A stretch of 63,643 nucleotides of DNA, filler included, from Licmophora abbreviata (lineage: Eukaryota): assembly GCA_900291995.1 (NCBI GenBank). It is 12 parts of 12 records of this genome, joined end to end, with 100 filler letters (N's around TTAATTAATTAA, not from the genome) between each part and the next. Parts side by side here need not be neighbours in the genome. Positions count along the whole stretch, not along the records: positions 51,581 to 54,004 come from OLMU01004956.1; 11 more parts are not named here. One strand, 5' to 3'. The notes beneath the pieces were generated by a model. The model did no database searches. It worked only from the letters and a program-made list of their open reading frames with translations, and was not told where the DNA came from. Position 1 is the first letter of the stretch. Every line of letters begins with the position of its first letter. Below, in pieces: positions 1 through 63,643 of the stretch. Made by a program: the position numbers and the translations under genes.

Positions 1-839
1 CGAATCACACCGTCTCATGTTCTCGTTGCTTCCGCCACTCCCGCAAGACGATTGCAACCATGCTCCTGCCTAAGCTCATCGCATCCCCATCAATGCACGG
101 CGATTCCCGGTAAACTCAAACGGAAGTCGATTCGATCGATTCTATCGCCTCAAAGTTGTCTAGCGATGATCTCGACGCGTTGACCCACGTCCTTCTCATG
201 ATCGTCGATACTTATCCTGATGAAGCTTCATTCCAGTCATCATCGTCAGTCTGGAAGAGTCTCAAACAGCATGCACTACCTCTCGGTTCCTCGCATCGTC
301 TGAATCGCTGAACGAACACGGAAAGTCGCCCGCGACACCGAAAGAACATTGTGACTGCAAGCTTGCGGATGAGTTGATAGCCGAAGCAGGATCGCCCAAG
401 AAAGAAAAATAACAACAGGTCGACTCGACTCGAGCGTTGCAATGTCTCCATTTCCCGATCGTTTCCCGATGTCATCAATTGGTTAAGGTCCCAGTCCTTC
501 ACGTGTCCCCGGACTACAATTCCCGTGCCTGATTCCCGGTATGTTTATCGACCATGCTGTCGCCTCTGTCAGCTCTCCTCGCCCTTTGCTTTCAGAATGG
601 GTTGCGTCGTCAAGGACTTCGGTGAGAAGAGCTGGCATGAAAGGATGCCCTGTAGCAAGCAACGACTCTCGGTAGCTGTTCCCTGCCCTCAATGGATCGA
701 GACGACGCAGAAGAGTCGCGCTGCGACGCGCGTTGGGCAAACGACTCTCATGCTTCGTATCGGAGCATGCTCAAGCAGCTTATACACTCTAGCACTTCTT
801 CTTATACAGCTTTCTCGTCACGCCGCAGGGAAATCTTGA

Positions 840-1390
840 GAACGAGACTTTCGCCGCCACTCCGTTCCTTGGAGACTGCGACGCTGCCTGCGGACGTACG
901 CCTACAGTGTGCCCTCCAACAAGGACACTGCTCAGATGGAGCAAGTGCGCTTTGTCTTGTTTCGCCACGCTTCCGGTGTCATCGTATGGTTTCATACTAA
1001 GAAACTGAAGCAATGCGGCTATGGCGTCCTCGCGAGACTCAATGTTTTCCGTTACTTTCATGTCAGTGTACAAGCTGGGCTAAAACCTTGCGAAAGTCGG
1101 GCACCGACACTTTTTCCATGTAGTCCGTGGGGACAAAGTCCAAGGAGTCTATTGCGTACTCCTCTTCCATCGAATCACCCAGATCTTCGTCATCGTGAAG
1201 AGGGACCATCGTGGAGTGAAATTCGCAACAGCACTAGGAACGAGACAGCGGGACTTCCAGATTTCGCTTGAGTGCAGTGAAACAGCTCTGACACGGCTGT
1301 ATGATGGTATCCGATTGGATTTGCAGGCATCGCGCCGACGACTTCGTATGAGTCATCACCTTCCGCGGCATTGACAGCAACCACGTGATG
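840..1390 (-). pseudogene. Decayed fragment of the coatomer gamma subunit (gamma-COP) C-terminal appendage domain
   Basis: Three minus-strand frames, broken by stops and frameshifts, read VAVNAAEGDDSYEVVGAMPA / CEFHSTMVPLHDDEDLGDSMEEEYAIDSLDFVPTDYMEKVSVPDFRK / REDAIAALLQFLSMKPYDDTGSVAKQDKAHLLHLSSVLVGG. In order these resemble the gamma-COP appendage (EEEY.LE.L...DY...V.V.DFRK; DAV..VL.FLGM.P.DGTG.V....HMLHLSG.FVGG). Boundaries are approximate. Confidence 0.6.
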
Positions 1391-2037
1391 CTACAAAGCA
1401 TCCGTCGAAAAGCTCTGTCGAACAGATCGACGATGATCCATCAACCACACATGTGATGCGTGATGTGATCTGTTATGTCTTTACTGTGGTCTGCAGTCTG
1501 CGTGTGGTCGAAACAGCGCGCGCCATAAAAAATCCTTTTTAACCCTTAAAGGAAGAGATCATTCTGCGACGCCCGACAAAGAGAACGTGTCGTTGGGCCT
1601 TAAAAGCGTCACGGTTAGTTTTGAAGTTGATGGAAGTTGGTCGATTTCTGGGTCCGTCTCCAGCAATGTGAGAGACAATGGAGCATACTACCAGAACTCA
1701 ATTCTGATTGATGAGAGTCAGAGTCTACTAAATAGTGAGAGAATCTATCTACGGAGGACCGACCAACCGGTCGACTGACAGACATCCAGGATCTGCTATC
1801 TTTCCATCTCCAAACGATGTCCGATCATCAATCGTTCAATCATTCCAGCTGCTCTGAACGGACATCAGGATTGAAGACGATTCCATTCGAAAAGATTTCG
1901 AGAAAAAGAGTTCCATGTGGCAGGGGGGTTAGCCAGCCGCCAGGTAGACCTCTACCAATACTACGTTTGATAACTTAGCAGTAGAATGAGCCGTCTTTCA
2001 GTAGCATACATACATCTCTAGTCCACGTAAGAACGAG

Positions 2038-2907
2038 TTACAAAAGTGCATTTCCCAGTAACGACTCGTTGCTGTCCGCGCCATCATCCTTTCGGTCGTA
2101 GACGAATACTCGAATGCCGAATCGGTCCAGCTGTACCTTGACATCACCGTCAAAGTCGAGCACAAACTCCACACGTGACAACTGTCGAACGAAGGCTACC
2201 CGACCCGTAATGGACTGCGCCGCCACAATCCGATGTCGCGGAAGCACATCTTCCGGAAGATCTTTCGGGTCGCTCCCTCGAAGATTCGCCACCATCGTAT
2301 CGATCTGGTCATCAGTTGTCCCTGCATTGACGTCTAGAATTACCAAGGCATTGTGATAGGTTGACAGCAAATAAAGAACACGACGGAGCTTTGGACATCC
2401 GATGTCATTTCTAGGAATTGAAATGACGACCGTACTGCCACGAGGAGGGGGCGTCGGGGGTACATTCGCTTCCTCCGACGATAAGATCCGCATAAAGACA
2501 TGCGCTCGTTCCTTTCGATTGTTGGCAATCACGTCGGCGGATTCTGCCTGTTCGTGAGTCGCCGCCTTGGAATATCGAAGCGGCAAGAGACCTTCCGAAA
2601 GGAGCGATATTCCCCCTCGATCCATCTTGGCGGAACTGGAAGGCGCCATGTGTGGAGGCAACCTTGTGTTTTTGGCCAGCAACGTCAATACTTCACTATC
2701 GTTTGCGTCATCTGATCGTCTCCTTGTGGCAGCTGGGGCTTCTCGATGTGCTGCTCGAGTGTTTTGGTCGTGAGTTCCTTGCGGTGGCGTCGGGGACAAG
2801 ATTGGCTTGAGGATGCAAAAGTAAACAACAAACGACACGACAGCAAACACGACAGCCGAAATCGGGATCGATTCCAAGGCGTCTAGAGAATCGGTGGAAG
2901 AACTCAT
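2038..2907 (-). CDS. N-terminally membrane-anchored protein, PEX22-like (peroxisome biogenesis)
   Basis: 289-aa ORF with an N-terminal TM helix (AVVFAVVSFVVYFCIL). The C-terminal TGRVAFVRQL...LDFD....QLDRF resembles the plant PEX22 motif GRTSFVRQL...HID....QLARF. Confidence 0.5.
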   Translation of the reverse strand: MSSSTDSLDALESIPISAVVFAVVSFVVYFCILKPILSPTPPQGTHDQNTRAAHREAPAATRRRSDDANDSEVLTLLAKNTRLPPHMAPSSSAKMDRGGISLLSEGLLPLRYSKAATHEQAESADVIANNRKERAHVFMRILSSEEANVPPTPPPRGSTVVISIPRNDIGCPKLRRVLYLLSTYHNALVILDVNAGTTDDQIDTMVANLRGSDPKDLPEDVLPRHRIVAAQSITGRVAFVRQLSRVEFVLDFDGDVKVQLDRFGIRVFVYDRKDDGADSNESLLGNALL

Positions 2908-3368
2908 CGGGGGCGGTCACAGGGTGTCAAGAGCAGAGTTTATGGGGAGTGAGAAGCAGCGATGCTGGTACAAGTACGCCGCTCGTCTCTGCGGCGGCTG
3001 ATGCTAATAGTCAGGTTCTTTCGTTGGAGCTGTTGGCCGTGTGCCGTGGTGTGGGTTGGATGATGGCGCCGCACCGCGCGGGGGCTGACGACGCGCATCG
3101 CGAGACGAGACGAGACGAGACTCGTATCATAGACTCATCAATAGCCTAATGGCTTGCGTTTGAGAGAGCATGGTCGCTCTCTAATTTCCGTCGGAAAGCT
3201 TTTGCACCGCTAAGTAGAATGGTCTAGTCATCTCTATCACGGTTTACTAGGTACTCTAGCAAGTGTGCGAATATTAGCGATGCAAGATACAATGAACAAA
3301 GCCACCAACCGAGATCGATCGAGAATCGAGACGAATAGTCCGACAGGATACTCATTTGATTATGCTGC

Positions 3369-3956
3369 TTACAACTCAGCCGCATCAGCCTGCTTCTGGA
3401 GGTAGTCCAAGAGAACCGTAAGGGCACGAGTCTCCTCTCCAAAGTCCGTAATGACAGCACAGCTCGTGCGGACCGCCTTCTTGACTTCGCCTTCTTCGTC
3501 AAGCTTGGCAAGTCCGCACCAGGCACCAAGGTCCTTTCCAGTTTCGACCATGACGACGTGGACTTCTCCTTCGGCACACAAAGCGCGGATGAGCTTCTTG
3601 TACTCCTCGTTCTCGCAGTCCTTGGCCAGACAGCAGAGACGCGCGGCGCGGCGGTCGAGAGCCTTGGCGCACTCGTGAAGTCCCTTCTTGAGACCATCAT
3701 GAACCATGGCCTTCTTCAGGACCTGACGTAGAAATGAAGTTGAGGAACGGATGATTCAAGCGTGAGAGAACGGAATCCGAGAAGGCCATCCACTCATGCA
3801 GTATCATACAAGTACTCGGACGACACCAACAGTAGCCGCGTGCTCGTTTCTCGTTTCGAAACTCACCTCCTTGAGAGCATCCAAGACACTCATCTCGACT
3901 TCTTCTTCCACCTCCTCGACGGGAGCCTCCATTGGGGTTTCTTCTTCGTCAGCCAT
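3369..3956 (-). CDS. RPS12: 40S ribosomal protein S12 (eS12), 2 exons (3956-3867, 3722-3369)
   Basis: Spliced product [10 protein letters not shown]...[57 protein letters not shown]...[14 protein letters not shown]...[11 protein letters not shown]. Intron 3866-3723 runs GTGAGT...CAG. Confidence 0.95.
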
Positions 3957-4855
3957 GGTTGCAGTTGTTTAGCTTGACTCTCACACTACTCTTGCAAGGG
4001 CAGGTTCCTCGAATGAGACCTTTACCTCGTACAACAACGGGGCGAGTCAGTCGGTAAGCGGTAAAGCACGACAGCCGTACAATTCCGATGGGTCATGAGT
4101 GGGAGTTGTTCAGTCTTTGAAACCTGACGAAGGATGGACTGCAAGAAGGCCTACGTCGTGAGACTGGATCAAACTGTACACGGTTCACGCTGAAAAGTTT
4201 ATTTATGTATAAATTCTTGTAGTAAAATTATTAATGGATACCTTTTTTCGCGCCAAAACTTACGTGGAAAACTTAGTATGTTGTACGTAGCGTGGACTGG
4301 CGCGCGTTCTGTATTTAACGTAAATTCGCCGGCAGAGTTCATCAACTTCCCATTCCAGCTTGGCCGGCAGACGCGTGTGCGAGGAAGATGAGTGTGCGCG
4401 GCACTCATCGATTGCATTGGTGCAAGTGTTTCAATTTTGGAGGCCTTGATGTGGTCCATTGAGCGTTTGTTTTGTTGATTAGATAGGTAAATTTGGCACG
4501 CATTTGGTGTACAAAGAGCAATAGCAACGAAAAACTCTCGAAAACGACGGAATATTGCTCGAGAACTGTCATTGGGCTCGACTCGTCGACCAGACCGCGC
4601 TTGTCCAAAGTCATTCGCTAGTCGAATAGTAGTGCTCGCACTGCTGGCCATTGAAAGAGTCCCGTTTGGACTTATTTCAGGTTGACACTCGAATCTTCTT
4701 CTACAGATCAGTCGAAAAGACTCTGCGACCATTCGGGCACTACGGCAGATTTTGTGAAACGAGCAACCGTAAATCTCGTTTTTCAGCAAGCCTTGAGGCA
4801 AAAGCACGGACGCAAGGACCGAGTCGTAACTGTACATAAACTGTCAACAACAAGC

Positions 4856-6760
4856 ATGTCGTCGACAGTTCCAGCGGACCAGTCGGGAAACGAAAATATG
4901 GCAGGAGAGGGACAGAAGAGTACCGGATCTACATCCCAAGCGGCTTCGGTGCCCCAGAGCCAGGGAGAGGATCACCCCACGGTCACTCCTGTCCCCGCGA
5001 CAGCTGCAGTGACGAGTCGTGTCCCTGTGGCTCCGCCTCCTACTCCCACTGGAGGGATTCCCATCGCATCCGGAGAAAGTGCGGTACCCACTGCGTCGCC
5101 GTCGGAGGGCATTGGATCTATGGACTTCTCTGCAATGAAGGATTCGATGGACGCGGCGCTGGCATCGATGGGACCGACCGGCAGTCCGCCTGCTGTAGAG
5201 ATTCCAGAGGCATCGGCGATAACCGGTGACAAGCAAGCGGAGTTGCGTGCTATGTACCTAGCGGGATTTCGGGCAGCAGCGCAGGCGCGACAGCAACAGA
5301 ACTTGCGAGACAATTACGAGAATGCTGCAAAGCAGACGCCGGCAACAAGGTCGTCGACTGGGACTGTTCAGCCTGTCGGTCTTGCTTCTTCGGCGCCGAC
5401 GGCCGCTACGATACCATTGGCAGGAGCGAGACTTCCAGAAACGGCGAGAGGAGCTGGCGCCGTCGTGATTCCTATGGACAGTTCGATTGCTGCAGGTGTC
5501 ATCCGAATTCAACCTTCTTCCGCCAAAAGTCCGGCTGGTTTGCTCGGCGCATCGTTGCAAGAGCACCAAAAACGACGAATGAGTACACGAACAACATCGA
5601 GTGTCTCGTCTTCACCTTCGCTGTCGGCATCATCAGGATCGCCGGCGAGTGCGGGTCATTCCAATCCATTCCCGCGGAAACTGATGGAAATGCTGCGAAA
5701 GGAAGATCCGTCCGTTGTAGCTTGGCTGCCACGAGGGGACGCATTCTCGGTTCGAGATCCCGACAAGTTCATTTCAGATATTCTACCGCGCTATTTCCGG
5801 CACACCAAGCTGACCTCCTTTCAGCGGCAGCTCAATCTATACGGGTTCCGGCGAATAACGAAGGGTCCCGATGCTGGTGCCTATCGTCATGAAATGTTTC
5901 ATCGAGACCATCCAGATCATTGTATGCAGATGAAGCGATCCAAACAAAAGGGGTCAGCCTCTCCGCAGCTCAGAGGTCGAGGGAGATCAAATTCAGTGTC
6001 TTCTCAAGGATCTCCCCTCATGTCACCCGAACAGAGTCCCAACTTGCATGGGCTTGAACCGAGTCCACTCAGCGCGAGCGCACCGTCCATCATGGTGGGA
6101 ACGTGAGTGAAGCCTGAATTTTACCCGGACGCTGTTATTTACCCTTTATCCTTATCTCACGTTTTGCCTTGTTGACCCTCCAATCAGGTCCGAGGTAGCA
6201 GCAGTAGAGGAGCTTCACGCCCAGTTTCGTACGCAATCGCCACCTTCCACGACAGCGATGCATGTGCCGCATACGGGCCTTGGGATCCTCCAGAATGGAA
6301 GTGCCTTCAACAAGCCACTGGTCTCGTTCGCTGGCCTGACAGCCGAGCAGCAACGGGATCTTGCTGACCGCGAGCGCCAAGCGAGTGCACTGGCAGCGGC
6401 GGGCATGGTGGCAGAAACTGTATCTAGTGCTCTGCCTGTCCAGTCGACTGGAATGGCCACTGTGGCTGTAGATGGCATGAATTGGGGCGTGCTAGACACA
6501 GCGCTGGACGACATGGAGATGGATTTCGCAAATTTGTTCGATCAATCGGTAGAACTGGAATCCATNNNNNNNNNNNNNNNNNNNNNNNNNNNNNNNNNNN
6601 NNNNNNNNNTTAATTAATTAANNNNNNNNNNNNNNNNNNNNNNNNNNNNNNNNNNNNNNNNNNNNTGGAATCCATGCAGGCGGGTGCGATAGAGGGTTGG
6701 CCAGGCAGTGGCGATGTGAAGAACGGCGACTCATCGAATAATCAGCAACAGAATCCATGA
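4856..6760 (+). CDS. Heat shock factor (HSF-type DNA-binding domain) transcription factor; intron 6103-6187; runs through the first spacer
   Basis: [16 protein letters not shown]...[48 protein letters not shown]...[19 protein letters not shown] intron joins the 6258 frame. TGGAATCCAT flanks both sides of the gap, giving ...[15 protein letters not shown]...QQNP* ending at 6760. Confidence 0.9.
6566..6665. other. Artificial contig spacer N44-TTAATTAATTAA-N44 (first of 11: also 24186-24285, 30607-30706, 38576-38675, 47273-47372, 49222-49321, 51481-51580, 54005-54104, 56230-56329, 58007-58106, 60775-60874)
   Basis: Identical 100-nt blocks with a central linker carrying stop codons in all six frames. 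Confidence 0.98.
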
Positions 6761-7383
6761 CGACCTTGGGGGTCGCGGGAGTTGCTCAGATTTAGTATCA
6801 CTGTCGACGATCGGCGATCGACGGACCGAATAGCAGAAACGCGTGCTGTCTGACAATGTCATAGAGACTCGTTTTCAGGGGCGACACCACTTTGCAGAGT
6901 GAGGGACGAAAGGGGGCCACGTCTTTGTGAGCGACTAGCGCCAAGCCGCAATGCGGTCCAGGACGCGACGAGACGTCAAGCCAGAACGGTCGACCTGCCT
7001 TTGACGGCAGCGGCTGGCTAAGGCAGTATAGTGTGCATTTCTAACAGTAGGCAGACGATGAACAAACATACTGACAAAAAGTGGTCGGCAGCAGATCTCA
7101 CTAATACTACGACACGAGCTAATACCAAGTGAGACGTAGGGATACTCTCTCGAGTTGACAAACTAGTTCTGTACAGAAGGCTTATGTGAGTGAGCACCGG
7201 TACGAAATTCTAGCGACTCGATAAAAGGATTGATTCTGCGAATCACAATTTTGATTCTTCGGGGAGCACAACGCAGGCAGAACGATGGTCGTGACAATTT
7301 GCCAATGTCCGCTTCAATTATGACCCTTTGGCGTACCGCAAGGAATCACAACTCGAGTTTTGTTGTGTCGGATTGTTTGCTCA

Positions 7384-8796
7384 TCAAGCATTGTCCCATT
7401 GAACGGCCTTCTTTCTTAGATTGTATTGGCGTACATCTCCGTCGTCGTAAAGGACTGTGTGCTTGCCGGTCGTGTCGTCGTAGGACTGGACGATCCCTGC
7501 GTAATAGTTTCCCTTAGTCCATCGAATTCTCAATCTTCTCCCCACGAAGTTCTGTGGCATCGACCAGTCGGTACCTTCATCGTGGTCGAAAGTCGTTGAA
7601 TTCAGCTTCAGACATTGACGGAGCTCATCAATAGCTTCCAGCATCTCATGGCTGCGACAAGAGCAGGTATTTCTGTACGCTAGAACCACTGCACAGTACA
7701 AACACGAAGGATCTCCGCTAAGCACCGCGTCGATCTCTGACTGCTCGAAAACCCGCACTTTGTCGTCGTCGAGCAGGACCCATTCATCATCTGGTGCTCG
7801 TCGGATCAAGGTAACGTAGTGTCCCTGCTCTTCCTCGTTCACTTCTTCTACTTGCTGATCCTCTGATAGGTGTAGAATCGCACCACTCAGTTTGTAACGC
7901 AAACAGCAGGGGCTCGTCGACTCGACCAGTGACGCATCGCAGTACTGCGTCATGTCTAGATGTTGATGAACAAGAAATTCGTTCTCCATTCGAACCATGG
8001 TTCCTTGTCGATACAGAAATCGCTGTGGCTGAAGGAGCAGATACTGTGGAAGTCCTGTGAAAAGCATAGTCCTATGAGTTGTCCACTCCAAGTCATCACT
8101 CGACGAATCGCGGCTGTCTTGCTGTGGCCATGCATAGCCCGCCAGGAGTTCCGGTTGGACTGTCGCGTGAAACAGTGCGTCCTGTAGAGTCGCATAGGAT
8201 CCCGGCAGAGGGAAAGGACATGCGATGGACCGCTCCTTGCCAACTTTAGAATGATGTTGCGGCATTTCATTGTCATCTGTATGGTCAGTCCGAGTCGCAG
8301 CAGTGCCGAGGAGTTTCTGTCTTGACGTGCCACCTGTCAAGGACACATCTAGTATCCTCTTCAGAGTCCGCAAGGGCGAAAGCTCCCTACTGCTCTGCTC
8401 TAAGCATTTTTGCCTTATGGCTTGGAGTAGTAGTCGAAAAGCCGTTGCCGCATCCCCCAGCTCGTGGGGAGAGACTGCGAATGAGCTGCTAGACTCAAGA
8501 GCGCGGTAGAGTCGCGACGGATCCAAGGGTACGTCGTTCTGGGCACTCGTCGCAGTGCCACTGTAATTCGAGCCCAGCCTTGCCAGCTCTTCAAACCAGG
8601 ATAGTTCATTTCCTTCCACTGCATTTAGTTGCGCTGTCTCGCCAATCATACAGAGCGCCTGTCGCAGCTCATCCACGACACACAGCAAGAGCTGCAGGGC
8701 GCTTGTCAAATGACACGCCACGCCGGAGATATTGAGGATTCCTCGAGGCTGAAAAGCAATTCTGTCGCCTGGTTCTGCGGCACTCATGGTTCTCAA
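7384..8796 (-). CDS. Ubiquitin-specific protease (peptidase C19) with C-terminal Tudor-like domain
   Basis: Cys box PRGILNISGVACHLTSALQLL; LPQYLLLQ..RF; His box YKLSGAILH...GHYVTLIR...WVLLDDDKV; C-terminal VGRRLRIRW..GNYYAGIVQSYD..TGKHTVLYDDGD is Tudor-like. Confidence 0.8.
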   Translation of the reverse strand: MRTMSAAEPGDRIAFQPRGILNISGVACHLTSALQLLLCVVDELRQALCMIGETAQLNAVEGNELSWFEELARLGSNYSGTATSAQNDVPLDPSRLYRALESSSSFAVSPHELGDAATAFRLLLQAIRQKCLEQSSRELSPLRTLKRILDVSLTGGTSRQKLLGTAATRTDHTDDNEMPQHHSKVGKERSIACPFPLPGSYATLQDALFHATVQPELLAGYAWPQQDSRDSSSDDLEWTTHRTMLFTGLPQYLLLQPQRFLYRQGTMVRMENEFLVHQHLDMTQYCDASLVESTSPCCLRYKLSGAILHLSEDQQVEEVNEEEQGHYVTLIRRAPDDEWVLLDDDKVRVFEQSEIDAVLSGDPSCLYCAVVLAYRNTCSCRSHEMLEAIDELRQCLKLNSTTFDHDEGTDWSMPQNFVGRRLRIRWTKGNYYAGIVQSYDDTTGKHTVLYDDGDVRQYNLRKKAVQWDNA

Positions 8797-9299
8797 TGCC
8801 TGTCACAGGCGACAGCATCAGCGGGATTCGTGACAATTGGAAGTGATCCAACCCGTCGGGACGCCATGGGCAACTTTCGAATTTGTGAGTGGATATACCT
8901 TTTTCGGCCGTTTGACTAAAATCTAAAATCGCATCCATTTTGACGTAAACGTCTGTCCGTCAGATCACGACTGAGTCATCAAAGTTTCGAAACCAGCAAC
9001 ATCACACGGCGAAAGTTGAAAGTTGAGGATTGACGATGTTGTCTTCGAGAGACGCGCGTTCAGCACTCTGAAGATTGTTGGTTTCTTTGTTCAAGCTTCT
9101 CTCTCTTCGAAGGCCTATCTGTACCCAGTTCTTCACTGTGTTCTTGAGCCTCTACTCCTCGCCCTCCACAAAATTGAGAAGGAAATCTGTTCTTGTTAGA
9201 GGGCTTTATCGACGAAGCAAGCTACCAATTCTGAATTTCTGAGATTCGCCACCAAACCGGCTCCTCGTAAACTTGCCTTCCGATCGTGGCCGAAACACA

Positions 9300-10732
9300 A
9301 TGAGTCACTCAGTGTCAGTACCAAGGTCCCGCTTACGAAGGAGCTTTCTCCGACCATTGCTGTGTGCTATCTTCTGTTTCTGTCTTCCCTTGTCGTCGTC
9401 CGCGTTCCTGGTCTCCACGAGACTGGCGACGGCACCCGCGCCGCGTCTCATGGCATCCGTCGAGACGGAGGCTGACACTGGATCGTCACCACCTCCACCT
9501 TCGCCCTCTTCGTCGTCCGATTCGTCAGCGTCCACGTTCGGGCGCTGGGAAGAATCGCATGGCAACTATCTCTTGCGACCTTCGGTCGATCAGGGACCAC
9601 CGCGTGCCTTGTTACACTTTCTAGGAGGCGCCCTGGTGGGAGCCGCACCGCATGTGAGCTATCGCTATATGCTGGAACGACTCGCTGAAAAAGGATTTCT
9701 CATTGTCGCAACGCCGTACCACCTTTCCTTTGATCACTTGGAAACGTGCGATGCCGTCATTAGTCGATTTGAACGCATCGCGCCGTCGCTGGCGCGACAA
9801 TACGGAGCAGTACCCGTGGTGGGCGTCGGACACTCGTGCGGTGCACTGCTGCAGTTGTTGATTACATCGCTGTTTCCGGATACACCACGCGCCGCCAATG
9901 CTTTGGTGAGTTTCAATAACAAGCCTGTGCAAGAGGCCGTACCGCTCTTCGAAGAAGTGTTTGCACCGTTCTTCACTACCATTTCCAGCAAGAATGGAAC
10001 GATCCCAAGCAGTACAGAGATCTTGACAGTGGGGCTGCAGTTGGCCCGGTCGGCAACCGAAGGTGAGAATTCAGTGCGTAATCGGGTCGCTTTCGACTGT
10101 GACTGGAGGCTTGTTCACTCATTCGCTCGCTCGCTCCCACGATAGGCAACCTACCATCGGACGAACTATTGACAAGGATAGCAAAGCTGGGCTTGCCATC
10201 TGATATGGCTGAGAACATTGCAATACCCGAGGCTCTCCGAGAGGCGTTTTCGACGGTCACATCGCCAACTACAGCCGCCTTGACGGGATCCCAAGTTCTG
10301 CCGTATCTCAATCAGGTGGTAGAGACATTGGATCAAATACCTGAACTGATCGAAGAGGTAGCGTCTGGTGCTCGCGATTTTGTTCCACCTCCAGCATCGG
10401 TCCGATCGGCTGCGCGTCGGGCGTACCGTGCGAGACGAACTCTGATTTTGCAGTTTGACAACGATCCATTAGACGAGTCGGAAAAAATTGAGGAATTGCT
10501 CACAGAAGCCGAGAGAGTGACGCGCATGAAGCGGCCCATGATTCAGATCGATGTGCAACGACAAACCCTCAGCGGTGGTCATGCAACGCCATTGTTGGCA
10601 CCACCGTTGGACTTTGCATCTAGATTCGAGGATATATTGGGGGCAGAAACCGCAAGGCAATCGTTGCTCTACGAAGAAGCGGATGCCACTGTAGACCAGC
10701 TTGTTCGATGGCTCGAAGAGGGCAGTCTATAG
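9300..10732 (+). CDS. DUF1350-like alpha/beta hydrolase, probably plastid-targeted; intron 10063-10145
   Basis: HFLGGALVGAAPHVSYRYMLERLA..GF.IVATPY...FDH and nucleophile elbow GVGHSCG. Hydrophobic signal followed by SSA-F, as in diatom bipartite presequences. A GTGAGA..TAG intron joins ORFs 9273 and 10169 in frame. Confidence 0.8.
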
Positions 10733-10825
10733 CTTGGCGAGAACGAATCAGTGCTATCACCTAAACATTCGCTAGCTTTCTACTTTACGCTATCTCGTTA
10801 AAAATAAATATTGTATCAACGTAGA

Positions 10826-12937
10826 CTAACGCGGGGCCGAAAATGGCGGCGGCGGCATCGGCAACGAGGAGAACAACGCCTCCGGCTGAACAGCCTCAGA
10901 CGATTGACTGGGCTCCGAAGCCGCTTTCAGTACGCTATCGTCTCTCGTAGAGGCTGCTGGCGACAACGAAACTTCATCCAGCGGTTCTTCCTCCAAGTCT
11001 TCGGCAGCCACCGGGGCGGGGGAGTCGGCAACGCGCTCGTCGGCCTTCGTCTCTAGCGTCGTGGCTTCCTGGGGAGCGGATTCAAAAAAGTCGGTCGCGT
11101 TCGAAGTGTGGCTTTTCGTAGTTCCGTCAGATTGGGAAGGCGCCGAACCATCTGGTGGCATACCGGCTTCCTTCTGGGCATCCGCTATGGCTTCCAACGG
11201 CCCTGTGCCAAACAGCTCGGCGGCAATCTCAGCCGACGTTGCTGAAATCTCTGTAGTGTCATTCGCCCCCGCGGTGGCAGCAGTGGGCTCCGGCACACCG
11301 CTGGGTGCATTGCTGGTGATAGCCTGCAGTGAGACTGGCGCTGCAAAGAGTTCTTCGGCAGTGGCTGCCGAATCGGTCGACACATTGTGCACCATTGCGG
11401 ATTGAGCTGGCATCGCTGGGGGTGATTGCATTGGAATCGTAGAATGGGTAGCAACGGGTTTCGCGCCAAAGGCCTCTGTAGCTGCTGGTGGTGGTACTGT
11501 TGGTGTTGTCTGTTGACTTACTGGCTGAGTAGGGTCCGTGACAGGGGGCATGCCAGAAGATGGAGTAGGATATTGCTGCTGGTACGGCGCCTGGGCCTGA
11601 AGTGGCTGCTGCAACGACTGGTTCGGTGGAGGCTGGAAATACGTCTGTGCTTGACCTTGGTAGGGAGGAGGAGGCAAGTACGGCGACGTCGGGTTCGACG
11701 CAGCGGTCGGCGACGGAACTGGCTGAGGAATACCGGAAGGGTGCAGCTGGGGCTGCGTCTGTGGCTGGGCACCGGCCGGAGCCCCGAAAACGGTATAGGA
11801 TGGAGCCGGGCCAGCGTCAGGAGCCGCAGCGGCATATGCGTACCCTCCCGAATGAGGTGCCAGGGGAGCAGCGCCGCCGACAACGGCTCCTCCACTGGTT
11901 GCATAAACCGGGTAACGTCCGCGGCGACCTCCTCCCCCTAGAGCGGATGCTCCAGCGGCAAACGGATTCGGACCGGATCCTCCAGAGGGAGGGCCAGACA
12001 TGCTACTGTTTCCCGACGACGGTGGTGGAGGGACATGATTTCCCGACGACGGTGGAGTACCGACATGGCCGTACTTGCGCTGCAAGTTCACGTCCGAAGA
12101 GGAAGAATGGAAACCATCCGGGCGGAATCTAGCCGAAGAGAGAATGGCTGCCGAAGAGTGTCCTTGCATGGCATACTTGCTGCTATCGTCCGATCTGTTC
12201 CCCGAACGCGGCGCCGTCGGCACCGATGGCTGTGCTGTCGCGCTCTCCGAAGGCACTCTTTGCGAATGATGATACGAGCTAGGCTGCGTGGGTGACGGGG
12301 TCGCAAACATTTGTCCAGCCTGCGGCGGTGGGGCTCCGTGTGTTCCACTGACGGGCGGGGCTCCGTTCACTGCACCCATAGGCGGCGGTCCCACAGCAGG
12401 GTTCTTAATCCGAAGTCCGCCCATGTCAATGCCAGGAGGAAGACCGATTCCACCATTGTCGATCGCCTGCTGTGTCTCCTGCTGCAGCTGCAGAGGAAGG
12501 AGATACTGTCGGATCCCGTCGAGCGTTGCGACTTCGTAGGGAGTGAGCTTCTGCGAATTTCTGGCGAGGACAGAAGCACTGTACTCTGTAACAAGCATAC
12601 GGGCGACGTTGACGGCATTTCCCGCTGCGTTAGACATGCAAGCATGGTGGAGAGGTGTATTTCCCATCAAGTCGAAGACTTCAATGTTCGCTCCTGGAAT
12701 CGCCATGATGCGGCGAATGAGTCGAATCATGCCGTGCAAGCAGGCCAAGTGCAGAGGCAGAGTGCCTTTCGAAGGCTGAATGACAGTGCTGAGAGGATCG
12801 ATCTCGGCCAAGCAGCCCATGGCTCCGTCTTCGTCTCCTTGCTGCACGCAGTAGAGGTATCGGGAGACCGCATCGGTCGGAGGAGGCGCGACGGCTTGAG
12901 AAAGCTTCTCCAGCTTGTCGCTCGCCCAAGAAAACAT
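10826..12937 (-). CDS. Ankyrin-repeat protein with long Pro/Gln/Ser-rich tail
   Basis: GTLPLHLACLHG, GNTPLHHAC and KLTPYEVA ankyrin motifs in the first ~150 aa of a 703-aa ORF. Confidence 0.8.
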   Translation of the reverse strand: MFSWASDKLEKLSQAVAPPPTDAVSRYLYCVQQGDEDGAMGCLAEIDPLSTVIQPSKGTLPLHLACLHGMIRLIRRIMAIPGANIEVFDLMGNTPLHHACMSNAAGNAVNVARMLVTEYSASVLARNSQKLTPYEVATLDGIRQYLLPLQLQQETQQAIDNGGIGLPPGIDMGGLRIKNPAVGPPPMGAVNGAPPVSGTHGAPPPQAGQMFATPSPTQPSSYHHSQRVPSESATAQPSVPTAPRSGNRSDDSSKYAMQGHSSAAILSSARFRPDGFHSSSSDVNLQRKYGHVGTPPSSGNHVPPPPSSGNSSMSGPPSGGSGPNPFAAGASALGGGGRRGRYPVYATSGGAVVGGAAPLAPHSGGYAYAAAAPDAGPAPSYTVFGAPAGAQPQTQPQLHPSGIPQPVPSPTAASNPTSPYLPPPPYQGQAQTYFQPPPNQSLQQPLQAQAPYQQQYPTPSSGMPPVTDPTQPVSQQTTPTVPPPAATEAFGAKPVATHSTIPMQSPPAMPAQSAMVHNVSTDSAATAEELFAAPVSLQAITSNAPSGVPEPTAATAGANDTTEISATSAEIAAELFGTGPLEAIADAQKEAGMPPDGSAPSQSDGTTKSHTSNATDFFESAPQEATTLETKADERVADSPAPVAAEDLEEEPLDEVSLSPAASTRDDSVLKAASEPSQSSEAVQPEALFSSLPMPPPPFSAPR

Positions 12938-13201
12938 CCCTGCTGGAACACAACAGCCTCACGGGGTATACACAGGCAACAAGCGACTGGCAACACGCCT
13001 CAACGGATGCGGTCTTGCCGTCCAATCATCATTGTGCGCACACTTACACATTCCGAATCCATCGTCATAGCGCCATGTGAGTCTGTGTGTGCGTGTGGCA
13101 GCGATGACTCACTGAGAGATATACGAGCTCCCCTTTTCCGTGGAAACGGTACGGAGCTCGTGGGAGACCGACAAGTTCCGACCGACCGAACGCACGCCCG
13201 C

Positions 13202-13235
13202 AAACTGAAAACTGAAAACTGAAAACTGAAAACTG
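13202..13235. repeat. (AAACTGA)n heptamer microsatellite, about 4.8 copies
   Basis: aaactgaaaactgaaaactgaaaactgaaaactg, in the divergent intergenic region. Confidence 0.9.
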
Positions 13236-13418
13236 TGCGAGTCGACGACATTGAGCACAACGCCGGTGTTTCACATGCATCGCAAACGAACCTAAAGCGT
13301 TCATTGCTTCTGCACACCAGTCAAATCCAATCGTTTCCGTCTGATTGAATCTGCTCTGAAGACTACGAACAGCTCCATCCGTCTCAAATTCAAAAGCTGC
13401 GACTCGATTCAGTGAACC

Positions 13419-15833
13419 ATGGACAGCCCGTATCGTGTTCCTCGACGACCCCAGCACGCTGCTCAGCGAAATAAGCGAGCCTGGATGCTCGTCGCGGCGC
13501 CTCTGATGGTTAGCTTGCTGGCTTCTGTTATCTACTTGTCGGTCGGAGAGACTTCTCCGTCGACCGTTCGGTCGCTGGCCAGTACCACCCGCTCGCTCGT
13601 TTCCGAAAAGCAGTCAGCCGCATCGGCTGTCGCACCTGTTCGGGTGCTTTCCCGTTTTGTTGATAATCCCGTCGCTGAAAAGACACGAAAAGACCTCGAG
13701 GCGAGTGCTGCCATCAAGAATTTCTCAGTTTTGACCCTCGCCGAGGAAACGGAGCTCTTGAAAGAGCCGACAGAGGGCGACCAAGCCAAGAGATGCGATC
13801 CCGCCGTGACCCAGAAGCATGCGCAGTTTCTTCAACAGAACATGCCGCATTTCGCTCATGAACTATTCAAGTATTGTCAGCTCACTTTGTATGGAGGACT
13901 ATACCTTGACGCCGAGAGTCCTCTCTTGACAGACGTCCACGCTGTGCTCGATCACCATCCTGGTGTCAATCTTGCTGTGTTGGAGACCGCCAGTCCTTTC
14001 CGAATACGCTGCATGGATCGCTCTTGCTCTTGAGACAGCCGAACTCGCCAGTTGCGAAGGGAATGCTACAACTCTTGTTGGAAACGCCGATTCGCACTCT
14101 TGACGCTTCTCCGCTGCTGCTTCCTCGTGCCCTGTATGACCTAGTTCTGCAACAGATCAATGCGGCGGCGATACTCAAGTCCGGGACAAACGGCGACGAC
14201 TGGGTCTTATTTCAGCAGCAGTGTACCATCAATCCTCTCACGATTACTAGTCCGCTTATGCGCGATAAGACGGCTGGCAAGGGCACTCAGCGGTTCACCC
14301 ATCACTGTCCTATGCACACTGGCTATTGCTGTCACGTCTTCGACGAGAGTCAACCTTCCTCAGTCATACTCATGACCAAGCATCCGTTGCTGCCATACCA
14401 ACTGCTCCCTTCGACTCTTCCGCGGCCCTACAATGCAGAAGCGGGACACTATCAAGAGGATGAGCTACCGTTCATCGCCACTATTTCGGAAAAGGTCATG
14501 CCACGTCCAGAGGAGCCGCCCTTGACGCCCAACTTCTTCGAGACACTGGTTCAAAACAACTGTCTCCCCTCCGATATGAAGTGCAGCAACTGTCTCCGCA
14601 ACAAAGAAGGGGCCACGTGTGAAAAGTGTCGAAAGGAATGTCCCTGCTTTTGTAAGACGCTCTGCCGAGTGTCCGTTGACGAGAAATTTGTTTCCAAGCA
14701 ACTGTCTGTCTCTCCGCCATTGTATGCCAAGGACCCGACGCGCATCATTCCCAGAATCATCCATCAAACGTGGTTCGAAGAAGTCAACAAGGAAAAGTAT
14801 CCCAATATGTCACGATTGATTGAATCGTTCAAGCAGTCGGGATGGGAGTACAGGTTCTATACGGACGACGTCGCTGCAAACTTCTTGTCGACTCACTTTC
14901 CAGCCGAAGTGCGATCTGCCTACGAGGCATTACGTCCTGGTGCATTCAAGGCTGACTTGTTTCGGTACTGTGTTCTTCTGATCCACGGTGGAGTCTACGC
15001 GGACATGGATGTCATGCTCGAAAGCAACCTTGACGCTGCTGTCGCTCCTGATATTGGATTCATGACACCGGTGGACGAACCAGGCAAGCCGGTCGGTCAT
15101 CGCATGTGCTTGTGGAATGGATTTATTGCATCTGCGCCAGGTCATCCGTTCCTTGCACGTGTGATTGAAAACGTAGTCAATCACATTCGTAATCGATTCA
15201 CATCTGTGGATGTAGACGCCGAGTTTTGCCCTGACCCTGAACTGTCCGTGTTGCATGCCTTTGACACGCTCTTTACCGCCGGCCCGTGCATCTTGGGAGC
15301 GACGCTGAACCGCGTCTTGGGACGAGACGGTCAAAAGTCGTTCGAAGCTGGCGAGATTCAGCCGTGGTCAAATGCAGCGGACAAGTCTCGTGCAGAAAAG
15401 GGGACGGCATTTGTTACCGGCACGGACGACAGAGTGAACCTTCGACTACCAGGCCGAACGGTGATCTTGCATCAGGACAAGTGGGACGTAAGTGGTGGCT
15501 GCGGCTTAGCTACATCTGTGACGGCTGTTCTGTTTGAAAAGTTGTAACTCACCAAGCGGTGTCGCTCGCTCTTTCTCGCTCCACGTTGAACCATAGATGG
15601 GAGCCCATCGTTTCACGTTCCTGGAGCAAAACATGGTTGTCGCGGCCACGGACATGCCGGACTACGACGACCGCAAACAACTTGAAGACAACGAGCACTA
15701 CAGCAAAACGCACGTCAAAACTGGTGTCTACGGAGTCGAGAAGTTGTACACCGACAATGTGAAGGCGAATGAAAACATTCGAATCGCTGTGGATGCTTCG
15801 GGTTATCGACACAAAATGACGTCGTCGGCATAG
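13419..15833 (+). CDS. Type II membrane glycosyltransferase family 32 (DxD, OCH1/SUR1-like) with two GT32-like modules; apparent 1-nt frameshift near 14000; intron 15488-15596
   Basis: N-terminal TM; first module ELFKYCQL..YGGLYLDAE; second module RIIPRIIHQTW...GAFKADLFRYCVLLIHGGVYADMDV...WNGFIASAPGHPFL...FTAGP. GTAAGT..TAG intron joins KWD|MGAHRF. Confidence 0.85.
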
Positions 15834-16035
15834 TGTGCCCTTGTTGTAGCCTATTCTAAAGGTATCAAGTAGTCTACGAAACTGTACCACGAAGATAGTT
15901 TTTTTTCTTTTGTAGCGTGTTACAGTAATGGTAATCTTGAGGCCATACGTACGATCTGTCTCCCCTTTGTCCGCGTCGAGCCCAACGCAACAGAACCGAA
16001 CGTGCGATGAACGCCGGGCAAGCGAAGACTCAACT

Positions 16036-18376
16036 CTACTGGCCGCCCGGTGTCATGCGATCCGACAACGTGTTCATCTCCAACATCTGTTCACCCTCAC
16101 TGATCGTCAAGTGAGCTATTTTTGCCTTCTTTTGACTAGGTCCTTCATCCGATACCGAATCTGAATCGTTCGACACGTTGTCGGAAGCGTTGTCTGATGC
16201 TGTGCTCGTATTGCTATCGGAGCCTGATCCACGCGACGATGCCTGCGCGGATTCGGTCTCCTCTGTACCTACTTCGCTCGACCCGTCGCTTACACTGACA
16301 AAGTTCCCTGACGGTGGTTGATACGTCTGTGTTAACGTATTCAGTCGAATATCTGGCACAGGAGCCTTCTCGCTCGTCCCATCGGACGACGAGTCCGAAA
16401 CCTGAGAAGTCGGTTTCCTTCCGGACGCCTTTGCGATAGCCTTGAGGTTCAGTGCGTTCGCCACTGATGGTGGGGGTACGTTTGGTGGCCTCGGGGCAAG
16501 TAGCGGTGCCACCGTGGCGCTTGTCCCAGATATCCCTACGCCCACAGTTGGAGCTCCAGCTTGGTGGTATGCTGAGTGCTGACTTACAGCTTTTGCTGAC
16601 TGCTGAGCAAACACAGCGTAGAAGTCCGCTGCGGCAGCGGAGCCGCCATTCAGCGCGTATTTCGGTACCCCTGTTGTCACGCCCTGTATCCCTGGGATAG
16701 CATGTGTCGCTTCAGCCGATGGAATAGACGCCTTGCCGTGCTTGACGAACATGTCTGCACTGTCCTTCGAAGTCGCGTTGAGATCGAAAGGCGCACCACC
16801 CGGTGAGCAGTCGTTTCCGAGCAGGCGATGAAAGTCGTCGAAGGATCTGCTGGTGAATGTTGGCGTCAAATGCGCACTCGCCAGCGACGGCGACGGCGGG
16901 TGGTGGACACCGTCTGCCCCAAACAGGCTAACGAGCGGTGGGTGTTTTGGTTTCTCCATACCTGAGCCCGGCAGCGAGCTTGCCTGCATAGCTCGAGTAG
17001 CTGCCACTTTCTCAAAACCGAACAGGAAATCTGGTACCTCAAGCGAGTTCTCTGAAGGGGAAGGAAGAGGAACAGTCTGCGGCACATGGGTTAAACTTGC
17101 GCCAGCAGGCAGCACGGCTTTCTCTGTCGGAGCGGATGCGAGGGGGGCATATTGGCCATTCGTGGACGCCAAGTAGGGTTGCACCGGGACCCCGTTCGCT
17201 GTGGATGGTTTCGATGCGTCGGACGCTGAATCGGCCTTGCTGTAGCTGGATTTAATGCCCTCCAGCGAGCTTGGATACATCTGTTGCATTCGTTTTGCCT
17301 GATCGGATGACGGTGGCAGCTGACTTGGCGGTGCCACCGCTGAGACAAATGACTGGGGCGGAATGAGTGGAATGAGCGTTCCCGGAGCTAGTTGCATCGG
17401 TGCCCCGTACATGATCTGATGTAGATATAAAAGGAGTCGACATGAGCGAGGAGATATAAAGTGTATACCGACAAACGAGGACGTCACGATGACTTACTGT
17501 GTGGTTTGGAACGGAATGTTCAAGTCCTGGAAATACAGAGCCAGCGAAGGTGACCGGATAGCCCCCGGGCGTTTCCTAATTTTGGGAAAAGCAGCACGAT
17601 TCGCCAACCAAATGAAATGAGCAAGCAATGGGACTCACACGGTATTCTCTGGACATTCCGAGACACAAACTACGTACCACTTGTCCCAGAAGAGACTTGT
17701 AAAATGCAGTTTCCAACTCATTTCGTCGCATTCGATCTGCCGGCGACGCGACAAACCCGCGGTCGGCCAAGTACACGTGCTTGCCGATTCCCTGTCCGGC
17801 ATATTTCTTTGATACTCGCATGGGTGCACAATGCAGCTTTCGACTTAAGTACATGCGCAAGGTGCTTCCATTATCGCAATCCTCCAAAATTCCCTTTTCA
17901 AACTCGGTAATGAGACAGTCGGCGTACATTTCCTCTTCTCTGGTCCACTTTCCCTTGCGGAGCGTGTTGCCGTTGTTGGAGGATACAGTTTGCGAAGGCG
18001 CTTTCGGTGCTGCTCGAAAGTTTTGCTGGTGATTTGAAGGAGCAGGACGGATCGGTGGAGCGGCGGTACCCACCAACGGTGGGACCAACTGAGGCTGCTG
18101 TTGTTTGTGCGGCGCGGGGAGTTTCTGACAGGTAGAGGTAGCAGGTGCAATGGTACACTGAGGCGCAGCAGGGGAGGGTTGCAATGCACCGGCTGAGAGC
18201 GCTAGTGGCGCTTTTGTAGAGCCGACAGTGGCAGCCGACGACACGGTATGCGTGGCTGTTACGACTGGGTCAGGATTCGATTCGGCACTGGAATTCATTG
18301 CTGACACATCTGTCCCACGTGATGCTTCCGGAAGCGCTGAGCACCTTGGGTCGACATTCTGTCCACACTGTGACAT
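16036..18376 (-). CDS. Putative transcription factor with stramenopile Myb/SANT-like domain, multi-exon
   Basis: LRKGKWTREEEMYADCLITEFEKG...GSTLRMYLSRKLHCAPMRVSKKYAG. ORFs 17576-18376 and 16036-17487 are separated by GT-AG signals; exon limits are approximate. Confidence 0.65.
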
Positions 18377-19259
18377 GGCACGAGTTCAATAAGGCGACCT
18401 GGGGAAAATGCGAAAAGGCAATAGGCGTGAGTCGGACAGGGTGATTCTGTACTACTGTGCAGCACGCCCGATCGCACGAGGTACAGAGGTCACTCAAGAC
18501 TGGTTTGGCTTTTCTCGAAAGGTGTTTTTATTAATCCAGCAAGGCGACGATAGCACGCCAAAGCCCGAAACATCCTTTCCACACCAACACCGACAACGAA
18601 TGACGCCTAGTCTCACCTTGCAGGCTCCTCAGAAGCTGCGATGAGGCCCCTTACGACTGCTGGGCGAGGCTCTCGAGAGACTTCTCGCGACTAGAACAAC
18701 AGGCGCCAATTTCTTCCGTAGAAGACGGAATTTAGTCGCTGGATTCGTCAAAATCAACCAAACTGCGACTCTAACGCAATCGAACACACACAGAGAGTAA
18801 TGGTCTCGCAAAGGACTCCCAAAAGGGAAACTTTGGACGCTCAATGAAGTGACCTTGATGTAATGCCATGATTGGTTCTCGGTATCCAATACTAGATCAC
18901 ACCATCTGCCTCCAGTTTCTGCCAGGGTAATCCCGAAGAAATGACGTCATATCGTTAAACGCATGTTTCATTTAGAACAAGGAATTTTCACAATACGACA
19001 TCAATGCGACGCCTTTTTTGCCTGCTGGTCCAAGCTCATGGCATGATGTCACACTGTGGCGTCACATTTTCCGAGACTCTGCGGTGAACTCGTAGACCTC
19101 GTGGTTTGGCGCGCCAAGCGACTTCCCATGTTTTCATGTTTTGCTTGAGGTTGACGACCTTCACGTTTTGTTCTTTTGTTGAGCAACAAAGCTTCCTCTA
19201 ATGGAAAGAGTGAGTCTGGTTCCGTCTTCAATCTCATATTCTAGTACCTGGTATTCACG

Positions 19260-20555
19260 ATGAACCCTTGCGACGACTATTTCGACCAGATCGGCGGTGA
19301 TGAAGGTCCGCAGCGGATTCGTCGATCCAGTCCGTACAGGAGAGGCCGACAAAAAAATCATCACCGGCAGCCAGAGTTTCTCCAATACAACACCATGCCT
19401 ACCGGTGCTCCGGAAGGTCTTCCCACTAATCAAGCTAATGAATACAGTCGAGGGACTTCATCTACAGACGACAGGAGGCAACACTATCGGAGGCCCGAAA
19501 GGGTCTTTCATGCTGATGTCAACCAGGTGACTAGCTTGAAGAGTGACCTCGGCTTCAGTACAGGACTCGCCAAGGCGCTCGCGGCGAACAAGAACGCATT
19601 TCTTTATCGCATCTGGGTCGTCGATAACTCAGGATCTATGGAAATCGGGGATGGTCATCGCATCGTTCAACTGGCAGATGGAAAGATCAAAGGACAGCCT
19701 GTCACCAGATGGGAAGAACTGCAAGACGCCGTTACCTATCATTCCCAAATTGCGGCTATTCTTCATTCCCCTTCCATCTTTACCTTTATGAACGACCCTG
19801 GTAGTGATATTGGCTCGCAGCAGTTTAGCGTCGCCGTCAACAACCGTTCGCATGTCGACGATGAGATGCGCAAGGCGAGAATCCTCATGCAGCGTGTCAA
19901 ACCGGCTGGTGTGACGCCATTGACTCGCCACGTTCAAAAGATTCAACAGACGATTGCAAAGATTGCTCCACGGCTGAGAAAGGAAGACAAGCGGGTCGCG
20001 GTCATTCTCGCGACAGACGGCTTGCCGACAGATGATGAGGGATACGGTGGTGAGGAGATTCGAGAGGAGTTCGTTCACGCGCTTCGAGCGCTCGAAGGAC
20101 TCCCGGTCTGGCTTGTGATCAGGCTTTGCACCGACGAGCAGGAAGTAACCCAATTTTACAACGAATTGGACAGTCGACTGGACCTGCCATTGGAAGTTCT
20201 CGACGATCTTGAGGGTGAAGCTAGGGAGGTGCACAAGGTGAACAAGTGGTTGAACTATGCTTTGCCGATTCATCGTTGTCGTGAGCTTGGACACCAAGAC
20301 AGACTCTTTGATCTACTCGACGAGAGGCCGCTTACTAAAGGCGAGCTGCGTGAATTTTGTTCCCTGTTATTTGGTACCGATGTGGAAGAGATCCCGGACC
20401 CGATAACTGACTGGAAAGAGTTCCTCGAGTACATTCAAGACAGTTTGAAGCTGGAATCGGAACTGTGGGATCCATATCGGAAAAAAGCTGGACCGTGGAT
20501 CCAACTCAAAGTGCTTCACAAAATTTATGGGAAGGGGAACTGTACAATCATGTGA
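19260..20555 (+). CDS. von Willebrand factor type A domain protein
   Basis: MIDAS-type WVVDNSGSM, GVTPL and VILATDGLPTD motifs; 431 aa; ends in a CaaX-like CTIM. Confidence 0.8.
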   Translation: MNPCDDYFDQIGGDEGPQRIRRSSPYRRGRQKNHHRQPEFLQYNTMPTGAPEGLPTNQANEYSRGTSSTDDRRQHYRRPERVFHADVNQVTSLKSDLGFSTGLAKALAANKNAFLYRIWVVDNSGSMEIGDGHRIVQLADGKIKGQPVTRWEELQDAVTYHSQIAAILHSPSIFTFMNDPGSDIGSQQFSVAVNNRSHVDDEMRKARILMQRVKPAGVTPLTRHVQKIQQTIAKIAPRLRKEDKRVAVILATDGLPTDDEGYGGEEIREEFVHALRALEGLPVWLVIRLCTDEQEVTQFYNELDSRLDLPLEVLDDLEGEAREVHKVNKWLNYALPIHRCRELGHQDRLFDLLDERPLTKGELREFCSLLFGTDVEEIPDPITDWKEFLEYIQDSLKLESELWDPYRKKAGPWIQLKVLHKIYGKGNCTIM

Positions 20556-20718
20556 CCAGTAGCTATGTGGAGGTTGTGGATGTCGAAACCGTAGGCGTTA
20601 GCAGGGGAATGAATGTGCTGCAACACGGTTGGTTGCCTGTTCAATTTATCTTAGTTGTCGTATGCTCTATAAGTTTAAAGAGCAGCGATGTGGATTTAGA
20701 CGTACAATGTTCGTCAAC

Positions 20719-23700
20719 TCACTGCAATTGATCGCAGAGCCCGATGAGATTCGCATCGACGAGCGGCGTCCTGCTATCTTGCAGCCGCCAGAATTCGTTC
20801 CAAATTTTTATGCTGCGGGTGTCACGCTCGTCGAGCCCAAAACGTACGTTTCCACTCCCGTTGATGACGGATGACTCGTTCCCTTCGATATTGTATACCA
20901 TAATGGCGACTGCAATGTCAAGGATGCGGAGGATCGTGAAGAGGTGCTCACCACCGTCGGCGTGCGCAATCGCATTCATCTCACCTTCATGAAGAGCAAC
21001 CCATCTCACGTGCAAGGTCAACATTGAAACGCATGGCACTCGGGTTCGCAGAGGGTACGGGGCATTCGAATCTTCGAACTCAACCAGAAATAGAGCACTC
21101 GTCTGGAGGAATCGTGACACTTGAGGCCGCAGACTCCACCGACGCTTGATCTCCGCAAGAAACGAGCTGTCGCCCTTGACGTCGGCGAAAGTTGTCGGCT
21201 CTATGTACGTATCCCCGCCAAGCGTAGTCTCCGCGGTCGCTGGTGAAGCCGGCACTTCTGACACAAGATCATAATCCGATTCTGCTGAAAGCCTCTGTAC
21301 CAACTGCCACCCATCGGTGTCAATGACAGAACAGCCCGATGTCGACGCGGTAACAAGGTAGCTATCATCGTTGCTCCAAGCGAGAGACGATATTCCATTT
21401 CTCGCATGCTTACATACTTGTTTGACGTTCGTCCACGTGGTAGTGTCGACGACTCTCATTCCCTGATCCAGAAGCGAAGACGAATGTGCAGCATAGATAT
21501 TAATTAGCCTGCACTCGGAGAAAGTCACGGGGCTGCAACGACAACTCAGGCCGAACACATACCGTGTCTGAGTGGCTCCCGCCAAAGGCGAGGTATTTGG
21601 CATCAGTTGACCATCGTACATGTGAAATGGGAAACGGGGTAGAGATCTGATGGTTGACTGACCATCCGCCCCGGGCGTAGTAAACGGTCACTTTGCAGTC
21701 GTCGCTTCCAGCCGCTGTGACCGAGCAGAGAGATTTTATATGAGAATGGGTGCAGCGAATTTATTCTTATTCATCGCGGAAATGTTTCTTACCCAGGAAT
21801 CGGCCCCGAGCACCAAATGCAATCGATCGGACAGGCACATTGGCGCAGTCGAGTTCGGCTTGCGAAGGAAAAAAGTTGGAGAAAACATTGTCGGTTTCGT
21901 GCACTGTGATGGTGCCGTCGTGTCGGCCGACGGCGAGATGTCGGGAGCTCCAGTCCAGCGACAGAATGGGTGCGTCACTGCCATCGATCTCTCCAGCGAC
22001 CTCCCAATTTGCGCCTGGCTCTAATAGTGTAAGAATCCCATCAAAAGATCCCACAGCAAGGCGCTGGTCATGTCGACTGAAGTGTAAAGCATTCACTGAC
22101 GTATGAGAGAGGTGGGTCTCCTTCACAAGCTGCCAAGTTCCGACATCAAATATATAAATGATACCGGATTCGCCGGCTAAGGCCAAAACCTCGCTCTGAT
22201 GTGAGAAGTGCATTGAATGGATGGGTTTGTCAAATGTCATTTGCTATGCGGGAGAAAAAAATAGGTTTGAGAACTCTGGTTGCTGCCACCTTTGCGAAAT
22301 TCTACATATTGGCGCTTACTGTTGTAGCCTGAAAGTCCAATGTATTGAATACCGTCACAACTCCGTGTTCTCCCGAAATAACCATGTAGTCGGAAGGGCA
22401 AGTCCGCTTCCCTCTACTGAAGCACACAGTTGTGATTCTGGCGGCTGCATCCGCCCTGACATTCAATGTCGACGGCGAAACTCGTAGATCCAAGTCTTCC
22501 ACGTCGGCGAAAGAATCATCCTTCAGCACCCATTCATGATGCGATACGCTTCCATCACTGAAACCAGAGCTCGACGCAGAAGACGACAGCTCATCACTGT
22601 CGTAGTATGAGCTGTTATCGTCGTTTCCCAAGGCGGAAGCTCGGGCGATTAAGACCGAGGAATCGTCTCCGCCAACAGCGAGGTACTGCCCGCCTGTCTC
22701 ACCGAGCGTCGACCAGACGAGACAGCTGACATTACCAGCTCGCCGGATTTCATGCACAGTCGCATACGACCATGTCTCTACTATTGCACATCGGTCATCA
22801 GTGCCTCCGACTGCCACAAATCGGCCGTCTGTGCTCCACGAGACTGCTTGGATACGAGACGATTTCGCCCCTCCACGACGAACAGTGGCGATCACTTTCT
22901 GAAGCGACACGTCGACTACTGATACTGTGCCGTCGTTTCCACCCGCCGCAACATGAGTACCAAACGGATTAAAAGAGACTGTAGGTAGCGACGACGAAAG
23001 ATGAATCTCTGTAACGACTTGCCACGAGGATGCATCGATCACCGAAAGGATTCTGTCGCTTCCTCCAACAACTAACTTCGATCCTTCGGGATTCCAATCG
23101 AGACTGAGAACCAATCCCTTTCGCTCAATTTCGTGAACGAGCTCGAGCGAGGCGGTGCCATTTGACTTTCTCAACTCAGCTATCGCCACCCTCCCGTCAA
23201 AGCCGCCAATGGCTACTACCGTCCCAGACGAATCGAACTGCAAAGCATAAACGCGGTCTTCACGTTCATGTTCATGAAAAAGGCGGAGAGCCTGAAGGCT
23301 GCCACTCTCCTCGGAGTATGTAAGGCGTATCAAGGATGCGGTACAGTCGTCTCCCCCGGCAACAAGCCAGTCGCCATCGGGCGAAAAACTGAGCGAGCGA
23401 ACCTTTCCGTCTCTTTGAAACTCCACAGCACGCCGAAATCGATCCGTGGATTTTTCTAGTGCAGCGGATGTGTCCAATCCCAACGTCCTAGTTCTTTCTT
23501 CTTGGTAGAGTTCCAGGACTACGATGGTGCCCGTCTCGGATCCAATAGCAAGAAGAGTCGGACGAACGGGGACGCTCTCCTCGGCATTCTCACATCGCCG
23601 TGAAAATGCCAGCGCCGTGACTTTGGAGCCATGGGCAATCGTCGCCCATATCGAATTTTTGTCGTCGTCAAACTGATACTCAGAAGACGAACATTCCGCA

Positions 23701-24185
23701 AGCATGTCTGTGTAGTAGTCATAAATTCCATTTCTTGAAGACAAAGATGAAGGTGACGACAGCTTCATACTGTCGGGAGACAAGGAAGACGAGGGCCTTG
23801 TCGAAAGAGAGCGAGATTTGTACAGACGCCGATGGGATGGCTTGTTGAACCGTGGCTCAAAGTCAAACGAGGACCGAGAACGGGGAGCAGCTTCATCTCG
23901 CGGAGATGGTAAGAGCCCGCTTTTCCGGGTGGCCTGCTCCCGCCGTTCTCTACGTCGACGGCGCTTCACCTGAGACCGAGCAAAGGCTTGAGGAATGTCA
24001 ATGGTTGTATTGTCCAGCAGAGGACCAGCAATCTTCCCTCGAGACTGGATGGCATGCGAAACGGGTTGTCGCTCTTCGTCTAATGAGAACACGCTCCTGG
24101 TGGGTGACGTCCTCTCATCCTTTGTCCTTACTGCCCTTCGCGTTTCTTTCTTCTTGGCCGATTTTCTTGATCGAGCGCCCACACG
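20719..24185 (-). CDS. WD40-repeat protein, multi-exon, 5' end possibly cut by the spacer
   Basis: Repeated motifs such as VRSLSFSPDGDWLVAGGDD, VLSLDWNPEGSKLVVGGSD, IQAVSWSTDGRFVAVGGTD and ISSLAWSNDDSYLVTAS across ORFs 22302-24182, 21767-22240 and 20719-21621. Confidence 0.85.
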
Positions 24186-24636
24186 NNNNNNNNNNNNNNN
24201 NNNNNNNNNNNNNNNNNNNNNNNNNNNNNTTAATTAATTAANNNNNNNNNNNNNNNNNNNNNNNNNNNNNNNNNNNNNNNNNNNNTGGGACGCAAGTCTG
24301 TCGCGACGCTTTGAGACATTGTACCGAGGGACTCCATCGATGGCAAAAAGATTGTCAACTCCGACCTCCGATCACCGAATCGTTGCACGACTATGTGACG
24401 CACTCCCTGTGCGAGTCCCAGCTATTCCACTACCGCTTGTCGCAAGTCTTCTGGGACTGGTGCTTGCCGACGTATGTTGGGCGTCGCAAGTCGGTCATCG
24501 TCGCCGAGTTTCGCAAAAATGACTCCCGCCACGAAACAATGTGAGGCAAGTCTCAAACTCGAGCTATCTCGCGAGAGGAGCTCGCACATGCGTGATGCCG
24601 CGTGCCTTCTAAACAATACTTCCATGCTATGATTTT

Positions 24637-25581
24637 CTACCTTCGTTTTCTCTTTCCTGTGATACCAATCAGCTTGCGATTATGGTCACTCATCTTGGCA
24701 GATGCCATGTTAATTGCTTCTGAGCTCAGCGATTCCTTGTTTCGCTTCAGGAAGTCGACAACTTCACTTGCGTGGCTAAGGCTCAGGTTGCGAAGCGTCC
24801 AACCGATGGCCGTCTGGGCAAAGCGTTCCGAATCTTGTGCAAGAGTATCAGCGATTTCCAAAACAGGGTCACTGTGAGCCTTGGTAATGTCAACAAAGGC
24901 GACCAGTGCGGCTCTTCGTTGCCATAAGGGGTTGCCGTCGGTATCTTCGACCCATAGCTTGAACACGTCTATTGCACTCTCTCCTTCTCGTGTGACAAGC
25001 GGCCCCAAGACTCGCACGCAGAGCCAATCGGTCGTGTTCCAGTCATAAATGTAATTCTCACGGAATAAATCTCTCAGTGTACTAAGATCCTCCACAGACA
25101 TGTCGACATGATTCTGAAAAATGAGAATAGCTGCCAGCTTCTGTTCGGCGATGGGTTGTCGAAACAAGGACCAGGCCGTCTGTTTTTTGGTGTGATCGGA
25201 AGGGTTCTCAGATTCGACCCATTTGTTGACGGAAGTTCGAATGTCAGCCATCGGAACGCCATAAAATTCGATCGCCTGCTTGAGGTAGTTTTCCCACCAC
25301 TGCTTCTTGGGCGGCTGGGCTTTGCTCTGGAGCGACCGGGTGATGTGGTCGACATGAGCGTCGACGACCTCATCGAGCGAAGTGGACATGCCTCTTCCGT
25401 CTCGAAGGATTGTCGCCGAGATGATTATTGAAGGATTCGAGTGAGGAAGCGAGGCCAGATGAGCTGATCGGTGGATCGCGCGATGAAGAGTGGCATGACG
25501 AGCAATCGCAGGGGTCTGGAAGTGGCGCAACGTGGTGCGCTGAAAGGCAAGCAATATGGACACAGATCGACAGACCAACAT
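24637..25581 (-). CDS. AlkD-like DNA alkylation repair enzyme (HEAT-like repeat glycosylase) with N-terminal targeting-like extension
   Basis: WWENYLK...FYGVPMADIR, AEQKLAAILI, IYDWNTTDWLCVRVLGP, LWQRRAALVAF and ERFAQTAIGWTLR motifs; single exon; basic, acid-free first ~60 aa. Confidence 0.8.
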   Translation of the reverse strand: MLVCRSVSILLAFQRTTLRHFQTPAIARHATLHRAIHRSAHLASLPHSNPSIIISATILRDGRGMSTSLDEVVDAHVDHITRSLQSKAQPPKKQWWENYLKQAIEFYGVPMADIRTSVNKWVESENPSDHTKKQTAWSLFRQPIAEQKLAAILIFQNHVDMSVEDLSTLRDLFRENYIYDWNTTDWLCVRVLGPLVTREGESAIDVFKLWVEDTDGNPLWQRRAALVAFVDITKAHSDPVLEIADTLAQDSERFAQTAIGWTLRNLSLSHASEVVDFLKRNKESLSSEAINMASAKMSDHNRKLIGITGKRKRR

Positions 25582-25986
25582 TCAAGACTGCATTGCAATG
25601 AAAAGCCAACGCTCTTGGGGGAGAGGAGAGGTCAAAGCAATGAATGGCAAGACCGACTGACGTCGAGACGGCATCTGCGCACAACAGAACTGTGGATTCA
25701 GGATTCAGGATCGGATCATCATTGTGTGACGGTCGACGGTTGGAGGTCTACTCACAGGTTTGGCGTGGTCTGGCCGGCATGCTCGCGCTGCGCGATATGC
25801 TCATCCTCGTGAGAATAGAAAAAATGGGCGCGAACGGCGACCGTCGCCATTTTGATTGGTGCGTGTTGATGGCTGCGTTGCTTTGCTGATGCTTGTGCTG
25901 CCGCTCCTGTTGAAATAGAGATCTTTCAAGGCTCATGACGGACGTGATCCCCGCTGTCATACTGTGAGAGTGAAACGTTTTTCCTT

Positions 25987-26014
25987 GAAGAGAAGAGAAG
26001 AGAAGAGAAGAGAA
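25987..26014. repeat. (GAAGA)n microsatellite
   Basis: gaagagaagagaagagaagagaagagaa upstream of the 26099 gene. Confidence 0.85.
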
Positions 26015-26098
26015 ACGAGTCCTTGTTTTCGGCTGAGATCGACTAGACCGTCCTCGTCGAAAGAGTATATCAGCTGCTAGCCTCCGACATCAGTGAAC

Positions 26099-27898
26099 AT
26101 GACGAGTGTGCAGTCGATCCAGGGAGATGGGTCTAGGACAGCCGAGGAAAAGCTTGATGAAATGCTCCTGAAGGCGGAAAAGCTCGCCCAACAGATGAAG
26201 GCCAACAACGAGCCCGATTCCCCCGTTGTCGCCACCGACAGCAGCTCTACACCGGTGATTCTCACCGGGGCGGATGACTTACTCTACCGTATTTCGGAAG
26301 CTAAGAACCACCCCCATGACGCTACAAGCGTCTTTTGTGATGATTCCACCGTCATACCACAGGAATCAACCCCTGCATTGATGCGACAGACAGAGGCTTT
26401 GTTGGCTCTGCTGAAGTCTTCCGAGCCGTCGCCCGAAAAAATGCCAGAAGCAAGTAACAGCCCTCAGCCCTCGGACAGTCCCATGCATCCACGAGCCCTT
26501 GCGACTCCTCCCCATTCGACAACTGAGCGGCAGCACAATACACCGCTCGTCACACCACCTTCCCCCAACGACGACCTACGACAAGTCGCACAAGCTGAGG
26601 CTATGGCACGGCTCATGCAGCAAAGCCTGGCGTCTCTTACGACGACGGAGGAAACATCACAGACCGTGGCGAATAACTCTGATTCTCCTACCAGTAGAGA
26701 AGTTTCTGCATCCCCGGGTCCACCACTCGCCGCGAGATCCAAGTTGTTGGTGTCGGGGTCCGTACTGTCGTCGCACCACGCTCCGTCCCCGGAACAGCGC
26801 TTGACCAGGGAGCCTTCGTCCCCCAACAAGGCGGCTACCGCTCGTCCCCCGCGGCCTACGATCAAACCGTCAAGCATGATAAACGCGGCTGATACTCCCA
26901 AGCGAAATCGTGTCGCCTCGTTCCAGGCGTCGAAATCTACCCCGATATCGATCAAGACGAAACCGTCTCCGTCCAGGACGACGCCGCGCAAGACGAACGT
27001 AAGCACCACAGCGATCAACAAAAATCTCAGTCCAACACGAGCGCTCAAGATGAACTTTCGGGAAGGCGATGATTTGCTCCGAATCGCCGACCTCACAACA
27101 CGAAGCCCGCTCGTCAAGTGGGAAAAGGTGTCGAATGCAGCAGCTGGCGACGAAGATTATGTGCCCCTCACGGACTACAGTCACCTGAGTCCCAGAAAGA
27201 TTACACGCAGCTTGGATACGAACAGCGACTCCCCCTCGAAAAACAAACGGCGCCGGAAGAAGATGATGCGGATTGCGGTGGTGGTGATGCTTGCTGCACT
27301 CCTCCTCGTGCTCTACATGCTCGGGGCCTTGCCTTTTGGAGGCGATCGCTCGGACTCGACGGTAGACACGTCCGAGGCAGGGCTCTTCACGGATGGACAG
27401 GCAAATCTTGTTCTTGAGCAAGGTGTCGTGGAAGCGATTCGTGAAGAATATAGCGTGGAGGATGATGCTGCTGCTGGTGTCGACAAGACTGTAGGAACAG
27501 AAAGTTCGCCGATTAGTGACGAGCCGCTTCGGTCAAACCCGTCATGGTCGAATGATATTGTTTCATCTCCCAATCATACGGGCCGCTCCTCTTCCATGGA
27601 ACGCGGGCACCTCGAGAAGAACTTTGCACGATGGACACGAAGTGGTTTGAATCAAGCGCGGGTGGCAGCCAAGAATGTCGCGTCGCACGTCCAGTCCGAT
27701 TTGACCAAGGTTTGTGCAGTTGCTACCAATGCGTGCGTCGACGAGATCATTCCTGGATTCGCAAGCTTTTCGGTCGAGTGGAAAAGTCTGCCTCGCAATT
27801 TCATCCGCGTGATACGACGTCGGGTACAGCAGCTGCTCGGCGTTGTCCGTCGAGTACGGGGACTATTTGTAGGCAATGCGCAAAACCGATCGAAGTAA
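26099..27898 (+). CDS. Hypothetical Ser/Pro-rich single-pass membrane protein
   Basis: ~600-aa uninterrupted ORF; basic patch KNKRRRKK followed by TM helix IAVVVMLAALLLVLYMLGAL. Confidence 0.65.
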   Translation: MTSVQSIQGDGSRTAEEKLDEMLLKAEKLAQQMKANNEPDSPVVATDSSSTPVILTGADDLLYRISEAKNHPHDATSVFCDDSTVIPQESTPALMRQTEALLALLKSSEPSPEKMPEASNSPQPSDSPMHPRALATPPHSTTERQHNTPLVTPPSPNDDLRQVAQAEAMARLMQQSLASLTTTEETSQTVANNSDSPTSREVSASPGPPLAARSKLLVSGSVLSSHHAPSPEQRLTREPSSPNKAATARPPRPTIKPSSMINAADTPKRNRVASFQASKSTPISIKTKPSPSRTTPRKTNVSTTAINKNLSPTRALKMNFREGDDLLRIADLTTRSPLVKWEKVSNAAAGDEDYVPLTDYSHLSPRKITRSLDTNSDSPSKNKRRRKKMMRIAVVVMLAALLLVLYMLGALPFGGDRSDSTVDTSEAGLFTDGQANLVLEQGVVEAIREEYSVEDDAAAGVDKTVGTESSPISDEPLRSNPSWSNDIVSSPNHTGRSSSMERGHLEKNFARWTRSGLNQARVAAKNVASHVQSDLTKVCAVATNACVDEIIPGFASFSVEWKSLPRNFIRVIRRRVQQLLGVVRRVRGLFVGNAQNRSK

Positions 27899-28374
27899 GC
27901 TGGGTGAACTCTGGTAATGTGGTTAATGAACGATCATGGGGACCGATGTGTGTTGCGGGCGTACGATTTGACGGACCGCAAGAAAGCAGCATAACAAACA
28001 ATATAAGTCAATGCACTGGCGCCGTCCCGACTAAGGCATCGCGTACATAGAACACACCTTTACAACAGAAGCACATAGCCTCCCGCTCGAAAATACGCAT
28101 GTTGAATATCTTAACGAGAATGGAGCTCAGGAAGACGAGGTAGACTAGTACAAATGGTTGCGACGCCAAGTGGTTCCTTGTCATTCAAAGCAGTACAACT
28201 AAAGGTCGATATGTTCTAAATCTAAATTGATACCTGGTACGGCAGTCAACTCAGACCTTCAATGATGTCAACCAAAAGGGAAAAGGCTCTGCCGTGCTGG
28301 ACACCTAAAGAAAATCTCTCCACTTGATAGAGGAGACAAAAACTTCGCCTGTTCCAGAAACGCTACCCATCGCA

Positions 28375-29024
28375 CTACTTCATATCCATGTCGTCGTCTG
28401 CATCGTTGGCATCGTCATCTTCTGGGTCACTCAAACTCGCATGTCGTTCGCGAAATTGTCGCAGCATTTCCATTTCATTGTAGTGCTGCTTTCGATGTTG
28501 TTTGAACTGGCGATGACGATCCTCATCGGGCGGTCCGCTGCTTTCTGGCGAAGACGGACAGTCGGCGACGTTCGTTAGCTTGTTGTGCAGTTGATCCCAG
28601 TTTAGCTTGCTGTTTCCGGTATCTTCTGCCGGAGACTTGGGACGTCGAGAACCGTCCTCGCTTTCATAGTCTGAATGTGAGTCATAGTGAGTATACGGAG
28701 TGTTGGGCTCGTCAATCTGTGTCAAGTGGAGAAGCGACAGCCATGAGATACGCGGCCGATGTCCGTGAGCTGCGATAGGACGTAGACCAATCATGTTTCG
28801 ATTGATTCGTTCACAGTCCCCGCGTAAAATCAACACACCTTCATTCGAGTTCCTCTAAGCTGATCGTGCTCTTCAATGATCTCCTCGTCCCACTTGAGCT
28901 CTTTTTTGGGCTTCTTCGGAGTCACCTCGGGCTTCTTCAGCACTGGCTTGACGCGCTTCTTCTGCTGCTCGGCATTCGCCGCTTCTGCGGGCGTCGTTTC
29001 TTTGCCGACAGTATCGGGATCCAT
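28375..29024 (-). CDS. Protein phosphatase 1 inhibitor-2 (IPP-2), 2 exons (29024-28839, 28716-28375)
   Basis: KPVLKK (SILK-like), KELKWDE (RVxF-like), RMK|IDEPNTPY and FKQHRKQHYNE are hallmark I-2 motifs; GTGTGT..CAG intron. Confidence 0.9.
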
Positions 29025-29436
29025 CCTTAGGTTTGGCAAAAGTCGGGGAAGGAAACCTTCGAAGTTTCAAGGGACGTGGGATGGGGCAGCAGTGCAAGGA
29101 CGACCCAGGTTCAATGGCAGTTGATGTATGTTGTGTGATCGCAAAGCAACCTCGCATCATCCCACCACACGGCCGAGAAGGAGTTCAAGAGTGAGAGATC
29201 GCGTGGAGTTCGCATTGTGAGTGCGCGTCCGACAGTCGATCGTCCGCCGTGAAACGAAGAGCTGTACTCAGAGTAGACTCTCAGAGCCCGTCGTCACTAG
29301 ACTAGCAGTACCGAAGGTACTAACGTTGATTTAAGGCTTAGTGCTGCAGAGACAGAGCTGCAGCAAGGTAACCTTGTCTTCTTGTAAAAACACGTTCTCT
29401 GCAGATACAGTATTCTAAAAGCTTTCATTCGTCGCT

Positions 29437-31579
29437 TTACACAATCCCAGCATGATTAAATCCGAGTCCTAGCTCAGCGCCCATCAGCTTCGCACCGTGA
29501 TCATCCGCCAGAAACAACCACACCAACGACAGAAGCGACCACGATAGACTCAAAATCAACGTAAACGATATCACACGCAGCGGAAGGCGCACACAAGTCC
29601 AGAAGATCAAACCGAACGCGCCTGAAATTAGGTACCCCAACAGAAACGACACAATATCGGTAGACGGTTCCATTTCCATGGGCGGTACTTTCGGTTGCTG
29701 TTCTGGGACAGTAGTCGCAGCGGGCATGGGTGGCGCCTTAACTCGTTCCGGCTGTGCGGCCTCTCCTTCGGTACCGACGCAAGCATCCGACACTGGTGGT
29801 CTCGACTCCGTACTGCTACTCGCCGTCAAAGGAGGTATTCCTGCATTTGCGTCATGTATCTCATTGATTTCAGGGCGTGACTTACGGGCTCGAAGGGCTG
29901 ATGCTGTCGAAATTAGAGCCGAGCAATACGTCTCTCGAGTCGCCAATGCCTCCTCGTAGATGGCGTCTACATGAGAGCAGTGGGAGGATAGGCAACCGAG
30001 CTGTAAGAAACACAAGAAAAAAGGGCTGTAGACCATACAGATTTGACACGTCGCGTTTTTACCTAGCCAGTACTCCTTTTCGTTTGCATTCTCATCGATA
30101 AAAGTTATGCAGCCCAGAGGCTTGTCCATCCCATCCACATCGTCAAATACTCTCCACTGGCTTGACCCATTGCGATGCCGCACCGTCGACACGCCGCTGA
30201 GAGTCAAAAGACTATCATCTGCTTTGACTCGGGCTACTACTTCCAACGTCGACGGCTTAATGACGTCGGCCGTCATCTGGTACGCTTCGGTCGACTGTGT
30301 TCCAGCCTCGCTCCATACTTCTGCATTCTTCTCCGCCAGACCGCTGCTTCCATAGGGCACTCTCACTACGTACGTTGCTAAGGTTGAACAATACTCGACT
30401 GGCGTCGATTGGGTTGCTTCTGCGAGAAACTCCCTCGCCTTGTCGTCAGTGGCGCGCTTCGGATGAGGTGTGGCCACGCGTGTACGTCCCGGCGTCATGC
30501 TTCCGACTCGAATCGAACTGGTCGCGTTTGCCAACGGCGACAAAAACCCAACTTGCGAAAAGGCCTGCTGCTGCTGCTGCTCATGGGCGGAGGAACCATT
30601 CGTCTCNNNNNNNNNNNNNNNNNNNNNNNNNNNNNNNNNNNNNNNNNNNNTTAATTAATTAANNNNNNNNNNNNNNNNNNNNNNNNNNNNNNNNNNNNNN
30701 NNNNNNGGACTCTGGCTTCTGCTGTTGCTTCTGCAAGAAGGTAATTTGTTCCTGCAGTCGAGCAATCTTGCGCAAAGCGCTGGCCTTTTCTTCCTGTGCT
30801 TGTTTCAGTTCACGCACGAAACGCACATTACTCGAGTCATCCGCAGCTGACTTCTGCGACTTGGACGTCGATTCCGGTGACGCTACTGAATCCCGCATCA
30901 ACTGGAGTGTCTCTCGTCGCGCCGTACTGGGAGGGGTCGCCACCGCAGACTTTCGTGGATACGGGGTGCCACCGCCGGTCATCGGCTCTTCCGCCAGGAT
31001 AGGAGGAGGAGGTTCCGTAGGAGGCGGTCGCGTCGGGGGTGCACTTTTGGCATGAGCAGATGTCTGTTTCGGTGGAGGCGCCGACGGCGGTTCTTCTTCA
31101 AAGGACGTATCCAAGCGACGAGCCACGCCCTGAGACAGTACCGGCTGAGTTGAACGACTGGTCGTCGCTGCGACTGGAGGCGGTCCTATCAGAGCCGACG
31201 CAGGAGGAGCCGGCGGTTTTGAAACACCCGGAAAGATATCGCTGTGTCGCACCCGCGAGACGCCCGTAGCATGGGGAGGCACGGCTGGAGGTGGTCGCTG
31301 CCGAGTGGGCGCCTGCATAGAAGTGGGCTGCGTGAGCTGTGTCCTGGCTCTCGCCAATAGTCCCTCGGTACTGGTCGCACTCGAGACAGATCCGCTCTTT
31401 TCTGCGCGCATTTGTTGCAAACGACGGAGTTCGGCTCGTCGACGAGCAATGGCGTCATCAGCACGGCTCGTCAAGCGATCTGCGCCGGGACGCGTGCGGA
31501 GTGGTGCGTCGTTGCCGGATCGCTGCTTCTTCGCAGGGGGAGCCACCGGACGCATCGGCGATGGCACAATATTGCTCAT
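29437..31579 (-). CDS. Hypothetical Pro-rich/coiled-coil protein with C-terminal TM helices, spanning the third spacer
   Basis: ORF 30659-31579 ends ...QKPES at the gap and the frame resumes ETNGSSAHEQQQQQAFSQ into ORF 29437-30543. Hydrophobic C-terminus; a probable intron lies near 29960-30040. Confidence 0.55.
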
Positions 31580-32131
31580 ATCAGAGTGCAGCGAGGCAAA
31601 CGGGGGCGATCAGAGGGCAAGAAACACCGAAGTAGACAGACCGACGGCGTAGCGGTATCTCTCGTCGTCATGGCCAGTATGATACACTCGACCCCCGATT
31701 TTCGCTCGACCTGAACAAAATTCCAGGTCATTGCGAGTTTCTCGTAGAAACAATACAATGGCCTACATGCGCGAATGTGGTAGAAAAATAACGTACATTA
31801 TTTGAGTCGAATAAGTCCGTCATCAATCCTTCATAGATAGTTGAGTCGGATGATTCGAATCGACATCGAAAGCAGAAAGCATTGAACGAGTAGGATTGCA
31901 GACTTATGTCATACCTAACGGTGCGAGTGCAGTATTGCCAATGCTCTCGTCGGGCCAATACCTAGGTATGCTGTCCGCCGGAACAAGACTTTGATTCGTC
32001 CTATGGAGTGGATGAAATTGTTGTAAGCATACATACTACTTCGAGATAGCTTCTTCCTCTAGGGCTATGGGCTATTGGTTGCGGTGCCGGCTGTCCAACA
32101 CCCCGAGGGCTACCATAGCCTGCCTGCTCAT

Positions 32132-32694
32132 TCAGTTGAGTTCAGGCCACTCCTTGAATCGAAAGCGGTGATTACAGTACCCTAGCGGGTTCTTCATCAA
32201 ATATTCCTGGTGCTCTTCATGCGCTGGGTAATACTTTGTGTACGGCACGATCCCAGTCTCGACCTTCTTGCCCAGGTACTTGACCTTGTCCGAATCGATG
32301 GCGCGCTGCAGATCTTCCATGACCCTTGTGGCAATCTTGGACTGGCCCTCATCACCGCAGAAAATAACACTCGCGTACTGCGTTCCAGCATCGTTGCCTT
32401 GCCGATTCTTGGTGGTGGGATCGTGAAACATGAAGAAGAAGCGAATCAGCTCCTCAAAGTGTTTCTCGGGATCGTTCAGTTCCACATTCAGGACTTCAAC
32501 GTGTCCAGTGCTTCCAGAACAAACCTGCCGGTAAGAGGGATTCTCCATGGCATCGGAGTCGGGACTCATGAATCCGACCGACGCTTCCTTGATGCTTTCT
32601 GGAAAGCGCTTTTGGAAATCGACGACGACGTACTTTTCCGTACCCCAGTAAAACAGCCTGCACCAAGTGCGAGTGTATTAGAGAGAGTGACCAT
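32132..32694 (-). CDS. msrA: Peptide methionine sulfoxide reductase A, with a frameshift in the T-run of the catalytic GC(Y)WG motif
   Basis: MVTLSNTLALGAGC in one frame, then YWGTEKYVV...SVGFM...PSYRQVCSGSTGHVEV...HDPTTKNRQGNDAGTQYASVIF...YYPAHEEHQEYL..NP.GYC in another. The break is at 32650-32653. Confidence 0.9.
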
Positions 32695-33229
32695 GGTTTT
32701 ACTGCTGTTGCTTCTTCGAATAAAAGCGGGGGCAAGGAGGCGTTGCATCGGCAGAAAAAGGAATGACGAGGAGGAGTGAGGCTCGACGCACAGGCAACCT
32801 CTTGCTCTCTCTCGTTGGTCGGGAAAAGCAAACAGCCAAATTCCAAATTCACAATTCACCGCACACAACAAAACACGAGCTCTCATCCAGTGCGAGCTCT
32901 CTTCAACGGGACGCCGAGAACGTGCCCATCTCGGACACCACGAAGACATCGCATCGATAATTTTTCAGCGCTCGTCTCCACATAAGCTCACCCAAGTTCT
33001 TAGCCCCCGATAGAGCAAAACTCTGGAAAATGCGGATATCGCAACTCTCATGCGTCATTTGCTATTTATTTCGCTTAATAAACCGTTGAAGAAGAACATT
33101 CGACAATATCAATTGCACCATCTGCTGCAGGACTTTCGTGTCTTCCATCCATCTTCTTCAAAAAGCATTCTCCACCGCGATCACAACGAGAATGCAAGCG
33201 AACTGAAGCCGTTTGGAGCCACCAAAACG

Positions 33230-34658
33230 ATGGAAACCACGATGACGATGCTCAAGACGGTGTCTGAGAGCGACCCTTCGGTGACTGGATCTAATTCCTC
33301 GAAAGAAGGGGAGAAAACGATCCCATTTCTAAGGTAAATTGCTAGATTCTCAATACGCGATCACAGATCGGCGGCTACCAAAGATTTCGTGCGATCTTTC
33401 ATTCATTTTTGGATGTATCGGTCCAATATCAGCTCCCACTCGGAGTCTTCTACTCTATTGACTGATGGCAAGTCTCGGTTTGCTCTTTGGCGGCCTTTGA
33501 GTCGTTGTCTTTGCCATCGGAGCCTCGACCGGCACTTTCTCAAGTAGCGACGCGTTCTCACCTCATAACCAGTGTTGTCACCGCAAGACTTCGGGAAGAT
33601 CACCTTCCAAGTGGATATTTTTGATATTTTGGGTGTTCTCGAGCGCACATCTTTGATTCTTACCTGCCAAGGCCTAACAACTCTCTGCTTACCTAATGAC
33701 GCTCTTACTACACTCTAGGCGACTTGTTGACATGCTGATAGAGAATGACGAAATTATTTCTTTCTATCCAGGTGGTAAGTTGTGTCGATTGCGGAAATCT
33801 AGCTTGTTGTCCGTCGTTACCTAGTAGACTGTTGTTGCATACCGATACGCACTCACACGGTTCCTGCTCGCCTCCATCCCAGTCGAAGCAGACGGACAGA
33901 AGCTTTTGGGAAGGATCGTTGTTCACGACCGTGCTCGTGTCGAAACCGAAATCCTGCCTCGCTACTTCTCGCACTCGTCCTTCGCGTCGCTGCGTCGCCA
34001 GCTCAACTATTTTGCCTTTACGCGAGTCGGTAAGGGCCGTCAACGAGGCGCAACCTACTGCAACGAAGCTGTCGTTGTGCTAGACGATATTCTTCATCTT
34101 AAGCGTCGTCCGAACGGAAGCACAGCCAACATTGCTGAGATTAACGAAAACTCGGTCGATCTCAAGGCCGTCCCTACAACGCAAGTTGAAGCTCACGAAC
34201 AAAACGTGCAGCTCGACAATAGCCATTCATCGAGTAGTAGCACATTACACTCCAGCATTCGAAAGGTTGTTGTTCCGTTTGTTCATCTTCCTAAATCGCG
34301 TTCGCGATCTCACGATGATGCTCGGACATCACATCGCAGCAAGAAGATGCGTCGCTTCAAGACGACACCCTCTTCTCCACCAATCATTTCTCCATTGAGT
34401 ACGTCACCGGCGCACTCGAGCGATGAGGAGAGCGAGGTACCGACGCACCATCAGCGCATTGTACTGGACTTGACCCTACCAGCGTCGCATGTGCCGTCGA
34501 TTAGTGCACGCGGAGCTCAATCGCATCCCAGCCAGTTGCACCTCGACCGTGGCGACGCCGCTGCCTGCAAGTTGGCAGTCGGTCGCGGTTATGACGACGA
34601 GGAGATTTTGGCGGGATGCAGTGCTCTGCTTTCCTTTGCGCAAAGCGGTCTTCGTTAG
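33230..34658 (+). CDS. Second HSF-type transcription factor, 3 exons (33230-33333, 33719-33774, 33883-34658)
   Basis: Spliced IPFLR|RLVDMLIENDEIISFYPG|VEADGQKLLGRIVVHDRARVETEILPRYFSHSSFASLRRQLNYFAFTR; canonical GT-AG introns keep the frame. Confidence 0.85.
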
Positions 34659-34952
34659 GTCCCCACTCACAGGCTGCACATCTAGCGCATCACGTTCATA
34701 GTATATGAGGATTATGTGAGGGTTCATGCCTTCCGGTGTTTCGTTTGCTACGCCTACTACTTGTATGGGGTATATATATATCATGTAGAGTACGACGTAA
34801 ATCAATAACAATGCGGTCGTAACGGGATGCGAAGTATGATACAAGGCAGTCTACGCTCGATTTGGGTAGGGGCCAGCAATGGGAGAGGCCATCGCCAATC
34901 GTCGGTCAACAGAACTTCGGAACTAACCGTTAGCTACCCGTACCTTCTAGAA

Positions 34953-37900
34953 CTAGTATCTCCACTTACCACCCGGGCGCGGTGGAAAATCGGTCGTCTG
35001 TGATCTCGGCCTCCGACTATCGTCCGGGCCAGTCGCTGTGGACGAGCGAACATGGCTAGTAGTCTCGCCGTAGACACCAGTGTTGCCGACGCCAAATTCC
35101 CCAAATCCGTAGTTGAAGTCGATTCCTGGCACGCTCAAAGTTTGGGTCCGTCTCCGTGGAGGATGCTTCCCTACCCAGTCGAGAAGAACCTCACGTTCGT
35201 GGTCCATCTCAATGATATCCATAATGGGTTCGAAACCAAGAGCCGTCAGCTGACGCGTTCGTCTGTACCGTCTTCGACCGTCCCTTGTACCGCGAGAAAT
35301 CATCACTAGCGCTCCAGTCTCGTTCGCTTGGAGGACTGCAGGGCTGACGAAGGGCTGACTGAGCGTTTCGCCAGTGGTAATCATATCTTTCTGCGTAAGA
35401 ATTGTATCGTATGGTGCCGGTGGCTCCTCTTCGTCTGCCACATCAATCTGGGTCCAGCCAGGAAGATGGTACATGAACTTGGCAGTGATGTAGAGCGTTA
35501 CAAGCGTGCCCGACACAAGGATAGTCACCCAGTAGGAGTAAAGGGCAATCCTGAAGGGGCTATGAAGGGGCAAGTCGGCAAAAGTGTTGATCGCGGCTCG
35601 GTATGCTTGAATAGCATTTGCGTGCGCAAGAGTTGGGAAACAGAACGCAGCATGCGCGGGCGAGAACGCCTTCTTTCTGAAATCGTCCCACCGAACCCAC
35701 AGGCTTTGAATACTGGAAGCTACACCGATGCAAGCAAGAGCGAACAAGAAATGCATTAAAGGCAGGTAAACCATCCTGTGGACTCGTTGGAAGTCGGTGA
35801 CATCGGGGTGCTCCTCGACGAAAGAGGGCTGGGCCATTATCGTGAGAGCGTACAGCGACACTGCGGGTGCAGACATCTGAATCCAACAAACTGTCGCACT
35901 CATTTTCTTGTTCAATGTGACTCGAATCAAGCTGATTGGAAAGAAAAAGAAGTTCAGTGACAGCGAGACCTGCAGAGAGAAAACGACGAGCTCTCACCGG
36001 TGTAAGAAGGAAAATCTAGAACGGGCTAAGTGATCATACGTCGGTACTCACCGCCATGAGCAAGTGCCCAAGCATTGGGTAGTACAGCCAAGTCTTGACA
36101 GCGCTCAAGCCGATCCCCACCGTGTTTGGGAACCAGCTCGGCTCGGGCAGAATATGATAGGCTAGACAAATGTACAAGAACCAAATGGCAAGACACAAAT
36201 GAAGCGACGCTGCCAAAGAAACGAGGCACTGACCAATCCATCCTCGTCCTGCAAAAACGCACACAGTAGTCATGCAAAGAAGCCCTGCTGGACTTGACGT
36301 CGTCGGCGAACTCATTTCGTCCAGGACGACTCGAGGCGCCAGTGTTACCTTGGCAATGAAGCTAAACGCCAGGATTCCGGCTATCGCCGAGCACGTGAAA
36401 TGGAAATTCAGCGCAACTCTGTACATTGGATTCGAGCGATCGCAAAAAAAGCACCCTGGAAACTCAGGAAATGTGCACTGTGAAGAGTGAAAGTGTACGG
36501 GCGCGCAGGATTGTAGATTCTCTTCCGCAAACTTGAACCAAACCTGTCGACGAAAGTGTTGTATGGGGAATGAGAGAGCAATTAAAATCATCAAGACAGC
36601 AGTTAAGCCTCTCCACTTACGACGCCCAGAGTGACTATCGAAAGGGCCACTGCTCCGATTGTTAGTGGCAAGTTGCTAAGAAATGTCTCCAAAAGGCCAA
36701 GAAATTTCACCAACGCGTCAAAAAGCGGCGTCAGCTCCGACATGACACCGCGACTCAAACGACGATGCCATCGATTGTCGATAGCGATGGTTCGGGCTTC
36801 CTCCGCCTCTGCAATCGCTTCAGCTTTCCACTTAGCAATAAGTCTTGCTCTCTCCTTCTCAAATTTCTTCACCTTTTGCCTTGATGCAGCCCGGTATGAG
36901 CCGGACGACGATGAAACCGCGGCCTCAGGGTCGGAATCCTCGGAAGCTCCAGAGTTCTCCCGATTCCGCGCGCGACGCTTCCGATGCTGCTTTCTTCCTT
37001 TTCTCTTCCTGCGTTTTTTCTAGATTTCGAAGGGAAAAAGAATCATGTTGGAAGATGCTTTCGATACAAGAGCAACGCGTCGATTGAGAGAACTCACATT
37101 GGTATCCTCCGGAATGATTCGCGAGGCGGACCGATTGTCCCAGCGTCGTGTCACCTCTTCTCCGCGAGAAATGAGGTGCGAGGCGTCGCCGTAGTGCAAC
37201 GACATGTCACGACTCGTATGCAGTGACTCTCCATATCTTCCGTGCTTCCAAGATTCAGAGTGCGGAGCACGATCCCTGTCGCGTTGCTCGTGCGTGCTGA
37301 TACCTGACGGAGGCAAGAGGGATGTGCGTTCATCTGCTTCCCTGTCCTCCATTGTCGATGATTCATCTACCGACTCTCCACTGTGGGCGCAGTCCCGAAA
37401 GGACAGCTCGTTAGCGAGATGACAGGCGAATGAGATCAAAAGTCAGACGAATTCAACGTACCTTTCAGAAACGAAGCTTCCGGAACTAGCATCACCCCCC
37501 GGGATTGTCCCAGGTGCCATACGTTCTCGTCGGCTCACGTATGCTCTACCAGGAGGAGCGTACGCCAGGATTCCACCGTGAGGCGGGCTGCTTCCATACG
37601 GACCCGGATAGGCAGGGTAGTACTGGCCATACATGTGTTGGTGCGGATCGGAATGAGGGGGGCCTGGCATAACACCAGCTGCTTGATACCTCCAATCATA
37701 TTGAGACGGGTCCATAGGTGGGTGAAAATGGGACATCGGCTGGGAGGTCATTTCCTCCCACGAGTCGCGAGGAACAGACCGGTTCTGAGAGGAACGAGGA
37801 GACGACGGTGGTCTGCGACGGACAACCTCCATGTAAGAAAAATCACCCGAACGCATTCTCAAATACACAACGGCAAGCCATACTCACCGTCCCCGATAGG

Positions 37901-39469
37901 TGGTGTCTTGCATAGCCTGCTGCATTTTTACCCTGTCATATTCCGATCGCTGCAAGAGCTCCTGGTTCTGGAAATGATAATCCTCCAAAACCGGCCGTGG
38001 TCCAACTTCACCACTAGGTTTGTCCGTAGCAGATCCCAATGACGAAATTGACCCGGAGCTTGCACCTCGAATGTGCTGGACGTGTTGAGCTGGCAGTGGA
38101 GGCGGGTGACCAGGCGGTGGCGGTGGCGTCTCTAGAGGTGCACGGGAGGGTCGCTGTGGTCGTGGAGGTGCGGAAGACTCCAGTTCCACCGACCCGTTAG
38201 AGTCCGCACTAGCAGTCCTGCTGCGTGGTGGACCTGTGAACATAAAACAAAACGACGTTAGCGGATCGTCAAAGCTGGCGATAGCGAAATGCGACTCGTC
38301 GAGGAAACGACCAGGAGAGTAGACGTACCACCACCAGCCCCGCTCAGGGCACGAGCGTGCCCGCTGGGGGGAAGCGAGTGATACGGTGGCTTCCCTGTTG
38401 GATCAACTGGTCCTACACTCTTCGATTTTGAGCCCTCCTTTCTTGGTTTGCCTCCCACATGCTTTGTCGTTTGAGGCTGCTGCTGTTGCGGCGCATGCGT
38501 GCGGGTCCCGCCGTCTGCGGCTATCGGCATCGGTCCACCCATCATGTAGGGTACAGGCATCGGCTGTTGTAGGTANNNNNNNNNNNNNNNNNNNNNNNNN
38601 NNNNNNNNNNNNNNNNNNNTTAATTAATTAANNNNNNNNNNNNNNNNNNNNNNNNNNNNNNNNNNNNNNNNNNNNCGCGTACGGCGGATAGTGCATAGGG
38701 TGCGGAGGCTGCTGGAAGTGTTGATTGGGTCGCCTCATGCCGTGACCACTAGTCGGGTGTTTCTGCATGGAACGCTGCTGCTGCTGCTGCTGCTGTTGAA
38801 AGACCTGAGGCGACTGAAACGGCGGGGGTGGAATTTGCTGCTGTTGTTGCATTTGCTGACGTCTTTCCATCAATTTCCGACGCTGAGTATAAGGCAAAAA
38901 CTGGACGGGTGTATGAATTGGAGGAGACGGTGGGGTCTTGTATACGTCAATACTTCGAGGCGATGCCCGAGACCCCGTAAGTCGAAAGGATTCGTTGCTG
39001 GCCATACTATCAAAACTGGGGAATCTATCATGATTGTTCGCCTGTTGCACTTCTCCGGGCCGGGGCTCTCCAGCAGTGCCTCCAGCGGGAAATGAAAATA
39101 CAATGCTGGGGCGGCCAGAATGAAGAGAGTGAGATATTTGGGAAATACAATAATCGCAAAGTCAAAAATACCTAGTTTTTCGTACCTGCCATCGCTGGCA
39201 TCCGAGTCGTACAAAGTGGTTGGATGAGAACCAAACTGATGCTCCGGAGTAAGAGGTGGCATATCGCTGTCGGCGCTGTTCTTTCGAAAGTCGATAGTCC
39301 GTCGGGTTTCGATCGTTGGCGAATTTTGGGCATTGTTTCCTCGACTGTGCGAAGCGGTCGAGGATGGTGAGACATAGGACGATGGACGTTCTACGACGGT
39401 GTCTTCCTCCTTTTGAGGGGACGAGGGCTGGGACGTTTCGTCAGATTCTTCCCCGGGCGAGGTCGCCAT
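34953..39469 (-). CDS. TDT/SLAC1-family (tellurite-resistance/dicarboxylate transporter, anion channel) membrane protein with very long disordered N-terminus; multi-exon, spans the fourth spacer
   Basis: TM region LDEMSSPTTSSPAGLLCMT...PEPSWFPNTVGIG...WIQMSAPAVSLYA...FSPAHAAFCFPTLAHANA. Upstream Pro/Gln/Ser-rich minus-strand ORFs are linked by splice signals; that they form one gene is inferred. Confidence 0.65.
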
Positions 39470-39998
39470 GGTAGTCAGGCCTCAATCAAGCGGCAGAGAA
39501 CGCAAGAGAGCGATCGATGCCGAGTGAGGCTTGAGAAGGAGAGTGATGAGATTGATTCATTCATTCAGTGAGATGATATGTATACGCCTGACCAAAACGA
39601 AGGGGGCGCGCACATCAGCCCGCGCGCTTGCGCGATGAACGTAAGCGAGCTCATTCATTCATCGATCATCCTAGAGCTCGAACGTTTTGGTATCCTTCAG
39701 CTCTGAATACACATTTTTATACTCTCCTCATAGCATAACATATAATTCCGTTCAAATTTTCTGGTACTTAGATGACGGTTTTGCGATCAATAAATGAGAC
39801 AGACTATGCTCACTTACGTGGGTGCTCGATATTAAAGATTTGACACATATTGTTTCTTATGAATGCGTTGAATGATAAAAGCGAACAGGTGTGCTGGCGC
39901 GCTCAACGCTTGCATTTTGCTCTTGTTGGAGGGAGGTTCTCTTGCGATGACTTCTCAAAATTTCCTCGGTGTGGTGAAGTGAAACCAACGGAAGGACG

Positions 39999-42900
39999 AT
40001 GGCGCCTCGGGAAGCGACGGGGGCTTTCCCCGATCAGTATCTGACTTTCGACTATGACGCATCTACGGTGCTGGGGGTACCGCCGATGCACGAGGCGGTT
40101 CCAGTGGGAACAACGGACGAGGACGGAGAGGGACCTTCAGCAGTCAGTGCTCCGCAACCCGCTGCTGGCGCGTTGAATCACGTAGGGGCTGGTACCAACG
40201 GACCCTTGGGTGCTTCAAGCCCCATGGCTCCTCAGATTGACCCCCTTTCCATTGATCCTACCTTTTATCACTCTTCTCCTTGGACTGGCTCGCTGCAGAC
40301 GCCCCATGGTCTTCATGCGCGTACTCTTTCGGGCTTTGACGAGCACCCGCTCCCTGCAGCCAGGACCGTGAGCGTTGGCTCCTTGACAGTCACTAGCAGC
40401 ACCGGGAGCTCGCCCCATACGGCGGTCCTGGATCAGTTTAGCACGGCGGAAACACTACAGCAGTCGAGTCCCACCGATTTGAGCCAATTAGGAATCGACG
40501 CCAGCGTACCGTCGCTACCATCGCCGACACACTTTGGACAGTCGCCGATCCCGATTGAATCGACTCTTGCAGGGTCGGGACGACTCATCAGAATGCGACC
40601 CTTCCAGCACGCCTTTCGTTCCGTTCTCGACAGTAGCACTTCGATTGAGAGTGATGATGAGGACGAGGATGATATCCCGGGACTTGACACGACTCTAGTC
40701 AGTGCTGCTTCACTTGCCCGTAACCATCCCAACGAAGTGTCAATGGACGACCTCCCTAACGCTACAAACACGCACGTCGTTAGCGAAGAAGTTGGCAGCT
40801 ATTCTGGCCTCACGCCTGTGGATGCCGGTAGCTCATCTTCTACTGCGTCCAGTCAGTCCTTTCGCATGATTCGGAGGAACGATGGCTTCGACATAAGCAA
40901 CGAGTCTCCTCCTTCACCCGAACCCACTGCATCCGTCAATGAAATTGTGCCAACATCTCCTACCTCTATTCACTTGACGTTTGGTCCGAATACTACTGTC
41001 GCTGACCTCAAATACTTTGCCGAAAGAGGGTGTATTGTAGCGTTGCTACAGGCGCTAACGACACCGCGTCTCATCACTTTGGGAACTCGAATGCTCGCAG
41101 ACTATGCCAAGATGCCACCTCGTCGTGTCGCTGTCGCAAGCAATCGAAGCATTCTCGAGTTCGTACAGCGCACCATGATGCAACTTTCAGAAGAGACTGA
41201 CTGGCTGGGACGCGAGTATGCTGTCGAGACCGTTCGCAGTCTTACGGCGACTGAGGAAAGCGACAAGTTTCTCATGGGGACTCCAGGCCTTCTAAATACC
41301 CTGGCGCTGGTTGCGCGAGGAGGGCCGTTTGCCACTCAAATGGAAGATGCTGTGAATCAGACAGCAATGCCCGTTACCTCTGAGAAGGCTCGTCTCCATG
41401 CGTGCATTGCCATCATGAATTTGAGCTGTGGCAAGGCCAACAAGATTGAGATTGCCAAGATCCCGGACGTTCTGGAAGCTATGCGAGACGTCATGACCAA
41501 TAGCAGCGACGAAGCTCGCCTCAAGGCGACAACATGTGTCAAGAACTTGAGTAACGCCGATGCCAATGATGCAGCACTGCTTGGAACGACAGGACTCGTC
41601 GAAGCGTTGGGCAGCGTTGCATCTGTCACTTGCACGCCCAAAACGGGAGCGACTATCTGCACGACCAATGCCTGCCTTGCACTGATGAATCTTTCCATTT
41701 CAAAGGCCAACAAACATCACGTGTTCCGGACACCAGGGATCATGGACGCGCTTATGACGGTCCTGGAACGCACGACGGCACAAGGGTCGTCGAATGAAGC
41801 ACGTATCAAGGCTTGTTCGGCCCTTTCGAATCTTGCCATTGGATATGACAACAAGATCCCCATGTTTGCCTATCCTGGCTTTGTTGACTCCATTCTGAAT
41901 GTCATTCAAACAGATACGGGAGAGGCCAGGACCAAAGCGTGTTCGATTCTTTGGAGCTTCGCGGCTGAAATGAAGAATCAAGTGCCGGTATGTTTGACTG
42001 TAGACAAGTGCGACTCCATGTGTCCTAGTTGCATGCGCTCACCGTTGATTGTTGTACCTATATTCTGATCCGATCAATGTAGGTGGTAGAACGAGGGGAT
42101 ATTCTACCTGTGCTCGTCCACGTAGCGGAAGAAGATGGCACGACGGAAGCAAGGTTCAAGTGCGTCGCCGCACTGACTCTTCTTGCGGAATCACTCGAGA
42201 ACGCCGTTTCGCTGCTCGAGGCTGGCGCCCTCGCCCCGCTCATGGATATTCTTCACGAAGCAGGTCCCGATCCTACGCAGTGGAAAGGGCAGACGGCTTC
42301 GTGGTGCGTCGGCTTCCTCATGAACATTGCACAGAGTGATGAGGCCGTGCCTACGCTTCGGGAATCGGGTGTCGTCGAGCTTCTAGCTCCGCTCCTTACT
42401 CTCGATCACTACCAAAGTCTCAAGGCCGCAATGGCTGTAACCTTTGTCTGTCGTTACGACGAAGGAGATGAGACCTACGACTTGCTTCGGCAAACGGAGA
42501 ACGTGATACCGAAGATTATTAGTTTACTTCATAATACGCTGTCTGGTCGCGGGGGAAACGGCTACAAGTATGGCGTGTTCACTCTTCGCTCATCGGTTGG
42601 GTGTATTGCTGCTTTGGCTTCTGGCCCCGACTTTATGAAGGAACGAGTCGCTACCGGACCTGTCTACGAGAGCCTTCTCCGTGTTGTCGTCGACTTTTGC
42701 GTTGATGGCGGAACGCCAGGGGCCATCGTTGGTGGTGGTCGTGATGACGCTCTGAGTGCGACTCTGGCAGTGCGTGCGCTGCAGCTATTGACTGGTCATC
42801 TCATTCCGATTGTCGGAAGCAGCGCTCTACCTTTTGGTAGCTCCATGGAAGAACGGCTTCTCACGGCACTTGCGAGTTTCGAGTGCTGCACGCATCCCGA

Positions 42901-43447
42901 GATTCGCGACGAGACTCGTCGCCTCGCGACCGATTCGAAAGATCGTATACAGGGCGGCAAGCGTGCCTCGCGAATGCACCCCGCAGCCTGCGCGATTGTT
43001 GGCGACGGTCATGACGTCGATATGGGCGACATCGCATCGTTGGCGAGTAATTGCTGTGGCCTGGAAGCTCTGCCGAATATTGGGGGAGACTTTCTACAAT
43101 CGCTTAGCCTCCCCCCGGACGGAACGAGAGCTATTCCTACGCCCTCTCCAGTAAACGAAAAGGAATTCGAAAGCGCTGCTCCTGTGCGAACATTTCTATT
43201 GGCGGATGCAACAACCGGTCGTCGTTATGCTGTTCCGACGGATCCGAGTGGCGGTCGCCTCTTTAATGACGGTCGCGTATGGTGCTATCGAAGAGGCCGG
43301 TTCTGCACGAATGGAGAAACACCTGACGAGAATTTCAAGTGGAATGATGAATTGCAGGATGCTTATGAATCTGCGCTTGAGAGACATGGCCCGTTGGCGA
43401 CGCCGCCTGGCTCTGTCGTCGTCGTCGTGGGAATCGGAGGACAATAA
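39999..43447 (+). CDS. Armadillo-repeat protein; intron 41988-42082
   Basis: Repeats ARLHACIAIMNLS..KANK, ARLKATTCVKNLS, ARIKACSALSNLA...DNK, ARTKACSILWSFA and ARFKCVAALTLLA; GTATGT..TAG intron joins the ORFs in frame. Confidence 0.85.
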
Positions 43448-43543
43448 GGACCTCTCGTTTATAGTCTTCTACTGTAACGGCATTGAAAAGGATAGAAATA
43501 ATTAACAGGGAATCACATTATTCTCACAAGTACATAGCCAAGT

Positions 43544-43661
43544 AGTGCATCGCGCTTCCCAATCCTCATTTGATTCTCGTGTAGTGACAGGACTTCGTTC
43601 AGAGTGCATCGTGCTTCCCGATCCTCATTTGATTCTGGTGTAGTGACAGGACTTCGTTCAG
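43544..43661. repeat. Direct tandem duplication, 2 x 59 bp
   Basis: agtgcatcg(c/t)gcttccc(a/g)atcctcatttgattct(c/g)gtgtagtgacaggacttcgttcag at 43544-43602 and 43603-43661, with 3 mismatches. Confidence 0.95.
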
Positions 43662-43775
43662 ACGGTTAGTCACCCATTGTCGTACCGGTACAAAAATCGC
43701 TATGCGCTCGGGCAGAGCCCCTCGTGCTCGTTCGACCTTCTGCAGCAGCATACAGCATGAAATGGTAACTCGAAA

Positions 43776-46298
43776 TTACACCTTGTCTCCAGAGAACGAA
43801 CCCCAGCCCTCCGCCGACGCCTTCTTCGTCCATTCGTAGGCTGACTCTTCAAGTATATCAAGAATCTCATTGCAGACATTGTTTTCTTTCGCTTTGTCAA
43901 TCGGGGTCTGTCCGTTGCTATTCGACAAAAGAACAGCGGCGGGAGCTGCGTCGATTAAACTCTGAACGATGGCGGCTGATGTCGACTGAGATGCAGCGTA
44001 GTGGAGAGGTGCGTCCTGGCTTTTATTCTGCATGGAGGCGGAATCTGGCCAAGCCGACAGCAGCAGCTCGATAACCTCTGGCGTGGCACGATACGCCGTG
44101 GCACAGTGCAGTGGAAGATTCCCATACTGATTCTGAATGAAAATGGCATCGGGATAGGCTTCCAGGAGGAGCTTCACTACGCTTTTTGAAGCATGGTACT
44201 TGGAGGCGTCGTGCAAGGGAGTATTCTCGCTCTTGTTGCGCACTTGGGCTGCTTCAGGATTTGCACGAAGTAGAGCTTTCACGACGGAATCTCTGACTTG
44301 AGACTGTGCGGCCAGGTGCAGGGCTAAATGCCCCCGTTGTGTGCGCATGCTGGCTGCCTCTGGGCACAAGTGCAAGAGCTCCCTGATGAGTTGAGACGGA
44401 GCACGACTGTTCTGAGCTGCAACGTGCAACGGGGTGCGTTTCAAGCGATCGGCAGTCCTTGCAGCGTCTCGAGTTGCCAAAGCACCGACAACAGCTGTCA
44501 GGTCGCCTATATTGGGATGCGCGCACAACATATGGAGAGGTGTGGCACCGAACGCGTTCGGCATGGCGACTGCTTCGGAGGCTTGGGGGCCCACAATGAA
44601 CGAGAGAAGTGCCGGCGGTGCGTCGAATAGCACACAGCAATGGAGAGGATTCAACTTTACCGAAACGACAAGGCATGGAAAACATGAACCGTGAAAAGAG
44701 TTAGAGTAGTGTCTCATATCGTACAACAGCTACAATTCAACTAGGTACATTACCTGATCAGTGTTCAACATTACGAGAGGACTCGTTGTGCTTCCCTGTT
44801 CATCATCATCTACACTAGAAGCGAGCAACTCGACCAATCTTGATAAATTCCTGTCCTGTCGGGCTTCCTCCGACAGCATCGACGAGGCATTGGTGGCCAA
44901 TACATGAAGCGGTGTATCGCCGTTCGTCGTGGCATGATGAAGGCCCTGAGGATACGAATCGACCAGCAGCTTCATTACGGAGTACGACGTACATCCCGAC
45001 GCAGCAAGATAATGTAGCGGGAGCATCCCTCGCTCGTCTTCTACCTGGGCTGCGCTCGGGGCGCCTTCCAACAAACACATTAGCACTCGCTCGTGTGCGT
45101 GGGCCGCGACGGCAACGTGCAGAGGAGTCGCACCGGTATTGTCTTGCAAAACTGCCGCTTCCATGGATGCATTTAACATGACCGACACGGCAGCCTCTGC
45201 TGCCGCCTCTATAGCGAACTCCGCGGTCTTCCTGCTACACGCAGGGCTCGAAACAAGTAGGTGCAGCGGAGTATCGCCTTGCGAGTTCTGCATCTGAAGA
45301 GACTGCCGTCCGTTTTTCACTAAACACTTTAGAACACTCACGTCCAATTTTCCCGGTACTACTTCTTCAAGATTTGCGGCGCACAGGTGCAAAGGGGTGT
45401 TGCCATCCGAATCTCGAGCCACACAAGCAGTTTGAGCGCCGCGAGGCCCTGCTACAGCCTCAACAACGAATTTGGTCAACGCCGGCGGCGCTTTCCAGGC
45501 GGACACATGCAGGACTGTTGCGTGGTCGGCTCCTGGTAACGTGAGACTAGGGATGATAAAATTTGGCTGATCTTGCAACAGAAGAAGAATCGCGTGCATC
45601 TCCGCCCACGACGAGGAAGCGAGCGTGCGGTGCAACTCACGCGAGAACTTTTCCGGTGACGCTGAACCGACTAGCTCTTCTACAGCAGCGATGGAGCCAC
45701 GGTGCCCCTCGGCTTTCTTTCCATACTCATTGTCATGTGGACGATAGCCCAATTGTTCTTTTTCTCCTGGCGCAGACGGATTCATCCAGGAGGGAGTTGG
45801 GAGTGAGTCATTTCGTAGTGGTGGCACCGACGTGTCTTCAGAAAATGCGCTATCGACTCGATCAGTGAGGTTGCGTGTCGAGGGGGAAGCTCCGGACGAA
45901 TCGCTTGCTTCGGAGTGGACGTTTCGATCGCTGAGACGTTTCTGAGTGCTTTGCGACGAGCGATTCTTTGCCGCGTTGATAACATGTCGAGCAAACATGG
46001 ATCGAGGCTTTTCAGGACGATCTTCAAGAGATCGACTGGGTTCAGCATCACTAGCACTTCCAAAAAATGAGCCACGACCCTCGATGGAAGCCATTGCCCC
46101 AGCGTCATGCGTCCCGGAAAAACTAGATTCCACGCGACCATGAGCTGAAGCGAGTCGGTCTCCGAATTCGCCCGCCTCTGGAATGCCTCGCGTATCTTGG
46201 CTTTGGCCAGGCTCCATGGAATGCCGTCTTCGCCCTCGGGCGCTTTCTCGATCGAATCTTGTACTCATGTTTCTTCTGCCTTGTTCGGTAGTGTACAA
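43776..46298 (-). CDS. Ankyrin-repeat protein, at least 2 exons
   Basis: Many GNTPLHL/GDTPLH/GATPLH/GNLPLH motifs in ORFs 44730-46298 and 43776-44726; splice donor near 44753. Confidence 0.85.
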
Positions 46299-46437
46299 TG
46301 GGCTACAATCGTTTCCAGCTCTGTGATCTGTGAACTGTGATGACTTTTGTCTTGCGTATGCGGCAAGCGGAAAGAGAAAGAGGTCATCGGTCAGTTTGAT
46401 GTTACGATGTTACATGTTACGGTACCCGTAGTAGACT

Positions 46438-46487
46438 CGACTCACTCGACTTTAACGACTCACTCGACTTTAACGACTCACTCGACT
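46438..46487. repeat. 18-bp minisatellite (CGACTCACTCGACTTTAA) x2.8
   Basis: Perfect copies at 46438 and 46456 and a partial copy at 46474, upstream of the ankyrin gene. Confidence 0.9.
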
Positions 46488-47423
46488 CGAGACTGGTACT
46501 CCGATCAACTCGCCCGGAAAGAAACTAGTACTATACATCATCTCATCAACCGCTCCACATTCAACGAACATGCTACGGCCCAATGATGGAAACAACGAAG
46601 CCTGATCAAAAGACAAAGTCAAAGATGACTGTACACCCAGTAGTCTACCGAGAGGAAGAATGGCGACTGATCAATGGACGACATGGAGCCCAGCTGAGTC
46701 GCGCGCTGCCTCCACAATAATTCGTTGGCGGTCTCTAGCTAGGTGTCTACGACAAAGGCCATGAAAAGGATATCGGTACAGCCTAATTTAACGTGCCGCA
46801 GCGTGAAGACTAGGGGACCATACTAGTACCGTACTACGAATCTCGAGTGTGAAACAAAACAATGCCTTATTCTACAAATAGGGAATTGTAGCCGAAATCA
46901 GTAGCACCGGTCTTGACCCATGTTCGAGTTCGGATGCGATAAGCGTCGCGTCAATTCTTTCGCCCATACATGTACCGGTACTCGTACCTGGAAGTTTCGT
47001 ACTCGCACTCCCAACCAGTGCAGTTGCACCGCGGTAACCATACCAGATATTATATACATGCAAACAGCCCATCCCGCTCTAGATTCCGTCGCCGTCAATT
47101 CCAATACCATCCGTCGCACCGTCCTGTGGCGGCCGACTCCTCGAATCAAATAGACGCCAGTACGCGGCGAGGATACTGCCCAAGCATGAATGTGTTGTTG
47201 CTGAAAGGGCGCCCGGAAGTGAAGCAAGAGGCGGCGCCCCGATACTCCTGGCCAGGACAACTGCAAGGGCAGNNNNNNNNNNNNNNNNNNNNNNNNNNNN
47301 NNNNNNNNNNNNNNNNTTAATTAATTAANNNNNNNNNNNNNNNNNNNNNNNNNNNNNNNNNNNNNNNNNNNNGTGTTTTTACGAGGCAGTGTAGATGTCG
47401 CACGGTTTGGGGAACGCGCCGTG

Positions 47424-48791
47424 CTAGACCGGCTGCGGCAAGCTGCCGATCCGGTGCGCGGCATAGATCCGCGCCAGCTTTTCCACGGCCTGTTCGGGCG
47501 GCAATTCCTCGCTTTCGCCAGTGCGGCGGCTGGTCAGCTCGACCACGCCATTCTTGAGCCCGCGCGGCCCCACGGTGATCCGCCACGGCAGGCCGATCAG
47601 GTCCATCGTCGCGAATTTCGCCCCGGCCCGATCATCCGTGTCATCATAGAGCGGCTCGAGCCCGAGGGCCGTCAGCGAGGCATAGATCGCCTCGCAGGCG
47701 GCATCGGCCTCGGCGTCGCCGGTCTTGAGGTTGACGATCCCAGCATGGAACGGGGTCACGCCTTCGGGCCAGATGATGCCGCGCTCATCGTGGCTGGCTT
47801 CGATGATCGCGCCGATCAGGCGGCTGACGCCGATGCCGTGGCTGCCCATGTGGACCGGCACGGTGTTGCCGTCACGGTCCTGCACGGTGGCGCCCATCGG
47901 TTCGGAATACTTGGTGCCGAAATAGAAGATCTGGCCCACTTCGATGCCGCGCCCGCTGCGGCGGCGCTCTTCGGGGACGCGGTCATGGAACACGGCCTCG
48001 TCGTGGGTGTCGTCGGTGCGGGCATAGCGCGAGGTGAATTCCTCCATCACCGCCTGACAGGCCGCGACGCTGGTATAGTCGATCTCGCGGTCGCCAAAGC
48101 GCAGATCGGTGATTTCGCTGTCATAGAACACGCCGGATTCGCCGGTTTCGGCCAGCACGAGGAATTCATGCGTATCGTCGCCCCCGATGGGGCCGCTTTC
48201 GGCGCGCATCGGAATGGCCTGCAGGCCCATCCGTTCGTAGGTGCGCAGATAGCTGACCAGATGGCGGTTATAGGCGTGCAGCGCATCCTCGCGCGTCAGG
48301 TCGAAATTGTAGCCGTCCTTCATGAAGAACTCGCGGCCCCGCATCACGCCGAAACGCGGGCGGATCTCGTCGCGGAATTTCCACTGAATATGATAGAGCG
48401 TTAGCGGCAGATCCTTGTAGCTGCCCACATGGCTGCGGAAGATGTCGGTGATCAATTCCTCGTTGGTCGGCCCGTAAAGCAGGTCACGCCCCTGACGGTC
48501 CTTGATGCGCAGCATTTCCTCGCCGTAATCGTCATAGCGGCCGCTTTCGCGCCACAGGTCGGCGGGCTGCAGAGTGGGCATCAGCATCGGGATATGCCCT
48601 GCGCGGATCTGTTCCTCGTGGACGATATTTTCCAGCTTGCGCAACACCTTGAAGCCCATCGGCAACCAGGAATAGATCCCGGCGGAGGCCTGTTTGATCA
48701 TGCCCGCGCGCAGCATCAGGCGATGGCTGGCGATCTGGGCCTCGGCGGGGGTTTCCTTGAGAACGGGCAGGAAGTAGCGGGACAGGCGCAT
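47424..48791 (-). CDS. proS: Proline--tRNA ligase (alphaproteobacterial short form)
   Basis: [74 protein letters not shown] and [11 protein letters not shown]. Confidence 0.97.
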
Positions 48792-48923
48792 GACGGACCT
48801 CGGGCAATGGGTTTCGGCCTGTCCTAGCCGGAAGGTGCCGTACTGGCAAGCGGGGGCGTGGTCCTTGCACCACAGGCCGTTTCCCGCGATGGTTGCGGCA
48901 GACGCGTCAGGGGTGCCGGGGTT

Positions 48924-50508
48924 ATGGAACGCAAGCCATCAAGAAACGTGCTGGACTGGATGGGCATCAGCGATGCGCCGGACTGGTCGGTCGCCCGTCC
49001 CTTGGGTGCGCTGGTGTCCTTGCTGCTGGTGTTGCTGTTCGCGGGCGCGCTGGTTGCGGCCTTCGTGCTGATCGGCCGCACGATCCTTGGCGACGGCGGC
49101 GCGGGCAGCACTCTTGGCACCGGCGCGCTGATCGTGGCACTGCTGGGTGCGCCCTTCCTGATCTGGTCCACGGTCCTGAAGCACGAGACGGTCCGCTATC
49201 AGAAAGAGGGCCATATCACCGNNNNNNNNNNNNNNNNNNNNNNNNNNNNNNNNNNNNNNNNNNNNTTAATTAATTAANNNNNNNNNNNNNNNNNNNNNNN
49301 NNNNNNNNNNNNNNNNNNNNNTCCCCAATATCGAGGTGCGCATCGGCGCGATCCTGTCGCTGGAGCGCATCGCGCAGGACAGCACCCGTTACGACAAGGG
49401 CCGCGATCATGTGCGGGTGATGGAGATTCTCTGTGCCTATATCCGCGAAAACTCCAAAGCCAGACCGCCTGTGGATTTCCCTGAGCCGGAGTGGGAGCCG
49501 TTGAAGGACGATGCGGCCGAGGAAGAGCGGGCATCGCATCTGGAAAAGCGGCGGGAGAGGTTTGGCGTTAATTTTACCGAATCCAAAGCATATCAGTGGG
49601 GGCAATCCCTTCGCGAACCGCGCGCCGATATCGCGCAAGCCTTGCTGGTGCTGGGTCGTCGCACGGCGGATCAGAGAAAGGTCGAAGCCGCCTGGCCCGA
49701 TCCGCCCGACAAAGACACGAAATGGGTTTTCGACATCCCTTGCCCCGAATTGCCCGACATCGAGGACGGCGAGACGCGGGATCCGGCCCAGATCAAAGCG
49801 TTGAAGGAAAAATTGGCCGAGTGGAAACGAACCCTGCGCGCGTATTCAGGCTATCGTCTTGACCTGCGCGGCGCCAACCTACAACGCGCGGATTTGTCCG
49901 CCAAACGCCCGGACCGATCCGATGCGGTCTTTGCGGGGACCGATCTGCGCGATGCAAGGCTGGAAGGGTCAGCCTTCAGAAACGCGCGATTGGAGGGAGC
50001 AAACCTCAGCAGTGCGCGGATGGAGGGGGCAACCCTCAACAGCACGCAGATGGAAGGGGCAACCCTATGGAATGTCCGCATGGAAGGGGCAGAGATATTT
50101 GCAGCGCGAATGATCGGAGCAGAGATTTTGGAAGCAGGAATTGAAGGGGCAGACACTAGAAACGCACGAATGGAGGGGGCATACCTTTTGGACGTTAGGA
50201 TGGAGGGGGCGCATCTTTGTGCTGCGCGGATGGAGGGGGCGGTTATCAGCGGCTTCCGAATGGACAAGAGAACCGACTTTACCGCAGCAGTGTTCTGCGG
50301 CGCTGCTACCAAGTTGGTTGATTTTCGTGCCAACCCCATTCCAGCCGACCAAATCAATACAGCCTTCGGCGATGGCTCGACCAAACTGCCAGACGCTATC
50401 CCTCGTCCCGCCCATTGGCCCAAGGCGAAACTCCTTTGGCGCGACTTCGAAACCCAATACCAAAAATGGCTCACCAATCCCGATACCTACACCCCGCCCG
50501 ATCCCTGA
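48924..50508 (+). CDS. Membrane-anchored pentapeptide-repeat protein, spanning the sixth spacer
   Basis: Two N-terminal TM helices, EGHIT before the gap, then [20 protein letters not shown]...[24 protein letters not shown] and about 11 decamer repeats of ARMEGA type. Confidence 0.85.
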
Positions 50509-50670
50509 CCAAGCGGCACGCCGGCTGTGACCTACAAGGAACAGCCCGCCTTCCCCGGCCCAAGCCCCGCAAGTGACGGCCGGGCGCGATATGCATGGGA
50601 TATGCCGCCTTTCCTCTTGAAACCAACCGCCTGTGAGGCGACATAGGAGCAGGCCAGTCACGGAGTTCTC

Positions 50671-51480
50671 ATGGCATTGTCGGTGCGCGATCAGATGAAG
50701 TATTGGGGCGTTGCGGCGGTCGTCTTTGTCCTTGCGCTGTGGTTTCTGGGCGACGTGATCCTGCCCTTCGTGCTGGGCGGGGCCATTGCCTATTTCCTCG
50801 ATCCTGTCGCGGACCGGCTGCAACGGATGGGGGCCTCGCGCGCGCTTGCGGTCAGTCTCATCACCTTGGGCGCGCTCATGGTCTTTGTGCTGATGGCACT
50901 TCTGGTGATCCCGACGCTGGTGCAGCAAACCGTGGCGCTGATCGACACCGCGCCGCAGCTTTTCAACAAGTTCCAGCAAGTCCTGACCGAGCGTTTCCCG
51001 GCGATCGTCGACGAAAACTCGACCCTGCGCCAGTCGCTGATCGCGGTGGGCGAAACGATCCGCGAACGGGGCGGAGAGGTGCTCAACTCGCTCCTGAGTT
51101 CGGCGGCGTCGCTGTTGAACGTCGTGCTTTTGTTCGTGATCGTTCCGGTGGTGGCCTTCTACCTGCTGTATGACTGGGACCGGATGCTCGGCCGGATCGA
51201 CGAGCTTTTGCCGCGCGACCATGCGCCGGTGATCCGCCGCCTTGCGGGTGAAATCGACCAGACATTGGCCAGCTTCATTCGCGGCATGGGCACCGTCTGC
51301 CTGATCCTTGGCACCTATTATGCCGTCGCGCTAATGCTGGTGGGGCTGCAATTCGGGCTGGTGGTGGGCGCGCTGGCGGGGCTGATTACCTTCATTCCCT
51401 ATGTGGGTGCCTTGGTGGGCGGGGCGCTGGCGATCGGGCTGGCGCTGTTCCAGTTCTGGGGCGATTGGCTGAGCATCGGG
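50671..51480 (+). CDS. AI-2E family transporter (PerM-like), 3' truncated by the spacer
   Basis: ILPFVLGGAIAYFLDPVADRL, VPVVAFYLLYDW, LASFIRGMGTVCLILG and FIPYVGALVGG. Confidence 0.92.
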
Positions 51481-51580
51481 NNNNNNNNNNNNNNNNNNNN
51501 NNNNNNNNNNNNNNNNNNNNNNNNTTAATTAATTAANNNNNNNNNNNNNNNNNNNNNNNNNNNNNNNNNNNNNNNNNNNN

Positions 51581-52709
51581 CGCGATCCGTCAGAAGGACA
51601 TGTTGCTGCATCACCCCTACGAGACCTTCGACATGGTGGTGCGCTTTCTGCATCAGGCCGCGCGCGACCCCGATGTGGTGGCGATCAAGCAGACGCTTTA
51701 CCGCACCTCGAAGGACAGCCCCATCGTCAGTGCCCTGTGCGAGGCCGCCGAAGACGGGAAATCCGTGACCGCACTTGTGGAATTGAAGGCGCGGTTCGAC
51801 GAGGCGGCGAATATCCGGCAATCCCGGCGGCTGGAGCGGGCGGGCGCGCATGTGGTCTATGGGTTTCTCGACCTCAAGACCCATGCCAAGATCTCGACCG
51901 TGGTGCGCCGCGAGGGCGACAGCCTTGTGACCTACACCCATTACGGGACCGGCAATTACCACCCGATCACCGCCAAGATCTATACCGACCTGAGTTTCTT
52001 CACCTGCGATCCGTCGCTCGGGCGGGACGCGACCAAGGTGTTCAACTACCTGTCGGGCTATGCGCAGCCCGAGAAGCTGGAAAACCTTGCCATTTCGCCC
52101 ATTTCGCTCAAGCCGCGCCTGCTCGAGATGATCGCCCGCGAGGCCGAGAACGTGCGCAACGGCAAGCCGGGGACGATCTGGGCCAAGATGAACGCGCTGA
52201 TCGAACCCGATGTGATCGACGCGCTGTACGAGGCCAGTCAGGCAGGCGTGCGCATCGATCTCGTGGTGCGCGGCATCTGCGGGCTGCGTCCCGGCATCAA
52301 GGGACTGTCCGAGAATATCCGTGTCAAATCGATCATCGGCCGGTTTCTCGAACATTCCCGGATCGTGTGCTTCGGCAACGGGACCGATCTTCCGTCGAAA
52401 AAGGCCCGGGTCTTCATCAGTTCGGCGGACTGGATGGGCCGCAATCTCAACCGGCGCGTCGAAACGCTGGTCGAGATCGAGAATCCCACCGTCAAGGCGC
52501 AGATCGTCGGTCAGATCATGGCCGCCAACATGGCCGATGTGGCGCAAAGCTGGATCATGGCCCCTGACGGCAGTTTCACCCGCGCCGAAACGGTCGAGGG
52601 CGAGTTTGCCTTCAACTGCCACCGCTTCTTCATGGAAAACCCGTCATTGTCGGGCCGAGGATCGGCGGGTGCTGCGGATGTGCCGAAACTGACCCATACC
52701 GAGGATTGA
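51581..52709 (+). CDS. ppk: Polyphosphate kinase 1, C-terminal half (5' end lost in the spacer)
   Basis: [71 protein letters not shown] and [15 protein letters not shown]. Confidence 0.96.
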
Positions 52710-52802
52710 TCCCGGCAAGGTTTTGCCGACACGCCACCCTGCCCCCTGACAGCATCTCCTTTCCTTCCTACCTAACCAGGAACCGACGAAAGAAGGTTGC
52801 AC

Positions 52803-53090
52803 ATGCTTGGATGGGCACTCACATTTCTTGTCATCGCGCTGATTGCCGGTGCGTTCGGCTTTGGCGGGATAAAGCGTTTCGCGAAAAACTTGTACCACAG
52901 ATTTTCGCGAAATGCGGTGCTCGGTTCAATCGTTGCACGCGTTCCGCCTGTCGCTGATACCTCAGGTTAAAGGCGGAACGCTTTAGCCACCACCTCGGCG
53001 GGGATCGCGCAAATTCTGTTCGTCATATTCCTTGCCCTCTTCGTGATCGCGATGTTCCTGCGCGTCCTCAAGGGGCGCCCACCGATGTGA
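52803..53090 (+). pseudogene. DUF1328 (YtjA/UPF0391) small membrane protein interrupted by a miniature inverted-repeat element
   Basis: Removing 114 nt restores MLGWALTFLVIALIAGAFGFGGI|ATTSAGIAQILFVIFLALFVIAMFLRVLKGRPPM* (57 aa). RBS-like AGAAGG lies upstream. The insert carries an in-frame TAA at 52968-52970. Confidence 0.9.
52870..52985. mobile_element. MITE-like palindromic element: 112 bp plus duplicated TA, with terminal inverted repeats and two internal hairpins
   Basis: TA at 52870-52871 and 52984-52985. TIR TAAAGCGTT/AACGCTTTA. Hairpin 1 pairs 52874-52887 with 52902-52915; hairpin 2 pairs GCGTTCCGCCT (52939-52949) with AGGCGGAACGC (52971-52981). Confidence 0.88.
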
Positions 53091-53187
53091 CCGGGTGACG
53101 GCGCGTCAGGCGCAGATCGGCGCATTCCCGCGATTGACCCATGGGGCGCTGTGGCGCATACAGGGCGTGGAAAGACCCGAGAGGCAC

Positions 53188-54747
53188 ATGGACGGCAACA
53201 GCACTCCGGCGCAGGAAGATAGCGGGCCCTTTGGGCGCCCGCTGTTCGACAAGCCTTCGGCCCGCGCACTCAGTCGCGTGGGCGTGGTGGATGTCGGCTC
53301 GAACTCGGTCCACCTGGTCGTGTTCGACGGCGCCGCCCGAAGCCCCGCCTATTTCTTCAACGAAAAGATCATGTGCGGGCTTGGCGCCGGCATGTCCGAG
53401 ACCGGGCGGCTCAACCCCGAGGGACGTGTGCGCGCCCTCAATGCGCTCAAGCGGTTCAAGCTTCTGGGCGACGGGATGGGCACCGGCCCGCTGACCGCCG
53501 TGGCCACCGCCGCGGTGCGCGACGCCGAAGACGGTGCCGAGTTCCGCGCCGAGGTCGAACGCGAGACGGGCATCCGCCTTTGGGTGATCGACGGGCGCGA
53601 AGAGGCGCGGCTCTCGGCACAGGGCGTGCTTCTGGGATGGCCCGGCTCTTACGGGCTGGTCTGCGATATCGGCGGCTCGTCCATGGAATTGGCCGAGATA
53701 AATGGTGGTACCGTGGGCAAGCGGATGTCCTGCTCGCTTGGCCCGCTCAAGCTGCGCGACATGAAAGGCGGCCGCAAGGCGCGCAAGGCGCTCATTGCCG
53801 ATACGGTAGCGCGTCTTCGCAGGGAACTGGGCGAACAGAAAAACCGCCTGTTTCTGGTGGGCGGCTCGTGGCGGGCCATCGCGCGGATCGACATGGAGCG
53901 GCGCGGCTATCCGCTGCAGGTGCTGCATGAATACCGCATGACGCCCAAGGCCGTGCGCGCCACCGCCAAGTATATCGCCGCCAACGATCTCGAAGAGCTG
54001 CGCANNNNNNNNNNNNNNNNNNNNNNNNNNNNNNNNNNNNNNNNNNNNTTAATTAATTAANNNNNNNNNNNNNNNNNNNNNNNNNNNNNNNNNNNNNNNN
54101 NNNNCGATATCGCCGTCTCGAGCTATGGTATCCGCGAGGGGCTGCTTTATGAGCAGATGCCCCAGCAGTTGCGCGACCGCGACCCACTGATCGAAGCCTG
54201 CCGCTTTGCCGAATCCAAGGATGCCCGGCTGCCCGGCTTTGGCCGTGTGGTCTATGAATTCATCGAACCGCTGTTCAAATCCGCCAAGCCCGACCGGCGC
54301 CGCATCATCAAGGCCGCCTGTCTTCTGCATGACGTATCGTGGCGCTCGCATCCCGATTACCGGGCCGAGGATTGTTTCGACAACGCCACCCGCGCCAATC
54401 TGGGCGGCTTGAAACATGCCGAGCGGATCTATCTGGGGCTCGCGCTCTTGCATCGCTATTCGAACAAACGCGAGGGATCGCGCTTCGAAGATCTCTATGA
54501 GCTGATCGACGAACAGGACGCCAAAGAGGCCGAGGTTCTGGGCAAGGCGATGCGCTTTGCCGCCATGCTCTGGCTGCGCTCGGACGCGAAACTTGGCCAG
54601 CTGCGCTGGTATCCCAAGAAGCGCAAGTTGGAACTCTATCTGTCGCCCGAGGCCGCGGCGCTTTTCGGCGAAGTCGCCGAGGCGCGATTCATGTCGCTGG
54701 TCGAGGCACTCGGGGCCGAGCCGGTGATCCGCACCGCCAAGACGTGA
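53188..54747 (+). CDS. ppx: Ppx/GppA exopolyphosphatase, spanning the eighth spacer
   Basis: VVDVGSNSVHLVVF, VATAAVRDAEDG, IDGREEA, DIGGSSMEL, VGGSWRA; after the gap SSYGIREGLLY and AACLLHDVSWR.HPDYR. RBS GAGAGG before ATG 53188. Confidence 0.93.
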
Positions 54748-54753
54748 GCCGCC

Positions 54754-55137
54754 TCAGATGTCGATCTCGCCCTCCTTGGGCGGCGCCGGTTCGATCTCTT
54801 CGGGGGTTTTACGGCGCAGGATAATATCGCCATTGGGCAGCATTTCCGGCGGATGATAGGCATTGAGATCGTCGATCTTGCCCATCAGCTCGCCAAAGGC
54901 AGGCCCCATTTCCTGAACGAAGCGGCGCAACTCCGGCCCCATGTCTTCGGCCAGATCGCGCAGATCCCGCATCGCCGGTTCCATCTCGCGCAGGATGCCT
55001 TCGAGGAACATCTGTGCGCCGCGCTCCATCAGCGACAGCCCCTCATCCGGCGTGCCCGCATCCTGTGCCTTGGCCGCACCAGCGACAGGCGCCGCCAGCA
55101 CCAATGCCACGAGAGATGTCAGGGCAATGCGTTTCAT
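54754..55137 (-). CDS. Conserved secreted hypothetical protein
   Basis: Signal peptide MKRIALTSLVALVLAAPVAGAAKA-Q; C-terminal YHPPEMLPNGDIILRRK typical of a Rhodobacteraceae family. Confidence 0.75.
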   Translation of the reverse strand: MKRIALTSLVALVLAAPVAGAAKAQDAGTPDEGLSLMERGAQMFLEGILREMEPAMRDLRDLAEDMGPELRRFVQEMGPAFGELMGKIDDLNAYHPPEMLPNGDIILRRKTPEEIEPAPPKEGEIDI

Positions 55138-55173
55138 CCAATCAATATAAGCGCATCGGATCACGATTTTAAG

Positions 55174-56205
55174 TCACAGATCGACATCCATCGTGACCGG
55201 GAAATGATCCGATGCCAAAAGCAGCGCCTCGCGCAACTCGGGGATGCGAAAGCAGCCCGGATCGTCGAACGGATGCCAGATCCGCCATCGCGGCTGCCGC
55301 GCCTCCAGATCCAAGGACACCATGATGTAATCCAGCAAAGCCTGAAGATAACGCTTCTCGGTGGGCAGATAGAACCGCGCTGTCGCGATCATCGCCCCGA
55401 TCCGCCGGGTCAAGGCCCGTCTTGCGTGCGGATCAAAAAGCTGTGCCGCCGCATCGCCCCCCTCGCCCATCACGATCTCGACCGAGGAGCGGCCAAAGAG
55501 ATGCTCATACTCGTCAAGCCCCGGACCGTCATTCAGATCGCCAAGCACGATCAACGTCTCGCCCTTGGTCAGATGCTCTTCGATCCGGTGGCGCAGCCAG
55601 ACCGCCTGCGCCTGTTGCTTGCGCCGGTTGGCGATCGCCATGCGCATGATCTGATCGCGTGACCGGGCCTTGTGCGGCGCCTTGGATTTCAGATGCGCCC
55701 CGATCATCCGGAAGGCGACACCGGTCGCGGTCGTGCAGGCCAATTCCAGCGGCGGCTTGGAAAACGCCACAAGATCCTCGGTATCGTCGATATCCAGATC
55801 GATCCGGAACACGCCGTCGAACCGCGGCGCATCGCTGGCACCCTTCTTTCCGGTGGGCTGGCCCTTGGGGTCATGCGCACAGCTCAGAACATCGGGATCA
55901 TAAAGCAGCGCGATTTCCTGCTGGGTGTCGTTGGCAAAGCCGGTGACGGCGCGGCGCGCACGGATCTGCGCGAAATCGGCAAAGCTTTCGAGCGCTGCGA
56001 CCGTGCTTCTGCCGTCCGTGTCGTCCGGCGCCTCGATCACCATGACGGCATCGGCATCGAGCGCGGTGAACACGATGCCCAAGGCCGCCAGTTGATCGGC
56101 CCGTGTTACCCCATGTCGCCTCGACCAGTCATCATCGGCCAAAAGCGCCCCCTCATCGTCGAACAGGGCATCGAACCATTCGACATTATAGGTGGCGATC
56201 CGCAC
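55174..56205 (-). CDS. Endonuclease/exonuclease/phosphatase (EEP) family protein
   Basis: RIATYNVEW, VMVIEAP, GAHLKSK, VLGDLNDGP, LLDYIMVS and ASDHFPV. Confidence 0.9.
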   Translation of the reverse strand: MRIATYNVEWFDALFDDEGALLADDDWSRRHGVTRADQLAALGIVFTALDADAVMVIEAPDDTDGRSTVAALESFADFAQIRARRAVTGFANDTQQEIALLYDPDVLSCAHDPKGQPTGKKGASDAPRFDGVFRIDLDIDDTEDLVAFSKPPLELACTTATGVAFRMIGAHLKSKAPHKARSRDQIMRMAIANRRKQQAQAVWLRHRIEEHLTKGETLIVLGDLNDGPGLDEYEHLFGRSSVEIVMGEGGDAAAQLFDPHARRALTRRIGAMIATARFYLPTEKRYLQALLDYIMVSLDLEARQPRWRIWHPFDDPGCFRIPELREALLLASDHFPVTMDVDL

Positions 56206-57009
56206 CCGCGGCCTCCTCGTTGATCTCCTNNNNNNNNNNNNNNNNNNNNNNNNNNNNNNNNNNNNNNNNNNNNTTAATTAATTAANNNNNNNNNNNNNNN
56301 NNNNNNNNNNNNNNNNNNNNNNNNNNNNNCCCGCGGCCTCCTCGTTGATCTCCTCCCAGGCGCGGTTGATGGCGACCATGCGATGTTCTGCCAGCCGGAT
56401 CGCCTCGGGCGGAACGCCGCGCGCGATCATCTTGTCGGGATGACTGTCACGGACCATCTGGTGCCACGCCTTGCGGATCTGCGGCAGCGGCGTATCGCGG
56501 CTGACCCCCAGAACCGAATAGGGATCGGGCTTTGCATCCGGCACGAAGCGGCTGCGCAGCCTGCGGAAATCGCCCTCGTCCAGACCGAAGATCTCCGCAA
56601 CCCGGCGCAAGAACGCCTCTTCCTGCGGATGATAGGTGCCGTCGGCCATGGCGATGTGGAACAGCCCCTCCATCAGATCGCATAGCGTGCCGGTCTCGCC
56701 GTCGAACATGCGCTTGATGCGGCCGGCATACTCCTCGAACCCCGCCACATCCTGCCGCGCCAGGTTGAAGACGCGGGCCGCACCGGCCTCATCCTCGCGG
56801 GCGATCTGGAACACCTCGCGGAAGGCGGTGACCTCGTCGCGGGTGACCTGACCATCGGCCTTGGCCATCTTGGCGCCAAGCGCGATCACCGCGATGGTGA
56901 AGCCGACGCTGCGCTCGGGCGGGCTGCGCAGCCTGTCGAAAACGGCACTCAGACCCTCTCCCTTGGCAAGGGCGGCAAGAGCTTCGGTGATGCGGGTCCA
57001 GATCGACAT
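56186..57009 (-). CDS. DjlA-like co-chaperone (TerB-like plus C-terminal J domain)
   Basis: FTIAVIALGAKMAKADGQV, LFHIAMADG and DPYSVLGV...HPDK. The 25-nt overlap across the spacer completes ...EEINEEAAGADRHL*. Confidence 0.88.
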
Positions 57010-57050
57010 GATAAAACCTACCCGCTTTCCCGGGCCCTGTCAGCGCGCAC

Positions 57051-57539
57051 TCACAGCTGTTTCTGCAAAAGAATCAGATCCAGCAAACGCCCGAATTTCC
57101 AACCGATTTGCGGCAGGACCGCGACGCGCGCATATCCCAGCCGCTCATGAAAGGCCACCCCACCCGGGTTTTCCCCGCTCACCGCGGCGATCATCGAATG
57201 CATGCCGGCACCACGGGCGTGATCCTCGAGCCGCTGCATCAGCAGCCGTCCCAGACCGCGCCCGCGTGCCGACGGGTCCAGCGTGATCGAGTGCTCGGCC
57301 GTGCGCGCATAGCCCGGACCGGGGCGGAACTGGCCATAGCTTGCCACCCCAAGCAGCGCGCCCGCCTCTTCGACCACAAGCAGTCCATGCCCCAGATCGC
57401 GCTTGGCTGCGATATCATCCGCCACATCCTGCGCGGTCTTTTCGCGGGTGGTGAAGGTGATGGTCGTGTCGCGGATCACCGGATTGACCAGCGCGGCGAT
57501 GGCTTGGGCATCGGCGGCCTCGGCATCGCGCAGGATCAT
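57051..57539 (-). CDS. GNAT N-acetyltransferase (phosphinothricin/YncA-like)
   Basis: TTITF, ASYGQFR..PGY..TAEHSI, ARGRGLGR.LM, FHERLGY and GWKFGR.LD. Confidence 0.9.
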   Translation of the reverse strand: MILRDAEAADAQAIAALVNPVIRDTTITFTTREKTAQDVADDIAAKRDLGHGLLVVEEAGALLGVASYGQFRPGPGYARTAEHSITLDPSARGRGLGRLLMQRLEDHARGAGMHSMIAAVSGENPGGVAFHERLGYARVAVLPQIGWKFGRLLDLILLQKQL

Positions 57540-58006
57540 TCCAGCACCCTCAGCCCACCGGGCGTACTGATCTCGGCCCGCAAGGATGGCGCGCCGATCT
57601 CGAACACCACGCGCGCGTCACTCAGATCCGGGCCCAGCATATCCGCCAGCCGCCCGGCTTGCGGATGGCGCACCACCAGCCGCGCCAGCCCGCAGCCCGA
57701 CGCGGTCAGCCTCTCGGCGGGATGCGCTTCGCACTCCCATTGCATGAGCGCGGGAAAGACACCATCGAAGGCCAAGCGCCCGTCGCGCGGCACCGCCATG
57801 CGCCAGCGCAAATCCCCCCGCGCCAGCGCCACGGGCGCCCCGGCTTGCGGATAGCGCACCAGGGCAGACCCCAGATCGTCGCTGCGGCAGATCCATGTCT
57901 GCAGCCTCGGGGCCGCATCGAACCGGTCCAAATCGAACCACCGCGCGCCCTCCGGCGCCGGCGCCTCCGGATCGATCGCGGTCACCTCCAGATACAGCGC
58001 GTCCTC
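57536..58006 (-). CDS. VOC/glyoxalase-like protein, 5' truncated by the spacer
   Basis: LYLEVTAIDP...RWFDLD...LQTWICR...RGDLRWRM...FPALMQW...HPA..L...GC.L; its stop overlaps the GNAT start (ATGA). Confidence 0.8.
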   Translation of the reverse strand, partial: EDALYLEVTAIDPEAPAPEGARWFDLDRFDAAPRLQTWICRSDDLGSALVRYPQAGAPVALARGDLRWRMAVPRDGRLAFDGVFPALMQWECEAHPAERLTASGCGLARLVVRHPQAGRLADMLGPDLSDARVVFEIGAPSLRAEISTPGGLRVLE

Positions 58007-58106
58007 NNNNNNNNNNNNNNNNNNNNNNNNNNNNNNNNNNNNNNNNNNNNTTAATTAATTAANNNNNNNNNNNNNNNNNNNNNNNNNNNNNNNNNNNNNN
58101 NNNNNN

Positions 58107-58162
58107 CCCCAAATACTCCGGGGGTGAATTGGCCGCAGGCCAAGAGGGGGCAAGGCCCCCTC
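58107..58162. repeat. REP-like extragenic palindrome downstream of the mutase gene (possible terminator role)
   Basis: AAATACTCCGGGGG followed by hairpins TTGGCC-GCA-GGCCAA (58129-58143) and GAGGGGGC-AAG-GCCCCCTC (58144-58162), at a contig end. Confidence 0.65.
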
Positions 58163-58177
58163 CCGCCCGCGATCCTG

Positions 58178-60307
58178 TCAGCCCCGCGCCTCGCGGATGA
58201 GACGCAGGATATCCTGTGCCGCATCGGGAATGTTGGTGCCCGGGCCAAAGATCGCCTTGACGCCCGCCGCCTTGAGAAATTCGTAATCCTGCTGCGGGAT
58301 GACGCCGCCGCAGATCACGATGATATCGCTTGCATCCCTGGCCTTCAGCGCCTCGATCAGTTTGGGCGCCAGTGTCTTGTGGCCCGCCGCCTGGCTCGAG
58401 ATGCCGACCACATGCACATCATTGTCGATGGCGTCCTGCGCGGCCTCCTCGGGCGTCTGGAACAGCGGGCCCACATCCACGTCGAAGCCGATATCGGCAA
58501 AGGCCGTGGCGATCACCTTGGCGCCCCGGTCATGGCCGTCCTGCCCCATCTTGACCACCAGCATGCGCGGGCGGCGCCCCTCGGCCTCGGCGAAATCCTC
58601 GACCGATTTCTGGATCGCGGCAAAGCCGGCATCGCCCTCATAGGCGGCGCCATAGACACCGGCCAGCGTCTTGACCTCGGCGCGGTGCCGACCGAACTGC
58701 TTTTCCATCGCCATGCTGATTTCCCCCACGGATGCGCGTTGACGGGCGGCCTCGACCGCCGCCTCCAGTAGATTGCCGCCTTCGGCGGCGCGGCGCGTGA
58801 CCTCCTCGAGGGCCGCGGTGCAGGCGGCCTCGTCGCGGCTGGCGCGGATGTTCTCCAGCCGGGCGATCTGACTGTCGCGCACGGCGGAATTGTCGATATC
58901 CAGAAGGTCGATCGGGTCTTCCTTGTCGCGGCGATACTTGTTGACGCCCACGATCACCTCCTGACCGCGGTCGATCATCGCCTGCCGGGTGGCGGCACTT
59001 TCCTCGATGCGCAGCTTGGGCATGCCGCTTGCGACGGCCTTGGTCATGCCGCCCATCTCCTCGACCTCTTCCATCAACGCCCAGGCTTTCTCGGCCAGAT
59101 CCGCGGTCAGCTTCTCGACGTAATAGGATCCCGCCAGCGGATCGACCACCTTGGTTACGCCGGTTTCCTCCTGCAGGATCAGCTGGGTGTTGCGCGCGAT
59201 GCGGGCGCTGAAATCGGTGGGCAGGGCCATCGCCTCGTCCAGCGCATTGGTGTGCAGCGATTGCGTGCCGCCCAGAACCGCGCTCAGCGCCTCATAGGCG
59301 GTGCGCACGACGTTGTTGTAGGGGTCCTGCTCCTGCAAGGAAACGCCGCTGGTCTGGCAATGGGTGCGCAGCATTTTGGAGGTGTCGTTCTTGGCGCCGA
59401 ATTCGGTCATCACCCGGTGCCACAACAGACGCGCGGCGCGCAGCTTTGCGGCCTCCATGAAGAAATTCATCCCGATGGCGAAGAAGAACGACAGGCGCGG
59501 CGCGAAACGATCCACATCCATCCCCGCCGCGATTGCCGCGCGCACATATTCGCGCCCGTCGGCCAGAGTATAGGCCAGCTCCTGCACCAGGTTCGCGCCC
59601 GCCTCCTGCATATGGTAGCCCGAGATCGAGATCGAGTTGAAGCGCGGCATCTCGTTCGAGGTGTATTCGATGATGTCCGACACGATCCGCATCGACGGCT
59701 CGGGCGGGTAGATATAGGTGTTGCGCACCATGAATTCCTTGAGGATGTCGTTCTGGATGGTGCCCGACAGGTCCTTACGCGCCACACCCTGCTCCTCGCC
59801 GGCGACGATGTAATTGGCCAGCACCGGGATCACCGCGCCGTTCATCGTCATCGACACGCTGACCTGATCCAGCGGGATGCCGTCGAACAGGATCTTCATG
59901 TCCTCGACGCTGTCGATCGCCACACCGGCCTTGCCCACATCGCCCTCGACGCGCGGGTGATCGCTGTCATAGCCGCGATGGGTCGCCAGATCGAAGGCCA
60001 CCGATACGCCCTGCTGTCCCGCCGCAAGGTTGCGCCGGTAGAACGCGTTCGATTCCTCGGCGGTCGAGAAGCCGGCATATTGCCGGATCGTCCAGGGCCG
60101 TCCGGCATACATCGTCGCGCGCGGGCCGCGCGTGAACGGCGCCTGACCGGGGATCGAGCCCAGATGCTCCAGCCCCTCCAGATCCTCCTCGGTGTAAAGC
60201 GGCGCGATGTCGATCCCTTCGAGGGTCTTCCATGTCAGATCCTCCAACGGACGGCCCTTCAGCTCGGTCTCGGCGATCTTACGCCAGTCGTCTTTCTTCG
60301 ATCCCAT
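58178..60307 (-). CDS. scpA: Methylmalonyl-CoA mutase (adenosylcobalamin-dependent)
   Basis: [61 protein letters not shown] and B12-binding [18 protein letters not shown] before ATG 60307. Confidence 0.97.
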
Positions 60308-61331
60308 TGCGGTGTCCTCTTGTCGTCTGACCGACGGACGGATGTGTCCCCGCCTTGGCCGGTCCGGTTTTCTCGAATAGTGTCGCAAGCCCATCCGCCC
60401 CGGCGCGCAGCCAGAACAGATCGTCTGCATATACTTTGCTCAGCGCAGCGCTTTGCGCCGGGGTAAAGGGCTGCCAGCGCGCGTCATCTTCGCCCTCGCC
60501 CAATCGGGCGGGATCGCCGCCGCGGGCCGCCACCGCCCGGCGCAGATCGGCCAGCATCGGCGCGCGGTTGAGCCAGTCGCGCGCATGAGTGCGCGGCATC
60601 TCTGCCTCCGGGCGGCCGGTCATGACCGCAAGCCGATGCGCCGGGTGGCCCGCACTTTGTTCATGGGTCAGCACGATGATGTCGGCGCCGGGCAAGGCGC
60701 AGGCCAGATCGGTGATGACATCGCGCCAGCTGCGCGGGCTCGAAGCCAACGTCGCGATCTGCGCCGCAAGCGGGNNNNNNNNNNNNNNNNNNNNNNNNNN
60801 NNNNNNNNNNNNNNNNNNTTAATTAATTAANNNNNNNNNNNNNNNNNNNNNNNNNNNNNNNNNNNNNNNNNNNNGCGGGATCCGGTGCCCGCGCAACACC
60901 GCATAGGCCAGCACCGAAGCCCAGTACCTGTCCAGCCCGCGCACACTCAGCACCACACGGCTCACGCGACCGCCGAACGCCTCGGCAAAGCGCGCCATGC
61001 GCAGACCGGCGCCCGCGTAAAGCGCACCATCGCGCAGGTTACGGCGCGGCGCGCCCAGCATGTTCTCGTCGCTGATCAGAAGCACCGCCATGCCCGCCGC
61101 CTCCGCCTTGTGCAGATGAAGTGCGATGCGCCCGCGCGCACGGCTCAACTGGCCCGCCGCATCGCGCCGGCCCGGCTCGGAAATCACGCCGCTCAGCAGC
61201 CCGTCGCGCGTCTTGCGCGGCTCCCAGACCTCAATGCCGCCACGGCCGAGCACGCCCGCATTGCGCCGCAGGTAATGCTGCAGGCTGGTCGAGGCGGTCC
61301 GATGTGCCCCCAGATGCAGAATGATCTCCAT
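60279..61331 (-). CDS. Conserved hypothetical protein with sulfotransferase/P-loop-like N-terminus, spanning the last spacer
   Basis: [21 protein letters not shown]...[10 protein letters not shown]; after the gap [13 protein letters not shown]...WQPF...[15 protein letters not shown]. Confidence 0.7.
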
Positions 61332-61506
61332 GATGTCACAGCCCCTTTGCCGGTCACCCGCCCGATGCGGATTGGAAAGCCCGTTCTGATCCCATGCTGC
61401 GCGCGCAAAACTGAGGATGGGATTAACGTTCGAATTTTCCGTGACCTCGGGGTATTCAGTCTTCGCAATTGTCCGTATCGATCCTATATCTTGTCCGACA
61501 GGAGCG

Positions 61507-61965
61507 ATGATGCAGAAGATATTTGCCTTTCTTTTCATGGCCGTTCTGGCCATTCCCGCCACTGCCCAACAGGCGGAGGATACGAACGGCATGTTCGATC
61601 CGCAGATCGTCTTTTCCAGCGACGAGGCGGATTTGAGCGAGTTTTTATGGATAAAACGTCCGCTGATCGTGTTTGCCGACACGCCTGCCGATCCGCGGTA
61701 TATCCAGCAGATGGAATATATCTCGCAGCGGCTTGACGATCTGGACGCGCGCGATGTCATCGTTCTGACCGATACCGACCCTTCGGCCAACAGCGATCTG
61801 CGCCGCAAGTTCCGGCCGCGCGGCTTCATGCTGGTGCTGACCGGCAAGGACGGCACGATATATCTGCGCAAGCCGTTTCCCTGGGATGTGCGGGAAATCT
61901 CGCGCACCATCGACAAGCTGCCCACCCGCCAGCAGGAAATGCGCGAGCGCGGCGGCGGCAGCTGA
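61507..61965 (+). CDS. DUF4174 domain secreted protein
   Basis: Signal peptide; LSEFLWIKRPLIVFADTPADPRY, LRRKFRPRGFMLVLTGKDG and IDKLPTRQQEM; RBS AGGAG. Confidence 0.85.
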   Translation: MMQKIFAFLFMAVLAIPATAQQAEDTNGMFDPQIVFSSDEADLSEFLWIKRPLIVFADTPADPRYIQQMEYISQRLDDLDARDVIVLTDTDPSANSDLRRKFRPRGFMLVLTGKDGTIYLRKPFPWDVREISRTIDKLPTRQQEMRERGGGS

Positions 61966-61978
61966 CAACGCGCCGCCA

Positions 61979-62506
61979 TCATCCCGCCCCCATCGCCACG
62001 ACCAGCAGGCCGCTATCGGGATCGAGAATGATGATCGTGCCGCTGACCGCATCCCAAGCCAGAACGCCGCGCCGGTTCTGTAGCGCGCGCAGGAATGCAT
62101 CCTCCATCGGCGCGCTCATGCACACCCGCCCTTCCAGGGCGGCGCGGCGCATGGCCATGCCCCGAGGGCGGTCGATATCGACCAGCGCGACCAACCCCTC
62201 ATCAGGTGACACACCGCGCGTATCGAGTGCCGCGCGCCCCTGACGATCAAGCTGCTGCAGCATGGCGCGCACCCCCGATACCAGCGGCATCTGCGCCTTC
62301 ACATCGGCAGCACTCAGCCGGAACATCGCTGCCGCACAATCGCGCTCGGCCTGAAAGGCCAGGGTCTCCGCGATGGAAAACCACTCCGCCAGCCGCGCGC
62401 GCAGCACCGCCTCATCCTCGCGGGTGCAGGCCCCGGTAAGACCCAAACAGACCAGCGCCAAAGGCACCAGCCGCCCAGCCCGGATATGACCCGCGAAGCG
62501 TATCAT
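61979..62506 (-). CDS. Putative lipoprotein
   Basis: Basic N-terminus, hydrophobic stretch and lipobox LTGAC; its start overlaps the Mrr stop (ATGA). Confidence 0.7.
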   Translation of the reverse strand: MIRFAGHIRAGRLVPLALVCLGLTGACTREDEAVLRARLAEWFSIAETLAFQAERDCAAAMFRLSAADVKAQMPLVSGVRAMLQQLDRQGRAALDTRGVSPDEGLVALVDIDRPRGMAMRRAALEGRVCMSAPMEDAFLRALQNRRGVLAWDAVSGTIIILDPDSGLLVVAMGAG

Positions 62507-63402
62507 TCGAAGAAACTCTCCTCAAAGACAGAAATCTTGAAAACCTCCGACACCCGGCACCCAACTTCATGAGCGACCATCAGCCTTGCTAAGTGCGGCC
62601 CATCAATCAGAACAATCCGAGCCCCAAGTTTCTCTGCAGTGCTGCGCGCATTGGGACTAAATGACGAAGTCGTCACGAAAATTCCCTTGGTGACATCCTT
62701 CAAGCCCAATGCGCCGTAAAAATCGCGGATGGCACCGGACCCTATCGGATTCGACACTGCATACCTTTTGGCTTGCACATAAACTTGATCCACACCCAAA
62801 GGATCAAGATTGATCACGCCATCGACACCGTCATCGCCTGATCGACCCAAAACTCTAGCCGACTGTGTGCCGGATCCATAACCCATCTTAATCAATAGAT
62901 CGACAATCACAGCTTCAAAGAATGCGGGGTCACTGTTTCTGAGGCGCTCCAGAATATCGGCTGCAAGCGCATCGTTGATCTGCTGGTAGGCAATGCGCAT
63001 CGCTTCATCAGGCGTCGTTTCGCCTTGCGCCAAGCTATCCTGAGCGGCACTGCCGTTTGTGTTGGTGCGAGATTTGAATTCCACGAATTGATCAAAACGC
63101 TCAAGGTATTTGGCGTCGATTTCTTCTGGATTGGCCTGCAAAACGCGACGTCCTTCCTCGGTGATTGCGAAGTGACCCCTTCTAGTGTTGCGAACCAGAC
63201 CTGCTTGTTTCAAATAACTCTTCGCCCAATGGACGCGATTTGCGAAACGCGTTTGCTTGCCGCTTGGCAAGAGTTCCGACTTTTCTTCCTCGGTGAGCGC
63301 AAATGTTGTTTCCAGCTGACTGACCGCGTCTGAGATTTTTGTCTCGCCAGTCGCGGCCAGTTCAAGCACCGGTTTCATCAAGGTTTGATAGTCGGGGATC
63401 AT
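62503..63402 (-). CDS. mrr: Mrr-family type IV (modification-dependent) restriction endonuclease
   Basis: Mrr N-terminal IPDYQTLMKPVL...LLPSGKQ..F.NRV.WAKSYLKQAGL...RGHF.IT..G; catalytic FFE..IVDLL..MGYG, SGDDGVDGVI..DPLG...VYVQAKRY, KGIFVTTS.F and IVLIDG. Confidence 0.93.
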   Translation of the reverse strand: MIPDYQTLMKPVLELAATGETKISDAVSQLETTFALTEEEKSELLPSGKQTRFANRVHWAKSYLKQAGLVRNTRRGHFAITEEGRRVLQANPEEIDAKYLERFDQFVEFKSRTNTNGSAAQDSLAQGETTPDEAMRIAYQQINDALAADILERLRNSDPAFFEAVIVDLLIKMGYGSGTQSARVLGRSGDDGVDGVINLDPLGVDQVYVQAKRYAVSNPIGSGAIRDFYGALGLKDVTKGIFVTTSSFSPNARSTAEKLGARIVLIDGPHLARLMVAHEVGCRVSEVFKISVFEESFFE

Positions 63403-63406
63403 CTGA

Positions 63407-63643
63407 TCACTCGAACTCCATGATCACTTCATCCACCGCAAGGCTGTCGCCCGGACCGGCATGGATCTTGGTGACAATGGCCTTCTTCTCGGCCCGCAGG
63501 ATGTTTTCCATCTTCATCGCCTCCACGGTACACAGCGCCTGGCCTTCCTGAACCTCGTCGCCTTCGGCCACATTGACCTTCACAATCAGGCCCGGCATCG
63601 GACACAGCAGCAGCTTGGATGTATCAGGCGGCAGTTTCTCGGG
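63407..63643 (-). CDS. pccA: Propionyl-CoA carboxylase alpha subunit, C-terminal biotin-carrier domain (partial)
   Basis: PEKLPPDTSKLLLCPMPGLIV...GQALCTVEAMKMENILRAE...LAVDEVIMEFE*; AMKM biotinylation motif; context next to the mutase. Confidence 0.88.
   Translation of the reverse strand, partial: PEKLPPDTSKLLLCPMPGLIVKVNVAEGDEVQEGQALCTVEAMKMENILRAEKKAIVTKIHAGPGDSLAVDEVIMEFE

Follow-up and report, generated by a model that had tools for sequence, protein, structure and literature searches.

A probable IS630-derived miniature element of the Roseovarius lineage splits a DUF1328 gene

The repeat RUP of S. pneumoniae is ~107 bp long, is present in ~108 copies, inserts at TA and has TA termini, and is mostly intergenic (PMC2229807). 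The same source treats RUP as a MITE attributed to IS630-Spn1, reports that the terminal repeats of the two are alike, and adds in its account of RUP that copies often land in IS transposase genes (PMC2229807). The CIR elements of Caulobacter and Brucella are ~110 bp long and consist of two long inverted repeats, which make two arms joined by a linker, with a conserved GANTC (CcrM) site at a terminal loop and TA at the termini (PMC2229807). For CIR, a table in that source enters "none" under terminal inverted repeats and a question mark under target duplication, and its text on CIR says that these elements are never found within genes and that in 2008 their mobility mechanism was still to be ascertained (PMC2229807). 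CIR1-4 are the Caulobacter CcrM-associated intergenic repeats of Chen & Shapiro 2003, as cited in PMC2229807. The Correia/NEMIS elements of Neisseria are described there as small and TA-flanked, with terminal repeats and a target duplication, and as giving transcripts that form stable stem-loops (PMC2229807).

Here we examine a 112-bp insert with features of several of these families. Our window, by which we mean the whole stretch of DNA analysed (63,643 nucleotides), consists of 12 contigs chained together, and its 11 joints appear as 22 N-runs of 44 bases, in pairs. The contig that carries the insert is 2.4 kb long (51581-54004) and holds a co-directional ppk-DUF1328-ppx cluster on the plus strand. 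At its left is the 3' part of the polyphosphate kinase gene ppk (51600..52709), an ORF that is cut by the contig start at 51581 and matches Pfam PP_kinase_C_1 (233 bits) and PP_kinase_C (201 bits). At its right is the 5' part of the exopolyphosphatase gene ppx (53095..54004), an ORF that matches Pfam Ppx-GppA (113.8 bits) and is cut by the contig end; its Ppx_C part falls on the contig that follows (54157-54747; Pfam Ppx_C, 64.7 bits). The gene between them belongs to the DUF1328 / UPF0391 kind of small membrane protein.

The coordinates of this middle gene bear out the original prediction of a 57-codon DUF1328 gene split at codon 23 by 112 bp plus an extra TA. Its ATG is at 52803, codon 23 (ATA) is at 52869-52871, the next codon (GCC) follows only at 52986, and the TGA is at 53088-53090. 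Codons 1-23 (MLGWALTFLVIALIAGAFGFGGI; 52803..52871, plus strand) align with an intact orthologue and with positions 1-23 of the Pfam DUF1328 profile. Codons 24-57 and the stop (52986..53090, plus strand), identified from the sequence and by alignment with relatives, are severed from the start. The insert adds 114 nt and so keeps the frame, but, as had been foreseen, these extra nucleotides include a TAA (52968-70), so the protein ends as a 55-residue fusion. This truncated fusion ORF (52803..52970, plus strand; ORF listing and Pfam) has 23 native and 32 element-encoded residues, is listed as 57 aa when read from an upstream TTG, and covers only positions 1-23 of the 39 in the Pfam DUF1328 profile. 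It is the only ORF that crosses the element, and no transposase is coded. The insertion is therefore a knock-out, in which the second half of the protein is lost. The gene is dispensable at this locus, because in three other Roseovarius genomes ppk adjoins ppx with no DUF1328 gene in between. We read the locus as a plain knock-out by selfish DNA and not as a regulatory device.

Uninterrupted orthologues, whose comparison had been proposed as a check, were found in the nearest relative, Roseovarius litoreus, and in two metagenome contigs. The R. litoreus DSM 28249 locus is 94% identical upstream of the insert and 97% identical downstream, and the match omits exactly the insert. Its orthologue is an intact 57-codon ORF (...GGC GGG ATC GCC AGT GCC...) that scores 58.6 bits against Pfam DUF1328 (PF07043; cut-off 27) and 83.5 bits against NCBIfam NF010228 (cut-off 71). 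The two metagenome contigs share the left flank and have A-TC-G at the site, and run X8 yielded one contig without the insert, ~91% identical, which is a relative's allele. Since these relatives carry two nucleotides (GGGA-TC-GCC) where the window has TA[112 bp]TA, the reading frame demands a 2-bp duplication. The expectation of an exactly readable empty site thus held as far as the relatives being uninterrupted, but the site they show is A-TC-G and not A-TA-G, and the predicted junction (...GGCGGGATA straight to GCCACC...) was absent from all relatives and runs that we checked. Because the relatives read TC, we infer, and do not observe, that the pre-insertion allele was ATA, a synonymous Ile codon, which would have provided a TA target at this site. 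Compared with R. litoreus, the two halves of the gene show 10 differences in 174 positions and contain no frameshift or stop, and are accordingly undecayed, as had been claimed.

A second filled/empty pair comes from a copy of the element in an insertion sequence that is described below: contig L146 reads ...AAAC-TC-[element]-TC-GGC..., and L148 of R. litoreus reads ...AAGC-TC-GGA.... Here the 2 bp that were duplicated are TC, a target other than TA. No further pair emerged when the largest contig of the window (6666-24185) was compared with R. litoreus. Runs X1, X2 and X7, of which X2 may be the sample that the window came from, contain contigs with 0 differences that span both junctions of the DUF1328 site in the filled form. 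They contain no empty-site contig, a result that is silent on switching because assembled contigs drop rare variants. In the same three runs the depth within the element is 30-60 times the flank depth and many loose ends begin at 52870 and 52985-6, which suggests that many copies are present in the same samples, summed contig depth not being equivalent to copy number.

The element body (52872..52983, plus strand; 112 bp, aligned with 86 other copies) has an IS-left-like end at 52872 and an IS-right-like end at 52983. It lies between the two copies of the duplicated TA target: the left copy (52870..52871) stands where relatives have the two nucleotides TC, and the right copy (52984..52985) was read from the sequence. 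The terminal repeats TAAAGCGTT/AACGCTTTA are perfect over 9 bp including the TA, or extend over 13 bp with one mismatch. Taken as AAGCGTTTCGC / GCGGAACGCTT they span 11 bp with one mismatch and are near-invariant in 87 copies among the matches listed, the invariance of the left arm being preset by the selection of copies on that end. Inside the element each terminal repeat has an inverted copy, with which it pairs. On the left this gives hairpin A (52874..52915, plus strand), with a 14-bp outer stem; on the right it gives hairpin B (52939..52981, plus strand), with an 11-bp outer stem and, over the hairpin, 96.2% of cells paired. Between the hairpins is a linker (52917..52938, plus strand) that folds into a small central stem, with its outer helix paired in 82.8% of cells. 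Sequence and folding therefore agree with the 9-bp repeats and the 14- and 11-bp stems that had been reported. The proposed RNA folding check gave the two main hairpins at -54.7 kcal/mol (z -6.5), and the DNA fold has -34.6 kcal/mol (z -6.8); in each case 0 of 200 shuffles were as stable.

Pairing is also retained across the family. Among the matches listed, the 87 copies have standard pairs in 87.6% of stem cells. Pair 77-110 of hairpin B is C-G in 44 of these 87 copies and U-A in 37, and pair 50-70 of the central stem is U-A in 43, U-G in 10 and C-G in 9; the central stem and hairpin B's inner helix also show smaller pair switches. Because the copies were picked by the 5' arm of hairpin A, that arm was unable to vary. 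None of 500 shuffles reached the covariation score of the 87-copy alignment.

These two-sided changes, together with a fold far stabler than that of shuffled sequences and a position within the co-directional ppk-DUF1328-ppx cluster, are what might be expected if the element were a functional module, either a reversible switch that restores DUF1328 by precise excision or an RNA or DNA structure that tunes the ppk-ppx transcript. We think that this is highly improbable. A single division into two sub-families accounts for the bulk of the covariation, so that it counts sequences and not events, and the gene to be switched is missing in the three Roseovarius genomes mentioned above. Precise excision also conflicts with what is described for the IS630 family: in ISY100, a member, cleavage falls precisely at the 3' ends and, on the 5' side, 2 nt within the element, and the resealed donor bears a footprint instead of the original TA (PMC2170065). 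Such a footprint would probably not restore the DUF1328 frame, which argues against the reversible switch that had been suggested as a speculation. In addition, no transposase was found in the window and the IS copy of the nearest relative is decayed. As for the suggested tuning of the ppk-ppx transcript, a simple scan of 52500-53400 found no promoter-like or terminator-like site. We therefore keep to the reading of the insert as a mobile element that has knocked out its host gene.

The insert is one copy of a large repeat family. The window itself contains no other copy, but an exact search with the left-end 18-mer in species-representative genomes gave at least 126 matches, mostly in Roseovarius records. 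The 126 matches listed comprise 87 full copies, 5 short forms and 34 others, the last being truncated copies, sub-families with a different second hairpin, and chance matches in unrelated phyla. Among these listed matches, 82 of the 87 full copies are 111-112 bp long, and four of the five short forms are ~48-bp single-hairpin elements with TA flanks. When up to 3 mismatches to the 18-mer were allowed, four Roseovarius genomes gave 65, 145, 135 and 140 matches, compared with 6, 11, 5 and 7 for a reversed control. The element is present in 49 of 121 sampled Roseovarius genomes. A family-level scan found it in 2 of 301 genomes–R. litoreus (G001) and one with a partial match–which is a weak negative because two candidates were scored per genome. 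A BLAST search of plasmids found only two records, both of them Roseovarius plasmids, one with a full-length copy (76% identity) and the other with a partial copy.

The claim that this is a TA-duplicating MITE is supported by its multi-copy state in Roseovarius and close relatives and by the flanks of the 87 full copies among the matches listed: the left flank is TA in 82 and the right flank in 76. In the 71 of these listed copies that have TA on both sides, the site is CTAG in 40, TTAG in 10, CTAA in 8, TTAA in 7 and ATAG in 4. The preferred target is CTAG; the window's own target is ATAG. The closest copies to the window's that we found are those of R. litoreus and are 93% identical to it, so the claim that the insertion is recent is not established. 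The most uniform set among the genomes examined is in G002, whose 11 copies have a mean pairwise identity of 94.2% (range 87.5-99.1%).

No covariance model in Rfam matched 52600-53300 at E values up to 1. In literature listings on MITEs in Roseovarius, Roseobacter and Rhodobacteraceae, and in titles and abstracts on IS630 MITEs in Alphaproteobacteria, we found no description of the family. Within that scope the suggestion of a possibly undescribed family stands, and this MITE family of the Roseovarius lineage is apparently undescribed.

For a rough guide to where copies lie, we scored their 120-nt flanks as coding-like if they had a stop-free frame with high GC3. Among the matches listed, 51 of the 87 copies have no coding-like flank, 30 have one, 3 have two coding-like flanks that share no frame, 2 keep a borderline open frame over the excised site, and 1 has a flank that is too short. 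The DUF1328 gene, which served as the positive control, is too short for the test and was missed by it, so the test informs on longer genes only. With that qualification the copies look mostly intergenic. Ten copies have foreign sequence after the left end; by-eye inspection of their stop-to-stop frames revealed no transposase ORF, and they are truncated copies beside ordinary genes.

A hairpin-rich, mostly intergenic family with a unit of ~110 bp might also be REPIN-like, that is, a palindromic repeat whose spread depends on a tyrosine (Y1/HUH) transposase of the REP-associated kind, and not a DDE-type MITE. We give this next to no credence. The element's termini are inverted repeats and its insertion duplicates 2 bp of the target; REPINs are not known to have either feature. 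Pfam Y1_Tnp was detected in one of four element-bearing genomes (G004, on a 558-bp contig) and in none of the other three. The ends of the element instead match those of an IS630-family insertion sequence, as follows.

The partner search started from Pfam DDE_3 matches in four Roseovarius genomes. Two candidates were discarded: L151, considered as a master copy, proved to be an unrelated IS of the IS630 type that has distinct ends (CCAACGGCC...) and is lodged in the hairpin A loop of an element copy, and L150 is another unrelated IS630 member. L146 is a 779-bp contig that starts exactly at an IS terminus, and this terminus resembles the reverse complement of the element's right end. L146 has 86% identity over 646 bp to L148 of R. 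litoreus, where the IS is ~1055 bp long, has its transposase in three broken frames, and ends in ...GGATATGTCTCAGGTTAAAAGCCGGATGCTT-TA. Using the C-terminal 144 residues of the transposase as a query, we found this lineage in 41 of the 121 Roseovarius genomes. Its copies are 1055-1058 bp long and TA-flanked, with an orfA of 139 aa and an orfB of 204 aa that overlap at an A-run, and the layout is apparently intact in L155 and L157. The orfB product matches the NCBIfam model for IS630 family transposase at 133 bits (cut-off 100) and Pfam DDE_3 at 108 bits. The orfA product matches the same NCBIfam model at 45 bits, below the cut-off of 100, and together the two span positions 2-297 of the 299 in that profile.

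The similarity between this IS and the element extends to both ends. The left end of the IS in L155, TA-AAGCGTTCCGCC..., is identical to the right terminal 12 nt of the element. IS right ends (...ATATGTC(G/T)CAGGTTAAAGGCGGGACGCTT-TA) align with the element's ...GATGTCTCAGGTTAAAGGCGGAACGCTT-TA, and AAAACCTGAATC(G)C is common to IS left ends and to the element's left end and hairpin A loop. The alignment with IS right ends indicates that the 3' end of the transposase gene is the source of the hairpin B loop. Comparison with these ends (...TATGTCTCAGGTTAA...) also identifies the TAA that ends the DUF1328 fusion ORF (52968..52970, plus strand) as the relic transposase stop (...V-S-G-stop). Sub-families of the element with another hairpin B (...AATCTCGAAACGC...; L013, L090) match other sub-lineages of the same IS (L162-L164). 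In no IS copy that we found do both ends equal those of the element; the closest IS left ends have 2-3 mismatches to its left terminal 12 nt. The IS630-like partner with matching ends that had been anticipated is thus an IS630-family lineage whose ends are homologous, not identical. Copies of the element are also found inside the transposase gene of this IS itself (L146, L149).

Very probably, then, the insert is a non-autonomous MITE that arose from an IS630-family IS of the Roseovarius lineage and, presumably moved in trans, knocked out the DUF1328 gene. The original prediction had noted that no transposase is nearby, and tblastn found none in the window; however, because the window is made of chained contigs and the insert is on one of only 2.4 kb, this statement covers very little DNA. 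Across genomes, the element (49 genomes) and the transposase lineage (41 genomes) occur together in 17 of 121, whereas 16.6 are expected by chance, so there is no association between the two; G002 has only a transposase remnant. This chance-level co-occurrence and the decay of the IS are as expected if MITEs outlive their parents, and mobilisation in trans is what these data lead us to infer.

The lack of association would equally be expected if the element had another mover–either another IS630 lineage or a TA-duplicating enzyme of the IS5/IS427 type–and the similarity of the ends reflected shared ancestry only. The terminal repeats of element and IS are indeed not identical, and several unrelated IS630-type ISs occur in the same genomes (L150, L151). 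We nevertheless consider another mover very improbable. The homology reaches into sub-terminal sequence on both sides and includes the last transposase codons and stop, the unrelated IS630 copies have very different ends, and the sub-families of the element track sub-lineages of the same IS. Judging from these sequence comparisons, the transposase of the Roseovarius IS lineage is the likely mover.

The proposed origin can be set out as a series of steps. The homology of the ends implies that the element retains ~28 bp from the left and ~35 bp from the right of an IS of ~1056 bp, and the right part includes the last transposase codons (V-S-G) and the stop. Each retained end is paired with a second, inverted copy of the repeat inside the element, and this pairing gives the two hairpins. 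A transposase of the IS lineage, acting in trans, would recognise these ends and excise the element, and insertion at a TA, preferably within CTAG, would duplicate the TA. In the window's lineage one such insertion is proposed to have struck the DUF1328 gene at codon 23, and the relic transposase TAA now terminates the DUF1328 fusion. Repeats such as this one matter for annotation because assemblies break at them and because they give rise to spurious short ORFs, the KRFAKNL... frames among them, and their insertion polymorphisms are usable for strain typing.

Compared by description with the families introduced above, the Roseovarius element shares with Correia/NEMIS its small size, TA flanks, terminal repeats and target duplication. 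Correia/NEMIS elements differ in host and are unrelated in sequence, and as described in PMC2229807 they have 24-bp terminal repeats, an IHF site in some copies, and no IS parent named in that account. The palindromic elements of Rickettsia (RPEs) are likewise small palindromic repeats that can lie within genes (PMC2229807), but RPEs are read through as protein, whereas the Roseovarius insert is in frame and carries a stop, so that the DUF1328 gene is truncated and not extended as with RPEs.

The likeness to CIR, which we know by description only, lies in the length of ~110 bp, the two arms with a linker, and TA at the termini (PMC2229807). As to the GANTC site of the CIR account, in the Roseovarius family a GAATC is present at position 23, in the hairpin A loop, in 55 of the 87 copies among the matches listed, and the window's own copy has no GANTC. 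The Roseovarius family differs from CIR, as described in PMC2229807, in that its terminal repeats are clear, it duplicates 2 bp of target, it has an IS630 parent, and one copy or more lies within a gene. Each of the nine IS left ends that we examined has GAATC at the place that matches the hairpin A loop. In L155 this GAATC overlaps the first hexamer of the sole promoter-like site of the IS (TTGAAT-N18-TATGAT; 1 found versus 0.4 expected). By analogy, CIR-type elements in general–the two-arm, GANTC-bearing repeats of ~110 bp in alphaproteobacteria–might be IS630-derived MITEs that inherited their GANTC from a CcrM site within the promoter of the parental transposase gene, in its -35-like hexamer (TTGAATC, at the left end of the IS). 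We regard this extension as doubtful, although not negligible. If it were true, the GANTC could tie transposition to the cell cycle, in the way that Dam sites tie IS10 transposition to the cell cycle, and the Roseovarius family would be a case where parent and offspring are still readable side by side. The likeness to CIR may in this way offer a route into the mobility of CIR-type elements and the reason for their CcrM site.

By the same kind of comparison, the closest known kind of element appears to be RUP. Like RUP in the account of PMC2229807, the Roseovarius element is short (112 bp), numerous (65-145 matches per genome) and TA-flanked, has ends like those of an IS630-family IS, and occurs inside the transposase gene of its own IS. 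The two, compared by description only, differ in that the RUP host belongs to the Firmicutes and the Roseovarius element is found in Alphaproteobacteria; the Roseovarius element also forms two arms and a linker in place of an end-to-end fold, and retains a parental stop codon. It is an ordinary kind of selfish DNA, and what seems to be new is the family, documented here with its likely IS630-family parent.

The 112-bp element, a miniature inverted-repeat transposable element (MITE) derived from an IS630-family insertion sequence (IS), also occurs in shortened forms. Some derivatives are single hairpins of about 48 bp with TA flanks, comprising just the left end, a loop and the inverted end; others, of about 84 bp, lack most of hairpin A, the left stem-loop of the element, and their match is confined to positions 604-687 of the window-locus query. 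Examples of the two types are found at loci L031, L042, L080 and L126, and at G001:C1:426515-426598 in Roseovarius litoreus and similar places. Among the matches listed, the left 18-mer of the element is common to sub-families that have another linker and second hairpin (L016, L040, L077, L078, L081 and L124; L013 and L090). Because members of the ...AATCTCGAAACGC type agree in sequence with the right ends of a different IS sub-lineage (L162-L164), these sequence comparisons suggest that one IS lineage gave rise to MITEs repeatedly and independently.

The motif GAATC, an instance of the CcrM methylation site GANTC, is carried by all nine of the IS left ends compared, and by 55 of the 87 full element copies, at alignment position 23, among the matches listed. 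In the IS at L155 the motif overlaps the first of the two hexamers in a sigma-70-like site, TTGAAT-N18-TATGAT (L155:230-259), which lies directly 5' of orfA and is the sole such site within this IS. Judging from this arrangement, transposase expression may be under putative methylation control via GAATC.

The joints between the 12 contigs of the window each consist of 44 N, 12 nucleotides and a further 44 N (N-runs over 1-63643). The contig carrying the element is 94-97% identical to R. litoreus, in contrast to the largest contig (6666-24185), which has no R. litoreus match at E ≤ 1e-30, so the contigs may have more than one source organism, or the largest may be an island. Another contig has a 390-aa ORF (49336-50508, + strand) in which successive pentapeptide-like repeats make up the C-terminal half. 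At the locus of the element, the R. litoreus lineage alone among the four Roseovarius genomes compared has the small DUF1328 gene between ppk and ppx: ppk adjoins ppx without it in the three others (L137, L138 and L139).

An unrelated IS630-type IS of about 1.16 kb is nested in the hairpin A loop of one element copy (L151:842-2117). Its ends are CCAACGGCC...GGCCGTTGG, an A-run splits its orfA from its orfB, and the bases flanking it show no plain TA duplication. Two element copies are found within the transposase gene of the very IS from which they putatively derive. One (L146:647-758) is flanked by TC..TC, a non-TA target; at the other (L149:1620-1731), the middle part of the transposase is also missing. 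These two copies resemble RUP, the pneumococcal MITE attributed to IS630-Spn1, which is reported to inactivate IS transposases (PMC2229807).
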